Shown here one piece after another: positions 1-64,000 of a DNA stretch of 64,000 nucleotides; positions within the stretch are counted from its first letter, which is position 1, and each line of letters begins with the position of its first letter. Source of the DNA: an uncultured bacterium. Lineage in GTDB: Bacteria > Chloroflexota > UBA5177 > JANWHV01. The notes beneath the pieces were generated by a model. That model was not told where the DNA came from. It made no database searches and saw only the letters and a list, made by a program, of their open reading frames with translations. The stretch lies in assembly GCA_963827235.1 (NCBI GenBank), contig CAWHAE010000010.1, positions 896,001 through 960,000 on the forward strand, given 5' to 3'. Both the position numbers and the translations under genes were made by a program.

Positions 1-2
1 AG

Positions 3-140
3 TCCTGGCAGATCTTCGAGCCGGAGCCGCTCCACATTTGTGCCCTGAAGCCTGATCGGACAATCGACCAGGCCGCTCAGTTGCTCGCCAGCATACGTTA
101 CCGCGCTGATAAGCGCATGAGCCAAGGGTGGAGCGACTAG
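3..140 (+). CDS. 3' end of a hypothetical protein entering from the left edge (partial)
   Basis: Open frame from window edge SWQIFEPEPLHICALKPDRTIDQAAQLLASIRYRADKRMSQGWSD ending TAG at 138-140; no recognisable family. Confidence 0.3.
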   Translation, partial: SWQIFEPEPLHICALKPDRTIDQAAQLLASIRYRADKRMSQGWSD

Positions 141-266
141 CCTGTCATAGGTTGTTTCCAAGGGTCTCCATCCTCCTTAATGCCGCCAGCACACCATCCT
201 GTCTATTCCCTTCGGCAAGAATCGCGAAAACATTAGTGGGGATGTGGCACAAAAGCGGTGCAAGTC

Positions 267-293
267 TAAAGAATTGGCCTGTTCGGCCGATAG
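267..293 (+). promoter_or_regulatory. sigma28 (FliA/SigD-type) promoter upstream of cheB
   Basis: TAAA-N15-GCCGATAG, near-perfect match to the TAAA-N15-GCCGATAA consensus. Confidence 0.85.
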
Positions 294-353
294 TATGTAT
301 GAAGCAGAGTGCGGCGTGCCCGCATAACCCAGCGCGACTACAAAGGGGTTGCC

Positions 354-1472
354 ATGGACGAGCCGAAGCGCGTGCTCATCGTCGACGACTCAAGCCTGGT
401 ACGACACAGGCTATCAACCATAATCCGCTCGGCTCCCGGCTTCGAGGTGGCAGGAATCGCCAGCACGGGCAGCGAATGTCTGGCACTCCTGCCCCAGCTC
501 AGGCCCCATGTCATCACGCTCGACGTGCATATGCCGGACATGGATGGACTGGAGACTCTACGCCAGATCATGGACCGGCAGCCCACCCCGGTGCTCATGG
601 TGAGCTCGGAGACGGACGCGGGAGCAAAGACGACCATCGATGCCTTGGCGCTCGGAGCCGTGGACTACATCGCGAAGCCTACCACGCCCTGGATTCATAC
701 TGCCGACGCCTTTCGCGAGGATCTAGTCACGAAGCTCACTGTCGTGGCCGGTGTACGTGTCCGCCCGGGCAGGCGCCGAACGGGGATGTTGGCGCCCCTG
801 GCGGCGGAGCCCGTCCTCTCCAATCCGCAGAACGACCCGCCCAGGGCCCTGGCGCAGAACGCCGGCAGGTGGGAGGACACGCCGTTGGTGGCCATCGGCA
901 GCTCTACCGGCGGTCCGCAAGCCCTCGATCAACTGTTCTCGGACCTGCGATCCATGCAGCCGGCAGCCTTCATCGTCGTTCAGCATATGCCGCCCGTCTT
1001 CACCAAATCCCTGGCCGGTCGCCTGAATCGGAGGACGGAAATGGACGTGCGCGAGGTCGACGAGGGCGACGTCGTCCGTAGCGGAACCGTGCTCGTGGGC
1101 CAAGGGGGCTTCCACGTTACGCTCGGAAAGGACAAGCGCTATCACATCGATCAAACTCCACCGCTGCACGGCGTGCGCCCCGCTGTGGATCGCTTGCTGC
1201 TGTCGCTGGCAGAGAACTGGCCGGGAAAATGCCTGGTCGTCATCATGACCGGCATGGGAGTGGACGGGACGAACGGCGCGCGCGTGATGCACGCGCATGG
1301 CGCGGAGGTTCTGGCGCAGGACGAGAGCACGTCGATTGTCTACGGCATGCCGCGCTCCGTGGTTGAAGCCGGCATAGTCAAAGCCGTCCATCCGCTGGAC
1401 AAGCTCGGGCAGGCAATCGAGAAATGGATCCACGAGACGGCCGACGCGGGTACGCCCGACCTGGCAACCTAG
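354..1472 (+). CDS. cheB: Chemotaxis response regulator protein-glutamate methylesterase CheB
   Basis: N-terminal REC domain (VLIVDDS, TLDVHMP), methylesterase motifs GSSTGGP, VQHMP, MTGMGVDG; ATG at 354. Confidence 0.96.
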   Translation: MDEPKRVLIVDDSSLVRHRLSTIIRSAPGFEVAGIASTGSECLALLPQLRPHVITLDVHMPDMDGLETLRQIMDRQPTPVLMVSSETDAGAKTTIDALALGAVDYIAKPTTPWIHTADAFREDLVTKLTVVAGVRVRPGRRRTGMLAPLAAEPVLSNPQNDPPRALAQNAGRWEDTPLVAIGSSTGGPQALDQLFSDLRSMQPAAFIVVQHMPPVFTKSLAGRLNRRTEMDVREVDEGDVVRSGTVLVGQGGFHVTLGKDKRYHIDQTPPLHGVRPAVDRLLLSLAENWPGKCLVVIMTGMGVDGTNGARVMHAHGAEVLAQDESTSIVYGMPRSVVEAGIVKAVHPLDKLGQAIEKWIHETADAGTPDLAT

Positions 1473-1484
1473 GGGAGCAGCGCA

Positions 1485-2279
1485 GTGGCTACTACTTTTG
1501 AAACAGAATACAGCCAGTTCATGCAGCTGGTGGCGACGGTGCTGCCCGTCAACCTACAGTGCTATAAGCCCAAGCAGATGGAGCGCCGCATCCGCGACCT
1601 GGCGCGCAAGCACCAGGCGCCCGACCTGCTTGCTTTTGCGGCGATGCTGCGCGGCAATCGCGAGATCCTGCGGGAGTTTGAGCAGCACATCACCATCAAC
1701 GTGTCCGAGTTCTACCGCAATCCGGAGGCGTTCGAGTACCTCAACCAACGCATACTCGATCCGCTCAAGTCTCGCACGCAGGGGGTGAAGGTGTGGAGCG
1801 CCGGCTGCTCAAATGGAGCGGAAGCCTACACAGTAACCATGCTGCTCACAGAGCTCATGCCTGGCCGCCGGCATACTGTGTATGCCACGGACATCGACCG
1901 CGCCATGCTGGAGAAGGCAAAGTCAGGTGCGGGCTACAGTCCGGAAGACGTTCGAGGGCTGCCGGCGCGCCTGCGCGACAAGTACATGGTGCGCGAAGGC
2001 ACCTCGCTGAGAGTCTGCGAGGAGATCGCGCGAGTGGTGAGGTTCGACCGCCACGATCTGTTGCGCGACAAGGTGCAGCAGAGCTTCGATATCGTAGCTT
2101 GCCGGAACGTGGTCATTTATTTCACCGATGAGGCGAAGAACGACCTTTACGGCAAACTTGCAAACGCGCTCGAGCCGAGCGGCGTTCTGTTCATCGGCGC
2201 CACCGAGACGATTGGCCGGCCGAGTGACTACGGGTTGCAGTATGTAGCGCCATGTTTCTACCGCAGAGTTGCCCGGTGA
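1485..2279 (+). CDS. cheR: Chemotaxis protein methyltransferase CheR
   Basis: TINVSEFYRN, WSAGCSNGAEAY, ATDID, CRNVVIYF motifs. Confidence 0.96.
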   Translation: MATTFETEYSQFMQLVATVLPVNLQCYKPKQMERRIRDLARKHQAPDLLAFAAMLRGNREILREFEQHITINVSEFYRNPEAFEYLNQRILDPLKSRTQGVKVWSAGCSNGAEAYTVTMLLTELMPGRRHTVYATDIDRAMLEKAKSGAGYSPEDVRGLPARLRDKYMVREGTSLRVCEEIARVVRFDRHDLLRDKVQQSFDIVACRNVVIYFTDEAKNDLYGKLANALEPSGVLFIGATETIGRPSDYGLQYVAPCFYRRVAR

Positions 2280-2306
2280 GAGGTCCCAGGGGCTGGGAGG
2301 CCGTCA

Positions 2307-3392
2307 ATGCGTAGGTGCGCAGCACTCTCGACCGTCTACCTCGTGCTCGTCGCGCTGCTGGCTACGGGCATCACCGAGCCTTCCGCCCGGGCTGCCGGCA
2401 CCGCGCCGATAAGCCTGGGGGGCGTTGTGGGCCAGGATCCGGTTATCCACCGGCTCTATGTCGCCCAGCCTGCCACGAACAAAGTGCTGGTGTTCGACAG
2501 CGCGGTCAGCACATCGATGAACCTGGTGGGCGCGCTCGCCGTGCCGCCGCGACCGGCGGCCATTGCCGTCGACACATCGAGGCACCTGCTCTACGTGGCC
2601 AGTGATGACACCGGCACACTTACGCGGTATGACGACCGCACTCTGAAGAAACTGAAGACGCTCCAGCTCAGCGGCCGACCCGGGGGCCTGAGCCTCATGT
2701 ACGGTGGCAACGTGCTCATCATCACGGACGCGATCTCGGGTGAGGTCTCTCAGCTCCAGGTCGAGCCTACGATCGGACCGTTCTCGCACGTGCTGAGCAC
2801 CGGGCCTGGACCGAACCCAACCGTCATGCTGACACCCGCATCTGCCTGGGGAGGAGAAAAGGTCGTCATCTGGGCGCGCGATTTCCTTCCAGGCGAGCTC
2901 GTGCAGGTCTCCTGGGGTATGGTACGCATGGTGACGCTGAAGGCCGATGAGCTTGGCTCTATCGTCGGCACGTTCACCGTGCCGAAACCGGCGAACAAGA
3001 AGAAACCCGATCTGGGGCCGCATCTGGTCGTGCTAATCGGCCAGAGCAGCAGCCGATCGCAGAGCACGCTCCTGACAGCAGTGGCAGCACCTCCCCCTCC
3101 CAGGGTGATAAAGCCCGTCCCCCCTAAGCCGCCTTCGCCCATGACGCGCAGAATGAGCGCGCTGTTTGGCATCAAGGTGAGTCTCGCCGCTCCCGGACCG
3201 CTTGCCATCGGCCCGCTGAAGAATCGACAGGTGCATGTAGCATGGATGTACCTTGTGTATGTCTACATTGCCGCTACAATTATGTTGCTCATACTGAGGA
3301 GGGCCAGGAGACGCAAGTCCCCGCCGCCGCCGAAGAAGAAGAAGGGCCCCGCGCCTCGACGGGCGGCGTTGCCTGCTAGGGCGACCGCGTGA
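2307..3392 (+). CDS. Secreted/membrane-anchored protein with YVTN/beta-propeller-like repeats, Pro-rich linker, C-terminal TM helix and basic tail
   Basis: Signal peptide; HRLYVAQ and AIAVDTSRHLLYVAS repeats; hydrophobic C-terminal helix followed by RRARRRKSPPPPKKKK. Confidence 0.65.
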   Translation: MRRCAALSTVYLVLVALLATGITEPSARAAGTAPISLGGVVGQDPVIHRLYVAQPATNKVLVFDSAVSTSMNLVGALAVPPRPAAIAVDTSRHLLYVASDDTGTLTRYDDRTLKKLKTLQLSGRPGGLSLMYGGNVLIITDAISGEVSQLQVEPTIGPFSHVLSTGPGPNPTVMLTPASAWGGEKVVIWARDFLPGELVQVSWGMVRMVTLKADELGSIVGTFTVPKPANKKKPDLGPHLVVLIGQSSSRSQSTLLTAVAAPPPPRVIKPVPPKPPSPMTRRMSALFGIKVSLAAPGPLAIGPLKNRQVHVAWMYLVYVYIAATIMLLILRRARRRKSPPPPKKKKGPAPRRAALPARATA

Positions 3393-3429
3393 TGCTTGCC
3401 GTAGCGAGCCCTAATGAAGGAGAAGCACG

Positions 3430-4305
3430 TTGGAATCACCGCACAACGTCGCTGCTGTGAGCCGCACCGGCACGCCAAGGCTGCAGGTCACCAACAAGAT
3501 GCTGCGCATGCTGGCTCCCATGCCTGCCACGGCAATGCAGTTGCTCAACCTGCTGGCACATGCCGACGTGTCGCTGCAGAAGCTGGCTGACGTCGCCGTG
3601 CGCGATGTTGGGGTCTCGACCGCCCTCCTTCGCTGCGCCAACAGCGCGACCTTCGGCCTGCGAGGCACCATTGGTAGCATCACGGATGCGATTCGCGTGA
3701 TCGGCACCGCGCAGACACGGATGGTGGTGCTTGCCAGCGGCGTGTCCCAGGTTGCCCAGCGCGAGATGCCGATCTATCAGCTACCGGCCGGCGCATTCAC
3801 GGCGCACAGCGAGCTGGTGGCCAACACCACGGCGACGGTCGCCCGGCTGGCCGGCATGAGCAATCTTGGCCTCGCCTACAGCACGGGCCTTCTCCACGAC
3901 CTCGGCAAGGTCGTTCTCAGCGGTCTTGCACTGGCGAATGATCCGCGGCCGGCGTCGCTTGCCAGCGAGATGGAGTCCCGCGACTGCACTCTCCTGGAGG
4001 CAGAAGAAGCCAAGTTCGGCGCCAATCACGCGCAGGTCGGTAAGCAGCTTGCCGAGCTGTGGGCACTACCGCCCGAGCTCGCGGATGCCGTGGGACGCCA
4101 TCACGAGCTCCAGGAGCCATCTGAGCCAGAGATGCTGAGCTACAGTGTGATGCTGGGCAACGTGGTAGCAGGGGTCATCGATCCCGAGTATCCGCGTCTC
4201 AGCACGGCACGCGAGGTGACGATGCCCGACTGGCTCGACCTCGACCAGGTGTACGCGGCGGCCGTCCATTCGGGACTGAAGATCTCGAAGCCTGCCCCCA
4301 AGTAA
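3430..4305 (+). CDS. HDOD domain signalling protein
   Basis: LLRCANSA, GLLHDLGK, NHAQVG..LAELWALP..AVGRHH motifs; start codon uncertain. Confidence 0.9.
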   Translation: MESPHNVAAVSRTGTPRLQVTNKMLRMLAPMPATAMQLLNLLAHADVSLQKLADVAVRDVGVSTALLRCANSATFGLRGTIGSITDAIRVIGTAQTRMVVLASGVSQVAQREMPIYQLPAGAFTAHSELVANTTATVARLAGMSNLGLAYSTGLLHDLGKVVLSGLALANDPRPASLASEMESRDCTLLEAEEAKFGANHAQVGKQLAELWALPPELADAVGRHHELQEPSEPEMLSYSVMLGNVVAGVIDPEYPRLSTAREVTMPDWLDLDQVYAAAVHSGLKISKPAPK

Positions 4306-4581
4306 CCAGGCGATCGGGCGTGCGGGAGTGCCACAAGCCTGTGGATTGGTGTATACTCAGTGCAATCTTGATCCATTGCGTCTTTGCCACAGTGTAGTGT
4401 CTGTCCAGCCGGATCCGTGGTAGAGCCGTCGCGAGACTGGACTCGCCGGCGGCGCGAACGCCACCCGTACTGGGTGGCATGCAGACTGGTCACCACGCCA
4501 TTGTGGGTCCTCGCGACCCCGCTGCAGCGAGTAGGCGGTCGGCCAGCCGGCGCACGAAATCGGCGAGGTAGGGGTGTGTTG

Positions 4582-5157
4582 ATGAGCGGCCCACAGGCCG
4601 GTACCGCACGGACGCCGTCGCACAAGGGACAAGTGATGCGCCGCGTCGAGCTGCCGGATGAAGTGCATCGAGCCGAGGATGGCCTTGACATCTTCTCCAT
4701 GGCCAAGAAGGTAGTTGCCACCGGAGAGCTTCAGATAGCCGCGATGCTCATCCGCGGTGCCTTCCACTGCGACGTACGGCGGATTCCGTTGCGTGAGGAA
4801 CCGTGCAGCCCTTCGGTTGCCCTTCTGCCAAACCATTACCTGGCAGAGTTCAAGCGAGGAGAGCAGCGCCTCGTCATCGAGCTATCGTCCGGCGAGCCGT
4901 GCAAGTTGCCCTACCCCCAGACCTTTCTCGTCCAGGCGTGCCTCAGCAGGATGGTCGTGCGCGCCAGCGCCGATTTTGCCGATTGGCGCTCGACGATGGG
5001 CCACGGTACGCTTGCCAATGATATCGCTATCTACGCTTGGGCTTGCCGGCAGGCCCGCGCAATGACCATGATGTTTACCAGTGAGCAGCTCGAGCTCCTG
5101 GAGAAGATCACGCTCGACGAACTGGACATGCAGCCGAGCGAGCTGGGTTATCGCTAG
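4582..5157 (+). CDS. Hypothetical protein
   Basis: Protein-like composition from MSGPQ or MRRVELP onward; SD-like AAGGGA before 4633/4636; start uncertain. Confidence 0.6.
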   Translation: MSGPQAGTARTPSHKGQVMRRVELPDEVHRAEDGLDIFSMAKKVVATGELQIAAMLIRGAFHCDVRRIPLREEPCSPSVALLPNHYLAEFKRGEQRLVIELSSGEPCKLPYPQTFLVQACLSRMVVRASADFADWRSTMGHGTLANDIAIYAWACRQARAMTMMFTSEQLELLEKITLDELDMQPSELGYR

Positions 5158-5316
5158 CGGCGTGCCGGCAACCAACGATCGCGCTCTCCGCGATCCCGGC
5201 TGGAGGCTGCGAGGCCCGTGGTGGCGTGTGGGGAGCGCTGCTCGCACTCTGGCTCGGTCGCAGCAACCATCAAGTGGTAGGCTACCAGATGCGCTGCAAA
5301 CTGAGCACGCGAACGA

Positions 5317-5670
5317 TCAGGCTGTCCAGCCGTGCGTTCGCTTTCGCAAAGGGGGCTCGAGGTACTCGGCCGCACGCCGGCCTTCAGTGAGACGAGCCAT
5401 CTGGTGGCGCACATTCTCTCTGCGCGAAATCAATGCTCGCTCCAGGTCCGTGGTCCGCTGACGGAGCTCGCGTACCATGCCAGATAGCTCCGGGGCCCAC
5501 GCTTGCTGCAGTGCGGTCTGGAATGAGGCCTCCTGTATGAGAAGCAGGCGAGTTTCCGAGAGCGCAGACACGGTCGGCATGTCTCCGGCGACGAGTGCCT
5601 TCTCTTGCCTGGCTTGCAGGGCAAGCAGGCGCGTGAGCAGATCACGTTGGAGAACTGAAATATCGCTCAT
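5317..5670 (-). CDS. FliT-like helical flagellar chaperone (paralogue 2)
   Basis: Visible similarity to 7807-8160 (QR..L.RLL.L.A.QE.AL.AGD...LSE.RL, WAPEL); helical; downstream of fliS and the sigma gene. Confidence 0.65.
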   Translation of the reverse strand: MSDISVLQRDLLTRLLALQARQEKALVAGDMPTVSALSETRLLLIQEASFQTALQQAWAPELSGMVRELRQRTTDLERALISRRENVRHQMARLTEGRRAAEYLEPPLRKRTHGWTA

Positions 5671-5673
5671 GAA

Positions 5674-6567
5674 TCAATATGAGCTGGCAAGCTCCTCCGC
5701 ATACGGTGACTTCCGTACCGACTCAAAGAGCTTCTTCTTGATTTGCCGCACGCGCTCACTGGTAAGGTTATGGCTCGTAGCCACCTGCTCGAGCTTCAGC
5801 GGCGTCGAATCGTTAAGTCCAAAGAGCTGTACGAGGATCTCCTGGTCTCGGCGACTGGCCTCTTGCAGGGCCATAAAGATAGTGCCGAGGAGCTCGCGGT
5901 TCTCGCACTGGCGGGCCGGGTTCTCGTCTTCACTCCCAGCCAACGACGCGATACGCTCGTCGGCCTCGTCGCCCGTGACCGCAGTGATGCTCCATGGACT
6001 GGCCGGCTCCGCCTGCGGGGAGCCCTGGGACGTGCCCGCTTCGCCACACCCTTCGGCACGCTCGCGCCGCGCCCGCATGGTGCGCCGATGCTCATCGATG
6101 ACGCGAGACGGTATCTTCATGGGGCCGTGCGCCGTCCAGATCGCTCTGGTGATCTGCTGGGTGATCCACCACACCGCGTAGGTAGAAAACCTGAAGCCCT
6201 TCTTGCCGTCGTAGCGGCGAACGGCCTTCATCAAGCCGATGTTGCCTTCTTGGATCAGGTCCAGCAGGGTCAAACCCTGAGCTTGGTACCCTTTCGCGAC
6301 ACGCACGACGAGGCGCAGGTTGCTCTGCGTCAAGATGGTCGCGGCCTGCTCATCTTGCTCTTCAAGTATGCGCCGGCTCAGCTCGCGCTCCTGTTCGGCG
6401 GTGAGGCGAGGATATCGGGCCGCGTCGCGAAGGTAGATGCCGACCAAGTCGTGTTCGTCCAGTGCTTCACCGGTTGCCGTCTCCGGCTGACACAGATCAC
6501 TCGATTCCGAAACGTCCAAATCGCCATGACCGCCGGCATCGCTTTCCCACCCAAGGTCCATGCGCAT
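5674..6567 (-). CDS. RpoD/SigA-like sigma-70 factor lacking region 1.1
   Basis: Region 1.2 (DLVGIYLRD..RYPRLTAEQEREL), region 2 (SNLRLVV, DLIQEGNIGLMKAV, GFRFSTYAVWWI), region 4.2 (LTSERVRQI). Confidence 0.9.
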   Translation of the reverse strand: MRMDLGWESDAGGHGDLDVSESSDLCQPETATGEALDEHDLVGIYLRDAARYPRLTAEQERELSRRILEEQDEQAATILTQSNLRLVVRVAKGYQAQGLTLLDLIQEGNIGLMKAVRRYDGKKGFRFSTYAVWWITQQITRAIWTAHGPMKIPSRVIDEHRRTMRARRERAEGCGEAGTSQGSPQAEPASPWSITAVTGDEADERIASLAGSEDENPARQCENRELLGTIFMALQEASRRDQEILVQLFGLNDSTPLKLEQVATSHNLTSERVRQIKKKLFESVRKSPYAEELASSY

Positions 6568-6826
6568 CGTGCTATCCGCCCCTCGACTGCCGAGCTGCCT
6601 CGACGCCAGAGGCCACTAGTACCTCCGCATCGCTGCCCGGAGTCGCCCACCGCTACAAGCCCTGCCGCTCTTGCGTCGCCCTCCGGTTCGGTCAGGAACC
6701 ATCGACATGGAGAGCATACGATGCGAAATGCAAACTGCATATGACCCATATGGTGGGGCAAAGATAGCCCGATTCTGCCAGGAATAGGCGTGCCGCGCTG
6801 CTACCGGGCGAAGCAGCGGCGCCCGC

Positions 6827-7213
6827 CTAGCTGGCGCGGCGGCTGGCTTCCCGCACCGCCGATTGCCACGCGCCCAGCAACTGGCGGAGCAACGGCAACA
6901 CCTCGTCTATCGGCTCGACGTCCTTGTTGATGTTGGCGATCACGAGTCGCCCAAGCACGAATCCATAGATGTCGTTCAAGCGCGTGGCGATCTCCCCGCC
7001 TCGCTCGAAGTCAAGCGAGCCTTTGAGCGTTCGAACCACTTCTTGCGCCTTCATCAGGTGCTGGTGGGCAAGCGCAGGCCTGCTGCACTCGATCGCCGTC
7101 CGCCCTTGGCCGGCGTTCTTGATCGCCGCTTGGTACAGCAACACCACCAACTCGCCGGGGCTCCCAGTCTGGGTAGCCACCGTGCGATACTGCATGTACC
7201 CGCTTGTCAACAT
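6827..7213 (-). CDS. fliS: Flagellar export chaperone FliS
   Basis: Y....TQTGSPGELVVLLY, SLDFERGGEIA..L..IY, ANI.KD, LLGAW; ATG at 7213. Confidence 0.93.
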   Translation of the reverse strand: MLTSGYMQYRTVATQTGSPGELVVLLYQAAIKNAGQGRTAIECSRPALAHQHLMKAQEVVRTLKGSLDFERGGEIATRLNDIYGFVLGRLVIANINKDVEPIDEVLPLLRQLLGAWQSAVREASRRAS

Positions 7214-7319
7214 GATGACCAGCCTTTCCCATGTTGCCGCTCGACGCGAGTTCGACGGCTTCCCGCCAAAGATCTCAACGCATCCTACATGACCAAGAGC
7301 GGGCGTGACACCACGGACG

Positions 7320-7688
7320 TCACGTGGAACCGAGCTTGCTCTTCGCGGCGTCCTGGTATTGCTCAAGCTCCAACTGCATGTGTGCGATCGAGTCGGGCGG
7401 AGACGAGCTAATCACCTGGTGCGTGACGGCGTCCAATACGCGAATCTGCGACACCTGGTTGTTGGGCCCGTATACGACTTCCGTTACCATAGACTCTCTT
7501 GCCCCGAGCGAGGCAACGGCCGCCATCAGCGACGACCCGGACTCCTGCGGCGTGGTTGCCGCGGTTGAAGACTGCGCTACCTTCGCTTTGTCTGTAGTTG
7601 CTGTCCGTGTCGTGGACGAGTCCTGCTGCACGCTCGCCGCAAGCCGATTGCTCACTGCCACCTGCGTGGCTTGCCCAATGGTACTCAT
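7320..7688 (-). CDS. flaG: FlaG-like flagellar protein
   Basis: C-terminal IRVLDAVTHQVISSSPP resembles the FlaG VxVxDxxTxEVIRQIPP motif; located between fliD/fliT and fliS. Confidence 0.65.
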   Translation of the reverse strand: MSTIGQATQVAVSNRLAASVQQDSSTTRTATTDKAKVAQSSTAATTPQESGSSLMAAVASLGARESMVTEVVYGPNNQVSQIRVLDAVTHQVISSSPPDSIAHMQLELEQYQDAAKSKLGST

Positions 7689-7806
7689 GGCTGTCTACCT
7701 ATCCCTACAATGCTGCGACATCCCGACTGCCGGTTGAGGGTCTGTCGCGCTCCCACCTGCGCCTAAGTAGACGATCGTGAGTGAAGCCCCGCGCACAACG
7801 TGGCTC

Positions 7807-8160
7807 CTAGCCCTTCCAGCTCGCCCGGTACACTGGGACGGCAGGAGGCACGTAGTTTGCGATGCGCCGGTTCTCGGCAAGCTGCTCCAGTTGCCGGCGC
7901 ACCACCGCCATGCAGGCGACGGTGCTCTGTTGCAGCTGCGTCGTGCTTCGCTCGAGGGCATCCGCCAGCTCGCCTAGCTCAGGAGCCCACGGCTGCCGAG
8001 GCGGCAGAATCGACGCCGCGTTCCTGATTGTCTGCAGGCGAAGCTCCGAAAGGCGGTTGAGCCCAATGATGTCGCCGGCATCCAGGGCCCGTTCCTGCTG
8101 AGCGGTCAGGTCAAGAAGGCGCTCGAGCACCTCTCGCTGAGCGATCGAGGTGTCTTTCAT
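7807..8160 (-). CDS. FliT-like helical flagellar chaperone (paralogue 1)
   Basis: About 117 aa helical protein right after fliD; SD AGGAAGGAGG; own sigma28 promoter. Confidence 0.7.
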   Translation of the reverse strand: MKDTSIAQREVLERLLDLTAQQERALDAGDIIGLNRLSELRLQTIRNAASILPPRQPWAPELGELADALERSTTQLQQSTVACMAVVRRQLEQLAENRRIANYVPPAVPVYRASWKG

Positions 8161-8186
8161 CGTCGTCCTCCTTCCTTTCCCCAACC

Positions 8187-8213
8187 TATTCGGCACAAAA
8201 CTCTAGATCTTTA
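8187..8213 (-). promoter_or_regulatory. sigma28 promoter for fliT-like/flaG/fliS
   Basis: Minus strand CCACTAAA-N15-GCCGAATA. Confidence 0.8.
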
Positions 8214-8283
8214 GTGGCTCGCCGGGGCAATTTGCCAACTTGCCCTGAGCGGGCCCGGTAGCCGGCGCTCGCCGTGGCGAGCT

Positions 8284-10197
8284 CTAGCTCGATGAGCTCG
8301 AGCTAGAGCTGCTCGAGCTGGTCCAGTTGCTGAGAATTGACTGCTCGGCGGACAGATTGCTGAGCGCGGTGGACATAGCCGAGAACTCCTCCGTCAGGGT
8401 GGCACGCTTCGTGGTAAGCATCGTCTGCAGCAGCGTGACCTGGCTCTGAAGGCTAGTGATGTCCGCGTTGGTGGTCGTCTTCTCCTCGGCAAAGGGGCCG
8501 GTGACCGCGTTGTTTTCCGTTGTCAGAAACGTGTTGAGCTGGACGGCAATGCCGCTATAGCCGTTTACCGAGCTGGTGCCACTGAACAGCGACGCCACCA
8601 GGTCGGGATTGGCTGCCAGGGCAGTAGCAAACGTCGTGGTGTCGAACTCCACGGAGTTGGTCGTACCCGGCGTGCTGCCCACGGCTCCCGTGGTGATGCC
8701 GACATCCTGGAGCGACTGATATGCGCCCGAGCTGGTCACCTGACCCAGGATTGTGGTCAGCATCTGGTTGTCCAGGTTGGCAAGTGTCGGATCGCCGAAC
8801 AGGTCGCCGTAGCTTCCGCTGCTGTCCTTCGACTGCGTTGCGGTCACGTCGGTTATCACCTTGTCGAGCGCGGTGACAAACGTCTGGACGTTGTTCGTGA
8901 TGGTGGTCGTGTCCGCGCCCACCGTGACCGTGGCCGGGCTACCCGTTGCCGTCTTCGCTACCGCCGTGACCGTCAAGCCCGACACCACGTTCTTGAACGT
9001 ATTGCTGGAAGAGGTCAGCGTCGTGGACCCGTTGACGGTGATACTGGCATTCGAGCCGAGTGTCTCCGCCGAGGTCGTACCAGGATCCAGGTTCATTGCG
9101 GCCAGGAAGTTGCCGGACGTGTCCGCCAGACTGATCGCCGCCTGGCCGGTGGCGCTGTTCGATATCACCAGCTTGTCGTTCACGCTATCGTAGGAAGCCA
9201 CCACCCCGGCGCTCGAGGTGTTGATCGCGTCGATGATGTCGGTCAGGCTCTGCGTGCTGGAGTTCCAACTAATCGATGTGCCGTTGATGGTAAATGTGCC
9301 CGAGTTAGTGGAATCGCCTGAGGAATCGGTGCCGCCGGTCAGTGTGGTGGCGAGCCCGGCATTGGCCAATGTGCTGGAAGTCGACGTCTGAGTCACGGTC
9401 GACGAGCTGCTCAGACTGAGGCTGCCATCACTGCCGGTGCTGCCATTCACCGTAGACAGGTTCATCAGCGAGAGGAAATTGGACGTGTCGCCGGTCGCTC
9501 CGAAGGAGATGGTGTGTGTCGTGCTGCTGTCACCGCTGATGCTGACCGTCACCTTGTTGTTGCTCACCCCCACCGAGACCGTGGCGCTCGAGTCGTTGAT
9601 GCCGTTCCCGATTGCCGTTTGTAGGGATGAGAGTATGCCGCCGGTGCCGGTCAGAGTCTGCGACGTGGCTACGCTCACGGACTCTACCGTGCCGTCGACG
9701 ACGACGCTGAAGGTGCCGGCGGTCGGCGTAGCCGACAGGTTGAGGGCACTCAGCTCGGTGTCGGAGGCTTGCGAGTCCAGCGTCTTGCTGACACTGGCCG
9801 TGGAAGTGGCGCTCGTGGCCGTGGCCACGCTGTTGACGGCGACAGTGTAAGTCCCGGCCTTGGTCTGAGGCCCCGCGCTCGCGGTCACCTCAGAGGTATC
9901 CGACGAAGTGGCGGACTTGGCCTGCGTATTGCTCTGCAGCGTGAGCGCGAAGGTGGCGGTCTGGAGCGCAGTCATATCGCTCGCGATCGTCGCGTAGGTG
10001 CTCTGATCCGACTGGATGGCCGTGATCTTACTCTGCAGCGTGGTGACCTGCGTCGAGTCCGCGTCGATCAGCGCGTTGATCACTGTATTCGGATCGAAAG
10101 GCGTGGACGTGAGTGATTCGATGTAGCTAAGGTAGTCTATCGAGCTGCTCGAGCTACCGCTCGTGCTGCTGGTCGACGTCGTGCTTGACGTTGACAC
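8284..10197 (-). CDS. fliD: Flagellar filament cap protein FliD
   Basis: FliD_N-like start (D.N.VI.ALI.A), AGTYTVAV..VAT, ASITVNG...TSSSNTF.NVV.GLT, C-terminal coiled coil L..EFSAM..ALS.L; SD GGAGG then GTG at 10197. Confidence 0.93.
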   Translation of the reverse strand: MSTSSTTSTSSTSGSSSSSIDYLSYIESLTSTPFDPNTVINALIDADSTQVTTLQSKITAIQSDQSTYATIASDMTALQTATFALTLQSNTQAKSATSSDTSEVTASAGPQTKAGTYTVAVNSVATATSATSTASVSKTLDSQASDTELSALNLSATPTAGTFSVVVDGTVESVSVATSQTLTGTGGILSSLQTAIGNGINDSSATVSVGVSNNKVTVSISGDSSTTHTISFGATGDTSNFLSLMNLSTVNGSTGSDGSLSLSSSSTVTQTSTSSTLANAGLATTLTGGTDSSGDSTNSGTFTINGTSISWNSSTQSLTDIIDAINTSSAGVVASYDSVNDKLVISNSATGQAAISLADTSGNFLAAMNLDPGTTSAETLGSNASITVNGSTTLTSSSNTFKNVVSGLTVTAVAKTATGSPATVTVGADTTTITNNVQTFVTALDKVITDVTATQSKDSSGSYGDLFGDPTLANLDNQMLTTILGQVTSSGAYQSLQDVGITTGAVGSTPGTTNSVEFDTTTFATALAANPDLVASLFSGTSSVNGYSGIAVQLNTFLTTENNAVTGPFAEEKTTTNADITSLQSQVTLLQTMLTTKRATLTEEFSAMSTALSNLSAEQSILSNWTSSSSSSSSSSS

Positions 10198-10365
10198 GTC
10201 CAACCTCCGGTCCCCACCACTGCGCGCGATCCGCGAGACACACGGTCTCCGGTCATTTCATACGTGCCTGACTCGTTCCCGCCACAGTATAGTCTCGCCC
10301 GCGGCACGAGCCGCAACCCTGAGCCTAGCGAGCACCCGCCGGTTCGTCGCCACCGGATGTGCTGT

Positions 10366-10439
10366 GGCCCATGCGGGTGAGAGGTCGTCTCGCCCGCATG
10401 GGCCGCGCATGAGCTCGCCGTCTCGGTGCGCTCACGCGC
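10366..10439 (-). terminator. Double stem-loop downstream of flagellin copy 1 (terminator or 3' stabiliser)
   Basis: GGCCCATGCGGGTGAGA-5nt-TCTCGCCCGCATGGGCC adjacent to GCGCATGAGC...GCTCACGCGC; no U-tract. Confidence 0.7.
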
Positions 10440-10455
10440 GCATCAAACCGATGGA

Positions 10456-11736
10456 TTACTGGAGCAGCTTCAGGACGCTCTGCGGAGCGCTGTTGGCCTG
10501 CGCCAACATAGCCGTGGAGGACTGCTGCAGGATCTGGGCCGTGGCCAGAGCCGTGGACTCCTCCGCCATGTTGACGTTGGTGATGGCGCTGTACGCCGAG
10601 GTCATGTTCTCGGAGCCGATCTGCAGGTTGCTGATTGCCTCCGTGAGACGGTTCTGCACGGCGCCGAGCGCAGCCGACTGCGTCGAGACCTGTTGGATGG
10701 CGGCATCGATCACGCTGATCGCGCCGTTCGCCGCGGTCTGGGTCGAGATGTTCAGGGCACCGGTCGTCTCCGCGGCGGTGGTCAGGTTGCCGCCCGCGTT
10801 GTAGACGGCCGCCTGGTTGCCTGTGCCCACGGCGGAGACGCCCAGGGAGTAGGAGTCCATGGCGCTGATGCCGACTTCGAGGCTCTGGCTGGAGTTGGCG
10901 CCAACCTGCAACGTCACGCCACCGGTGGTGGTCGGTCCCTGCGTAGCGTTGGCGACCGTGAAGCTCACGGTCCCACCGACCGTCGGGTTGACGTTGTTGG
11001 TGCCGCTATCCAACGTGATGGTAAGCCCGAAGTTGGTGGCCGCAGTCGTATTGGTCAGGGTGTACGAAGCCGTGCCGTCGGCGCTGGACGTGGCCGCCGT
11101 CGACGCTGCCGTGAGATCGTACCTGGTGCCGTTGATGCTGACCGAGCCGGCGTTGGGGCCGTTGGTCAGACTGTTGATCTCCACCGAGTACGTGCCGTTG
11201 GCAAGCGCCCCGGTACTCGAGGCTACAGTCGCCGTGGTCGTGGACCCCAGACCATTGGTGGTAACGCTGGTGGCCGCGATCGTGGCGCCGGTATACGTCG
11301 TGGTCGTTCCCTGCGCGCCATCAAGCAGATTCTTGGTGTTGAACTGCGTGGTGTTGGCAATCTGCGTGATTTCCTGCGAGATCTGGTCTGCCTCGGACTG
11401 CAATGCCTGGCGGTCCGAGCTGGTGTTCGTATCGTTGGAAGACTGTACAGCCAGCTGGCGCAAGCGCTGCAACAGGCTCTGCGTGGTCTGCAGACCGCCG
11501 GTCGCGGTCTGGATCATGGAGATGCCATCCTGGGCGTTGGACTGCGCCTGGTCGAGGCCCGTGCTCTGAGCCTGCAGCTTGTTGCTGATCGCATACCCGG
11601 CCGCGTCGTCGGCAGCGCTGTTGATACGCTTGCCGCTGGAGAGACGCTGCATGGCCGTGGTGAACATGCTCTGCGCCGTGGTCAGGTTCCTCAGGGTATC
11701 CTGTGCTTCGACGTTGTTGTTGATCTTGAGGCCCAT
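10456..11736 (-). CDS. fliC: Flagellin (copy 1)
   Basis: RLSSGKRINSAADDAAG, NAQDGISMIQTA, LQVGAN, LGAVQNRL, AQAN..PQ.VLKLL. Confidence 0.98.
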   Translation of the reverse strand: MGLKINNNVEAQDTLRNLTTAQSMFTTAMQRLSSGKRINSAADDAAGYAISNKLQAQSTGLDQAQSNAQDGISMIQTATGGLQTTQSLLQRLRQLAVQSSNDTNTSSDRQALQSEADQISQEITQIANTTQFNTKNLLDGAQGTTTTYTGATIAATSVTTNGLGSTTTATVASSTGALANGTYSVEINSLTNGPNAGSVSINGTRYDLTAASTAATSSADGTASYTLTNTTAATNFGLTITLDSGTNNVNPTVGGTVSFTVANATQGPTTTGGVTLQVGANSSQSLEVGISAMDSYSLGVSAVGTGNQAAVYNAGGNLTTAAETTGALNISTQTAANGAISVIDAAIQQVSTQSAALGAVQNRLTEAISNLQIGSENMTSAYSAITNVNMAEESTALATAQILQQSSTAMLAQANSAPQSVLKLLQ

Positions 11737-11862
11737 TGCCTTCTCCCTGTCGCGAATCGCGAGTGCGTCCGAGCTCCCGCGTTGCGGTCCATCCAGCTCA
11801 GGCTCTGAAGCCGCTGCTCGGCCGTAGCTGCGCCCAGAGATCCTTCTGCTGGCCTGAATGAG

Positions 11863-11889
11863 TATTCGGCACGGGCGAGAACATCTTGA
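11863..11889 (-). promoter_or_regulatory. sigma28 promoter of flagellin copy 1
   Basis: Minus strand TCAA-N15-GCCGAATA. Confidence 0.8.
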
Positions 11890-12368
11890 GTAGCTTTCCG
11901 GAAACTAGCCGAATATTCCTAGGCACGCCGACGAATGGGCTAGGTCGCTTGCCACAACGGTGGTACAAGTCTGTATGTCCTCGCCACCTATCCATGCCGG
12001 GTCGGCGCTACGTAGCCGACGCTTGGACCGCCTATGAGCCGTACATCGTTCGGCCTCTAGGTTGCGCGAGCTCGCAGCGGGCCGCTGCCGAGCAGCAGCG
12101 TTTGTCGGCCGCTCGGTTCCACCTGTCCGCCGACCGGGGCACAGCTGCGGCGAAGCCAACGGCGGTGTGAGCCACCGCAACGGCCCTGATGGAGCATTCG
12201 GTATCTGTGGCATGGTTTTCTGCGTGCGCGAAAGCGAGTTAAAACCCGCGACTTGGCGAGGAAATGAGGCTCCCCGTGCCAAGGTGCGAGCTAGCAGATA
12301 CGTGAACTACTTGGCGGCTGCACCACGTAGCATGCAGGCAGGATGCCTACGGACGCTTCAAGGTGGAT

Positions 12369-12553
12369 ATGACGTCGCCGAAGCGCGCCGGCTCCACTAC
12401 ACCGTCGCGAAACGGGCTCTGCCCGCGCGCCGGAGGTTACAAGCATACGTACTGTTGCCTGCACAGCGGGCGGCTGTCGCGTCATCCAGTCGAGCCGCAT
12501 GGGGCATCACAAGCCCGCCCTTCGCAGGCCGGCCAGGCGCACGCCCCGCAAGG
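12369..12553 (+). pseudogene. Degenerate remnant of the 5' (SEC-C) end of the TPR glycosyltransferase
   Basis: KRAGSTTPSRNGLCPRAGGYKHTYCCL...EPHG..ARPS.AGQA matches KRAGPTTPSRNGLCPCGSGRKYKHCCL...EPHG..ARPSDAGQA; similarity stops at the duplication junction. Confidence 0.85.
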
Positions 12554-12581
12554 TGGGCGACGTCGCCACCAGATGCGCGAA

Positions 12582-12655
12582 GGCCCACGCGGACGAGAGG
12601 TCGTCTCGCCCGCGTGGGCCGCGCATGAGCTCGCCGTCTCGGTGCGCTCATGCGC
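12582..12655 (-). terminator. Double stem-loop downstream of flagellin copy 2
   Basis: GGCCCACGCGGACGAGA-5nt-TCTCGCCCGCGTGGGCC plus GCGCATGAGC...GCTCATGCGC. Confidence 0.7.
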
Positions 12656-12671
12656 GCATCAAACCGATGGA

Positions 12672-13952
12672 TTACTGGAGCAGCTTCAGGACGCCCTGAG
12701 GAGCACTGTTGGCCTGCGCCAACATAGCCGTGGAGGACTGCTGCAGGATCTGGGCCGTGGCCAGAGCCGTGGACTCCTCTGCCATGTTGACGTCGGTGAT
12801 GGCGCTGTACGCCGAGGTCATGTTCTCGGAGCCGATCTGCAGGTTGCTGATTGCCTCCGTGAGACGGTTCTGCACGGCGCCGAGCGCAGCCGACTGCGTC
12901 GAGACCTGTTGGATGGCGGCATCGATCACGCTGATGGCACCGTTCGCCGCGGTCTGGGTCGAGATATCCAGCGCGCCGGTCGTCTCCGCGGCGGTGGTCA
13001 GGTTGCCGCCCGCGTTGTAGACGGCCGCCTGGTTGCCTGTGCCCACGGCGGAGACGCCCAGGGAGTAGGAGTCCATGGCGCTGATGCCGACTTCGAGGCT
13101 CTGGCTGGAGTTGGCGCCAACCTGCAGCGTCACGCCACCGGTCGTGACCGGACCCTGCGTGGCGTTGGCGACCGTGAAGCTCACGGTCCCACCGACCGTC
13201 GGGTTGACGTTGTTGGTGCCGCTATCCAACGTGATGGTAAGCCCGAAGTTGGTGGCCGCAGTCGCATTGGTCAGGGTGTAGGAGGCCGTGCCGTCGGTGC
13301 TGGACGTGGCCGCCGTCGACGCTGCCGTGAGATCGTACCTGGTGCCATTGATGCTGACCGAGCCGGCGTTGGCGCCGTTGGTCAGGCTGTTGATCTCCAC
13401 CGAGTAGGAGCCGTTGGCGAGCGCCCCGGTACTCGAGGCTACAGTCGCCGTGGTCGTCGCGCCGAGACCGCTGGTCGTAATGCTATTGCCGTTGATCGTA
13501 CCGCCGCTATACGTCGTGCTGGTGTCCTGCGCGCCGTCAAGCAGATTCTTGGTGTTGAACTGCGTGGTGTTGGCAATCTGCGTGATTTCCTGCGAGATCT
13601 GGTCTGCCTCGGACTGCAATGCCTGGCGGTCCGAGCTGGTGTTCGTATCGTTGGAAGACTGTACAGCCAGCTGGCGCAGGCGCTGCAACAGGCTCTGCGT
13701 GGTCTGCAGACCGCCGGTCGCGGTCTGGATCATGGAGATGCCATCCTGGGCGTTGGACTGCGCCTGGTCGAGGCCCGTGCTCTGTGACTGGAGCTTGTTG
13801 CTGATCGCATACCCGGCCGCGTCGTCGGCAGCGCTGTTGATACGCTTGCCGCTGGAGAGACGCTGCATGGCCGTGGTGAACATGCTCTGCGCCGTGGTCA
13901 GGTTCCTGAGGGTATCCTGCGCCTCGACGTTGTTGTTGATCTTGAGTCCCAT
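12672..13952 (-). CDS. fliC: Flagellin (copy 2)
   Basis: 426 aa, nearly identical to copy 1, conserved flagellin N- and C-terminal motifs. Confidence 0.98.
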   Translation of the reverse strand: MGLKINNNVEAQDTLRNLTTAQSMFTTAMQRLSSGKRINSAADDAAGYAISNKLQSQSTGLDQAQSNAQDGISMIQTATGGLQTTQSLLQRLRQLAVQSSNDTNTSSDRQALQSEADQISQEITQIANTTQFNTKNLLDGAQDTSTTYSGGTINGNSITTSGLGATTTATVASSTGALANGSYSVEINSLTNGANAGSVSINGTRYDLTAASTAATSSTDGTASYTLTNATAATNFGLTITLDSGTNNVNPTVGGTVSFTVANATQGPVTTGGVTLQVGANSSQSLEVGISAMDSYSLGVSAVGTGNQAAVYNAGGNLTTAAETTGALDISTQTAANGAISVIDAAIQQVSTQSAALGAVQNRLTEAISNLQIGSENMTSAYSAITDVNMAEESTALATAQILQQSSTAMLAQANSAPQGVLKLLQ

Positions 13953-14078
13953 TGCCTTCTCCCTGTCGCGAATCGCGAGTGCTTCCGAGCTCCCGCGTTG
14001 CGGTCCATCCAGCCCTGACTCTATTGCCGCTGTTCGTCTGTAGCTGCACCCAGAGATTCTTCTGCTGGCACGAATGAG

Positions 14079-14105
14079 GTTTCGGCACGGGCGAGAACAT
14101 CTTTA
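14079..14105 (-). promoter_or_regulatory. sigma28 promoter of flagellin copy 2
   Basis: Minus strand CCACTAAA-N15-GCCGAAAC. Confidence 0.82.
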
Positions 14106-14568
14106 GTGGCTACCCGGGAACTAGCCAAATCTTCCTATGCACGCCGACAAATGGGCTATTACTACAGTGACACCTAGCTCAGCGCCTCTGGGCACGTGTC
14201 ACCAAAGGTAGGCGTGGTGTCGGCTCTGTCCAGAGGCAGCCATGAAGCCGAATCCAGAAATGTCGCCATAGTTACTAGCGCGCGTGCCACAACTGTGGTG
14301 CGAGGCTGCCAGTGCCGGCTTCTGATCCGTGCCAACCCGGCGCTACACTGCCTACGGTTGGAGCGCCTGTGAGCCATACAAAGTTTAGCCGCCGTGTTAC
14401 TCGAGATTGCGGCCGGACGTGGCCGCAGGGCACTGTTTGCCGGTTGCTGATTCCACCCGCACGAACACTCGGGCATCGCCGCCGCGCAGTCAGCGCCGGG
14501 GCGACTCACGTGCGATGGCCCTAGCGAACAGGCAAGGCATCTCCGCAAGCTGCAAGAGGAACACGCCA

Positions 14569-16683
14569 TTGTTGAAGCGCGCCGGTCCCACTACACCGTC
14601 GCGGAATGGGCTCTGCCCGTGCGGCAGCGGCCGAAAGTACAAGCACTGCTGCCTTCGCACCCAGAGGTTCGCGAATCCGCCGTCCGAGCCGCATGGGGCG
14701 CCACCGGCGCGACCTTCGGACGCCGGCCAGGCTCGCACCCTGCAGGATGCGCGAGAGGTGGAGGGAAGCGGCGGGCACGATCCGGCGGCACAGGCGGAGG
14801 CGGCAGACCTGCATCGCCTGGGCGTAGCAGCACTGGCCGACGGCCACAATAATCGCGCCGCCGAGCTGATCAGCCGGGCGATCGAGCTCGACGCCGAAGT
14901 GCCTTCATTCTATGACGACCTGGCCGCCACGCTGACTGACACGGATAGCCTCGCGCCTGCCACGGTAAGCCGCCTGCGGCGGGCTTGGCCCCGTGACGCG
15001 CTGGTACAACAGTTGGCCGCCAACGCACTCTTCCAGTGGGGGGACCTTCGTGGCGCCCGGGACGCCTGTCGAGCTGCACTCGCAATCCATCCGGGCGACA
15101 GTTCCGTGCTGCAGACGCTTGCCTTTGCGCTCGGCGAGCTGGGCGAGAACGAAGAAGCCGTGGTCGCCTATCGCAGCGCCCTGGCCGCCGATGCGGGTAA
15201 TGCCACTCTCTACCACAATCTGGGCGACTGTCTCCGGCAGCTCGGCAAGCTCGACGAGGCGCAGGCTGCTCTCGAGCAGGCCGTGTGTCTGGCACCCGAG
15301 AATGCCAAGTCGCAGCTCAACCTGGCACACGTGCAGCAGATGCTCTGCGACTGGCGGGGCATCGAGGAACGGTGGGCCGCGGTTCGGGCCGCGCTGGCCT
15401 GCGGCACGGCGCTGAACCCGTTCTTTCTGCTCAGCGTTCCCACCACCGCGCGAGAACAACTGCTATCCGCGCGAGCCTGGGCAGCGGAGCGGTTCGGCCA
15501 GCCCGGACCCGGTGACCAGATGATCTCGAGCGCGCGTCCGCCTGGACCCCGTGAGAGGCTGCATGTCGGCTACCTCTCATCGGATCTCCGCGATCATGCC
15601 GTCGCGCGCCTGATCGCCGAGGTGTTCGAGCTTCACGACAGATCGGCGTTTGCTATAAGCGCCTACTCGATAGGCCCCGACGATCGCAGCCCGCTTCGCC
15701 GGCGATTGATCGAAGGCGTGGATCACTTCGTCGACCTCTACCACGCGTCACGCGCTGAAGCCGCCAAGCGCTTTGAGGACGATGCTGTCGACATACTGGT
15801 CGATCTCAACGGGCACACGGCGAGGAACCGCGCAGACATCCTCGCCATGCGGCCGGCGCCAATCCAGGTCAGCTACTGGGGCTATCCCGGCACCACCGGC
15901 GCTCCTTTCATCGACTACGCTATCGCCGACCGATTCGTCGTGCCCGAGTGGCAACGGGACAGTTTCAGCGAGCGCCTGGCTTACATGCCTCACTGCTACA
16001 TGCCGAACGACCGCAAGCGACCGATCGCCGCCGGCATCCTCACACGAACGGAGCACGGGCTGCCCGAGAGTGGCTTCGTGTTCTGCGCATTCAATCACGT
16101 GATGAAGCTCACGCCTGAGGTGTTCGCGACATGGATGCGCGTGCTCACTGCTACACCCGGCAGCGTGCTGTGGTTGCTGGAGACGAACCGCTGGCCCGGT
16201 CCGAACCTTCGGAGCGAAGCAGAACGTGCCGGCGTCGACCCGCGGCGGCTTATCTTCGGACCGGCATTGCCATTGCCTGAGCACCTGGCTCGCCATCGCC
16301 TGGCCGACCTGTTTCTGGATACGCTGCCGTACAACGGTCACACCACGACGAGCGATGCGCTATGGACCGGGTTGCCGGTGCTTACCTGCAGCGGAGAGGC
16401 GTTCGCCTCGCGCGTGGCAGGAAGCGCCCTCTACGCGGCGGGACTGCCCGAGCTTGTGACAAGCTCGCTGGCGGACTACGAGGCGCAGGCTGTCGGGCTG
16501 GCGCGCGATCCCACCCACCTTCACGAGCTCCGTGAGCGCCTGATGGATAACCGCGAGACCGCGCCGCTGTTCGACTGCCGGTGCTATACCCGCGACCTCG
16601 AAGCGCTCTATGCACGCATGTGGGATGACTACTGCCGGGCGTCCGGCGCGAGAGGGATTGACCGCACGCCGCTGAGCGCATGA
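14569..16683 (+). CDS. SEC-C + TPR + SPINDLY/OGT-like (GT41) protein glycosyltransferase
   Basis: SEC-C RNGLCPCGSGRKYKHCC; TPRs; GT41 motifs VGYLSSDLRDHAV, DILVDLNGHT, RPAPIQVSYWGYPGTTG, FCAFN..KLTP, DLFLDTLPYNGHTT, FASRVAGS; TTG start after GAGGA (uncertain). Confidence 0.92.
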   Translation: MLKRAGPTTPSRNGLCPCGSGRKYKHCCLRTQRFANPPSEPHGAPPARPSDAGQARTLQDAREVEGSGGHDPAAQAEAADLHRLGVAALADGHNNRAAELISRAIELDAEVPSFYDDLAATLTDTDSLAPATVSRLRRAWPRDALVQQLAANALFQWGDLRGARDACRAALAIHPGDSSVLQTLAFALGELGENEEAVVAYRSALAADAGNATLYHNLGDCLRQLGKLDEAQAALEQAVCLAPENAKSQLNLAHVQQMLCDWRGIEERWAAVRAALACGTALNPFFLLSVPTTAREQLLSARAWAAERFGQPGPGDQMISSARPPGPRERLHVGYLSSDLRDHAVARLIAEVFELHDRSAFAISAYSIGPDDRSPLRRRLIEGVDHFVDLYHASRAEAAKRFEDDAVDILVDLNGHTARNRADILAMRPAPIQVSYWGYPGTTGAPFIDYAIADRFVVPEWQRDSFSERLAYMPHCYMPNDRKRPIAAGILTRTEHGLPESGFVFCAFNHVMKLTPEVFATWMRVLTATPGSVLWLLETNRWPGPNLRSEAERAGVDPRRLIFGPALPLPEHLARHRLADLFLDTLPYNGHTTTSDALWTGLPVLTCSGEAFASRVAGSALYAAGLPELVTSSLADYEAQAVGLARDPTHLHELRERLMDNRETAPLFDCRCYTRDLEALYARMWDDYCRASGARGIDRTPLSA

Positions 16684-17001
16684 GGTAGTCGAAGCGCTGC
16701 CCCGGCCCGAGTCTCAGACCGTGGCCGGCGGCAGATCCGGCTTCGCGGGCACGCAGCCCAGCACGGCGCATCCGATGCAGCGACGTCGTGGTCAGGCGCA
16801 GAGTATTTCGCCCGCGGCTGGGCACGGCAGACCGCGTCTCCGCTTTGGCTGCAGGGCCCTGGGCGCGTCGGCAGGCCCGCGGCCGAGCATGCCGCTGGAG
16901 GGTGCTTCTTGAATACGCGCCATCCAGCGCCGTTGCCGCGCCGGCGACACGCTCGCCGGGCCGAACCTGCCGGACCGAGTGTGCCGCCGGCACGACGATC
17001 G

Positions 17002-18276
17002 CTACGGAATGATGCTGATCAGCGACTGCAGCATATTGTCCGTCGTCGTCACCACCTTGGTATTGGCGTTGAAGCCTTGTTGCGCCTGAATCATCTCGCC
17101 GAATTGCGCCGCGAGGTCGACGTTCGAGCCCTCGAGCTGGCCCGTCGCGATGGTGCCGAGGGTCCCGGATCCTGCCTGGCCGTAGATTGGCTTGCCCGAA
17201 TTGACGCCCTCCTGGTACAGGTTGTTGCCCACGCGTAGCAGATCGTCAACATTGGTGAAGCTCGCCAGGGCGATCTGGCCGACCACTTTGCTCACGCCGT
17301 TGGAGTATACGGCCGTTACCTTGCCGTCGGTGCTGACGCTGTAGCTCGACAGTGTGCCGCCCGCGCTGCCGTCCGAGCTGGCAACGTTCACCTGGGACGT
17401 CGAATCGATCTGCGTCAGCTTGCTGAAGTCGACCGTGACCGTACCGTTCGCCGTGCTGTTCCCGTACGTGATGCTGATCTGCGGCTGCGTGGTAGGCGCG
17501 GTGAGGTTGCCGCTCGTATCGAACGTAAGGCTGCCGGTGCCGTTGGATACCGCGTCGCCGTTGGTGGTGCTGGTCGGCGCGACCGCGTAGGACCATGCGT
17601 TCGCGCCAGTCTTCTGCATGGTCAGTGTCAACTGGTGTGCGGTGCCCTGAGAGTCGTAAACGGTCAGGGTCGTGGTGTAGTTGCCGCCGGTCGCCGCGGT
17701 AGAACCGGAAGCGGCAACGTAGTCGGCCTGGCTAGCGTCGAGATTTCCGGACAGCGTCACATCCGTGGTCGCCGCCACGCTCACGCTGTTCAGCGGCAGC
17801 TTGACCGTGCTCAGAGGGGTGGTGGTGTTGACCGACCCGTCGGCGTTGAGCGTCGTCCATCCCTGAACCGTCAGGCCGGTCGAGCCCGATTCGAGCGATC
17901 CGTCGGGAGCCACGCTGAACGAACCGTCCCGCGTGTAGGAGTGGTTGCCGGTGGTATCACTCATCACGAAGAATCCGCCGCCCTGGATGGCCATGTCGCT
18001 CAGCCGGCCGGTGTCCTCTTCTGTACCCTGCGTGTCGAGCACATTGATTGAACCGCTCCCTACGCCCAGGCCTATCTGCACGGCGTTGGTGCCTTCGAGA
18101 TTACTCGTCGCGGAAGAATCGTTGCTGATCGTCTCGCTGAGCAGATCGGCGAAGTGGATGTCCTGCGTCTTGTACGAGGTGGTGTTGATGTTGCTGATAT
18201 TGTTACCGATCACGTTCATGTACGTCTGATTGGCCTGAAGTCCGGTGAGTGCGTCTGCCAAGCTGTTCAGTGACAC
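17002..18276 (-). CDS. flgE: Flagellar hook protein FlgE
   Basis: IGNNISNINT..YK, DMAIQG.GFF, YTRDGSF, VYDSQG..H.L, LEGSNVDLA.QF..MI.AQ. Confidence 0.96.
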   Translation of the reverse strand: MSLNSLADALTGLQANQTYMNVIGNNISNINTTSYKTQDIHFADLLSETISNDSSATSNLEGTNAVQIGLGVGSGSINVLDTQGTEEDTGRLSDMAIQGGGFFVMSDTTGNHSYTRDGSFSVAPDGSLESGSTGLTVQGWTTLNADGSVNTTTPLSTVKLPLNSVSVAATTDVTLSGNLDASQADYVAASGSTAATGGNYTTTLTVYDSQGTAHQLTLTMQKTGANAWSYAVAPTSTTNGDAVSNGTGSLTFDTSGNLTAPTTQPQISITYGNSTANGTVTVDFSKLTQIDSTSQVNVASSDGSAGGTLSSYSVSTDGKVTAVYSNGVSKVVGQIALASFTNVDDLLRVGNNLYQEGVNSGKPIYGQAGSGTLGTIATGQLEGSNVDLAAQFGEMIQAQQGFNANTKVVTTTDNMLQSLISIIP

Positions 18277-18385
18277 GTTCCAACCCCTCTCATGCTCGTG
18301 CCTTCATCTCTTTCTTCTCCGGCCGCGACCGCCTGCACGAGATCGGTCGCCTGAGAACCATTCGGGCTGGTTCTTCACATCGTCA

Positions 18386-18928
18386 TTACCCTCCCGTGCT
18401 GGAGGTCGCGCTGGTCGACGACGAGGTAGAGGCCGAGGAGCTCGAGCTGCCGACCGCCGTCACTTTGCTCAGAGCGACTGCTTGCCCGCCTATCAGCACA
18501 TCGACGCCACTCGTCAATATCTCCACCCCGCTCACGGTGCCCTGCGTGCTCGTGCTCGTGCCGCTCGTGGAGGACGTGCTCGTATAGGTCACTTGCTGCC
18601 CGATCAGCGAGATCGCCTCATTTGCCTGCGCCGCGCTCAATTCCTGTTGCACACTGGTGTTCAGGTTGATCATTTGCTCCACGGAGTTGAACTGTGCCAG
18701 CTGCGTGATGAATGTGGAGTCGTCCATCGGCGACGTGGGATCCTGATTCTGCAATTGGGCGACCAGGAGCTTGAGAAACGTATCAGTCCCCGATAGGCCG
18801 CTCGACGAGCTGCTCGATGAGCTACTCGACGAGCTGCCCGACGAGGTGGTTGTCGTCGTCAGATTGCTCAACGCTGAAGCGATGGAGGCATCCGTATTGG
18901 TGTTGGTGCTCGATACTGCCGTGCTCAT
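18386..18928 (-). CDS. flgD: Flagellar hook capping protein FlgD
   Basis: FLKLLVAQLQNQDPTSPMD..FITQLAQFNSVEQ. Confidence 0.95.
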   Translation of the reverse strand: MSTAVSSTNTNTDASIASALSNLTTTTTSSGSSSSSSSSSSSSGLSGTDTFLKLLVAQLQNQDPTSPMDDSTFITQLAQFNSVEQMINLNTSVQQELSAAQANEAISLIGQQVTYTSTSSTSGTSTSTQGTVSGVEILTSGVDVLIGGQAVALSKVTAVGSSSSSASTSSSTSATSSTGG

Positions 18929-18976
18929 TCTTACCTGCGTCCCTCTCTGCCCGGGACGACCGGGCGAATGCACTGC

Positions 18977-21514
18977 TCACACGTGAACATCGATGTGCGC
19001 AGCTACAACGCCGAGCCCGGCAGAGCGCCCGATGCGCACGCCGGTACGCGATGCGGTCTGCAGCCCCTGCTGCTGCTGTACCAAATAGCTGCGATCCGCA
19101 TCGGCATTCTGCCGACCTGCCTGGCTATCGCCACCGGAGGTTGAAAAGCCCTGACCGGCGCTGTCCTGCGAGCCGGTCGACTGGCCGCCCATCGAGAAGG
19201 GCGATGAGCCGCCGGCGCTGCCGCCTCGCACGACGACCGTGGCGTGAACCGAGCCACTGCTCGCCGCGTTGAGGGAAGCGACGAGCTCTGCCACGTGTGC
19301 GTGCAACAGCGTCCCCGTCTCGTCGCGCTGAGGAGTAAGCGAAACCTGAAGCCCGTCGTGGCCATGCACTACATTCACGATCACCTGGCCAAGCGACTTT
19401 GGCTCCAGCACAACGCGAAAGCTCGACGAAGAGCCGGAAACATGAAGCGCGGCGTGGCGCACCAGGACGCCATCGACGACAGGCTGGAAGCTCGCCTGGA
19501 CGTCCAGGGCATCGCCGGTCGCCGAGGGCCCGGACCGGTTCGCGCCACCGGTGGTACCGTCCGAAGCCACCAAGAATGCTCCCGCCGGCTGCCCGGTCTG
19601 ACTGGCGTCGGTCGCACGTCTGCCCGCGCTCGAACCGTGGCCTCCGCCGTCTCGCTGCGATAGGTCTCCTGTATCGGCGGAACCGCCACCCTCAGTGGAA
19701 GACTGCCGGGCAACGAATGATCGCAGCGTGTCGGCTCCTGCTTCCGAGATGGCATCTACCCCGGGCGCCAGTCGCGCGGCCTGCTCCTGCTGGGCCGTGG
19801 AGCGTGAAAGTAGCGCGGCGGTCGCGTGGGCCGCGCCCGCCGTCGCGGCCGCCGCTCGAGAGGCCGCCGATGCCGCGGACTGAGGCGTCACGCCCGGCAG
19901 CAGTGCCTGGCCCTGCAGACCGCTCTGCTTGCCAGACGCCGGATCGATGTCGTCCCGTGGCGCGCTCCGGTCGTCGATCGTCTCATTCTGCTGAACAGCC
20001 CCGTCCGTCTGTCCCGTCGACTGCACATTCCGGTGTCGCGCGCCGATCGAATGGTGGCCGGGCGCTTGGTCGTTTCCCAACACAGGAGGAGAGCTCCAGC
20101 CGTATCCCGGCTCTGGGTCGCCCATGCCGTATTCGGACCGCTGACCAAGCGCGTCGATCGCGCTCTGGATGCCGTCGGCAAGCGGGGCTCCGGCAGCGGT
20201 CGCAGATGCACCCGCCGTCAGCAACGCGTCGGCAGAAGCGCTTTCCTCGTCCGCGGCTGCCGCACCGTCCATGGAAGCGGGCGCCATCGCTACCGGCAAG
20301 GTCGCATTGCCGACTTCGCCGTCCTCTGGCAGAGCGGCATCGGCGGTATCGGCTGCGCTGCCAGAGCCGTTATCCTGAGTCAAGGTGGTGCCTGCCGCCT
20401 GCGCGGACCCAGTGGCGGTGTGGAGTTCGTCGGCGAGCTGTTCCGTGAGCGCGGGGACCGGCGCCTCCGCGCCGTCCCAAAGGCCGGGCTGCCGTGGAAG
20501 CGTTATGGTCAGACGGCCGTCCGATCCGAGGTCGTAATACTGCTCGGTGCTCTGGCCCGAGATGGTTGCCTGCCCGCCGAACAACGCGGTGCCGGTTGGG
20601 ACGGGCGATGGAGTCCCTGCTTGGTCCGCAGCGGTGGGCCTGGACGTGCCGGACGCGCCGTTTGTCTCACCGGAAAGCTGCGTCCACACAGATTCTGCGC
20701 ACCCCGCGGCCGCCTGAGCGCCGTCCGACCGCTGGGCGATTCGCGCGCCGAACATCCACGATGATGCGGCTGTCATGCCGATCTGAGCTATTGCACTCTC
20801 GCCGTTTGCCGGCTGGCTGTCGGAGCTGCCGGCGGCCAGCTGACTGCCCGGTGTTGCCTGCGACTGGGATGCTCCGCTTGAGTCGGACGCTGAATCCGTG
20901 CCCGCAAGAGTGGCGTACCACGGCGCGGACGGGCGCGAGGCAGCGGCACCGCCGTTCCCGCTCGTCCCGTCGCCGCTGGAGTCGGCGGGTTGCCGTGGAG
21001 ACGCCGCCGGCGCCGAGGAGCCGGCACTGGTCGTCGTGGACGCGAACCCGGCCAGCCCGATGAGGCGCGCCGTCGAGGCACCGAACGCGGCGCTCGACGC
21101 GGCCGTGATGGTGCTCTCGGCTGTACTGACCGTCTGAGCCTGGGCACTCTCCGGCTGAGTCGAGCAGACCGGTGGCGGCATACCGGTGACGGCGCCCGAC
21201 ATGGTCGCCGCGTCGGTCGGCGCGGAGCCCGGCGTTGCCGCCGGTTGGAATGCAGCCTGCGACGTGGTGTCCGGCGTGGCGGCGTGGTCGGAAGGGGAAT
21301 GATCGTCCTTGCGGCCGTGGGCCGGCCTGGCACCACTGCCCGGGATGTCGCCGGACGCAGATCCGCCGCCGGCGCTGCTCAGTGCATCGCTGAAGCTCGG
21401 CGAAGTTGACGAATCGCCTTCAGTGCCGGTAGCGCCCTGCCCGTCTGAACTGGACGGTCCGGGCGCGGGCGGGGCCTCTGCAACGGCTGTCGCGGCAACC
21501 AGATTCATGTTCAC
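18977..21514 (-). CDS. fliK: Flagellar hook-length control protein FliK (very long)
   Basis: Long Ala/Ser/Gly/Thr-rich disordered region and C-terminal Flg_hook-like LEPKSLGQVIVNV; position just upstream of flgD. Confidence 0.85.
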   Translation of the reverse strand: MNMNLVAATAVAEAPPAPGPSSSDGQGATGTEGDSSTSPSFSDALSSAGGGSASGDIPGSGARPAHGRKDDHSPSDHAATPDTTSQAAFQPAATPGSAPTDAATMSGAVTGMPPPVCSTQPESAQAQTVSTAESTITAASSAAFGASTARLIGLAGFASTTTSAGSSAPAASPRQPADSSGDGTSGNGGAAASRPSAPWYATLAGTDSASDSSGASQSQATPGSQLAAGSSDSQPANGESAIAQIGMTAASSWMFGARIAQRSDGAQAAAGCAESVWTQLSGETNGASGTSRPTAADQAGTPSPVPTGTALFGGQATISGQSTEQYYDLGSDGRLTITLPRQPGLWDGAEAPVPALTEQLADELHTATGSAQAAGTTLTQDNGSGSAADTADAALPEDGEVGNATLPVAMAPASMDGAAAADEESASADALLTAGASATAAGAPLADGIQSAIDALGQRSEYGMGDPEPGYGWSSPPVLGNDQAPGHHSIGARHRNVQSTGQTDGAVQQNETIDDRSAPRDDIDPASGKQSGLQGQALLPGVTPQSAASAASRAAAATAGAAHATAALLSRSTAQQEQAARLAPGVDAISEAGADTLRSFVARQSSTEGGGSADTGDLSQRDGGGHGSSAGRRATDASQTGQPAGAFLVASDGTTGGANRSGPSATGDALDVQASFQPVVDGVLVRHAALHVSGSSSSFRVVLEPKSLGQVIVNVVHGHDGLQVSLTPQRDETGTLLHAHVAELVASLNAASSGSVHATVVVRGGSAGGSSPFSMGGQSTGSQDSAGQGFSTSGGDSQAGRQNADADRSYLVQQQQGLQTASRTGVRIGRSAGLGVVAAHIDVHV

Positions 21515-21540
21515 TCCAAACGTGTCGTATTCAGCGAGCC

Positions 21541-21912
21541 CTACCCGGTTATTGCCGTGTTGAGAATGCCCATGCGGTCGGCAGTGAGCTGGGCAAGTGC
21601 GTCGAACATGATGTTCGTTTCCGAAACCTTGGACATCTGGCTCTCCAGATCAACGCGGTTGCCGTCCTGGGAGGTGGTCAGGTCGGCCGCATTGACAACC
21701 ATGCCCTCGCTGTTAGCGGTAGTCGTGGCTGTACCGCCAAGGATCGACGAGAGTTGATCCTCGAAGCTGACGTCCTGCGCCACGAATCCAGGCGTCTGCG
21801 CGTTGGCAATGTTGTTGGACAGCACTTCCTGGCGTTGGCTCAAACTGTTCAGCGCGAACTGCAATCCCTGCATCGTGGAATCGTTGAACAGGTTGTTCGT
21901 CACGTTGCTCAC
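21541..21912 (-). CDS. flgB: Flagellar basal-body rod protein FlgB
   Basis: RQEVLSNNIANAQTPGF.AQDVSFE, DGNRVDLE.QM. Confidence 0.93.
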   Translation of the reverse strand: MSNVTNNLFNDSTMQGLQFALNSLSQRQEVLSNNIANAQTPGFVAQDVSFEDQLSSILGGTATTTANSEGMVVNAADLTTSQDGNRVDLESQMSKVSETNIMFDALAQLTADRMGILNTAITG

Positions 21913-21941
21913 GCCTGAAATCTCCTTCCCTCGGACGCCGC

Positions 21942-23615
21942 TCAGGGCTGGCCTGAGGAGCTATACTCTTGCTGCAGCTGCATGACCTTCTGGATGTAGT
22001 TCTGGGTCTCGGAATACGGAGGAACGCCGCCATAGGCGGACACTGCTCCCGGCCCAGCATTGTAGGCGGCAAGCGCCAGTTGTTCGTTTCCGGAGTATTG
22101 GTCCAGCAGGGTGCGCAGGTACTGCGAGCCTCCGGCAAGATTCTGCTGCGGATCGAAGCTGTTCGAGACCCCATAGGTGCTCGCCGTGCCGTCCATCAGC
22201 TGCATCAAGCCCTTGGCTCCGGCCGACGACTCCGCGTTGGGATCTCCGCCCGACTCGGCCTGAACGACGGCGGACAGCAGGCTCGCCGAAACTCCGGACG
22301 TCTGTGCGGCCTGCTCGATCAGCGAATTCAGGGCCCCGCCGGCCCACGATCCCGACGTAGCGTCTGCACCGCCCACGCCCGACGTGGACTGCTGCTGGCC
22401 GGCCGCGGTCGGCGATGAGGCAGCTTGACCCGCCTGCGACGCTGCCGCCGACCCGGCCGCCGAGCCATACTGCACCGGCATGAGAGCGATGCCGCCGTAG
22501 CTCTGCAACATGGGCATGATCGGCATCATGTAGATCGGCGTTGTCGAGCTCATCGTCGTGCCCAACGTGCCGCCGGTCTGCAACGTGAGCGGAGTCTGCG
22601 AGGTCGATGTACTACCGTTCAGGTAGGGCGTTGGGTCGACCCACTTACCGTTGACCTCGACGCCAAAGTGGAGATGCGGACCAGTGCTGTTCCCGGTGCT
22701 TCCGGAAAGACCGATCTCTTGGCCCGCCTGGACTGTGTCACCCACCTTCGCGTCGACCTGGGACAGGTGGCCGTAGAGGCTGACAACGCCGTTGCCGTGG
22801 TCGATCATCACCTCGTTGCCGTAGCCTACGTCGGTCCAGCCTGCCGCTATCACCTTCCCCGAAGCTGCGGCCTTCACCTCTGTGCCCTGCGGCAGCCCGT
22901 AGTCGATGCCGGTGTGGAAGTGAGTGTAGCCGTCATATGACGGCTCGGCCGTAAAGTCGGTCGGGCCGTACCCCTGCGTTACGGAATACTGGCCGCTAAA
23001 CGGCATCGCCAAAGAGCTCGAGCCGGTGGCAGCCTGAGGCGCCGCCGCTTGGCTTGTTGCACCGGTGGCCGTTTGCGTGCCTGCGCCACCGGCCACCGCA
23101 AGCCCCATCGGCACTGCCATGACCGGCACGAGCATGTAGGCGACCGGCTGCATGGCCATTGCAGTCCCCAGATACGGATACTGAGCCTGGCTGATTCCTT
23201 GTGTGTTGCCGGTGGCGCTTTGAGCGGGCACTGTTTGCGAGGTCCCAGCCCCGCCGGTATCGGCCGAGGTGCCGGCTGCATTGCTGCCGGCCGTCGAGCC
23301 GCTCGTGGTGCTCGTGGTGCTCGAGGTCGAGCCGCTCGTGGTGCTCGTGGTGCTCGAGGTCGAGCCGCTCGTGGTGCTCGAGGTCGAGTGAGTCGGAGTC
23401 CCGGAGGCGTTGCCGGACGCGTTCGCCTTCGCGGCAGGCTGGCTGGTAGAATCCGCGGCAACCGAGCGCAGGATGTTCTCGAAGTCGCTGGCCGTCGGAG
23501 CGTTGTACGGGATGACCGTCCCAGTCGGGATGAGGGGCGTAGCGTCGTCCGCCCGACCGGCAGTGTGCGCAGACCGGTACGATCGAGAGACGTTGTCAAC
23601 TGATGAGAGGTGCAT
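21942..23615 (-). CDS. M23 peptidase + lytic transglycosylase (SLT) fusion with Ser/Thr-rich N-terminus
   Basis: M23: HTGIDY, YGHL, GSTGNSTGPHLHF; SLT: VQAESGG, S.AGAKGLMQLM, ALAAYNAG, PPYSETQNY; SD GGGAGGG before ATG 23615. Confidence 0.93.
   Translation of the reverse strand: MHLSSVDNVSRSYRSAHTAGRADDATPLIPTGTVIPYNAPTASDFENILRSVAADSTSQPAAKANASGNASGTPTHSTSSTTSGSTSSTTSTTSGSTSSTTSTTSGSTAGSNAAGTSADTGGAGTSQTVPAQSATGNTQGISQAQYPYLGTAMAMQPVAYMLVPVMAVPMGLAVAGGAGTQTATGATSQAAAPQAATGSSSLAMPFSGQYSVTQGYGPTDFTAEPSYDGYTHFHTGIDYGLPQGTEVKAAASGKVIAAGWTDVGYGNEVMIDHGNGVVSLYGHLSQVDAKVGDTVQAGQEIGLSGSTGNSTGPHLHFGVEVNGKWVDPTPYLNGSTSTSQTPLTLQTGGTLGTTMSSTTPIYMMPIMPMLQSYGGIALMPVQYGSAAGSAAASQAGQAASSPTAAGQQQSTSGVGGADATSGSWAGGALNSLIEQAAQTSGVSASLLSAVVQAESGGDPNAESSAGAKGLMQLMDGTASTYGVSNSFDPQQNLAGGSQYLRTLLDQYSGNEQLALAAYNAGPGAVSAYGGVPPYSETQNYIQKVMQLQQEYSSSGQP
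23293..23388. repeat. In-frame tandem repeat (33 bp x2, a 24 bp variant and a partial unit) encoding STTSTTSGSTS
   Basis: GTCGAGCCGCTCGTGGTGCTCGTGGTGCTCGAG repeated. Confidence 0.9.
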
Positions 23616-24075
23616 CGCTTTCCCTCCCGTGATCTGCGAGGCGTGCATAGCGCATCGTCGTGAGCTCGTCCAGTTCCCGATCCATGGCTTGCCTCTCCAG
23701 CTCGTCGAATTCCTCGTGACGCCGTTCGCGGAGTCGCTCCAGCGCCATTCGCCGCTGTGAGGCCTCGCGCAGTGCGTTCCTTGCACGCTGTACCTGCGCG
23801 TCCCACTGTTGGAGCTGTGCCGTGAGCTGTTTGACCTGCTGGACGGTCCGGTCCACGAAAATCAGCTGATTCATGCGGGACGAGGCGTCGACCGGCCCGC
23901 CGTACCACGCGCTATGCTTTGCCGAGCCGTGAAGCAGGTTCGTCATACGTGACAACTCAGCGGCCATCTCGTTCCGTGCCCGGATCATGCGAAAGAGAGC
24001 CAGCTGCGCAGTCTGCTCAAGTCTCTTCCTGTGCTGAAGCGCGACATCGAGTGAGAACCTGAATGCCCTGCTCAT
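23596..24075 (-). CDS. fliJ: Flagellar export protein FliJ
   Basis: FRFSL..AL..R...E start, coiled coil, LERLRERR....LDE; follows fliI. Confidence 0.9.
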   Translation of the reverse strand: MSRAFRFSLDVALQHRKRLEQTAQLALFRMIRARNEMAAELSRMTNLLHGSAKHSAWYGGPVDASSRMNQLIFVDRTVQQVKQLTAQLQQWDAQVQRARNALREASQRRMALERLRERRHEEFDELERQAMDRELDELTTMRYARLADHGRESDAPLIS

Positions 24076-25391
24076 CGTGCTACCGCCTGCAGTGCGCCAA
24101 GCATCTTGGGCCAGGAGCTCGTCTCCTGGGCGTTCTGCCGAAGAAAGCTCAGGATGTTGGGCATCCGGGCAACCGCCTGATCGACCTCCGCGTTGCTCCC
24201 CTGTACGTAGGCGCCGATCTCGAGCAGGTCCTTCGCCGAGCGGTGCGCGGCGAGCCAGGCGCGCACACGCGCCGCGAGCGCCAGGTGCTCTTTGGTTGCC
24301 AGTTGCGGCATGAGTCGCGAGACACTGGCCAGCACGTCCACCGCCGGATAGTGGTTGCCTGCCGCAAGCTCGCGAGTGAGCACAATGTGGCCGTCCAGGG
24401 TCCCGCGCACCGCGTCGGTGATCGGCTCGTTCAGATCGTCACCCTCCACGAGCACCGTGTAGAAGCCGGTGATCGTGCCGCGCTCACCTGAGCCCGCGCG
24501 CTCCAGGAGCAGGGGCAACATAGCGAACACCGAAGGCGTGAAGCCCCGCGTGGTCGGAGGCTCACCAACGGCGAGGCCGATCTCGCGTTGGGCCATGGCG
24601 AAGCGTGTGACGGAGTCCATCATAAACATGACGTGCCGTCCTTCATCGCGAAAGAATTCCGCGATAGATGCTGCAACCCATGCCGCATTGCGGCGCAGGA
24701 GCGCCGACTGGTCCGAGGTAGCGACGACCACTACCGACTTCCTCATGCCTTCGGGGCCCAGGTTGTAGTCGATGAACTCTTTGACTTCGCGGCCGCGCTC
24801 GCCGATCAGGGCGATGACGTTGACGTCGCAGTCGCCGTTGCGCGCGATCATGCCCAGGAAGGTGCTCTTGCCGACCCCGCTTCCGGCGAGAATGCCGAGG
24901 CGCTGGCCGCGTCCGCACACCAGCAGGCCGTCCAGCACGCGCACACCGGTGCTGAGATGCTCGGTAATCGGCATCCTGCGCAGGGGATGGGCGCCCGAGC
25001 CCACCTGCTCGAGGTCGATCCGCCGACCGCGCAATGACCGCCCGTCGTCGATCGGCATGCCGAGCCCGTCGAGCACGCGACCCAGCAAGCTGTCGCCCAC
25101 GACAACCTGGGCGCCGTGCCCGAGAGCGATAGCGCGGCTGCCGGCGGCGATGCCGTTCGGATCGGCGAATGGCATGAGAATCGTCCTGTTGGCGCGGAAG
25201 CCCACAACCAGGCAGAGCACTGATTGACCGGCGTCGATCACGACCTGCTGGCCGATCGAAGCCGAGAGACCCTCGACTTCCACGGTCAGGCCGATCGCGG
25301 CACTCACCGCACCGGAATGCTCGGTTGCGCGACACGACCCCGCCAGCCCCTGTAGCCGGGGCAGCGCGCTAGCAGGCACTGAGGTGATCAT
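24072..25391 (-). CDS. fliI: Flagellar export ATPase FliI
   Basis: GQRLGILAGSGVGKST, IGERGREV, MDSVTRFAMAQREIGL..GEPP, LDGHIVL. Confidence 0.97.
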   Translation of the reverse strand: MITSVPASALPRLQGLAGSCRATEHSGAVSAAIGLTVEVEGLSASIGQQVVIDAGQSVLCLVVGFRANRTILMPFADPNGIAAGSRAIALGHGAQVVVGDSLLGRVLDGLGMPIDDGRSLRGRRIDLEQVGSGAHPLRRMPITEHLSTGVRVLDGLLVCGRGQRLGILAGSGVGKSTFLGMIARNGDCDVNVIALIGERGREVKEFIDYNLGPEGMRKSVVVVATSDQSALLRRNAAWVAASIAEFFRDEGRHVMFMMDSVTRFAMAQREIGLAVGEPPTTRGFTPSVFAMLPLLLERAGSGERGTITGFYTVLVEGDDLNEPITDAVRGTLDGHIVLTRELAAGNHYPAVDVLASVSRLMPQLATKEHLALAARVRAWLAAHRSAKDLLEIGAYVQGSNAEVDQAVARMPNILSFLRQNAQETSSWPKMLGALQAVAR

Positions 25392-26040
25392 CGAAGTACG
25401 ACCTGATGCGTGCGAGCTGCTTCTCAATAGTCGCATCGACGCGGCCTGCGCCGCTCTCTATCATGCAGCCGCCCTGCGACACTGCCGGATCTGCCACCAC
25501 GAATACCTCCACGCTAGCGGGAAGACCGAGGTTGAGCCGCTGATCCTCGAGCACCTGCACGTCGAGAGGATTTACCCGGATGGCCACCGATGAATCGGTG
25601 CTCAACTCGCTCAACGCGCCGCGCACCACATAGAGCACCGTGTCCGGTGACACGCTCGCCTCCCGACGCAACACGGCGCGCGCAACCTCCATCACCAGAG
25701 TGAGCGCAGTCTCATCCGCGTTGCGCATGCTCTTTTCGCGGTCCTGGGCAGCGGCAGCGACCATTTGCGACAGGCTCTGCAGTAGCGGGGCGCGGTCAGC
25801 CTGGGCCTGGGCCGAGCCGGCCTGGTATCCAAGCTCCCAAGCGCGGTTGCTCTCGGCCATGCCCATTGCCTGCCCCGAGGCGATGATCTCACGTGCTTGT
25901 CCGCGGGCGTTGAGAAGAATCTTCGCGGCGCGCGTCCTGGCTCGGCCTTCTTCGCCCGGCAGATGGCCATTCCCCTGCACCGCCGCGGGAACGGTGCTGT
26001 GAACGAGGACCTGGTTTGTACGTCCGACGATTCTAGCCAC
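25369..26040 (-). CDS. fliH: Flagellar assembly protein FliH
   Basis: IRVNPLD, GGCMIES..GRVDA.IE.QL; between fliG and fliI. Confidence 0.92.
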   Translation of the reverse strand: MARIVGRTNQVLVHSTVPAAVQGNGHLPGEEGRARTRAAKILLNARGQAREIIASGQAMGMAESNRAWELGYQAGSAQAQADRAPLLQSLSQMVAAAAQDREKSMRNADETALTLVMEVARAVLRREASVSPDTVLYVVRGALSELSTDSSVAIRVNPLDVQVLEDQRLNLGLPASVEVFVVADPAVSQGGCMIESGAGRVDATIEKQLARIRSYFDDHLSAC

Positions 26041-26093
26041 GACTGCGGCTCCCCAGGGTCACGCCACGAGTGGCGCCAACGTTGCCAACCACC

Positions 26094-27113
26094 TTAAACG
26101 AGCACATCGTCCGCGCCTCGGGAGACCATGATCTCCTCCTCGTCTTCGAGTCGCCGGACCACGTCCACGATGCGCTGCTGCGCCTCCTCGACAGTTCGCA
26201 TGCGCACCGGCGGGCTGTTCTGGATCTCTTCCTGCACGCTCGCCGCGGCACGCTGGGACATGTTCTTGTACACCCTCTCACGAAGCTGATCGGTAGCGCC
26301 GCGGAGAGCGATCGAGAGGTCGCGGTTGTCTACCTCTCGCAGCACGAGCTGGATGCTCCGGTCGTCGAGCATGGTGAGGTTTTCAAACACGAACATCTGT
26401 TGCTTGATCGTGGCCGCGAGCTCGGGCTCCAGCTGATCGAGCTGGCCCATGATTGAATGCTCGGTAGAGCGGTCGACCTGCGTGAGAACCTTGACCAGGT
26501 AGTCTATGCCGCCGGTCTTCGTACGGGACTCAGTGTCGAGCACGGAGGATAGCCGCTTTCTGAACGCCGTTTCGACGTTGGAGACCATGGTAGGATCCAC
26601 GGAGTCCATATTGGCGAGACGAAGGCTGACCTGGGCCTGCAACTTTTCAGGCAGCATGGCCAGAATCGCCGCGGATTGGGTAGCGGTAAGGTATGACAAT
26701 GCCAGGGCTACGATTTGCGGGTGCTCCGTGTGCAAGAACTGTGACAGCTGAATCGGCTCCACGTCGGCGAGATAGTGAAAGGGCTGCGACTTTATCTTGT
26801 TGAGCAGCTTGGTGATGATCTCTTCGGCGCGCTCCGTGCCCACGGCCTCGGCGAGCAGCGAGCGGGCGTATTCCACGCCGCCCTTCGCGATGTATTCCTG
26901 GGCGCTGACCTGTGCATTAGCTTCCCGCAGCACGGAGTCGAGCACGTCGGCCGGAAGGTCCTCCGCTTTCAGAAGCCGAGTTGTGAGGCGCTCCAGGTAG
27001 CTCTCCTCGAGGCATCGGAGCACTCTCGCCGAGTCGTCGGAAGGCAACGCCAGTAGCAGACCTGCCGCCTTGTCGATCCCCTTCATATCGTCGAAGCGCT
27101 TTGCAGTTGCCAT
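26094..27113 (-). CDS. fliG: Flagellar motor switch protein FliG
   Basis: KAAGLLL.L, GGVEYA, EHPQ, MFVFENL, NMSQRA, VEEAQ. Confidence 0.97.
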   Translation of the reverse strand: MATAKRFDDMKGIDKAAGLLLALPSDDSARVLRCLEESYLERLTTRLLKAEDLPADVLDSVLREANAQVSAQEYIAKGGVEYARSLLAEAVGTERAEEIITKLLNKIKSQPFHYLADVEPIQLSQFLHTEHPQIVALALSYLTATQSAAILAMLPEKLQAQVSLRLANMDSVDPTMVSNVETAFRKRLSSVLDTESRTKTGGIDYLVKVLTQVDRSTEHSIMGQLDQLEPELAATIKQQMFVFENLTMLDDRSIQLVLREVDNRDLSIALRGATDQLRERVYKNMSQRAAASVQEEIQNSPPVRMRTVEEAQQRIVDVVRRLEDEEEIMVSRGADDVLV

Positions 27114-28660
27114 CAGCGATCCTCTTCTATCCACCGACCAATAACGCCGGCGACCACTTCGGGCTTCTGGCGCGCCATCATCGACAAGGCCTCACGGTGC
27201 TCGTTCGGCGGCGGCGCGGGCAGCCGTGCCAGGACCGACGCTGGAGTGATCGCCCTGGGCGCATCCTCGACTACCTCGACGTTCTGATACTGTTCGGCCT
27301 CGTAGTCCTGCAGTCGCTTCGGCAGCAGGATCCGCCGGAGGAGCAACAGCAGGACGAGCGGCACGACAATCAGTGAGAGCCAGCGAAGGCCGGTGAAGGC
27401 CATGCTCATCGTCTGCTGGGAAGCCGCAGCCTTGTCTGCCGCCGTGGTGACGCTGGTATCGAACGCGGCGGTGGTGACGCTCATCTGGTCACCTCTGGAG
27501 GCATTGAACCCGATAGCGCTCTTCACTGCCGTGGTGAGCGAGGCGAGGTTGGCCGGGGCCTTGGCGCTGTCGAGCACCACGGCAACCGAAAGCTGTTCGA
27601 CGTTCCCCGGCGCCGAGATGACATGGGTGGTAGTGATCGGATTGACGTAGGAGAGCGTCTGCTCGCTCTGAGTGTTCGTGGCCGGCACCGTGCCGGTCGC
27701 GGTCAGTCCGTACGTAGGCACGTTAGAACCGAGGCCGACCACACCGCCGGCCGTGGTCCCGGACCCGGCCGTATTGTTGATGATGGTCTGAGACGAAGCC
27801 AGAGGGCTGGTCCCACTCTGGGGGCTGTAGGTCGTCGACGTAGTGTCGTGCGTCGTGAAGTCGAGCACGTCGTTGACGCGGACAACCGCGTGCCCGGGGC
27901 CCAGGACCGCGTCCAGCATAGCGCCGACCTGCGCCTCAAGATTGCTGGCGTACCGGGACTCTGCCTGCAGCGTCGTCAGGCCCTCGGCGCTCGCCGAGTC
28001 GGCAGCGTTCCCTGAAAGTATCGAGCCGCTGCTATCCACCACTGTCACGGCGTCGGGCTTCAGACCTTCTACCGCGCTGGCGACCAGGTGCTGTATGCCA
28101 GCCACCTGGTCGGTAGAGAGGCCGCCCAAGCCGAGCTTGAGCAGCACGGAGGCAGTTGGATTGGCATCGCTGCTCGTAAAGAGGTTCTGCTGCGGCAGTA
28201 CGATATTCACCCGCGCATACTGGACACCCTGGACCTGGCTGATTGTCTGCGTGAGCTCACCTTCCAGGGCACGCGTATAGTTGATCTGCTCCGTGAAGCT
28301 ATCGCCCTGGAAGAGACTCTGCTTATCGAACAGCTCGAAGCCCACGGTCCCCTGGGACGGCAAGCCCAGATTGGCAAGCTTGATCCGCTCGGCATCCACC
28401 ATCGACGCGGGCACCTCGATGGTGGTACCGCCATTCTGCAGCTGGTAGGGAACGCTGCTCGACTGGAGCTGAGAGGTGATTGAGCCGGCGTCGGCAGTGG
28501 AGACATTGCTGAACAGCACCGCGTACGTAGGCGTGGTCGCCCACTGGTAGATGAAGAACACGACGCCAACGACCGCAGCCGACAGCACGATCAGCGTGAC
28601 GCGCTGACTCCAGGCGAGGCTCTGCCAAAGACGTCGAAGGGTTTCCTGCAAGCTCTGCAT
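27113..28660 (-). CDS. fliF: Flagellar MS-ring protein FliF
   Basis: Two TMs, GFELFD, RALEGEL, PTASV, LVASAVEGL, LSVAV, RGD. Confidence 0.97.
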   Translation of the reverse strand: MQSLQETLRRLWQSLAWSQRVTLIVLSAAVVGVVFFIYQWATTPTYAVLFSNVSTADAGSITSQLQSSSVPYQLQNGGTTIEVPASMVDAERIKLANLGLPSQGTVGFELFDKQSLFQGDSFTEQINYTRALEGELTQTISQVQGVQYARVNIVLPQQNLFTSSDANPTASVLLKLGLGGLSTDQVAGIQHLVASAVEGLKPDAVTVVDSSGSILSGNAADSASAEGLTTLQAESRYASNLEAQVGAMLDAVLGPGHAVVRVNDVLDFTTHDTTSTTYSPQSGTSPLASSQTIINNTAGSGTTAGGVVGLGSNVPTYGLTATGTVPATNTQSEQTLSYVNPITTTHVISAPGNVEQLSVAVVLDSAKAPANLASLTTAVKSAIGFNASRGDQMSVTTAAFDTSVTTAADKAAASQQTMSMAFTGLRWLSLIVVPLVLLLLLRRILLPKRLQDYEAEQYQNVEVVEDAPRAITPASVLARLPAPPPNEHREALSMMARQKPEVVAGVIGRWIEEDR

Positions 28661-28681
28661 CGATCACGCGCCGCCGCTACC

Positions 28682-29023
28682 CTAAATCTGCATGTTCATG
28701 AGGGTCTGGTATGCTTCCACCGCCTTGTCGCGCACCTGGACGGCTAGGTGCGTACCCAGGGAAGCCTGCTCCATGGCGATCATCGCCGTCTGGATATCGG
28801 TCCCATTGTTGGTTGCAAGGCCGGCCACGGCCGCGTCGGCGTTCGTCTGCAGTCCAGAGAGATCTCCCACGGCATTCACTAGCGATTGCGTGAACTGACT
28901 GCCGGTCGAAACGGCGCTGGTTCCGCCTACCCCGGAGGTCGAGGAGATGGACGGCGTCTGCGGAGTTGTGATAGGGGTGGTGTAGGGAGTGGATATGACT
29001 CCGATGTTCGGGATCGTACTCAC
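28682..29023 (-). CDS. fliE: Flagellar hook-basal body protein FliE
   Basis: MIAMEQA.L....VQVRDKAVEAYQ.LMNMQI. Confidence 0.95.
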   Translation of the reverse strand: MSTIPNIGVISTPYTTPITTPQTPSISSTSGVGGTSAVSTGSQFTQSLVNAVGDLSGLQTNADAAVAGLATNNGTDIQTAMIAMEQASLGTHLAVQVRDKAVEAYQTLMNMQI

Positions 29024-29046
29024 TGCGTGTACCCGTCCTCTCGTGT

Positions 29047-29469
29047 TTAGCCTTTGCCGAGGTCAATCGCCTGTACGGCCATCGACTTCACGTCGTCGGC
29101 TATCGTGATGTTGGCCTGGTAGGCACGCTGAGCTGCCATCATGTTCGTCATCTCGGTGATCGGATCGACGTTGGGGTATTGCACGTAACCCTGAGTATTG
29201 GCCTGAGGATTCTGGGGGTCGTACACCGAGCGCGGCTTGCTCTGGTCCTGAATGACCGCGGCCACGCGCACACCGGCGTTGGCAAGTCCCGAGCCATTGC
29301 TCGTCTGCATATTCCCAGGCACCATGACCACTTCTTCGCGCCTATACGGCCCGCCCTGAGCCGTAACCGTGGTGTCAGCGTTCGCCGTGTTGTTAGCGAT
29401 AACGTCCATCTGCAAGCGTTGAGCAGTCAGCGCTGAATCCGAGATTGCCAGGGTGTTAATCAGTCCCAT
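29047..29469 (-). CDS. flgC: Flagellar basal-body rod protein FlgC
   Basis: AQR.QMDVIANN.ANA.T, GPYRR, YDP..P.A...GYV.YPNVD, RAYQAN. Confidence 0.96.
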   Translation of the reverse strand: MGLINTLAISDSALTAQRLQMDVIANNTANADTTVTAQGGPYRREEVVMVPGNMQTSNGSGLANAGVRVAAVIQDQSKPRSVYDPQNPQANTQGYVQYPNVDPITEMTNMMAAQRAYQANITIADDVKSMAVQAIDLGKG

Positions 29470-29587
29470 TGCTGCGTCTCCATCCGTAGTAACCAGCCGA
29501 GCACCGGTCACGTACCTGCCGACTTGCCAGCCGAGGGGAGTATAGCGACGGGCTCTTCAAGATCAGAAACCGATCTCGACAGTAGAA

Positions 29588-29621
29588 AGAGGCCCGGGTG
29601 ACAACAGTCACCCGGGCCTCT
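29588..29621 (-). terminator. Intrinsic terminator after cheW
   Basis: Perfect 15-bp inverted repeat AGAGGCCCGGGTGAC-AACA-GTCACCCGGGCCTCT, followed by TTCT on the minus strand. Confidence 0.85.
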
Positions 29622-29662
29622 GTCGCCTCTGGTGGGCTGGGCTGTGTGGCTCGGAGCGGTGC

Positions 29663-30166
29663 CTAGGCAACCTCCGCCACGTTCTCGCCGTCGCCCTGGG
29701 CCGAAAGGCCGGCCGTGTCGATAGCCTGGCTGAGATCGAGCAGCATGATCAGCCGGTCGTCCAGGCGAGCAACGCCGCGAAGCAGCTTTTCATGACCGGC
29801 GCCGCGAATGAGACCGGCAGCCGGCTCGATCAGGTCGGCAGGCAGGAGGATGACCTCTGACACGGCGTCGACCTGCAGACCGACGCTCTGGTCGTTCACC
29901 TGCACCACGACCACCCGGCTGTCCTTGGTGGGCTCCGCAGGCGGGAGGCCGCAACGGCTGCGCAGGTCGAGGACAGGAACGATAGAGCTTCGGAGGTTGA
30001 TCACGCCCACCACGAATGGCGGCGCCTGCGGCACGACGGTGATGGGCTGCGGACGAATGATCTCGCGCACAGCGGCGATATCCACCGCGTAGCTCCCTGT
30101 TGCCAGACGGAAAATCACGACCTGCAGGTCGCCTTCTACTTGTGATTTGACCCGTTCCACTGCCAT
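29663..30166 (-). CDS. cheW: Chemotaxis coupling protein CheW
   Basis: VREII, VP.AP.FV.GVINLR..IVPVLDLR, GL.VDAVSEV. Confidence 0.96.
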   Translation of the reverse strand: MAVERVKSQVEGDLQVVIFRLATGSYAVDIAAVREIIRPQPITVVPQAPPFVVGVINLRSSIVPVLDLRSRCGLPPAEPTKDSRVVVVQVNDQSVGLQVDAVSEVILLPADLIEPAAGLIRGAGHEKLLRGVARLDDRLIMLLDLSQAIDTAGLSAQGDGENVAEVA

Positions 30167-30227
30167 CTCCTCCTCGGAATGTCCTTGAGAGCGCTGCTAA
30201 GGAATCGCTCGATCGCGTCACCATCTC

Positions 30228-30254
30228 ATATCGGCACATTGAGCGAGATCTGTA
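30228..30254 (-). promoter_or_regulatory. sigma28 promoter of cheW
   Basis: Minus strand CTACA-N15-GCCGATAT. Confidence 0.75.
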
Positions 30255-30338
30255 GACTCCTACGGCCTCGAAATACGCGGACGGCCGGTTTGTGCCGGTC
30301 ATGCGAGTGATTGCGCGCCAGTTCGCATGCATTCGGAC

Positions 30339-30366
30339 TGAAGAAAGCACGGCAGCTTGCCGATAT
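30339..30366 (+). promoter_or_regulatory. sigma28 promoter of cheY (divergent from cheW)
   Basis: TGAA-N16-GCCGATAT. Confidence 0.7.
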
Positions 30367-30438
30367 ACTCATGTGGAAGACGCCGCGTGCGTCGCGGTGC
30401 GACGAGCCGGATCCCAATACACCAGCCAATGAGGAGTA

Positions 30439-30810
30439 ATGACGAACATGGCGAAATTCCTGGTCGTGGACGACGCGGCTTTCATGCGCATGCGCTGCGT
30501 CAAGCTCCTTAAGGAGCAGGGCTACGAGACCGTCGAAGCGGAGAACGGCCTCCAGGCCGTCGAGGCATACCAGAGAGAGAAGCCGGACGGCGTGCTCATG
30601 GATATCACGATGCCGGAGATGGATGGCCTGGAGGCGCTCCGCCGGATACTCGCGATCGATCCCGCCGCCCGCGTCGCCATGGTCACGGCGGTGGGCCAGC
30701 AGGCCATCGTCCTCGAGGCACTCAAGGTTGGGGCGCGGGACTTCGTGGTGAAGCCGTTTCAGGGGCCCAGGGTGATCGAGGCCGCGCACAAGCTGTTGAC
30801 CTCACACTGA
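30439..30810 (+). CDS. cheY: Chemotaxis response regulator CheY
   Basis: Single REC domain VVDDAAFMRM, MDITMPEMDG, FVVKPF (Bacillus/Thermotoga-type CheY). Confidence 0.93.
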   Translation: MTNMAKFLVVDDAAFMRMRCVKLLKEQGYETVEAENGLQAVEAYQREKPDGVLMDITMPEMDGLEALRRILAIDPAARVAMVTAVGQQAIVLEALKVGARDFVVKPFQGPRVIEAAHKLLTSH

Positions 30811-30826
30811 CGAGGTCCGGATTTGC

Positions 30827-31072
30827 CTAGCCGCCGTCGGCCGACTCGTGCGTGTGCCGCGCCTGCTCAAAGGCGCGTGCCACCATCTCTGCCGACGCGG
30901 CTACCTGGTTGTCCTCCGCTACCGCCAGCCATAGCTCCTCACGGAGAATCTTACTGCTAGGCGGTGCCTCGATGCCCAGGCGCACGAACTGGCCGTCAAC
31001 CGAGACTACGGTCACGCGGATGGTATCACCGATACGTATTCCCTGGCCCGAACGACGACTGAGAATCAGCAT
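30827..31072 (-). CDS. csrA: Carbon storage regulator CsrA
   Basis: MLILSRR.GQ.IRIGD.I.V.V......VRLGIEAP.....REEL. Confidence 0.95.
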   Translation of the reverse strand: MLILSRRSGQGIRIGDTIRVTVVSVDGQFVRLGIEAPPSSKILREELWLAVAEDNQVAASAEMVARAFEQARHTHESADGG

Positions 31073-31560
31073 GGCAGGCGAAACTGCCGAGCGCCGGCAT
31101 CCCAGCGTACGGGCTGGCGAAGCGCATAGCCCCGGCCGTCGATAATGATCTGCCTGCCTGTTCCCTGGCGATCGTCGAGCACGATCGGAGCCAGCAAGTT
31201 GACCAGAAACGTCGCCTGGACAGGGTCAAATCGGGTGACGATCAGCACGTTGTCCCGCAGCGACTCTTCGCCAGCCCCTACCACGTCAGCCACCGCGAGC
31301 GCGTAATCGCCCAGCTCCACGGCGTCCAGCCTGAGCACGGGGAGACATACGGGACCCTCGTCGAGAGACTGCAGCCACTGGAATGGCGCGGCATCGGGTT
31401 TGCTGACCAGAGCATAGCGATGGCTATCCTCCAGCCCCGGTAAGGCCTCGGGAAACGTGTAGAGATTGCCGGCGGGCACGCGTACCACCTCCGGTGCTCC
31501 GAAGCCCACGGTCGTTACGGCGATCATTCCCGGCGATTCCTCCGCAGCCATGTCTGTCAT
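31066..31560 (-). CDS. fliW: Flagellar assembly factor FliW
   Basis: FPE.LPG.E, PF.WLQS, NLLAPIV, GRQII; between flgL and csrA. Confidence 0.92.
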   Translation of the reverse strand: MTDMAAEESPGMIAVTTVGFGAPEVVRVPAGNLYTFPEALPGLEDSHRYALVSKPDAAPFQWLQSLDEGPVCLPVLRLDAVELGDYALAVADVVGAGEESLRDNVLIVTRFDPVQATFLVNLLAPIVLDDRQGTGRQIIIDGRGYALRQPVRWDAGARQFRLPC

Positions 31561-31563
31561 CGA

Positions 31564-32448
31564 CTACTGCAGGAAGCTCAGCAGGCTGGGCTCGACCGAC
31601 TTGCCGGCTACGGTGAGCGCCGCCTGATAGGTCGCCTGATCCGAGGTATAGGTGATGGATGCCTGGGCCAGGTCCGCATCCACGATATTCGAGTACTGGT
31701 CCTTCAGCGCACTGAGCTGCGTGGACAGCGTCGTCTGCAGCGCAGTGACACGGGTCGTCGCCGCGCCCACCGATGCCTGAGCGACAAGAATGCCGCTGCT
31801 CGCGCTGTCGATCGCGGTCAGGTCGGCGCCTGTAACGCTGCTGGTGTTCCCGCTCTGCAGGTCGGTTTCCAGCTGGATCATCGCGGCGAAGGCGGCCGGC
31901 ACGGCGGTGCTGCCCGGCGTGTTGATCTGCATCGTCACCCCGGGACTGACCTCGCGCACGATGGCGCCGTTGTCGCCGCTATAATCCACCGAGTTGGTCG
32001 AGGTGTTGAGCGAGAAGGGCACGGTACTGGTCTGGAAGCCGGATAGGACGTAACGGCCGGCATAGTCGGTGTTCGCCGACTGAATGCCTTCCTGCACGAG
32101 CTGGCCGACCTGCGTCGCCAGTGTCTGCATTTCATCGGTGGTCAACGTGCCGTCGCCGCCCTGCACGGCCAGCGCTCGCGCTTGCGTCAAGGCGCTGTTC
32201 ACACCCTCCAGCGCGCTTGTGGTCGATTGCAGCCAGGCGAGGGTGTCGGACGCCGTGCTGCTGAACTGTGTATTCTGGTCCTCGCTCGCCTGGAGGCGCA
32301 GTGCGATCGAGGTACCATAGGGATCATCGGCCGGTGAGTTGACGTTGCGGTCGGTCGAGACAACGTTCTCTGCCCGAGCCAGGTTCTCGTATGCCGAGTT
32401 GATCTGGTACTCACGCGTGGCGACAATCTGGCGGTCGCTGATACGCAC
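31564..32448 (-). CDS. flgL: Hook-associated protein FlgL
   Basis: P.DDP, AN..YAGRY.LSG, Y.GD, D.DLA......S..YQAAL......SLL.FL. Confidence 0.93.
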   Translation of the reverse strand: MRISDRQIVATREYQINSAYENLARAENVVSTDRNVNSPADDPYGTSIALRLQASEDQNTQFSSTASDTLAWLQSTTSALEGVNSALTQARALAVQGGDGTLTTDEMQTLATQVGQLVQEGIQSANTDYAGRYVLSGFQTSTVPFSLNTSTNSVDYSGDNGAIVREVSPGVTMQINTPGSTAVPAAFAAMIQLETDLQSGNTSSVTGADLTAIDSASSGILVAQASVGAATTRVTALQTTLSTQLSALKDQYSNIVDADLAQASITYTSDQATYQAALTVAGKSVEPSLLSFLQ

Positions 32449-32464
32449 GATTCTGCCTCCTAGC

Positions 32465-33862
32465 TCAACATCTCGAGATCATGTCGGAGATCGTCTGGTT
32501 CATGATGGAGACCACATGAGCGCAAGCCTCGTAGGCGTTCTGATATGACAGCAGGTTGCTGGCCTCTTCGTTCGTGGACACACCGGCCACGGAGCTCTCC
32601 TGGTCATTGAGCTGGCTGAAGCACCTGCGTGCCCGTGTCCACATTGGCTGTAGCCTGCTGGCCGTCCACGCCAAGCTTGGTAATGATGGCGTTGTACTGC
32701 GATTCTAGCGTCGAGGTCTGCCCGGCTGGGCACGTTCTCGGCGAGATCGGCAATCTCCAGGGCGACGCTGCCGTCACTGGGCGCGTTGGCACTCGCCGAC
32801 GCCGCGACGTTCGTAGGATCGGACACGATCGAGGAGTTCACGGCAATGGAGCTTGCCGTGGTTCCCTGTAAAGAAGTCCAGACCGGTGGCACCGTTGCTG
32901 CCGTATCCCGTCTCGTGAAGGGCGTTGACGGCGCTGGCCACGTTCGCGGCGAGCGAGTTCAGCGCGTCGAGCCGCGACTGGATGGTAACGTCGCGGTCGG
33001 TGATCGCGCCGCCGAGCGTGCCACCCGACACAGTCAACAGGTGTAGTCGAGCCTTCGAAGGTGACGTCGGAGAACTGGGCATTGGTCGTGGACGGCGTAG
33101 TCGCCAGGTTGAACGACGACGTACCCCTGCACCAGCGCACCGCCGCCCGTGAGCGAGATGTTCATGGCGCCACTGGACGACACGCTATACTGCACGCCGA
33201 CTATGTCGGACAGCTGGCTGAGCAGTTTGTCGCGGGAGTCCTCCAGATCGTTCGGGGCCTGACCGAGCGCCTGCACCTCGGTAATCTGCTGGTTCAGGGT
33301 CGCGATCTGGCCGGTGATCCCATTGATCTGGGAGACCAGCGAGCCGACCTGCGTATTCTCATCGCTCTGCATGGTGGTCAGCGACGACGCCAGCGGACTG
33401 GAAGCCGTTAGCAAGCTGCTCGCCGCTGGACACCACCGCCTCGCTCACGGCATCGCTCGACGGATCGTTCGCCAGCGATTGCCAGGAGCTGAAGAAATTG
33501 CTCAGCAGCGAGCCAAATCCGCTACTGGTCGGCTCGTTGAAGAGCTCGGTGACATTTGTCAGGGTCGTGCTCGTGCCCTCACGCTGCGACTGCTGGCTGT
33601 TCTGGTAGACGATCTGCTGCTCCACGAAGTCGTCGTGGGCTCGCGATATCGAGCCGACCGTGGCGCCGGTACCGATCTGCCCGGCGCCGGCGGGCAGGAG
33701 CGAGGCGTCGCTCACCGGGGCCGTGGTCACGATGTTCACAATCTGCCGCGAGTAGCCGTCCGTGGTGGCGTTGGCAATGTTGTGGCCGGTGGTGTCGATG
33801 GCCACCTGCTCGGCCTCCATCGCGCGCAGTACCGTGTTGATACCGAGAGTAAGCCCTGGCAT
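32465..33862 (-). pseudogene. flgK: Hook-associated protein FlgK, split by at least six +1 frameshifts (pseudogene or sequencing error)
   Basis: N-terminal GHNIANA.T.GYSRQ, F.SWQ.LANDP, NDL.D.RD.L...LS, C-terminal GVS.NEE..NLL.YQ.AY.A.A, spread over successive frames. Confidence 0.9.
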
Positions 33863-33864
33863 GG

Positions 33865-34383
33865 CTAAGCTGACCTCCACACTTGGCGATGCGGCCTGCT
33901 GCCCGACATCTCTCGCTCTCCGTGTGGCCCATACATGGGCGTCCCGCCGGCCGGCACACACGTGCGGCGCACCGTGGCCAGAGCGCTGCGCGACAGGACG
34001 CCGCAATGATGCTGCAGCGCCTGCAGGCGCACCAGCGTTTGCAAGAGATCACTGCGAAGTCGCGCGAGCTCGGCTGCCTCGTCGGGCGGAAGCAAAGTGA
34101 GCAGCGCGGTGATGGTCAGTCTACCGTTGGGCGAGCCCTTCGTGTCGCAGCCGGCCAGGGACCGCGTCAGGGCCAGCTCGGCTTGCCGCCGCCGCCGTTC
34201 CGCGGCCTCCATCTTGCTGAAGGCCGCCGTCTGCGCCATCACCGCCGTCTGTACCGCCGCGGGCTTGCCAGCCACGAGAGTGGCTATGAGCTCACCGGAG
34301 CACTCCACGCACCGCGTGTACTCAACCAGCAGATCCCGCATGGCTTGCAAAAGCGGTTCCACGACTCGAGGCGCGATCTTCAT
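33865..34383 (-). CDS. flgN: Flagellar export chaperone FlgN
   Basis: Helical protein between flgM and flgK with C-terminal Y...G motif. Confidence 0.8.
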   Translation of the reverse strand: MKIAPRVVEPLLQAMRDLLVEYTRCVECSGELIATLVAGKPAAVQTAVMAQTAAFSKMEAAERRRRQAELALTRSLAGCDTKGSPNGRLTITALLTLLPPDEAAELARLRSDLLQTLVRLQALQHHCGVLSRSALATVRRTCVPAGGTPMYGPHGEREMSGSRPHRQVWRSA

Positions 34384-34385
34384 TC

Positions 34386-34694
34386 CTACGCAATCCCGCT
34401 CGGTTGCGTCAACTTTGTTGCCAAGTTTTCTTCGTTAACCTGGTAGGCTCCGCTCTTGACCTCGCTTCGAAGCTGTGCCACCGTGGCCTCATCGACGTCG
34501 GACGCCGTCTGCACAGCACTGAGTGCGAGAGCTTGGCGTCTACCCTGGGCAGAGATTACAGCCATGTCAGCCCTCTGAGATGTTGCCGACGAAGTTCCGC
34601 CGGTTGTCTGTCCCTGCGTGATCCCTTGGCTGGGATCGGTAGTGCTTCGGTAGGCCGCTTGAGCATCCCGCGCAGACGTGTTGTTGACCTTCAT
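34386..34694 (-). CDS. flgM: Anti-sigma-28 factor FlgM
   Basis: D...IS, V..LR..V.SG.Y.V....LA.K; SD AGGAGGTG. Confidence 0.9.
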   Translation of the reverse strand: MKVNNTSARDAQAAYRSTTDPSQGITQGQTTGGTSSATSQRADMAVISAQGRRQALALSAVQTASDVDEATVAQLRSEVKSGAYQVNEENLATKLTQPSGIA

Positions 34695-34765
34695 AGAGGT
34701 CACCTCCTCTCCAGCTCCGGAGGCTCACGTGACGCGAACCTCCGTATTGCTGCCTCTCGCTATTG

Positions 34766-34792
34766 CAATCGACCGGATTGGTCGATTCTTTA
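34766..34792 (-). promoter_or_regulatory. sigma28 promoter of flgM-flgN-flgK-flgL-fliW-csrA
   Basis: Minus strand CCACTAAA-N15-GTCGATTG; overlapped by an 8-bp inverted repeat. Confidence 0.7.
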
Positions 34793-34811
34793 GTGGTCGC
34801 GGAGGGCAACT

Positions 34812-35579
34812 TTAGCGAGCTGAAATACTCACAACGTTATTGACAAGTGTGTCGACGGTTTGCAGCGCCTTGCTGTTGGCTTGGAATTGCCGCTCCGCTT
34901 GGATGAGTTCGACCATCTGCGCCGCCAAGTCGACGGTGGATGCCAGGCGATAGCCGCTCATCACGCGGACCGCACCGGAGTTCGACGTCTGGGGCCGTCC
35001 GGAGCTCAGGGTCTCCGTATACACTCCTTCGCCCGCGTCGCTGAGGTTCTGCTGGGCCGGAAAAGTGACCGTTGAAATCGTGCCTATCTGTACGGTCTTG
35101 CCGGTGCGGTCGGTGCCCGTCACGTTGCCTTTGCCGTCCACGGTGATGTCGGATACCGTTCCAGTTGTCTGAAGCGGTGGTACCAGGGAAAGTCCATCCG
35201 TGGTCACGATCTTGCCGTCAGGCTGTTGTTCGAGCGAGATCTGCGGTGAATACACCACCTGTCCGCCTGCCTGCCGAAGCTCGAACATGCCCTGACCTTC
35301 GATAGCCAGGTCAAGCGGATTCCCGGTCGCCTGCAGCGAGGTTGTGCCGTCGATCGTCTCGGTGGCCACGCTCAGGGCACCCATGCCGACGTTCGTGGCC
35401 GCGGACGAGGTGTCAAAGACGGAGGCGGACACCTGAGACTGCGACGGCAGGCTGTTGACGATCGGCTCCTGCTCCGCAAAGCCTTGCGAATTGAGGTTGG
35501 CGATGTTGTTGGCGACCACGTTGAGCTGGAACTCGGCGCCCTGCATTCCCGCCTGCGGCACGCCGTATAACCCGTTCAT
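34812..35579 (-). CDS. flgG: Flagellar rod protein, FlgG-like
   Basis: VANNIAN.N..GF, TGNPLDLAIEG.G.F, S.VD...QMV.LI.A.R.FQANSK. Confidence 0.85.
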   Translation of the reverse strand: MNGLYGVPQAGMQGAEFQLNVVANNIANLNSQGFAEQEPIVNSLPSQSQVSASVFDTSSAATNVGMGALSVATETIDGTTSLQATGNPLDLAIEGQGMFELRQAGGQVVYSPQISLEQQPDGKIVTTDGLSLVPPLQTTGTVSDITVDGKGNVTGTDRTGKTVQIGTISTVTFPAQQNLSDAGEGVYTETLSSGRPQTSNSGAVRVMSGYRLASTVDLAAQMVELIQAERQFQANSKALQTVDTLVNNVVSISAR

Positions 35580-36346
35580 GTGCTCACCTTCCCAAGGTCG
35601 CTGACGGCGAGGCCGACGGTTGCATCTTCGATTTGCAGCATCTTCGAGGCTGCTTCGTAAGCTCGCTGCGCCGAGATCATATTGGTAGTTTGCGCCGTCA
35701 TGTCCACGTTCGATCCCTCGAGATAGCCCTGCAGCACGGCGACACCGCTGGTACCCGCCTGCACCTTGGTCCCGGGCCCGACGTAGTAGCCGCCACCGAG
35801 CTCGGAAAGCGGCTGTCCTGTTGGGACCTGGGCCAGTCCCAGCGTGACGCCCGCTTTGCCGTCGACGGAAAGCTGCCCGTTGCGGCTGATCGTCAGATTT
35901 CCAGCAGGCACCTTGATAACCTTGCCGTTTGAGTCGAGAACGCGGTAGCCCTGGGACGTAATGAGATCACCATCGGCTGCGCGCTGGAAGTTCCCGTTTC
36001 GCGTAAGGAGGGTCTGTGTGCCGGACTGAACGGTGAAGAAGGCATTGCCATCGATCATGACGTCGAGCGGAGATCCCGTGTGTTTCGGCGCTCCCATCGA
36101 AAGATCGAGACCGTAGTCCCTGACGGTCGGCGCACTGCCTACGGCGCCCACGGTGTTGACCTCCAGGCTGACTGTATTATCGGATGCGGTGCTCGTGCCG
36201 GCCAGCACGCTGCTGAAGTCCTGCAGTACGCCTTGGTGCGCTTTGTAGCCGGGTGTCTCCATATTTGACAGGTTATCGGCTATGTTCGTCTCGATATTGA
36301 ACTGGGCAAGCATGGCGTTTGCGGCTGTATAGACACCAGTATCCAC
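35576..36346 (-). CDS. flgF: Flagellar rod protein, FlgF/FlhO-like
   Basis: G.YTA, NL.N..TPGYK, TG.PLD..I.G..FF, TRNGNF, QGYLEGSNV; GTG after GGAGGT. Confidence 0.85.
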   Translation of the reverse strand: MDTGVYTAANAMLAQFNIETNIADNLSNMETPGYKAHQGVLQDFSSVLAGTSTASDNTVSLEVNTVGAVGSAPTVRDYGLDLSMGAPKHTGSPLDVMIDGNAFFTVQSGTQTLLTRNGNFQRAADGDLITSQGYRVLDSNGKVIKVPAGNLTISRNGQLSVDGKAGVTLGLAQVPTGQPLSELGGGYYVGPGTKVQAGTSGVAVLQGYLEGSNVDMTAQTTNMISAQRAYEAASKMLQIEDATVGLAVSDLGKVST

Positions 36347-36362
36347 GGGGACCTCCTCTCCT

Positions 36363-37049
36363 TCAGGCTCCGGAACGCTGCTCGTAGGCATGAACCAAGG
36401 GGCCCCCTCCCGTCGAGGGGAGGTTGTGAATGGTTACCGGTGCGTGCACGTGGCCGGTATAGGTCGGATGATGGCCAGGAGTAGCGACCACGCCGGGAAT
36501 CGCCGTCGGTAGAGGCGTGCCGCCGAGGCCATATCCGGGCGAACCCGACGTGGACGTAGCGGCCGCGGCCGGTGTGGCCGGAACGAGGCCTGCGAGGCTG
36601 CGGTCCGACCCCGGCGTCGTCGACGAGTCGCCGGGATGCCAGACGGTCACGAGGATCTCGTTGGCACCCTCCGGAAGGTCCTGCAATAGATAGACGTCCT
36701 GGGTCAGGTCTCCCGCGTAATTGGTGTCAAAGGTGCCCAGGCGCAGCGCCTGCTTGGACTGGGTGTTTGCCACCCACCACATATACTGCTGGCCATTCAA
36801 GAGGTGCGGCAGCAGGTGCACGGTGATGGTAGCCAACTGCTCGGTCGGCCACAGGTGTGCCGAGCCGTACACGTTGGTCGGCCCCCAGTTGGACAGTCCG
36901 TCGATGTACTGCAGCTGAACGGTCACACCCTGTTCCTCCGCGTTGGCGGTCGGCGGCATCGAGCGTCGAACCAACCCGCTTGCGCTCGCCACTGACAGCA
37001 TAACGACGAGAACCAGAGAAACCAGAAATGCCGCGGACCGTTTGTTCAT
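36363..37049 (-). CDS. Secreted protein with RskA-C-like beta domain, Pro/Thr/His linker and C-terminal LPSTG motif
   Basis: Signal peptide MNKRSAAFLVSLVLVVMLSVA; LP.L..GQQY.WW...LGTF...LVT; ends HNLPSTGGGPLVHAYEQRSGA. Confidence 0.75.
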   Translation of the reverse strand: MNKRSAAFLVSLVLVVMLSVASASGLVRRSMPPTANAEEQGVTVQLQYIDGLSNWGPTNVYGSAHLWPTEQLATITVHLLPHLLNGQQYMWWVANTQSKQALRLGTFDTNYAGDLTQDVYLLQDLPEGANEILVTVWHPGDSSTTPGSDRSLAGLVPATPAAAATSTSGSPGYGLGGTPLPTAIPGVVATPGHHPTYTGHVHAPVTIHNLPSTGGGPLVHAYEQRSGA

Positions 37050-37074
37050 GTAACTACTCACCCGCCGCAGCGGC

Positions 37075-37557
37075 CTATGCTGAGCCTCTTGCATCGCGCG
37101 GCCAGAGCAGCCGCTGCAGCGCCACTCCAGCGGGGTCCATGGCGCGCTCATGAGCCAGGCTGCGGTCTGTGATGGGAGCCTCGGCTCGCCGTGCGGCCAC
37201 GCGTCGCAGCAGGACCTGGTCCACGTCTTCTTCGACTTCCGGTTCCGGCTCGGGCTCTTGCGGCTGCGGCGGAGTGAACTGCAGCACTGCCGCCCGTGGC
37301 GATCGATCCTGAGCCGCGACCGGGGCGACGGCCGGCTCAGCCTTTTCGACCGAGCGGCGCGGTCGCTCATTCAGCCGATCTGCCAGCGTGGCGCTGAGCT
37401 CCTCAGCTTCCGCCACCCAGTCTCGCATTTGCACCAGCGCCCCGCCGGCACGATTGTTAAGCGATTTCATGCTTACCTGTAGCCGCAGCATTGTGGCCGC
37501 CAGTGCAACCAGAGCGACTGCCTCGACAATACTCACGGCAAGTGCGATTACGATCAT
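37075..37557 (-). CDS. Single-TM coiled-coil protein coupled to fliA (SwrB-like position)
   Basis: N-terminal TM, coiled coil, acidic EPEPEPEVEED; ATGA overlap with the fliA stop. Confidence 0.65.
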   Translation of the reverse strand: MIVIALAVSIVEAVALVALAATMLRLQVSMKSLNNRAGGALVQMRDWVAEAEELSATLADRLNERPRRSVEKAEPAVAPVAAQDRSPRAAVLQFTPPQPQEPEPEPEVEEDVDQVLLRRVAARRAEAPITDRSLAHERAMDPAGVALQRLLWPRDARGSA

Positions 37558-38342
37558 GCTCGTGCCTCTTTCTTCTTCTTGGCGTCTATGCCGCCGTCTA
37601 CGTAGGCGCGAATGCGCATGATGGCACGTGCGTGCAGCTGCCAGACGCGGGACTCGCAGATGTCCAGCACCTTACCGATCTCACGCAGCGTCAGCGAGCG
37701 TTCATAGTAGAGTGACAGCACCAGGCGCTCACGCTCCTCGAGCCGGCGAATAGCGGTGATCACGTGCATCCGGAGCTCACGCTCCTCGATCTGCTGGCTC
37801 GGCGTCGCGGCTTCGTCCGCGATGATATCCATCAGCGTGACGGTAGCCTCCTCGCCGCCCGGAGCGCGAACCGGCTTCTGCAGCGACACGAAGCTGCTCA
37901 CCGCGTCCGCCATCGCGCGGTGCATTTGGGTCACGGTGAGGCCAAGAGCCTCGGCCACCTCTTCCTCCTCCGGTGCCCGTCCCAGGAGCTCCTCGAGGTG
38001 CAAAAGCATGGCCTGGATTTCCTTGGCACGCTTGCGCGAGCTCCGCGGAACCCAATCCGCGGCGCGCAGGGCATCGATGATGCTGCCCTTGATACGGCCC
38101 GTGGCAAACGTCTCAAAGCTTACGCCGAAGCTCACGTCATAGCGGTCGACGGCCTCTATCAGGCCGATCGTGCCGTAGCCGAGCAGGTCATCCTTGCCGA
38201 GAACCTGCGGCAACACGACCATCATCCGCCCAACAATGCGTCGTACCAGCGGAGCATATTCCAGTATCATCTGCTCGCGGTCGACAGTGTTGAGACCCGT
38301 CACCGGGCGTACCGCATTAGCGAGAGGGCTCATTACGGCCAC
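37554..38342 (-). CDS. fliA: FliA/WhiG family sigma factor (sigma28)
   Basis: Y.PLV, DDL..G.IGLI.AVDRYD, FETFA..RI.GSIID.LR..DWVPRS, ERLVLSLYY..LTLREIG.VL...ESRV.QLH. Confidence 0.96.
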   Translation of the reverse strand: MAVMSPLANAVRPVTGLNTVDREQMILEYAPLVRRIVGRMMVVLPQVLGKDDLLGYGTIGLIEAVDRYDVSFGVSFETFATGRIKGSIIDALRAADWVPRSSRKRAKEIQAMLLHLEELLGRAPEEEEVAEALGLTVTQMHRAMADAVSSFVSLQKPVRAPGGEEATVTLMDIIADEAATPSQQIEERELRMHVITAIRRLEERERLVLSLYYERSLTLREIGKVLDICESRVWQLHARAIMRIRAYVDGGIDAKKKKEARA

Positions 38343-38400
38343 GCAGCATCTCCTTCGAAGGGCTCAGGCATTGAGAAGTCCGGCGCATCTGACGACCACC

Positions 38401-38676
38401 TCAACGCTCTCCCGACTCATCTGCACTCGCCACGTCCCCAAGGCGTGCAGTAGTACCGGAGCCGCCCACTTTCTCATTGGCGATTCTTGCTAAAGCATCC
38501 TCTACAGTTCTCAGTAAGGCTATAGCCAAAAGAGCTACTACCAAGCTTGCTATCCCTGCCCTCACGAACGCATCCAGCGTCGCGGCGCCGTCGGTGATGC
38601 CGAGCGCCGCCACGGCAAAGAAGACGCCGGTTACCACTACCGAGATCAGCCTTCGCAACCTGAGGACCGGCAGCAT
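38401..38676 (-). CDS. Small two-TM membrane protein
   Basis: Two hydrophobic helices; SD from the flhF end; in operon between flhF and fliA. Confidence 0.65.
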   Translation of the reverse strand: MLPVLRLRRLISVVVTGVFFAVAALGITDGAATLDAFVRAGIASLVVALLAIALLRTVEDALARIANEKVGGSGTTARLGDVASADESGER

Positions 38677-38682
38677 CCGGGG

Positions 38683-39792
38683 CTACCCTCTCTTCCTAGA
38701 AGCCAGCGTGACGCCGAGCGCCGTTCGCACGATGGTGGCAAGGCTGGGCGTCGCCGCGGATGAAGTCAAGTTCTGCCCGCGCACGACCATGCCGACAGGC
38801 TGGTGGGCACAGGCGAGGGCGCCGATCGCGGGCATCACGTTGCGGGTCTCGTCGATACGAGAGAGCACCGCCAGGGGGTTCTTAGCCGCTTGTCGAGCCT
38901 TGGCCAGGAAGTCGACGTTGTCATCGCACTGAGCCGTTGCCGGCACGCAGAGCACTTTCTTGGCGCCGTGCAACGGCCACGTCACCGCGCTGTCGCCCAG
39001 CTCGGCGTCATTGGTCGGCGCCCATGCCGACGCCTGCGCGAGCAACAGCGTTTTCGCGCTGCAGCTGCGCTGCACTTCACGGAGCTCGTCCATGGAATAG
39101 GCGTGCGCGACGCGGCAGTTGAATACTTTGCCGAGCGCATCCATCTCTGCCGCGGCGCCGATGCGGTCGATCTCGGTGTTGACGAGCACGATGTCGCGCT
39201 GGCCTCTCTTTACCCCGGCGAGTGCGATAGTGGCGATCAGCACGCTGCGGCCAGAACCCGCCGGACCGCCGATGACGTACGAGCCGGCGAATGGCTCACT
39301 GGCGGGGATGAGCGGGTCTCCGGCGATGCGCAGCAGGATCTGCTCGACCAGCGCCCAGCGCGCGTCCTGCTCGCTCTCCACTACCTGGTTGCCGTATTCA
39401 GCGACGATCTCGGCGATCAGCTCGGTCACCAGGGCGGCAGGCAGGCCACGGCCCACGAGCTCCCGTGAGAGCGAGCGGAGCGGCACCAGCTGCTTCTCCA
39501 GGTCAGGACCGGCGGCCGCGATCCTTGCTGCCGCCGGGGCGCGGGCGCTGCCCGCGACGGGCGCCTGAGCCTGCTGCTCGGGCATCTGCTTCGGCTGTGG
39601 TGCCGGCTGGTACGCGCGTTGCGCGAACGACCGGCGGCTCGCGACGCCTTCCTGCGGCGGCTGAGGACTGGGCGTCTCCTGCGGCGTCGACTTGAACGAT
39701 CGGAACACTGCCGGCCTGACGCGGGCTACGCCGGGAGCAACAGGCTCGGCAACCTCCTCTAGCTGGCTTCTATCTGTTTGCAAGTTCAACAT
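38683..39792 (-). CDS. flhF: FlhF-like SRP-family protein with degenerate GTPase motifs
   Basis: Follows flhA; GPAGSGRS (G1), DRIGA, SRIDET (G4), GQN; G3 DTAG replaced. Confidence 0.8.
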   Translation of the reverse strand: MLNLQTDRSQLEEVAEPVAPGVARVRPAVFRSFKSTPQETPSPQPPQEGVASRRSFAQRAYQPAPQPKQMPEQQAQAPVAGSARAPAAARIAAAGPDLEKQLVPLRSLSRELVGRGLPAALVTELIAEIVAEYGNQVVESEQDARWALVEQILLRIAGDPLIPASEPFAGSYVIGGPAGSGRSVLIATIALAGVKRGQRDIVLVNTEIDRIGAAAEMDALGKVFNCRVAHAYSMDELREVQRSCSAKTLLLAQASAWAPTNDAELGDSAVTWPLHGAKKVLCVPATAQCDDNVDFLAKARQAAKNPLAVLSRIDETRNVMPAIGALACAHQPVGMVVRGQNLTSSAATPSLATIVRTALGVTLASRKRG

Positions 39793-41875
39793 CGATGACC
39801 CCCTCCACTACTGTGTCGTAGCCTGCGGCAATTTCCCGGTAAGACAGCAAGACAAGATTTGCGAAATTGCGTTCGATAAGCCGTCTGAGCGGCGAGCGAA
39901 GCTGCGGGGAACAGACCAGCAGCGGTTGATGCCCTCGGCTGGCCATACCCTCCATCTCTCCGGCCAGCGCCCGCAGGAATGCTTCCACCGCGTGCGGCGC
40001 CAGGATCAGCACCGGGCCATCGTCGATCCGCTGGATGGACGATAGCAGCGTCGACTCGAGGCCCGGACTCATGGACAGGAGATGAATGTGCCCATCGATG
40101 CTGACGTTCTGCTGCGAAATAGTCTGGGCCAGGCCGCGACGCGCGTTGTCTACCAGCATGTCCAGGTCGTGAGTCGTGCGCGCGGCATTGCCAATCGCCT
40201 CAAGGATGGTCGGCAAGTCGCGGATGGGCACGCGCTCGTCCAGAAGGCTCTGCAACACGCGCTGCACCTCGCCCAGGCTGAGCAGGTTGGGAATGACTTC
40301 CTCGACGACGGCCGGGTAGTCCGTCTTGAGGTGATTGATCAGGCGTTGCGTCTGCTGCCGGTCGAGTATCTCAGGCGCGTAGCGCTTGATCAGCTCGGTC
40401 AGGTGCGTGGCGATGACCGACCCCGGATCGACCACCGTGTAGCCCAGCACTTCGGCGTGCTCCCGCTGGTCGGGCCTAATCCAGGTCGCAGGCAATCCGA
40501 AAGTCGGCTCGGTGGTCGGCGTGCCACCTATCTCAAAGTCGCCCGTGCCCGGATTCATGGCCAGCAGCTGGGCCGGAAAGACCTCGCCATTGCCGATCAT
40601 GGCGCCACGCAGCAGGACGCGGTACTCGTTTGCGCCGAGGCGCAGGTTGTCGCGTACACGTACGGTCGGCAGGATGATGCCGAGGTCGAGGGCAGTCTGC
40701 CGGCGGATGAGGCTGATTCGCGACAGCAGGTTTGACTCGCCGCTGTCCACCAGGGATACCAGCCCAAAGCCGATTTCGAGCTCCAGCGCATCCAGATTGA
40801 GCAAGTCGACGATATCTTCGGACTCCGACGGCCCCGACTGCGCCGCGCTATCGGCCCTGCCCGCCTCGATCGCGGACGCGGCAGCCTGCTTGTCCGCCAC
40901 GACGCGGGAGGCCAGGAAGATGGCGACGGCCATGATGTAGAACGGCAGCTTGGGTAGCCCGGGTATGGTGCCCAGCACGGCGAGCAGGCCACTAGCTATT
41001 GCAAGGGCCCTCGCGTTGCCGAGAATCTGCTTGACCATGTCGGCCCCGAGGGTGGCGCCGGTCCCCGACGATCGCGTCACGATGATGCCGGTAGCGGTCG
41101 ACACCAGCAGCGCCGGAATCTGGCTCACCAGACCGTCGCCGACCGTGAGCAGGGAATACCTGGAGATCGCAGTGCCCATGTCCAGCCCCTGCTGGACCAC
41201 CCCAACCACGAACCCTCCGCACAGATTCACCACGATCATGATCAGCGCCGCTATGGCGTCGCCGCGCACGAACTTGCTGGCGCCGTCCATGGCACCGTAG
41301 AAGTCCGCTTCCTGTTCGATCTGCTTCTTGCGCGAACGCGCCACCTGTTCAGTGATAAAGCCCGCGGCGAGCTCCGAGTCGATGCTCATCTGCTTGCCGG
41401 GCATGGCATCGAGCGTGAACCTGGCCGCTACCTCGGCCACGCGTCCGGCTCCACTCGTGATGACCACAAACTGGATCACCATGAGAACCAGGAACATCAC
41501 GAGGCCGATAACGATGTTGCCACCCACGACGAACTGACCGAAAGCCTGGATGACGTCGCCCGCGAAGCCGTGCATGAGTATCAGGCGCGTGGCGGCAACG
41601 CTGATACCCAGCCGGAACAGGGTCATGAGCAGCAAGAGCGACGGGAACACCGAGAACTGCAGCGGCGCCGTAATGTACATGGCCACGAGCAGCACAGTCA
41701 CCGTGCACGCAATATTGAGCGTAATGGCGATGTCCAGCATGATGGCCGGCATGGGCACGATCATCATGAGAACGATCGTCATCACGGCGCCCGCCATGAG
41801 TGCATCGTTGCTGAGCACCAACGCGCTCAGACCTGAGCGCTGGTTCGGTGCCGCCATGCTAGGGTTCATGCTCAT
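39770..41875 (-). CDS. flhA: Flagellar export gate FlhA
   Basis: FSVFPSLLL, RVAEVAARFTLDAMPGKQMSID, FYGAMDGASKFVRGDAIA, GDGLVSQIPAL. Confidence 0.98.
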   Translation of the reverse strand: MSMNPSMAAPNQRSGLSALVLSNDALMAGAVMTIVLMMIVPMPAIMLDIAITLNIACTVTVLLVAMYITAPLQFSVFPSLLLLMTLFRLGISVAATRLILMHGFAGDVIQAFGQFVVGGNIVIGLVMFLVLMVIQFVVITSGAGRVAEVAARFTLDAMPGKQMSIDSELAAGFITEQVARSRKKQIEQEADFYGAMDGASKFVRGDAIAALIMIVVNLCGGFVVGVVQQGLDMGTAISRYSLLTVGDGLVSQIPALLVSTATGIIVTRSSGTGATLGADMVKQILGNARALAIASGLLAVLGTIPGLPKLPFYIMAVAIFLASRVVADKQAAASAIEAGRADSAAQSGPSESEDIVDLLNLDALELEIGFGLVSLVDSGESNLLSRISLIRRQTALDLGIILPTVRVRDNLRLGANEYRVLLRGAMIGNGEVFPAQLLAMNPGTGDFEIGGTPTTEPTFGLPATWIRPDQREHAEVLGYTVVDPGSVIATHLTELIKRYAPEILDRQQTQRLINHLKTDYPAVVEEVIPNLLSLGEVQRVLQSLLDERVPIRDLPTILEAIGNAARTTHDLDMLVDNARRGLAQTISQQNVSIDGHIHLLSMSPGLESTLLSSIQRIDDGPVLILAPHAVEAFLRALAGEMEGMASRGHQPLLVCSPQLRSPLRRLIERNFANLVLLSYREIAAGYDTVVEGVIDVELANR

Positions 41876-41898
41876 GTGCTCGCTTCAGCTGGTCGCCA

Positions 41899-42981
41899 TC
41901 ACCGCGCAAAGCGTCGCGGCGCGCGCATGCGGTAGACGAAGGCCAACACCTGCGCCACCGCTTTGTAGAGCTCTGCCGGAATGTCCTGATTAATCTCCAC
42001 GGACTTGAACAGCGCCTGGGCCAACGGCCGGTTCTCCACCATGGGGATGTTGTGATTCCTGGCGATTTCCTTGATGCGCAACGCGAAGAGGCGCTGCCCC
42101 TTGGCGATCACCTTCGGCGCTCTCATCTTGCCCGGCGTGTACTGGAGCGCTACCGCGTAGTGCGTCGGATTCGTCACCACAACGTCCGCCTGCGGCACGG
42201 CTCGCAGGTTGGGCCCGCTGAGCAGTTTCCTGAGGCGGCGGCGGCCGATCTGGCGGATGCGAGCGCGAATCTGGGGGTTACCTTCCAATCGCTTGAGCTC
42301 CTCCTTGAGCTCCTGCTTGGACATCCTCTGCCGCCTGCGCCAGGCCCACTGGCGATAGACGAAATCGACCACGCCGATGGCGACGAAAGCGACCGCTACT
42401 TGCATTGCAAGCCTGGTAACGTCGTCCCATAACGCCGACGCCGCGAAGGCGTTATCCATGAACGAAAGCTGCGGCACGAGGCTCTGCCAGGTCGGCTGCC
42501 AGGTAAAGACGATGAGCCCGATGACTGAGATCTTCAGCAAGACCTTTGCGAGCTGGATCAGGGCTTCCCGACCGAAGATGTGTTTGAAGTTGCTTCCTGG
42601 GTTGAGCTTCCTGAACGACGGCTTAATTGTCTGGAGGGTGAGAAGCCCGCGCGTGTTGATCGCGCCGATCGCCACGACACCGATGATGGCGGCCATCGCC
42701 AGGGGGGCAAGCAGCTCCAATCCGGTCAGGAAGTCAGACCGAAGCTGGACGCCCACGGTCGTTTGCGTGATCTGCGCCGGATGGGCGGCTCGTGCCAGGT
42801 CCTGCGACAGGATGCCTTCCAGCCCTTGCACGACGTGCACCGCTTGCTGTTGCAGAACGATGAGGCTCACCAGGGCCATGACAGCACCGGTGATCTCGGG
42901 GCTGGTGGGCACGTCGCCGTGCTCGCGAGCTTCTCGCAGCTTGTGTGAGGTCGGCGCTTCGGTCTTTTCCTGGTCAGGCAT
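41899..42981 (-). CDS. flhB: Flagellar export protein FlhB
   Basis: EKTEAPT..KL..AR..G, MSKQE.KEE.K..EG.P, NPTH autocleavage motif. Confidence 0.97.
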   Translation of the reverse strand: MPDQEKTEAPTSHKLREAREHGDVPTSPEITGAVMALVSLIVLQQQAVHVVQGLEGILSQDLARAAHPAQITQTTVGVQLRSDFLTGLELLAPLAMAAIIGVVAIGAINTRGLLTLQTIKPSFRKLNPGSNFKHIFGREALIQLAKVLLKISVIGLIVFTWQPTWQSLVPQLSFMDNAFAASALWDDVTRLAMQVAVAFVAIGVVDFVYRQWAWRRRQRMSKQELKEELKRLEGNPQIRARIRQIGRRRLRKLLSGPNLRAVPQADVVVTNPTHYAVALQYTPGKMRAPKVIAKGQRLFALRIKEIARNHNIPMVENRPLAQALFKSVEINQDIPAELYKAVAQVLAFVYRMRAPRRFAR

Positions 42982-43006
42982 TCGTGAATCCGTCCTCCGC
43001 CGTGGC

Positions 43007-43780
43007 CTACGTGTGGTGAACGAGATCGAGCATGACGTTGGGTACCTGGTCCGTGAGGTGCCCCACGATCAGCACGGTGCCCGCCAGACTGGCCGACATG
43101 GCCAGCAGGCCGAACAGGATGTTGAGCGGCAGACTGAGCACGAACACGTTGAGCTGCGGAAGCGATCGGCTGACTACGCCCAGGATGAGGTCGGTCGCGA
43201 ACAACGTCGCGGCGACCGGCATGGCGATCTGCACGCCGATCTGCGTCACCGCGATAAGATCTCCGACCGCGGACTGCACCAACGATGGGGAAAACGACCC
43301 GCTCCCGAGGGGAGTTAGGTCGAACGACCGTGCCAGCGAAGCGATAAGCCAGAGGTCGCCGTTCATGGCCAGAAAGGTCATGCCGATCACCACGGTGTAG
43401 AACTGGGTCATTACGGAGTCGGTGGTCTCCGTCAAAGGATTGAGCACCGCGGACATGCTGAGTCCGAATTGCAGGCTGACGATCCCGCCGGCCGTGAGCA
43501 GAGCCAGGAAGATGGCGCGAGCCACCAGGCCCATGGCAAGACCCACCAGGAGCTGCACAAGGACAGCCAGAGAAAACGGGAAGAGACCGGTCGGCGCCTG
43601 CATGCGCTGAACCACCGGCACCTGGACCAGAACGATCGTCAGCACAATCACCAGCCCGACTTTGATCATGCGAGGAATCTGCGCGTCGCCGATCAGCGGA
43701 GCGCTCGAGACGAGACCACCGACCCGTGCCAGAACCAGCAGGAATATAGCAATCTCATCGGCGCTGAACTGCGCGTTCAT
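43007..43780 (-). CDS. fliR: Flagellar export protein FliR
   Basis: R..G....AP, AG...QFGL, LG...R..PQLNVF. Confidence 0.95.
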   Translation of the reverse strand: MNAQFSADEIAIFLLVLARVGGLVSSAPLIGDAQIPRMIKVGLVIVLTIVLVQVPVVQRMQAPTGLFPFSLAVLVQLLVGLAMGLVARAIFLALLTAGGIVSLQFGLSMSAVLNPLTETTDSVMTQFYTVVIGMTFLAMNGDLWLIASLARSFDLTPLGSGSFSPSLVQSAVGDLIAVTQIGVQIAMPVAATLFATDLILGVVSRSLPQLNVFVLSLPLNILFGLLAMSASLAGTVLIVGHLTDQVPNVMLDLVHHT

Positions 43781-44046
43781 CCTCGGCCGCCCGGCGTGTA
43801 GCTCAGCATTTGCACGGCGAACTGCACGAGCTGGTGAAACATCCACGGCCCGAATACCGCCAGGGCCGCGAATACCGAGACAATCTTCGGCACGAGGGCG
43901 AGCGTGGAGTCGTTGATCTGGGTTACCGCCTGGAAGATGCTAACGATCACACCGGTAACCAAGCCGATCAAGAGTACCGGCAGGCTGAGCTCGAGGGACA
44001 GAGTCAGCGCACTCTGCAGTACCGAGAACACGTCCGCCTGGCTCAT
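43777..44046 (-). CDS. fliQ: Flagellar export protein FliQ
   Basis: G..VSIFQAVTQIND.TL..VPKI, GPWM. Confidence 0.95.
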   Translation of the reverse strand: MSQADVFSVLQSALTLSLELSLPVLLIGLVTGVIVSIFQAVTQINDSTLALVPKIVSVFAALAVFGPWMFHQLVQFAVQMLSYTPGGRG

Positions 44047-44217
44047 GCTGTGCCGCCCCGTTTCGACGAGTGCCCCTTGAAGTGCGAAACGCGACCCTTG
44101 TCGCACCAATACTGTAGCGACGCCCAGCTGTCTCACCCCAAGCGCTGTACGGGCCGCTTTTGCCGCCTCTGCTACCATGAGCGGAGACGGCGCGGCCGGC
44201 AGCCACGGAGACGAAAC

Positions 44218-44787
44218 GTGATATTTCAGGAAACGAAGCTCAAGGGTGCGTTCATCATCGACATCGAGCCCCGCGCGGACGATCGCGGCTTCTTCGCGCG
44301 AGTATTCTGCCAGCGCGAATTCGCCGAGCATGGGCTGAAGCCCCTGATCGCGCAGGCCAGCATTGCCCTGAACAAGCGAAAGGGCACCGTGCGTGGCATG
44401 CACTTTCAGTTCCCGCCCGCTGCCGAAACCAAGCTCGTGCGGGCCACCAAAGGCGCGATCCTGGACGTGATCTGCGATCTGCGGCCCGAAAGTCCAACGT
44501 ATCTGCAGCACGTCGCAGTCGAGCTCACAGATGACAACTACCGAGCGTTGTACGTTCCGGAGCGTTTTGCGCACGGCTATCAGGTGCTCATGGACAACAC
44601 GGAGACGAGCTACCTGATCGGAGAGTTTTACACGCCGGCGGTGGAAGGCGGGCTGCGATGCGACGATCCGCGGCTCGGTTTGAAGTGGCCCCTGCCTGTG
44701 GCCGAGATCTCGCCTAAAGACGCAGCGTTGAAGCTGCTCGACGAGATAGAGCCGGAGCTGAAGCGGAGAATGGCCGCTTCTACTTGA
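44218..44787 (+). CDS. rmlC: dTDP-4-dehydrorhamnose 3,5-epimerase (RmlC family)
   Basis: D.RGFF.R.F, GT.RGMHFQ, E.KLV, G.I.DV..DLR, LYVP..FAHG, DP.....WP; GTG after GGAG. Confidence 0.93.
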   Translation: MIFQETKLKGAFIIDIEPRADDRGFFARVFCQREFAEHGLKPLIAQASIALNKRKGTVRGMHFQFPPAAETKLVRATKGAILDVICDLRPESPTYLQHVAVELTDDNYRALYVPERFAHGYQVLMDNTETSYLIGEFYTPAVEGGLRCDDPRLGLKWPLPVAEISPKDAALKLLDEIEPELKRRMAAST

Positions 44788-45451
44788 AGCCGAGCAGTAG
44801 CGACTGCACTACCAGGTGCCAGCCGTCCACCATCACGAACAAGAGCAGCTTGAACGGCAGCGAGATAGTGGTCGGCGGCAGCATCATCATGCCCATGGCC
44901 ATGAGGGCGCTGGATACCACGATGTCGATGATCAGGAACGGCAGGAAGATCATGAAGCCGATCTGGAATGCCGTGTGCAACTCGCTCAGGATGAAAGCCG
45001 GGATAAGGACCAAGGTCGACACGTCCGCCTGCGTGCGGGGCTGTTTGTCGTGCGCCGCGTAGAGCATGAGCGAGAGGTCCTCGGAACGGACCTGCTTGAA
45101 CATGAACGTTCGTAGGGGTACCTGGGCGCGGTTGATCGCCTGCTCCTGCGTGATCTGGTTGTTCATGAGCGGGCTGAGCGCCGTGTTGTACACGTCGGTG
45201 AACGTCGGCGTCATCACGAAGAAGGTGAGGAACAGAGCCAGCCCGGTGAGGACCTGGTTCGGCGGCGTCTGCGGGATGCCGATGGCTGAGCGCACAAACC
45301 CCAGCACAACGATGATGCGTGTGAAGCCGGTGAGCATGATGACCAGGGTCGGGGCCAGCGTGACCAGCGTGACGAGCAGAATGATCTCGACCGCACTGCT
45401 CATCCCGCCGCCGCCGGGTCCTACTCCGACGTGAATCGAGGGAATGTTCAT
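44780..45451 (-). CDS. fliP: Flagellar export protein FliP
   Basis: FTRIIVVL, PPNQVL.GLALFLT, PAF.LSEL..AFQIGF, MMMLPP, KLLLFV.VDGW. Confidence 0.97.
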   Translation of the reverse strand: MNIPSIHVGVGPGGGGMSSAVEIILLVTLVTLAPTLVIMLTGFTRIIVVLGFVRSAIGIPQTPPNQVLTGLALFLTFFVMTPTFTDVYNTALSPLMNNQITQEQAINRAQVPLRTFMFKQVRSEDLSLMLYAAHDKQPRTQADVSTLVLIPAFILSELHTAFQIGFMIFLPFLIIDIVVSSALMAMGMMMLPPTTISLPFKLLLFVMVDGWHLVVQSLLLGFK

Positions 45452-46362
45452 GCTCGCTCGACCCTCTTTCGCAGATCGCGCAGGCGACCGACCGCTCCGT
45501 CGAGATCCAGATCATTCGCCGGCTCAGTCGAGGCCGCAAAGCGCCGGCGGATGCTGTCCTGCAGGTGAAGCACCGGGCGAGGCTGGACCCTGGTCCTCGC
45601 TGGACCGCCGGCCGGTCGCACCACCCGGCGGACTACCTGCTGCACCAGAGAGTCGCCTCCGTCCGCGCTCTGCGCCTCGGACAGCTCGGTGATGAACGAG
45701 GGCAGCTCGTCGCTCGACGATGGCGGCGCGGCGCTGAACGCGGGCTGCTCCGCGCCCGTTGGCTGCTGCTCTGCACCTATGGCAATATCAGGCAGCATAG
45801 GAAGTGTTCGCTTGTGCGCGTAGCGGGCGCGGAGCCGCTCGACTTCGTCCTGATCGGCAATGGTCGTGATCGGGCTTACGCCCGACGCGGACACACCGAC
45901 CACAACGATGCTCTCGCCGAGATCGAGTAAGCAGACCCTGTGCTTGTCGCCGAGCGACTCCGTGTGCAGAACCATGGGCCGGGCTTTCCCTGGGCCCGGC
46001 TGCCGGCCTCCAGGCATGACGAGCTTCAGGACGCGCAGGCATGCGAAGAGCAGGATGAGGACGATGGCGAACTTGGCGCTGAGCATGAGTATCGAACCAC
46101 CGTCGAAGCTCACCGGCCCGCTCGAATCGGGCAGGCTGTAGGGTGCAACGCTCAGCTGGCCGGCAGTCCGGCCGCCGTCGCTGCGCGATCCAGCCTTCTG
46201 TATCGGCGTCGCGACGGCGCCATGTATGCTGCCGTCATGCGCTGCGGCGACGGCGTGCGCGCTCAGTGCGCCGGCAGCGGCCCCGACCGGGCAGGCATTG
46301 AAGCCCCAGCACATCAGCGAAAGCGTGAGCACCGCGCCGAGGGCGAGCCCCTGCCGTCTCAT
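45448..46362 (-). CDS. fliO: FliO/FliZ family flagellar protein
   Basis: Signal peptide, TM, then FliO-like LG....V.L......VVGV....I; directly upstream of fliP. Confidence 0.8.
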   Translation of the reverse strand: MRRQGLALGAVLTLSLMCWGFNACPVGAAAGALSAHAVAAAHDGSIHGAVATPIQKAGSRSDGGRTAGQLSVAPYSLPDSSGPVSFDGGSILMLSAKFAIVLILLFACLRVLKLVMPGGRQPGPGKARPMVLHTESLGDKHRVCLLDLGESIVVVGVSASGVSPITTIADQDEVERLRARYAHKRTLPMLPDIAIGAEQQPTGAEQPAFSAAPPSSSDELPSFITELSEAQSADGGDSLVQQVVRRVVRPAGGPARTRVQPRPVLHLQDSIRRRFAASTEPANDLDLDGAVGRLRDLRKRVERA

Positions 46363-47396
46363 GGTCTACCTCGAACAATCTCGGAGATGCGGACACCAAA
46401 ACTCTCATCGACTATCACGACTTCGCCGCGGGCGATGAGCTGGTCATTTACCAGAACGTCCACCGGCTCACCGGCCAGCCTGTCCAGCTCCACGACCGAA
46501 CCGTTGCCGAGAGCAAGGACCTCTCGCACGGACAGCGTGGCATGGCCCAGCTCGACCGACACTCTGAGCTGTACGTCCCGAATCAGATCGATATTGCTGG
46601 AGCGGCCGGCGGGCTGATCGGGCCCAAGCTGCTGGAATTGCACGCTCTGCACGGAGGACTGCGGCTGGGCAGGGCCGCGCGGTGCAGGCGCCGCGCGCTG
46701 CTCTTGAGCGGCTGTGTTCGCGAACGACGTCGCCGGAGCGGGCGCGGTATATGCCGGTTGTGCGGGCTGCAGGGGCGGCGCGCTGGGCGCCGCCGGCGCC
46801 GCGCCTTCCTTGTCGATGCCAAGCAGCGCCTGCTCACCGGTCTGACCGATTATCGCCTGCATGTGGCTGACTTCGCCGGTGTCGGTCGTGATCTCGAGGT
46901 GCAGACTGTACAGCGTTTCCTCGGCGGCCATCCCGGGCGGCATGTCGCAGTGCAGCTGGCCGGCCGGGTCCGGAGCGATGGGATCGAGATTAGCCAACCA
47001 CGCGCGAGGAGCAGGCTGGAACCACGGCAGGTCCGCGGCCAACGTGTCGACGAACGAGCTGATGATGTCTCCAAGACGAAGCAGCGCATCGGCAGCCAGG
47101 ATCTCTCCACCGTCCGGCGTGCCCAGGGCGAAAAGCTCAGACAGCTCATGCGCATCCGCCAGCACGACCACGCTGTGCATGACGTCCTTGGGGTGCTCGA
47201 ACTGCAACTCGATGAGCACATTGAGCTCGACGATCGCGAGGTCGCTCATCGAGACCGCGTCGCGGCTGCTCAGCGACACGGTCAGCTTCCGGTCTGCAAC
47301 CCCAGCCAGCACGTCCTGGCTAGAGCGGTGAAGCTGAGCAATAGCCTGGCTTGCCGACAGCGAAATGAGGTACTCCGGCTGCGCTTCTTTGATCAT
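46359..47396 (-). CDS. fliN: Flagellar switch protein FliN/FliY (long form, C-terminal SpoA domain)
   Basis: C-terminal NIDLI.DV.L.VSVELG, GSVVELDRLAGEPVD, GEVV.VDE.FGVRI; extended N-terminal domain. Confidence 0.9.
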   Translation of the reverse strand: MIKEAQPEYLISLSASQAIAQLHRSSQDVLAGVADRKLTVSLSSRDAVSMSDLAIVELNVLIELQFEHPKDVMHSVVVLADAHELSELFALGTPDGGEILAADALLRLGDIISSFVDTLAADLPWFQPAPRAWLANLDPIAPDPAGQLHCDMPPGMAAEETLYSLHLEITTDTGEVSHMQAIIGQTGEQALLGIDKEGAAPAAPSAPPLQPAQPAYTAPAPATSFANTAAQEQRAAPAPRGPAQPQSSVQSVQFQQLGPDQPAGRSSNIDLIRDVQLRVSVELGHATLSVREVLALGNGSVVELDRLAGEPVDVLVNDQLIARGEVVIVDESFGVRISEIVRGRP

Positions 47397-48391
47397 TGCA
47401 GACTCTCATCCGGCACTATCCCGACGATCTGGACGCCGACGCCATGTCGTCGCAGCCCAGGCCGAGCGTAAAAGGTCGGCTTGTTGTTGACGGTTACTAT
47501 CAGTGGATCGGATGCCAGCCCGTCGAGGCGCAGAATGTCGTCGACCTGCAGATTGACCACCTCGCCAAGCGCTAGCTCCGTCGTGCCGAGCAATACGTTA
47601 AGCGGCACGTTGACTCGATTGAGACGTTGAGGTGCCTCGGCCAGCTCCTGCTCCGTGGCCTGATCGCGCGGCCCAGCTGCAAACACGGTCTGCACGTTCA
47701 GCTCGGGAGCGATAGGTTCCAGAACGGGATAAGGGATGCACATGCTCATCGTAGTCGACCGTCCAAGCGCCCGGAGATCGAAGAGCAGCAGCAACACCGG
47801 CTCAGTCACCGGGGCGATCTGCAAGAAGCGAGGCGTGTACTCGAGCCGCATCAGCCTGGTCTCGAGTGGCATCACATGCTCCCACGCCACGGTGAAGGCA
47901 GAGATGAATACGCCGGATATTGCCTGAAGCAGCACGTCTTCGATCTCGGTCACCTCACGGTCGTGAGGGGCCGCGATTCCTGCCCCTCCCAGCAACCGGT
48001 CGAGCATGATGAACGCCGTTTCGAGGTCGTACTCGAATACGAACGTCCCGGGTAGCGGCGCGGCGGTCATGAGGGTGAGCAGTGTCGTCGAGGCAAGCCC
48101 CTTCGCGTATTCGTCGAACACCGCCTGCTGAAGCGACACGAGAGCCACGTGCACTTGCGTTCGCATCATCGTCGAGAGGTTGTGCGTCGCGTCACGGGCG
48201 AACCCTTCAAACACGAGCTGCAGAGCACGAAGCTGCTCCTTCGACAGCTTGCTGGGATGCCTGAAGTCGTAGGCCCGTACGGAGTGAAACTTCTCCTCTT
48301 GAGCGAACGAGGTGTCCGTCTTGCCCATGGCCTGGGCAAGCAGAGAATCAATTACATTCTGAGTAAGAATGTCGTCGGCCACTCCAGCCAT
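47393..48391 (-). CDS. fliM: Flagellar motor switch protein FliM
   Basis: ILTQ..IDSLL, YDFR.P.K.SKEQLR, DRLLGG.G, RE.TEIE, CIPY..LEPI. Confidence 0.96.
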   Translation of the reverse strand: MAGVADDILTQNVIDSLLAQAMGKTDTSFAQEEKFHSVRAYDFRHPSKLSKEQLRALQLVFEGFARDATHNLSTMMRTQVHVALVSLQQAVFDEYAKGLASTTLLTLMTAAPLPGTFVFEYDLETAFIMLDRLLGGAGIAAPHDREVTEIEDVLLQAISGVFISAFTVAWEHVMPLETRLMRLEYTPRFLQIAPVTEPVLLLLFDLRALGRSTTMSMCIPYPVLEPIAPELNVQTVFAAGPRDQATEQELAEAPQRLNRVNVPLNVLLGTTELALGEVVNLQVDDILRLDGLASDPLIVTVNNKPTFYARPGLRRHGVGVQIVGIVPDESLQ

Positions 48392-48418
48392 CCCCTTGAG
48401 ACTACTAGGGCTTTCGAA

Positions 48419-49117
48419 TCAGGTTTGCGGGTAAAGCACGATGATGTCGGCATGGCGATTCTTCGCCCTGCCCGCGGCAGTTTCGTTCGACGCCAACGGA
48501 TGGTATTGGCCAAGTCCCATGGCCTGCAGGCGAGGGGGCTTGATGCCGTTGCTGGCGAAGAACTGCACGATGGAGACCGCACGCATCGCCGAGAGCTCCC
48601 AGTTCGACATCTGGGGCTGGAGCTCGCTATCCGTGTTGCCCTGCACTCGCACGTCGTTGGGCATTGGCTTGAGCGCCGTGGCGATGCCCTTCAACAGAAC
48701 AGCGGACTCGGGCTTGAGCGTCCAGCCGCCAGGGTAGAAGAGCACGTCTCCTGAAATGCTGATCAACACGCCGTCCCTCGCGGTGCCGACCGTCAGCACG
48801 TTCTGCTGCAGGCCGACCATCCTTGCCACCTTCGCCAGCTCGCTCTTCAGCTGCTGGGCCAGGTTCTTTGCGCCCTTAACGGGCCCGCTCTGTTGCTGGT
48901 TACTCCCGGGCGTACCGCCCAGGGTAACGAGCTGAAAGCTGCCGTTGTTGAAGGCCTGACGGAGGGCGCCGGTGAGATCCTCGAACTTCCTGGCGTCGAC
49001 CGTGGACATGGAGTACATGAGTACGAAGAAGATCATGAGCAGGGTGATGAGGTCGGAGTAAGTGAGCACCCAGCGATCGCTGTTCTCCTTGACGACCTTT
49101 GCCTTCTTGGCTCTCAT
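48419..49117 (-). CDS. motB: Flagellar stator MotB
   Basis: RWVLTYSDLITLLMIFFV TM with conserved Asp; OmpA-like G.TD, NWELS..RA, R.KN. Confidence 0.95.
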   Translation of the reverse strand: MRAKKAKVVKENSDRWVLTYSDLITLLMIFFVLMYSMSTVDARKFEDLTGALRQAFNNGSFQLVTLGGTPGSNQQQSGPVKGAKNLAQQLKSELAKVARMVGLQQNVLTVGTARDGVLISISGDVLFYPGGWTLKPESAVLLKGIATALKPMPNDVRVQGNTDSELQPQMSNWELSAMRAVSIVQFFASNGIKPPRLQAMGLGQYHPLASNETAAGRAKNRHADIIVLYPQT

Positions 49118-49120
49118 CGA

Positions 49121-49969
49121 CTACGCCCCTGCCTTGGAAGGAGCCCCGGCCGCCCCGGCTGCCGCGGGCGCAGCCTGCGGAGCCGCCGCTTCCTTCTTGC
49201 CCTTCTTCCCGCTCACCGGCGCGAGGTACCCGGCCAGCTTGTCTTCGACGATTCGCGGGTTATCGCCGTTCTGGATGGCCTCAACGCCGTCAATGATCAG
49301 GGCATCCATCTCTGCCTCGGTGGCCGACCGCCGCTTCAGCTTCGTGGCCACGGGTAGCCAAAGGAGGTTGGCCGAGCCGACGCCGTAGAGCGTCGCCGTA
49401 AAGGCCACCGCGATGGAGCCGGCAAGCTCGGCTGCGTTGCTAATGTGAGCGAGAATGCGAATCAGTCCAAGCACGGTTCCCAGGATGCCCAGCGTCGGTG
49501 CGTAGCCACCGAGCGCCTCGAAGAGGGCGATTCCCACCTCATGACGTGCCTCGCGCGCCGACACTTCAATCTCGAGCACCGACTTGACGACCTCGGGGTC
49601 CGTGCCGTCGACCACGAGACCAATCCCTTTCTTGAGCAGCTGATGGTCGATGCCGGCAACCTCCTGCTCGAGAGCCAAGAGCCCTTCCTTGCGCGCCCGG
49701 CCGGCCAGCTGTACGAACTGCTGCACCAGCGGTCTAGCATCGGTGGCAGGCTCCTTGAACGCGAAACCGATGAGCTTCGGCATTCGCTTCACCACGGAGA
49801 GGGGAAACGACACGAATGCGACGCCGAGCGTGCCTCCGAACACGACCATGCCGGCCGAGATATTGACATACGCGAAAAGGCTGCCGCCATCGATGAGGAT
49901 GGAACCGCATATACCGCCGAGCGCCAGAACAAACCCGATTAGGGTTGCCTTGTCGAGCTTGCGTTTCAT
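49121..49969 (-). CDS. motA: Flagellar stator MotA
   Basis: V.GGT, ARKEGLLALE, VDG, GGYAPTLGILGTVLGLI, AF.ATLYG. Confidence 0.96.
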   Translation of the reverse strand: MKRKLDKATLIGFVLALGGICGSILIDGGSLFAYVNISAGMVVFGGTLGVAFVSFPLSVVKRMPKLIGFAFKEPATDARPLVQQFVQLAGRARKEGLLALEQEVAGIDHQLLKKGIGLVVDGTDPEVVKSVLEIEVSAREARHEVGIALFEALGGYAPTLGILGTVLGLIRILAHISNAAELAGSIAVAFTATLYGVGSANLLWLPVATKLKRRSATEAEMDALIIDGVEAIQNGDNPRIVEDKLAGYLAPVSGKKGKKEAAAPQAAPAAAGAAGAPSKAGA

Positions 49970-50166
49970 ACCGCTTCACCGATCGGCGTGCAAGACTGCT
50001 GGCGGAAGCTGAGCAACTGTTGCATGATGCTCTCTGCCGACTCCCGGACTACCAGATGGTGGCCGTTGGTCAGCGTGATCACCGTGTCCGGTGTCTGCTC
50101 CATGATCTCGATCAGGTTGGCATTCAGGACGAAGCGAGTTCCATCAAATCGGGTTAGCCAGAGCAT
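49966..50166 (-). CDS. flbD: Flagellar FlbD family protein
   Basis: LTR.DG...LN..LIE.....PDTVITLTNG....V.ES; SD AAGGAG. Confidence 0.92.
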   Translation of the reverse strand: MLWLTRFDGTRFVLNANLIEIMEQTPDTVITLTNGHHLVVRESAESIMQQLLSFRQQSCTPIGEAV

Positions 50167-50301
50167 CGGACCGCACTCCTTCATGAACCGCTGACAGTGT
50201 AGTTGCGTGGCGCGCATCGCCCCAAGCAATTGCGCAGGACGCCTACGAGCGCCGTGCACCGATGGCGGCTCTGAATCAGCACCGGCCGTGATGTCGTAGC
50301 G

Positions 50302-51200
50302 TCAAGTCTGTTGCTTGACATGCTCGTCGATTGCCACGAGGTTGCTAATCACGACAACACGCTGGGAATCGATGCCCACCGGGTAACAGCTGATGAGCGT
50401 GGCGATCGGCTCGTCCGTGTGGTCGAGCACCCTCACGTCCGTCGGGGCAACCAGGTCGCGAGCCGTCACTACATAGGTGAAGCGAGTCGTGTCGCGGGAG
50501 AACTCCACGACGTCGCCGACCTGCAGTCTGGCGAGATTGCGGAAGATACAGTCCTGGATGTCGTCATGTCCGTAGACGACATAGTTGTCCCAGGTGCCGA
50601 GCCTGGCCGTATAGCTCAGGTGCGTCAGGGCGTAGCCGGGCGCGATGATCATGTTTCCCTGACTGTCGACGCCACGGTCGTAAACCGGCGCCCGAATCCC
50701 GAGCCGTGGTATAGACACCGTGACACCGCCGGGGCCGGCCGGCGCTACACTTGGATGCGCGTCGCAGTGCATCCAAGGAAAGCTCTGAGGAGGCTGTGCG
50801 GGCGCAGACCGGGCAACGTCTGCGGCCAGGCAGGCTCGGGGCCGTGGCTACGCGCGGCTTCGCGGCAACAATGCTAGCGGCCTGGGTTGGCCGAGAAACC
50901 GGGCTGTCGCAGGTTGCCCCATGAGCAGCGGGTGCGCGCGCCGTGAGACGGGGGCTGGTGCGGAAGATCGCGAGGACGCCGTTCCAGCGCCGGGACCGAG
51001 ACTTACGCCTCCAATCCACACGCCCAGACAATCATCATGCCGAAAGCTACCGCAGCAAAAACCCTGCGCACCTGGTATGCTCCTTGCGACGACGCGCCAC
51101 GATATGGCTCGACCGGAGCCTGCCGATCGCAGGATAGCCACGCAGAAGCGGACGCCGATAAGCCCGGCCGAAGGCTGAGCCTCGTCGCACTCACTGGCAT
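50302..51200 (-). pseudogene. Sortase; catalytic domain intact (50302-50772) but separated from its N-terminal TM anchor by an in-frame TAG (50848-50850) and a frameshift near 51027
   Basis: IPRLGI, VVYGHD (His), F..L..L..GD, TLISCYP (Cys), QRVVV (Arg); upstream frames rejoin to give VFAAVAFGMMIVLGVWIGG plus a Pro/Ala linker. Confidence 0.75.
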
Positions 51201-51572
51201 ACATCAGCGGTGTTTGGCTCTCAATCCCCCGATCTGCTCGCCGGTCGCTCGCCGCGCGACCTGCCTCTCCAGCCGGTACCAGCGCATCTGCGGGTTACGC
51301 AGCGTCAGAGCGCGCTGCTTGGGCCGGATTTTGCGCGCTGCAGTGCTCGGCGGGGACACATCACCTTCGCCCGTCGGAGGCCGGGCGAATCGATACAACC
51401 CGGAGCCTGCAGCGCGGATCCCACCTATCTACCGGTGGGCCTGCCAGCGCGACAAACGAGGCTCGTCGATGCCGTGCGACCCGAAACGTGACACGGATTG
51501 CCGGAGCCAAGTACCATAGGAGATGACAAGCTACGTTAGAGGAGTATGGGCTTTCTTTGAGGCGGTTGCCGT

Positions 51573-52634
51573 ATGGAAACACGGTTCAGAGCCAAAGAAC
51601 CCAGCCCGCATCTCTCTCGCCGGCCACCCGTCGATCCGGCAAAGCGGCAGCGTGGATTCAGCCCCCGCATTCCGAGCCCGCTGCAGGTTGCCTGGGGATC
51701 GCTGGGTGCGGCTGTGCTTCTGGTGATCGTGCTTGGCGTGAACATGATCGTCTCTCAGGGATCGTCCACCTCGACCATCCCGATCATGCGCACTCCGACG
51801 CCACTCGCCGTTCAACGCGTGGCCGTTCCGACCACCGTGGCGGCATCGGGCCTGACCGCGCATGCTTGCATTCGCTACAACCCGCTGCACGGCAACCAGC
51901 ATCACGTCGTGTTCATCGATCCCGGTCACGGCGGCGTCGACACGGGAACGTCGGGCCCCACGACGACCGGCAAGAAGCTGTATGAAAAGAACGTCACGCT
52001 CGCCGTTGCTCTCGCCACGCTGCCCATTTTGCGCGACCAGGGCTACACTGTCGTGCTCTCCAGGAATGCCGATACGCTGGTCAGCCGTACGACCGCTGCC
52101 GACTTTGCCGGCACCACGCTTACGGCAAGCGCCGAGCGCAAGGACGCCCAGGCACGCGTGGCGTGCGCGAACAGCGTGCGGGCTGAAGCGCTGATCATCA
52201 TTCACCTCAACGCATATGCCGATCCCACCACCAACGGGGCCGAGACGGTATACGACGGCTCGCGCTCGTTCCACGCGGCGAGCGAGCGTCTTGCCGATCT
52301 GATCCAGCGCGACGTAGTGTCCCAGTTCAGGAGCGCGGGCTGGCCGGTGCCGGATAACGGCGTCACCGACGATAGAGCGGCAGCCAGCCAGGCACCGACC
52401 GCCGGAGCGGGCGCCGAAGAGCACCTCCTTGAGCTCGGGCCATCCGGACCTAACGGGCTGCAGCAGCCGAGCACGATGCCCGGGGCGCTCGCCGAGCCGC
52501 TGTTCATCACGCATCCCGCTGAGGCCGACGTGGCCATCGATCCGAAGGGCGTGCACGCCATGGCAGCCGGATTAGCCGAGGCCGTAGGCGAGTTCTTCGG
52601 CTCCAAGGTGCCGGCTGGAACCGCCACGCCCTGA
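51573..52634 (+). CDS. N-acetylmuramoyl-L-alanine amidase (Amidase_3), membrane-anchored
   Basis: TM, then IDPGHGG.D.G, EK...L, IHLNA, E..FI motifs. Confidence 0.92.
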   Translation: METRFRAKEPSPHLSRRPPVDPAKRQRGFSPRIPSPLQVAWGSLGAAVLLVIVLGVNMIVSQGSSTSTIPIMRTPTPLAVQRVAVPTTVAASGLTAHACIRYNPLHGNQHHVVFIDPGHGGVDTGTSGPTTTGKKLYEKNVTLAVALATLPILRDQGYTVVLSRNADTLVSRTTAADFAGTTLTASAERKDAQARVACANSVRAEALIIIHLNAYADPTTNGAETVYDGSRSFHAASERLADLIQRDVVSQFRSAGWPVPDNGVTDDRAAASQAPTAGAGAEEHLLELGPSGPNGLQQPSTMPGALAEPLFITHPAEADVAIDPKGVHAMAAGLAEAVGEFFGSKVPAGTATP

Positions 52635-52670
52635 GCGCGGCAGGACCGCCGCGACCAGGGCCAGGCCGGC

Positions 52671-54506
52671 TCAGAGGCTCAACGCGTGCACAAATGTATC
52701 CGTGAAATTGGCGTGCGTAGTGAGCTCGATGTACTGCGACCGGCGCGCGATCTCGAGCGCGTGTGCCCGTCGCTCGCGCGAGACGAGCAGGTGCTCGGCT
52801 CCCCGACCGGCGGCATTGCCCACCTGCCGGAATCGCTCGCGGGGAAGATCCGGCATCATGCCGATGCGGATGGCGCTGCCGATGTCCAGATACGTGCCGA
52901 ACGCCCCTGCCACCACCACTTCTTCGACGTCCTCGGCCTGGATGCCCGCCGCCTCCAGCAATATGTCGGCACCTGTGCGAATCGCACCCTTGGCCAGCTG
53001 AATCTCGTTGACGTCCGATCGAGTGAACACGACATCTCGTCCGTGCCCCGATAGCCGGGCAGGGACCACCAGACAGGCAAGTCCACCGCTCGCCCGGTGC
53101 ACGAGCGGATGAGTCTTGGAAAGTGCGCCGCGACTGTCGATGATACCGGCGGTCACACCTTCGGCCACCGCATCGAGGATCCCCGAGCCGCACAGGCCGA
53201 CCGGGCGCACCTCGCCGATCGCATGGACGAGAAAGCCGCCGTCGTGATAGCGGACGCGCTCGATGGCGCCGGGCACGGCCCGCATGCCGTCGTGGATGTG
53301 GGCTCCCTCGAATGCCGGTCCGGATGCCGTCGAGCAGGTCCACAGAGCACCGCCATGTGCCAGGCTTATCTCCGTGTTGGTTCCCACGTCCATGGCCAGC
53401 ACCGTTCGATCGGCGTCGCAGACACCGGTGGCGAGGAGCATCGACACGTGATCCGCGCCGACGTATCCGGCGATGTTCGGTGGCAAGTACAATGTCGCGG
53501 CCGGCGCGAGATGAATGCCGACGTCGAGGGCATAAAGGTCGAGCGGCTCAGCCACCGCGGCGACATAGGGCGCTTCTCCAAGCTGGCGCACCGGCAGGCC
53601 GACGACCAGGTGATGCATGGCAGTATTGCCCACCACGACGGCATCAACGATCTGCGTACGCTTGGTCCCTGCTTGCGTGCAAAGCTCATCTACCAGCCGA
53701 TTGATGCCGTCGATCACGCGCTCGTGCAATACGCGCGCGCCGGCGGCACTGGAGTTGGCATACGTGATGCGGCTCACCACGTCTTCGCCGTAGGCGATCT
53801 GGGGATTCATCGCGCCCGCGCGAGCCACGGTCTCCCCGGAGGAAAGGTCCACAAGGTAGCCTGCAACCTTGGTCGTGCCCACGTCGACTGCCAAGCCGAG
53901 CATAGCCGTGTTCTGCGGTAGAATCGCCACCACTTCCGGGAGCGCCCGCGCGCGATTCACACCCACGCGCGCAAGCCAGTGCTGCTCGCGCAGCGTCTCG
54001 GAACACGATCTGAGCACATTGATGCCGAGTACGGGTGCGGGTGACTGGGCATGTACGAGGGCGTCGATCAGCCTCCTGGCGTCGGAGCGCAGGTCTCGGA
54101 GGATCGGCGGCTCGACAGCGACGTCAAACGCCGAAACGGGCGGATCCACGGTGACGTCGACCGCTTGACCCTCCACCTGCAGCCGCTGCGTCGCGGTCAG
54201 CGAGTCGGGCGGGATGTCGACCCGTACGTCCCCCAGGGCTTTCGCCTGGCAGGCAAGGCGCATACCGGACAGGACTTCAGGCTCGGTGAGCAGGTCTTCT
54301 TCCACGCTGTTGGGAGCTGAGAGCTCGCCGCCAACGTGCCGCACCCGGCAGCTTCCGCAGGTGCCGTTGCCGCCGCAAATCGCCACCAGCTCGACGCCGG
54401 CTGTCTGGGCAGCTTCGAGAATAGTCGTGCCCTTGCGGACCAGCGCGCGACGGCCGGTAGGCTGCAGGTCGACACTCGCGGCGCTTGTGGATTGCGAATC
54501 AGCCAT
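52671..54506 (-). CDS. 2Fe-2S + ASKHA domain reductive activator of corrinoid proteins (RACo/RamA/AcsV family)
   Basis: CGG.G.CG.C...RLACQ ferredoxin; D.GTT, NPQ..YG.DV.SR, VGNTAMHHL, G.VGAD, D.GTN.E, GPAFEG, G.CGSG, QLAK.AI, AGAFG, GNAA. Confidence 0.93.
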   Translation of the reverse strand: MADSQSTSAASVDLQPTGRRALVRKGTTILEAAQTAGVELVAICGGNGTCGSCRVRHVGGELSAPNSVEEDLLTEPEVLSGMRLACQAKALGDVRVDIPPDSLTATQRLQVEGQAVDVTVDPPVSAFDVAVEPPILRDLRSDARRLIDALVHAQSPAPVLGINVLRSCSETLREQHWLARVGVNRARALPEVVAILPQNTAMLGLAVDVGTTKVAGYLVDLSSGETVARAGAMNPQIAYGEDVVSRITYANSSAAGARVLHERVIDGINRLVDELCTQAGTKRTQIVDAVVVGNTAMHHLVVGLPVRQLGEAPYVAAVAEPLDLYALDVGIHLAPAATLYLPPNIAGYVGADHVSMLLATGVCDADRTVLAMDVGTNTEISLAHGGALWTCSTASGPAFEGAHIHDGMRAVPGAIERVRYHDGGFLVHAIGEVRPVGLCGSGILDAVAEGVTAGIIDSRGALSKTHPLVHRASGGLACLVVPARLSGHGRDVVFTRSDVNEIQLAKGAIRTGADILLEAAGIQAEDVEEVVVAGAFGTYLDIGSAIRIGMMPDLPRERFRQVGNAAGRGAEHLLVSRERRAHALEIARRSQYIELTTHANFTDTFVHALSL

Positions 54507-55035
54507 TGATGTCCCCTCTACGTCGGCGTGACGTGTCTCCCCTTCCGCGCTACCCCGGGGGATCGCTCTCAACATGAACAACGGCAAGCCGGCATCTCCC
54601 AGGCATGGCCGCCATCCGCAGCAACTCCCGAGCCGGACCGCCGCGCACGCGGCACCGCCGGGCTGGAGCCCGGCGAGCTCCAGGCTCTGCGAGATGCGCC
54701 CACCTAAGTAGTACCAGGTAAGGCAGTCTGCCACGTCGACCGAGCATCCGATCGCCGATTCGACAGGAACTCGCCAGACACCCGCCGGTCAACAGAGCGC
54801 CGGACGCCCCGGCATCGTCCGTCCAGAGACGACGAGATCCGAGCCACGGACAATACTATGCCCGTCCACGCCTCTCGGCGAAGTCGCTGCCCTCCCAAGC
54901 AGACTCTACAGCAGTAGGATAGTTCCGGATCGCGGGCTGCTGCAATGGAGGGTGGAGGGAAAACGGCGCGAGCTCGGATCGGGTGCTGCCGGCATGCCTC
55001 AGCCAAGGACCGTCACGCCGGAACCGCGAATCCTC

Positions 55036-55218
55036 TCAATGGCACCAAAGGAAGCGCATAGACACCCACAGAGCCAGGCAGGCACAGCCAAAGTACCCCA
55101 TCCATGGCCCAATGCCGGCGCCAAACAAGGGCGACATCAGAGCGAGCACTGCTTCCGTACCGAGGGCGACGGCAAGGAGCACGTTTGGCACTTCCACGAT
55201 GTTGTCCGGCTCGACCAT
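55036..55218 (-). CDS. Small two-TM hypothetical protein
   Basis: MVEPDNIVEVPNVLLAVALGTEAVLAL...YFGCACLALWVSMRFLWCH; purine-rich SD-like upstream. Confidence 0.4.
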   Translation of the reverse strand: MVEPDNIVEVPNVLLAVALGTEAVLALMSPLFGAGIGPWMGYFGCACLALWVSMRFLWCH

Positions 55219-55441
55219 CCTACGCTTCCTCTCGCCCGATGACTCGACGACCAGTTCTCTGCACACTTACAATAGCGCAACAATGCCCCCGCGTCGAGAG
55301 GTATCATCCGCCTTGTCCGGCGTACACCACGCCGGCCGAGAGCCCGGTGTACCATCGTATCCGTCGCGCTCCAGCAGAAGCGCAGCGATCGGGGATGGGC
55401 CGTCGGGGGAAGTTTCGGACGCCTACGGCGAGGAGGTCAGC

Positions 55442-56401
55442 ATGTCGCAGGAACGGACGAGAGCCAGGCGGTTCGGCATTCAGCTACAAGCTCAACGCAC
55501 CACCTGGAAGGATTACCTGGAGACAGTACGCGCCGTCGAGGCGCTGGGCTACGACACCTTGTGGAACTTCGATCACATGTTGCCGTTCGCCGGGCCGGAG
55601 GACCAGCCGTGCTTCGAGACCTTCACGACCCTCACCGCGATCGCCCTCAGCACATCGCGCATCCGTTTCGGAGCCCTGGTCAACGGTGTCCTCTACCGGG
55701 ATCCGGCTACGCTGGCCAAATCTGCCACGGATGTCGACATTTTGAGCAACGGGCGCCTTGAGTTCACGCTGGGCGCCGCCTGGGCCGAACGAGAGTTCGC
55801 GGCTTACGGCCTTCCTTTTCCCGGCGTGCCCGAGCGTATGGAGCGCCTGACCGAGGCGGTAGAGGTCGTGAAGCTACTGTGGACGCAGGAGCGAACCACC
55901 TACGAGGGTAAGCACTTCAAGATCACCAACGCGCCGTGCTCGCCGAAGCCAGTTCAGCAGCCGCATCCTCCGATTACCATCGGAGGAGGTAGCAGGAGAG
56001 CGATCCGCGTCGCGGCGTCGCACGCGAACGGCTGGAACGGCATCGGCACTCCGGCGTACCTGGCCGAGCGGATTGCCGTTCTCCAGGAAGAGTGCTCGGC
56101 AGTCGGAAGGGACTACCGGGAGCTGGAGTTGTCCGTCCATCCGACACTCAGCGTTGCCAGGACCCACGAGCAGGCGGAGGCGTTCGCGCAGGCATACTGC
56201 GCCAGGCTCGGTATCGACCTGGAGTCGCAGCGAGGCAGATGGCTGCTCGGCACGCCCGACGAAGTGTGCGCTCAAATCCAGGCTTACGTCGAGGTTGGCA
56301 TCACGCACTGGATCATGGCCGCCGGGGCGCCGTTCAATCTCGACATGCTGGAGCTATTTGCTCGCGAGGTCATGCCGGCCTTCCGCTCAGCCGGCCGTTA
56401 G
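55442..56401 (+). CDS. LLM class (probably F420-dependent) oxidoreductase
   Basis: GYDTLW.FDH, YRDPA.LAK, GRL...LGA.W, PKP.Q.PHPPI.IGG; SD GGAGG. Confidence 0.92.
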   Translation: MSQERTRARRFGIQLQAQRTTWKDYLETVRAVEALGYDTLWNFDHMLPFAGPEDQPCFETFTTLTAIALSTSRIRFGALVNGVLYRDPATLAKSATDVDILSNGRLEFTLGAAWAEREFAAYGLPFPGVPERMERLTEAVEVVKLLWTQERTTYEGKHFKITNAPCSPKPVQQPHPPITIGGGSRRAIRVAASHANGWNGIGTPAYLAERIAVLQEECSAVGRDYRELELSVHPTLSVARTHEQAEAFAQAYCARLGIDLESQRGRWLLGTPDEVCAQIQAYVEVGITHWIMAAGAPFNLDMLELFAREVMPAFRSAGR

Positions 56402-56490
56402 GGTGGATCGCATCTCTCCGCCTGAGCGGTCACGCGGCGAAGCGGTTCATCGCTCGCCACGCGGGCTGCCCACGGCGGCGGGCGATGCGC

Positions 56491-57318
56491 TCAACCGCCC
56501 TCGAGGCCGGCGAGGGTCTGGGCGAGCCACTCTCTGTGCTGGGGCAGGGCGATCTCGGGAGGAGCCAGCTCCGGGTGCCATTTCTTTTCCCATTCCACCG
56601 AGATCCAGCCCCGGTAGCCTATGCGTAGGAGCGTCGCCAGCTGCTCGCGAACCGGGACTTCTCCCTCGCCAAGGGGCACAAGCTGCCAGTCGCCGCCGGC
56701 CGCTACCCTCCGAGCGTCCTTAACGTGCACGTGCACGATCCGGGGGCCAAGCGCCTCGGCCACCTGTGCCGGCGACTCGCCCATCCGGTACGGATGGTGG
56801 CTGTCCCAGAGAGCGCCGCCACCTGAGGAGGAGATACGGTCCAGCACGCGGGCGACACGACGGGCAGACGAATAGGCGTCATGTGTCTCCAGCGCCACGG
56901 TCACGCCGGATCCGGCGCAGACCGGCAGAATCTGCTCGATGGCGCCGGCAAGACGCACGTCGGCGGCATCGCCATCGTCCGGATCCGCGCCGCCAAACAC
57001 TCTCAGCACGGGCACTGCGCACCGTCGAGCGAGAACGATCCAGGCCCGGAGATCTTCCAGTGTCCGGGCTCGCTCCCGTGGATCGGCTGCCGCCAGCCGG
57101 CATGATGTGTCGAAGGCGCAGACTTCGATCTTTCGCGATCGGCTGCGCTGCACCGCCTGCTCCACGTCCGCGGCATGCACCACGGGATCGATCAGCTTCC
57201 CATCCAGCAGGCGCAGCTCCAGGCCCTGGTAGCCCAGCCCGACAGCCGCATCAAGCACCTCGGCGAGCGTCCAGTCGGGACATGCGAGCGTACTGAACGC
57301 GATGCGCAGAGCAGCCAC
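56491..57318 (-). CDS. Sugar phosphate isomerase/epimerase (xylose-isomerase-like TIM barrel)
   Basis: AFSTLACPDW, G.ELR, RVFGG, ETHD, WD..H, HVHVKD, SVEWEK.WHP. Confidence 0.9.
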   Translation of the reverse strand: MAALRIAFSTLACPDWTLAEVLDAAVGLGYQGLELRLLDGKLIDPVVHAADVEQAVQRSRSRKIEVCAFDTSCRLAAADPRERARTLEDLRAWIVLARRCAVPVLRVFGGADPDDGDAADVRLAGAIEQILPVCAGSGVTVALETHDAYSSARRVARVLDRISSSGGGALWDSHHPYRMGESPAQVAEALGPRIVHVHVKDARRVAAGGDWQLVPLGEGEVPVREQLATLLRIGYRGWISVEWEKKWHPELAPPEIALPQHREWLAQTLAGLEGG

Positions 57319-57339
57319 TTCAGCCTCCATCTCGCGCGG

Positions 57340-58410
57340 TCACAGCGTTTCGGCGGCAAGCACGAACGCCGCCTGCTCCAGCAAACCGCCTTCCTCCCGC
57401 TGACTTGCCGGCCTGGAAGCATTGGCCACCGGCCACTCCCAGCTTACGAAGTCACGCACCGGCGCCAGCGTCACCGAGCCGGGGCTCGCCGCGGCAAGAT
57501 GGGACAGAGCTTGGAAGTAGATGGCATCGTAAGCGGCGTACTGTCCGCGGTCGCGCCACGGTCCCGCGAACGCGGCGGCAGTCTCGGCGGCAATGAGGCG
57601 CGCATCGGTCGCGTACGAACTCTGGCCTGTAGCGCGCGCGAAGGCCAGATCGGCGTCGATCATAACGCCCTGATTGTAGCTGACGAAATCCTTGTCGACG
57701 GTGCCGTTAGCCAGTATGTGATCCCAGTACAGGCCGTTCGGAGCCCGCAGATGTGCGTTCTCCCAATCGTACAGGCGGTGCGCCCAGGACAGGTAGCTGG
57801 ATTCATGAGTCAGCTGTGCCAGGCGCAGGGCGATGGTAATCGCCGGCGCGGTGGAGACGGTTGGGCGATCCTGGTGACCGTCCGCCCAGATGATGCCTCC
57901 CTGCTGCGCATCCCAGCCGGTGGTGATGAACGCGAACACGTGCTCCGCCGTGGTGAGATACGAGCTGTCGTGAAGCAGGCCGTACGCGTCGAGCAGGTCG
58001 AGTGCGATCCAGTTGTTGTCGTCGTAGTAGCGAAGACTACGCACGATGCGGGCATGATATCCGCCCCCAGTGGCGGCGTAGACGTGCAGCGAGCCGATGA
58101 TCCTGCGTACGCGAGCTAGGTCGGCCGCGGCACCGGTTTGCGCGGCAACGGCAATTGCCGCCGACAGTACCTGCGATGTGGGCCAGAGGGCGGCGTACGG
58201 CTCGTGTTGACCACCAGTGACGCGGTAGAGCCCGGCCGGCGCATCGTAGAACTCGACGTCAAGTCGATCCAGAGCTGCCACTGCCTCGCCGGCGTAGGCG
58301 GAGCGCGCGCCGTGGGCGCGCGCTCCGCCTACGCCGGCCAGGAGAGCGACGACGAGCACGGCGATCGAGGCCACGTTCCGCACGTACAGAGTGCAATTCC
58401 TTGCGGTCAT
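57340..58410 (-). CDS. Secreted glycoside hydrolase family 76 (alpha-1,6-mannanase-like)
   Basis: Signal peptide; catalytic YYDD..W motif, GGI.W, SYNQG. Confidence 0.88.
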   Translation of the reverse strand: MTARNCTLYVRNVASIAVLVVALLAGVGGARAHGARSAYAGEAVAALDRLDVEFYDAPAGLYRVTGGQHEPYAALWPTSQVLSAAIAVAAQTGAAADLARVRRIIGSLHVYAATGGGYHARIVRSLRYYDDNNWIALDLLDAYGLLHDSSYLTTAEHVFAFITTGWDAQQGGIIWADGHQDRPTVSTAPAITIALRLAQLTHESSYLSWAHRLYDWENAHLRAPNGLYWDHILANGTVDKDFVSYNQGVMIDADLAFARATGQSSYATDARLIAAETAAAFAGPWRDRGQYAAYDAIYFQALSHLAAASPGSVTLAPVRDFVSWEWPVANASRPASQREEGGLLEQAAFVLAAETL

Positions 58411-58648
58411 TCCAGTCCCTTGCGTTGAGCGGTGTCCTATGTGCTGAGCGTGATCGTGCCGGCGCCTCCTCTTTACGGTACCGTCCTGGCGGCATGGCCG
58501 CAACGCGGCTTCGCGCGGGCGCTGCCATGGACGAGTCCGCCTATCGCGAGCTATGGCACGATAAGACGCACAATGATACCGTCATAAGAGCGAAATCGCC
58601 TAGCGGTTGGAGTTCAACGGTGAACAGCAGGGATGGAGTACAAGGTCA

Positions 58649-59947
58649 ATGCTTGGTGAAGAAATCGTCGCTGCCCGGCGTGAAACGGCGAGCGCCGCGG
58701 CTCAGGGCAGCGCAGCCAGACGGCCATGGTCGGGTTTGGCCGCTCGAACAGACACTGCCGCCCTTGTTGCCGCTGTGCAGGCATTCACCGTCAGCCGTGC
58801 CATCCTGGTCACCGTCACCTACTTCGCCATGGCGCTCCACCCGAGCGTTTGGGGCGCCGGAACGCCGAATTCAGCCAGTCTCTGGGACGTTTGGTATCAG
58901 TGGGACGCTCGCTGGTACGTACGCATCGCCAGGATCAACTATCACTGGCACGGCTTCCATTACTGGGATTCGGTAGCCTTCTTCCCACTCTACCCGGTAT
59001 TCATCTTCGCGCTCGCCGCCGTCCTCCCCGTCTCCACGAAACTGATCGCCATTCTGGTCTCCAACGCCATCTTCTTCGCGGCGTTGATCGCACTGTACCG
59101 GCTGGTACGCCAGGAATTCGATGCCGCGGCTGCCCGGCGAACTGTCCTCTACATCTCGGTCTTCCCGACCGCCCTCTTCTTCTTCGCCGGATACAGCGAA
59201 TCGCCATTTCTGCTCTGGTCGGTGCTCTCGATCACGGCGATGCGCCGCCAGAGCCGGCCCTGGGCCGGTGTGTTCGGCGCCCTGGCGGCTGCCACGCGGT
59301 CGCAAGGACTCGTGCTCTGCGTGCCGTTCGCCGTCGAGTGGTGGATGGCCTGCGGACCCCGCCGGTATACGCTGGAGGAGCTCGGCACCCACCAGCGCCG
59401 GCACCTCATCACGGGCATTCGAGGCAGCGACATCCGTTCCTTTCTCTGGTGCGCATTCATTCCGGCATCCTGGATTCCGCTCGCGTGCATCATGTGGGCC
59501 CGCTTCGGACGGCCTCTTCTCTTCCTTCAGGCTCAGCAGGCGTGGCACCGGGTAACGACCTGGCCGTGGGTCGGCATGTGGCGCACGCTCCAGAAGATCT
59601 CTTTCACGCACATGGCTACGCCGGTGTCGGCGCACAATCTGCAGGAGTTCCTGGCCGTGCTGTTCTTCGCCGGCCTGATTGTCGCGGGGAGCAGAAGACT
59701 GCCGGCCTCCTTGTCGCTGTACGCGGCGACGGGGCTGCTCGCCATTTTGGCAAACCCGGCCATCGCCGACAACTACTACCAGCCGCTTATGTCCGCATCC
59801 CGACTGTGCCTCGGCTTATTCCCCTGCTTCATCACGCTCGGCATTCGCGGCAGCTGGGAGCCGCTGGACCGTGTCGTGACCACCGGCGGAGCGGCGCTGC
59901 TCGCCATCTTCACAGTCGTCTATCTCCAGGGAGCATGGGTCGCGTGA
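58649..59947 (+). CDS. GT-C mannosyltransferase, PIG-V/Mannosyl_trans2-like
   Basis: Multi-TM; WD..WY..IA, AFFPLYP, FP...F...YSES, R..G, S..R motifs. Confidence 0.88.
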   Translation: MLGEEIVAARRETASAAAQGSAARRPWSGLAARTDTAALVAAVQAFTVSRAILVTVTYFAMALHPSVWGAGTPNSASLWDVWYQWDARWYVRIARINYHWHGFHYWDSVAFFPLYPVFIFALAAVLPVSTKLIAILVSNAIFFAALIALYRLVRQEFDAAAARRTVLYISVFPTALFFFAGYSESPFLLWSVLSITAMRRQSRPWAGVFGALAAATRSQGLVLCVPFAVEWWMACGPRRYTLEELGTHQRRHLITGIRGSDIRSFLWCAFIPASWIPLACIMWARFGRPLLFLQAQQAWHRVTTWPWVGMWRTLQKISFTHMATPVSAHNLQEFLAVLFFAGLIVAGSRRLPASLSLYAATGLLAILANPAIADNYYQPLMSASRLCLGLFPCFITLGIRGSWEPLDRVVTTGGAALLAIFTVVYLQGAWVA

Positions 59948-61221
59948 ACGCCGGAACGCGCGTCACAAGATCGGCCGCCAGGGTTACCCCGATGATCCCG
60001 CGTCTGTGGTCGGCCACTGTCGTCCACGCCTGGCTGCCCATGGCGCCGGCAGTGGTCCTGATGCTCATCGGCTTCGTGCGCATCCTGCCGGCCGTCTCGC
60101 TGGCGCATCAGGACCAGTTCGCCCTCGTCGCCTCGAGCCATCTCGCGTGGTCCGACATCGCCAGCATCTACGGGCGGGCCGACCTCAGCGGGCATGCATT
60201 TCCCTATGTTCACGGTCACTCGCTTGAATACCCGGTCTTGACCGGTGTCGTATTCTGGATGGCCGGCTTCGCCGGCTACGCATCGGATGCAACGCCGGCC
60301 TTCATCGTCAACTACGTCCTGCTGGCCTGCGCGGGCCTCGGCCTCGTGGCGCTGATCGCGAGGCAGCCGGGAGCGAACCCGTGGCTGATGGCCTGTTCGC
60401 CGGCCCTCGCCCTCTACACGGGCGCCAACTGGGATCTTCTGGCCCTTCTGCCCGGGATCGCGGCCCTGATCCTGTACGAAGAGGAACGCGACACCTGGGC
60501 CACGGTTCTGCTCGCGGCGAGCGTGTGGCTCAAGTTCTTCGCCATACTGTGGCTGCCGCTGGTCGTAGTTGCGCGCTGGCGCGCCGGGAAACACGCCGCC
60601 GCCCTGAGAGTCGCCGGCCTCTTCGCGGCGTTGAGCGCCCTGGTCAACCTTCCATTTGCATTGCGGGACGACTATGAGTGGGGCCTCTTCTTCTCGTTCA
60701 ACCGCGAACGCAGTCCGGAAGTGAATTTCTGGACCATCCTGCGCGACTACCATCTCGGCGTGGACACCATCAATCTGCTCTCACTGGTCACCGTCCTGAT
60801 CGCCATGGCCCTCCTGGCGCTGGCGCAGTGGCGCAGCCCTCGCAGCATCCTGCTTCCGGCCGCGGCGATTATCCTCTCCGTCGATTTCTTCATCGGCAAG
60901 GTCTACAGCCCGCAGTACTTCATCTGGCTGTTGCCATTTGCGGCCCTGCTGGCCGCGCCGTTCTGGCTGTGGGTTGCGCTGGCCTTCATCGACCTGCTGT
61001 ACTACGTGGCCAGCTTTCAGATCCTCTATATGACCAAGGTTCCCGGTGACGCCGCGGTCGGCTCCCTCTCGGCCTGGGACTTCGATCACGTGCTGACACC
61101 GTCCATGGAGGCTCGCGAATTCCTCTTCCTCGTGCTCATCTGCTGGTTGGTCGTGGCGCGCCTGCTCCGCCGCGAACCGCTGCAAGCGCAGGCCCGGCCC
61201 GGCCATACCCGGCCGGCGTGA
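59944..61221 (+). CDS. GT-C glycosyltransferase family 87
   Basis: SDI..Y, LEYPVLTG, NWDLL, KVYSPQY..WL; GTGA overlap with the upstream stop. Confidence 0.88.
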   Translation: MNAGTRVTRSAARVTPMIPRLWSATVVHAWLPMAPAVVLMLIGFVRILPAVSLAHQDQFALVASSHLAWSDIASIYGRADLSGHAFPYVHGHSLEYPVLTGVVFWMAGFAGYASDATPAFIVNYVLLACAGLGLVALIARQPGANPWLMACSPALALYTGANWDLLALLPGIAALILYEEERDTWATVLLAASVWLKFFAILWLPLVVVARWRAGKHAAALRVAGLFAALSALVNLPFALRDDYEWGLFFSFNRERSPEVNFWTILRDYHLGVDTINLLSLVTVLIAMALLALAQWRSPRSILLPAAAIILSVDFFIGKVYSPQYFIWLLPFAALLAAPFWLWVALAFIDLLYYVASFQILYMTKVPGDAAVGSLSAWDFDHVLTPSMEAREFLFLVLICWLVVARLLRREPLQAQARPGHTRPA

Positions 61222-62531
61222 CCGCGACAAGACAGGACAGCCCGTTCGCGACCGGCAGCGGCGGGGGACGCCTCGCGCCGGTGGACGGCCTTCGCGGCCT
61301 GGCGATTCTTCTGGTTCTGCTCGCGCACGTCCACCAGGCGGTGGGCTACCCGTACATCGCGGATCCTGCCGTATTTGCCTCCGTGGATTTTGCCAGGAGC
61401 GGCGTCGACCTGTTCTTCGTGCTGAGCGGCTTCTGCCTGTATTACCCGCTCACCAAGCCGGGCGCCAAGCCTCGCTGGCGCACATTCTTTTGGCGCCGCG
61501 CCAGGCGTCTCCTGCCGCCCTATTACGCGGCGCTAGCACTGGTAGTCTTCGCGCCGTTGGCAATCCGGCCGGCGGCGGCTCGGCTCGGCGCGCTGGTAGT
61601 GTCGAGCTCACCGCCCGATTGGCATCAGGTCTGGACGCATCTCACCATGACACACCCGTTTTTCGCGGATGCATTCTATGGGCTGGACAGTCCACTGTGG
61701 TCTCTGGGCGTGGAATGGCAGTTCTATCTGGCCTTCCCGCTCGCAGTGTGGCTGGTCGCGAGGCTCGAGTGGCGAGGGGTGGCGCTGGTGGGCTGCGCGA
61801 CCTTGGCCTACAGGCAGCTCGTTATGGTCGCCCCGGCGCCTGTGCCGTCAATACCGTTCGACATCGCGGAGATCTTCCCCAGCCGCTGGCTCGAGTTCGT
61901 GATGGGCATGCTGGTGGCCATGCAGCTGCGCCGCGCCGGCACCGGTGGGGTCCCGCGCTACCGCGAGGCGTTCGACCTAGCCGGTACGTGCGCGGTGTTC
62001 GTTGTCGCCTCGTACTACCTGTACGGCCCTCTGGAAAATGCTCCCTACGCGCACAAGGACCTCCTGTTCAGCGTGTGTTGGGCCATGGTGGTCTATCTCA
62101 CCTGCCGCGAGGGCAGTGTCGTCTCCGCCGTGTTCTCCTGGCGTCCGCTGGTCTGGCTGGGCACTATCTCCTACAGCGTCTACCTGCTGCACTTTCCCAT
62201 CATCTTCGCACTGGCGCCGCCCGTGAATGCCCTGCACGCCGAGAGCTACGCACAGCTGATGATCCTGGCGGCAATCTCATTGCCGGCGGTGATAGGCTGC
62301 TCGGCGGTGTTCTACCACTACGTGGAGCGCCCGTTCTTGAACACGGCGCCGGCTGCGCCCAGCCAGCGTGCGCTCAGCAGCAGTCCTGCGAGCGAGGAGG
62401 ACGCGCGGGAGAGAGCGGAACAGTCGATGCCGCACTCGGACTTCGTCGGTGAGCCCGTGCCGTCACGCTCGATGGCCCGCAGGAGCGGTGCCTGGCCCAC
62501 GCCATCGGGCAGCCGGGGTCGCGCGCGGTGA
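61218..62531 (+). CDS. Acyltransferase family 3 (OafA-like)
   Basis: DGLRGLAI..V..H, GVDLFFVLSGF, RR..R..PPY, WSL.VEWQFY, LGTISYS.YL.H, VERP. Confidence 0.93.
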   Translation: MTATRQDSPFATGSGGGRLAPVDGLRGLAILLVLLAHVHQAVGYPYIADPAVFASVDFARSGVDLFFVLSGFCLYYPLTKPGAKPRWRTFFWRRARRLLPPYYAALALVVFAPLAIRPAAARLGALVVSSSPPDWHQVWTHLTMTHPFFADAFYGLDSPLWSLGVEWQFYLAFPLAVWLVARLEWRGVALVGCATLAYRQLVMVAPAPVPSIPFDIAEIFPSRWLEFVMGMLVAMQLRRAGTGGVPRYREAFDLAGTCAVFVVASYYLYGPLENAPYAHKDLLFSVCWAMVVYLTCREGSVVSAVFSWRPLVWLGTISYSVYLLHFPIIFALAPPVNALHAESYAQLMILAAISLPAVIGCSAVFYHYVERPFLNTAPAAPSQRALSSSPASEEDARERAEQSMPHSDFVGEPVPSRSMARRSGAWPTPSGSRGRAR

Positions 62532-62583
62532 GTTACGTGAAGAACAGCGATGGGATGCGGACCTCGAAGCGCGGACGAGCGCC

Positions 62584-62970
62584 CTACAGGTCCTCGAAAT
62601 GCCGATCGAAGCTGTAGATCTCGCCCGAACCCTTCTCGCGCATCACCGCGACTGCGAGTGCGTCGGCAAAATCCAGCTCCTTATGCAGGGCAAACAGCTC
62701 CAGTGCAGCCAGGCAAACCCGCTTGTTAGTGATCCTGAGATGCTTCATCATCAGCAGCGGGCGCAGCCTGTCACGAATATCCGGGTGGCTGAGCCCGTAC
62801 AGGCTCTTGGATGCAAGCACGCAGATGACCTCGTGAATATGGACATCCGTCGTGCATGCCTCCTCATTTCCGTCAGCCACTCTACGAATGATCTGTGCCG
62901 AGAGGGACGCGGCGCCAGGATCGTCCGTCGTCAGGTATCGCAACAGGATATTGCTGTCTATGAATCGCAT
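62584..62970 (-). CDS. vapC: PIN-domain toxin (VapC family)
   Basis: IDSNILLR, E, DFADA, YSFD..F acidic PIN motifs. Confidence 0.9.
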   Translation of the reverse strand: MRFIDSNILLRYLTTDDPGAASLSAQIIRRVADGNEEACTTDVHIHEVICVLASKSLYGLSHPDIRDRLRPLLMMKHLRITNKRVCLAALELFALHKELDFADALAVAVMREKGSGEIYSFDRHFEDL

Positions 62971-62973
62971 TGA

Positions 62974-63240
62974 CTACATGCCTGTCATCTCTTCGTAGAC
63001 GCCCCTGGAGTGCTCTTCGCCGGCCAGGCCGAACATGTCCTCGAGTGATTTTCGCTCGGCCAGCGGAGGCACCGAGCCGCGGACGCTCTCGACAGTGTAG
63101 CGCGAGGGCACAATACGAACGCTGTCACCCTCTACTTCAAAGGTCACCTTTTCCTTCGGCTTCACGCCCAGCAACTTGCGAATCTCGGCGGGCAGCGTCA
63201 CCTGTCCCCGCACGGTCAGCGTAGTGTAGTACCGCTGCAT
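62974..63240 (-). CDS. AbrB/MazE/SpoVT-family antitoxin
   Basis: T.T.RGQVTLP.EIRK.LG......V.F; directly upstream of the PIN gene; SD AAGGA. Confidence 0.9.
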   Translation of the reverse strand: MQRYYTTLTVRGQVTLPAEIRKLLGVKPKEKVTFEVEGDSVRIVPSRYTVESVRGSVPPLAERKSLEDMFGLAGEEHSRGVYEEMTGM

Positions 63241-63586
63241 TCTACCGTCCTTAAGCTCGTTTCTCGCCTCAGTGATTGTCGCACGATTTCGTCGCGGGTG
63301 TATCCAATTCGTGACCGATCTTGGCGCAATAGCAATCGCCACGCTTCCGCGACCCGCACCCGGACACTACCACCCCCTCGATCCGGGCGCTGCGCGGACC
63401 CAGCACGGCAGCCTATGTGCAGAGCCGTTACTCTGAATTTAGCCAGGTAGCACCGGTACCTCGAGGCAGGTTCGTGCGCTCCCCAGCTCCCCGTCGAATA
63501 GGGAGTCCGCTCTTTCGCCAGGTCGCTGCTTCGCCGGCAATCGGTCGAAGGCGGGGCCGGCAACAGATCCAGAAGGAGGTGCCGCT

Positions 63587-64000
63587 GTCGGCAGCAAAGA
63601 GCTTCTCACCGTGCTCATCTTCGCGGCCACGCTGGTGGCGGTGCTCACGCGGCCGCGCAACGTGTCTGAAGGCATGTCGGCGGCCCTCGGCGCGGCGGTG
63701 CTGCTGCTTACCGGCTGCGCGGGCTGGAACGACCTGGTCGCCGTGTTGGGTGATAACCTGACCGTGCTCGCCTTCTTCCTCGGCATGATGACTCTCACCA
63801 CGTTGGCCGAGGAGGCAAGGGTGTTCGAGCGCATGGCAGCAGGCGCCGCGGCGCTGGCCGGCGGCAGCCCCAGGCGACTGTTCCTGAACGTGTTTGGGCT
63901 TGGGGTGATCATCTCGACCTTCCTGACAAACGACGCCACGGCGCTGATCGTCACACCGATCGTGTACGCGTTGGTCACTCGCCTGCGACTCGATCCGCTC
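63587..64000 (+). CDS. ArsB/NhaD (IT superfamily) membrane transporter, 3' truncated by the window edge
   Basis: RP..V.E, FFLGMM, F...A..A, FLTNDATALIVTP.V; start uncertain (first canonical in-frame start is GTG 63611). Confidence 0.85.

Follow-up and report, generated by a model that had tools for sequence, protein, structure and literature searches.

An LPxTG protein encoded between fliA and the rod genes of Chloroflexota, and its pairing with sortases of the flagellar cluster

Gene X, which occupies positions 36363..37049 on the minus strand of the 64,000-nucleotide stretch of Chloroflexota DNA analysed here (the window), encodes a 228-aa exported protein with a SOD-like/RskA_C-like β domain and a C-terminal LPSTG motif. 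A flagellum-linked pairing of this LPxTG protein with a sortase is well supported by comparative genomics, since its loci are flagellar, its LPxTG motif is conserved, full sorting signals are borne by most orthologues, and 28 of the 35 X-bearing genomes encode a sortase inside the flagellar cluster. The X protein would thereby be an accessory to the rod or basal body, anchored in the wall, in a monoderm-type flagellum, a reading that is drawn from sequence comparison and to which a probability of about 0.6 is assigned. For the question of how a monoderm flagellum, without L and P rings, supports its rod across a thick wall, X and its likely sortase present a concrete candidate, and one that would extend sortase biology to motility.

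LPXTG proteins are characterized by a cell-wall sorting signal and are served by dedicated sortases, as in operon-encoded sortase-substrate pairs. X shares with these proteins a signal peptide and a C-terminal LPxTG, to which most of its orthologues add the transmembrane (TM) helix and basic tail, and it likewise often has a sortase in the same gene cluster. It departs from them in that its gene lies inside a flagellar rod operon, and in that the clade to which the window protein belongs is without helix and basic tail and yet conserves an extended LPxTGGGP motif.

Architecture and fold of the X protein

The preliminary description of this DNA, made from its letters, had presented X as a signal-peptide protein with a compact β domain, a linker and an LPSTG motif, encoded between the fliA-coupled genes and flgF-flgG, and on this point direct reading of the open reading frame, an AlphaFold2 model and Pfam agree. 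The signal peptide, assigned by direct reading, comprises approximately residues 1-24 (36978..37049, minus strand) and coincides with a helix of residues 3-29 in the model. Possible cleavage sites, also by reading and not by a predictor, are ASA|S or, further on, ANA|EEQ, and an A-x-A followed by EEQ/NGT is kept in the homologue alignments, including the family alignment of 36 sequences. The AlphaFold2 model, built on a 36-sequence alignment with a mean pLDDT of 78, displays eight strands that form one domain, a β-sandwich of residues 41-157 (36579..36929, minus strand) with pLDDT >93 (block values of 93-98). This domain is followed by a Pro/Thr/Gly/His-rich linker (residues 158-209; 36423..36578, minus strand) that is modelled at pLDDT <50, with long stretches from residue 163 on below that value, and is hypervariable in the alignment of close homologues. 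The LPSTG motif itself (residues 210-214; 36408..36422, minus strand), which in its extended form LPxTGGGP reaches 36399, precedes a polar tail of 14 residues (36366..36407, minus strand) and the stop codon at 36363-36365. The tail, GGPLVHAYEQRSGA, has a single Arg, a single His and no hydrophobic stretch. The window protein thus bears two features of a sortase substrate, namely an N-terminal signal peptide (by reading) and an LPXTG near the C-terminus (residues 210-214 of 228), and lacks two features of a complete sorting signal, namely a membrane-spanning stretch after the motif and a positively charged C-terminal tail. The preliminary description had noted this non-canonical tail of 14 residues with neither TM helix nor basic cluster, and the peculiarity is real, although it is the derived state of one clade and not a trait of the family.

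A structural search against 48,161 representative chains places the β domain among the Cu,Zn-SOD-type Greek-key folds, its top 15 matches all being SOD or CCS chains with Z-scores of 11.8 to 8.2, followed by the next match at Z 7.2. The best of these (6flh_A) superimposes over 104 residues with an rmsd of 2.4 Å (Z 11.8). A Foldseek search of the PDB gave no match at E ≤ 0.001, its best entries being SODs at approximately 1e-2, and a sequence search of the PDB with the X family profile gave none. While the Greek-key β-barrel is common to X, Cu,Zn SOD and domain 2 of CCS, X is only 8-16% identical to these proteins, and their conserved metal-binding histidines are missing from it. The 36-sequence alignment contains no invariant or nearly invariant histidine, and the domain is thus read as a SOD-like scaffold without the metal site.

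At the level of sequence families, the Pfam scan of X yields RskA_C (PF10099) alone, as a sub-threshold match over residues 12-146 (E 4.7e-5; 24.1 bits, where the cut-off is 29.4), and hence no FlgI (PF02119), and the NCBIfam search of X is without a match. One orthologue, found in another family of the phylum (locus L009), passes the RskA_C cut-off with 45.3 bits, and this same protein bears a textbook sorting signal composed of LPRTG, a helix and the basic sequence KRLRARG. RskA is referred to as the anti-sigma-K factor (PMC7509140). The β domain of X accordingly resembles the RskA_C profile, but X differs from RskA-type anti-sigma factors in being without their cytoplasmic N-terminal anti-sigma domain, and the window protein remains under the cut-off. 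The generic RskA_C proteins of the phylum differ from X in turn, as they match only positions ~60-170 of the X profile, outside of which lies YLxGVSNWGPT, the most conserved stretch of X. This stretch, with which the β domain opens, is found in X alone and may constitute a functional surface of the protein.

Flagellar loci and distribution of X

The minus-strand cluster that surrounds X comprises, by Pfam, flhB, flhA, an FlhF-like gene, fliA, a 160-aa ORF, X, two FlgF/G-type genes, flgM, flgN, flgK, flgL and fliW, and farther along fliF-G-H-I-J, fliK, flgD, flgE, two flagellin genes and fliD. The fliA gene (37554..38342, minus strand), of the sigma-28 type, is the conserved upstream neighbour of X. 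Between the two in the window lies the 160-aa ORF (37075..37557, minus strand), whose product has an N-terminal TM helix and for which neither Pfam nor NCBIfam finds a family. Downstream, the flgF-type rod gene (35576..36346, minus strand; GTG start by alignment) begins 16 nt after the X stop and is followed by the flgG-type rod gene (34812..35579, minus strand), flgM and flgN. At least 11 loci have the stop codon of X abutting or overlapping the start of flgF. The codons of LPSTGGG were considered as a possible Shine-Dalgarno site for flgF and rejected, for the flgF start at 36346 lies downstream of the X stop and position x of the motif varies at the protein level.

A word-indexed search of 5.8 billion proteins recovered ten homologues besides the window protein, and among 1.84 billion representative proteins 139 matched the X profile at E ≤ 1e-30. 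In a scan of one genome per prokaryote species, an alignment of close homologues found no relative, and an alignment of intermediate diversity found 16 loci, whose record titles all mention Chloroflexota, Chloroflexi, Chloroflexia or Dehalococcoidia. Among 401 genomes of the phylum, 72 have a match to the X profile, and the scores are bimodal: 35 genomes have a strong match, defined as E ≤ 1e-20 over the full length, and in the remainder the match is of the generic RskA_C kind, limited to profile positions ~60-170.

The setting of these genes is predominantly flagellar. When the 30 best loci were probed by tblastn with the FliA, FlgF and FlgG proteins of the window, the order fliA-X-flgF was found in 28; of the other two, one starts at a contig end and one is without a flagellar neighbour within 18 kb. 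The X homologue of this last locus (L059 of genome G242, ~9196-9558, minus strand) has LPSTA in place of LPxTG, and its genome, 90% complete, has no FlhA match. FlhA exceeds the Pfam cut-off in 50 of the 401 genomes, among which are 32 of the 35 that bear X. In two of the three X-bearing genomes without FlhA, both of them fragmented assemblies, fliA and flgF lie on either side of X, which brings those with a flagellar link to 34 of 35. The assignment of X to flagellar loci, proposed at the outset from the window alone, is in this way upheld by its homologues.

The converse does not hold, as 18 of the 50 FlhA-positive genomes have no strong X match. These 18 include G055 and G226, which are flagged as unpublished; G018, G175, G271 and G343 additionally enter the sortase tally, and nothing else in the analysis depends on these genomes. 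In four X-negative flagellated genomes from two families fliA directly abuts flgF, from which it follows that X is dispensable for a Chloroflexota flagellum; in three others the gap is filled by different genes. X thus appears to be tied to flagella, yet it is not universal among them. As a separate observation, X-negative families carry other genes without a family at the fliA-side site (L052, 7711-8487; L058, 5046-5789; L054, 9338-9778), two of which encode an N-terminal TM helix along with a C-terminal segment that is conserved.

The genome of the window (95.9% complete, with 9% contamination) was also searched throughout for FlgI, FlgH, the rod-binding domain of FlgJ and the chaperone domain of FlgA, and none was found. 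The absence of flgA, flgH, flgI and flgJ, previously remarked for the window, therefore extends to the whole genome, with one exception of substance: a 614-aa ORF with Peptidase_M23 and SLT transglycosylase domains (21942-23786, minus strand) sits inside the cluster between fliJ and fliK, so that a counterpart to the wall-cutting half of FlgJ does exist. Genes resembling this ORF are found by tblastn after fliI in many other Chloroflexota flagellar loci, and it is likely to be a flagellum-specific wall hydrolase that stands in for FlgJ.

The LPxTG motif and its sortases

Conservation of the motif was assessed in three sets. In the 11 close sequences (the ten homologues and the window protein) no substitution affects the L, P, T, G and G of the motif, amid a linker that is otherwise hypervariable, and of the 30 orthologous loci 29 have LPxTG and the remaining one LPSTA. 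Among the best 150 representatives of X, 130 have an LPxTG after residue 90, and the 20 without it are mostly fragments or variants such as MPETG and LPVSG. Invariance of LPxTG(G) beside a freely varying linker indicates that the motif is present beyond chance. In most orthologues the motif is part of a full signal: in 25 of the 30 loci a hydrophobic helix, with a basic tail behind it, begins 0-45 residues beyond LPxTG.

The window protein belongs to the exceptions. A quick maximum-likelihood tree of the region before the motif was computed from 161 of 185 sequences, after removal of 20 that have no motif, one that stops at it and three of fewer than 170 aa. Here the tail-less proteins group in a single clade of 25 rows (SH-aLRT 99), within which identity falls to ~42%, and this clade is sister (SH-aLRT 95) to one with LPDTG, a spacer of ~40 residues and a helix. 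Six other rows of the tree are labelled tail-less, although three of these have a visible helix that was missed by the filter. Since the rows were chosen for the presence of the motif, the tree speaks for a single loss of the helix and not for the rate at which the motif is retained; separate evidence for retention comes from the homologue set, which was not selected in this way and in which it is complete (11 of 11). Within the tail-less clade the motif mostly reads LPxTGGGP and is followed by a short polar or basic tail, again in the midst of a hypervariable linker, and some other tail-less members have tails rich in Arg, Lys and His. The clade of the window protein has thus lost the membrane helix but keeps LPxTGGGP under selection, which raises the question of whether a substrate can be sorted without a helix to retain it in the membrane.

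Sortase domains are found in 283 of the 401 genomes of the phylum, and their mere presence therefore says little, whereas their location says more. Location was established by probing the flanks of sortase genes in the X-bearing genomes with the flagellar proteins of the window (tblastn), the position being taken from Pfam coordinates instead for seven of these loci. Of the 28 genomes in which a sortase lies inside the flagellar cluster, nine have it adjoining flbD-motA as in the window, 16 beside fliD or just before flgC-fliF, and three after flgD-flgE; two X-bearing genomes also have a second sortase copy after flgD-flgE. Three X-bearing genomes have sortases only outside their flagellar clusters, and in two same-genus genomes that lack a sortase match the contig ends cut motA exactly at the site where the sortase would be expected. 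The location count excludes one genome with its sortase gene at a contig edge and one further genome. Twelve cluster sortases score only 21-80 bits against the NCBIfam models of classes C, D, E, F and GN, which have cut-offs of 140-166, and so differ from the curated classes in passing only the generic TIGR01076. Many cluster sortases (L063, L064, L067, L068, L071, L074, L075, L077 and L078) have a Cys immediately after the N-terminal hydrophobic stretch in a lipobox-like arrangement, and may be lipoproteins rather than TM-anchored enzymes.

Sortases at flagellar clusters are not exclusive to genomes with X. Among five X-negative flagellated genomes, two have a sortase in the flagellar cluster, one has a sortase beside cheW only, and two have none there. 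The partners encoded beside some cluster sortases, namely a β-helix protein of ~900 aa in two genomes and a 381-aa β-propeller protein in one X-negative genome, look like ordinary surface proteins. A sortase in the cluster is consequently not specific to X, and sortase-substrate cassettes settle at the edges of flagellar clusters also where X is absent. It is with these LPxTG proteins, which differ from X, that second sortases downstream of flgE are paired (L127, 9524-12250, minus strand; L131, 5885-8731, plus strand; L138, 6260-7405, minus strand).

The sortase gene of the window (50302..51065, minus strand) lies directly upstream of flbD (49966..50259, minus strand; domain at residues 32-88 of the ORF), motA (49121-49969, minus strand) and motB (48419-49117, minus strand). 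Its placement on the same strand upstream of flbD-motA-motB is as first described, but the gene is broken by a frameshift and a stop. Homologous sortases of 76-80% identity have 270-273 aa and comprise a TM anchor at the N-terminus as well as a linker of ~100 residues. The window gene aligns to residues 15-270 of these in one frame that is interrupted by an in-frame stop in the linker (~50848-50850), and a frameshift in the TM-coding part places the first half of the anchor (~51012-51065) in another frame. The catalytic domain remains as an ORF (50302-50772) in which the H, C and R motifs are present. A metagenome scan identified two short contigs of relatives with the order sortase-flbD-motA, one of which encodes a full-length sortase in one frame.

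This is the only sortase-domain gene of the genome, and a six-frame scan of the same genome found no ORF in which LPxTG is combined with a convincing helix and a basic tail, and gave two LPxSG candidates. A second lesion affects flgK (32465-34006, minus strand), which is split into at least four ORF pieces (33359-34006, 33037-33444, 32777-33184 and 32468-32704) that match positions 2-56, 46-146 and 179-233 of the FlgK_D1 profile and the C-terminal rod motif in different frames, while the long neighbours flhA, fliK and fliD are intact. The sequencing runs comprise just three DNA runs with 0.07-0.08 of the sampled words, and no RNA run is listed. The clustered lesions of sortase and flgK represent either pseudogenes or local assembly faults, so that the module may be inactive or decaying in this genome, or the assembly may be faulty at both places.

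The Amidase_3 gene (51573-52634), divergent from the sortase at the edge of the cluster, had been taken as a further component. The arrangement is present in the window but is not conserved, as tblastn found no amidase match at 23 other sortase loci, and the enzyme is ruled out as part of the module. What endures of the proposed flagellum-sortase module is the pairing of X with a cluster sortase across genomes, less the amidase and with the enzyme of this particular genome disrupted.

Proposed role of X and its alternatives

The comparative evidence is consistent with the following scheme. X is a predicted Sec-exported member of the flagellar gene set in many Chloroflexota, presumably transcribed with fliA, flgF and flgG and often translationally coupled to flgF. 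In most lineages the cluster sortase would be expected to cleave LPxT|G and to join the Thr to peptidoglycan, and this attachment would fix the β domain where the rod crosses the wall. The likeliest role is that of a collar, bushing or assembly scaffold in a flagellum without FlgH, FlgI and FlgA. The bushing or stator scaffold named in the preliminary description is, as a specific role, a conjecture. A collar or bushing is attractive because X is encoded in the rod operon and coupled to flgF, because the tether from domain to anchor is short in most orthologues, and because FlgH, FlgI and FlgA are lacking, and the M23 and SLT hydrolase encoded in the cluster suggests an alternative role for X as a scaffold for wall remodelling at the rod. 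In the clade of the window protein, recognition by the sortase probably persists despite loss of the helix, given that LPxTGGGP is kept.

A more specific form of this proposal would have X covalently fixed to peptidoglycan by a flagellum-dedicated sortase, arranged around the distal rod as a monoderm counterpart of the P-ring, and in the clade of the window protein recognized through a new type of sorting signal that is free of a helix; taken as a whole, this version is possible but doubtful. With FlgI, the P-ring protein and periplasmic bushing of diderm flagella, X has in common its linkage to rod genes and its proposed place at the distal rod and peptidoglycan. The two are unrelated in sequence and fold, and the anchoring of X would be covalent through a sortase and not by ring assembly. 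X also differs from the constituents of another widespread periplasmic ring covered in a 2026 review, the E-ring of FlgY, FlbB and MotE, which is defined by the MgtE_N domain, since Pfam finds no such domain in X. Full-text literature searches returned no paper in which a flagellar operon is linked with a sortase or an LPXTG protein. A study of flagellar genes in Tepidiforma, also of the Chloroflexota, reports this genus as motile and gives FlgH and FlgI as absent (PMC10284905), and neither 'sortase' nor 'LPXTG' occurs in its main text.

The strongest challenge to wall anchoring comes from the clade of the window protein itself, where the sorting pathway may be unused, with X secreted or loosely associated with the wall, LPxTGGGP kept for some other purpose such as contact with a partner, and the locus decaying in this genome. 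The lack of TM helix and basic tail after the motif throughout the 25 rows of the clade, the disruption of the sole sortase gene, the fragmentation of flgK into at least four pieces, and the absence of both FlhA and X from two of the genus's four other genomes (83-87% complete) are all as this reading would have it. Nonetheless, close relatives with a tail-less X have full-length, TM-anchored sortases in the same sortase-flbD-motA order, the residues conserved are exactly those of the pentapeptide that sortases recognize, the sister clade retains LPDTG together with a TM helix, and the lesions may be assembly errors, for which reasons disuse of the pathway is considered rather unlikely. X might instead be an ordinary sortase-anchored surface protein that has no flagellar role and has merely become fixed in a flagellar operon, in the manner of the β-helix and β-propeller LPxTG proteins that also lie beside sortases at cluster edges, and X is lacking in 18 of the 50 FlhA-positive genomes. 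Such a passenger is hard to reconcile with the order fliA-X-flgF in 28 of 30 loci from many families, the stop/start overlap with flgF, and the near confinement of X to genomes in which flagellar genes occur (32 of 35, rising to 34 of 35 when the two with flagellar flanks are included); X is, moreover, a small single-copy domain and not a variable adhesin, and the surface-protein reading is accordingly held to be improbable.

A third possibility follows from the only sequence family that X resembles, the RskA C-terminal domain, and from the location of its gene directly or nearly directly after fliA: X could descend from an RskA-type anti-sigma factor and, in place of a structural role, serve outside the cytoplasm as a sensor or regulator that feeds back on expression controlled by FliA and FlgM. 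X begins with a signal peptide, however, and hence has no cytoplasmic anti-sigma domain, FlgM is itself encoded nearby, and it is not evident how a protein fixed in the wall would reach a cytoplasmic sigma factor, all of which makes regulation by X highly improbable. The reading of X as an accessory that is anchored in the wall and serves the rod or basal body is preferred here.

Two further features of the cluster stand apart from X. The FlhF-like gene (38683-39792, minus strand) has a weak match to the SRP54 GTPase domain (E 0.0019), compared to 1.8e-41 for its counterpart in the locus of another family (L009), and is separated from fliA by a 91-aa hydrophobic ORF (38401-38676, minus strand). 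Elsewhere, a glycosyltransferase with TPR and GT41 (O-GlcNAc-transferase-like) domains (14407-16683, plus strand) adjoins the two flagellin genes (10456-11736 and 12672-13952, minus strand), and this enzyme is a candidate for flagellin glycosylation.
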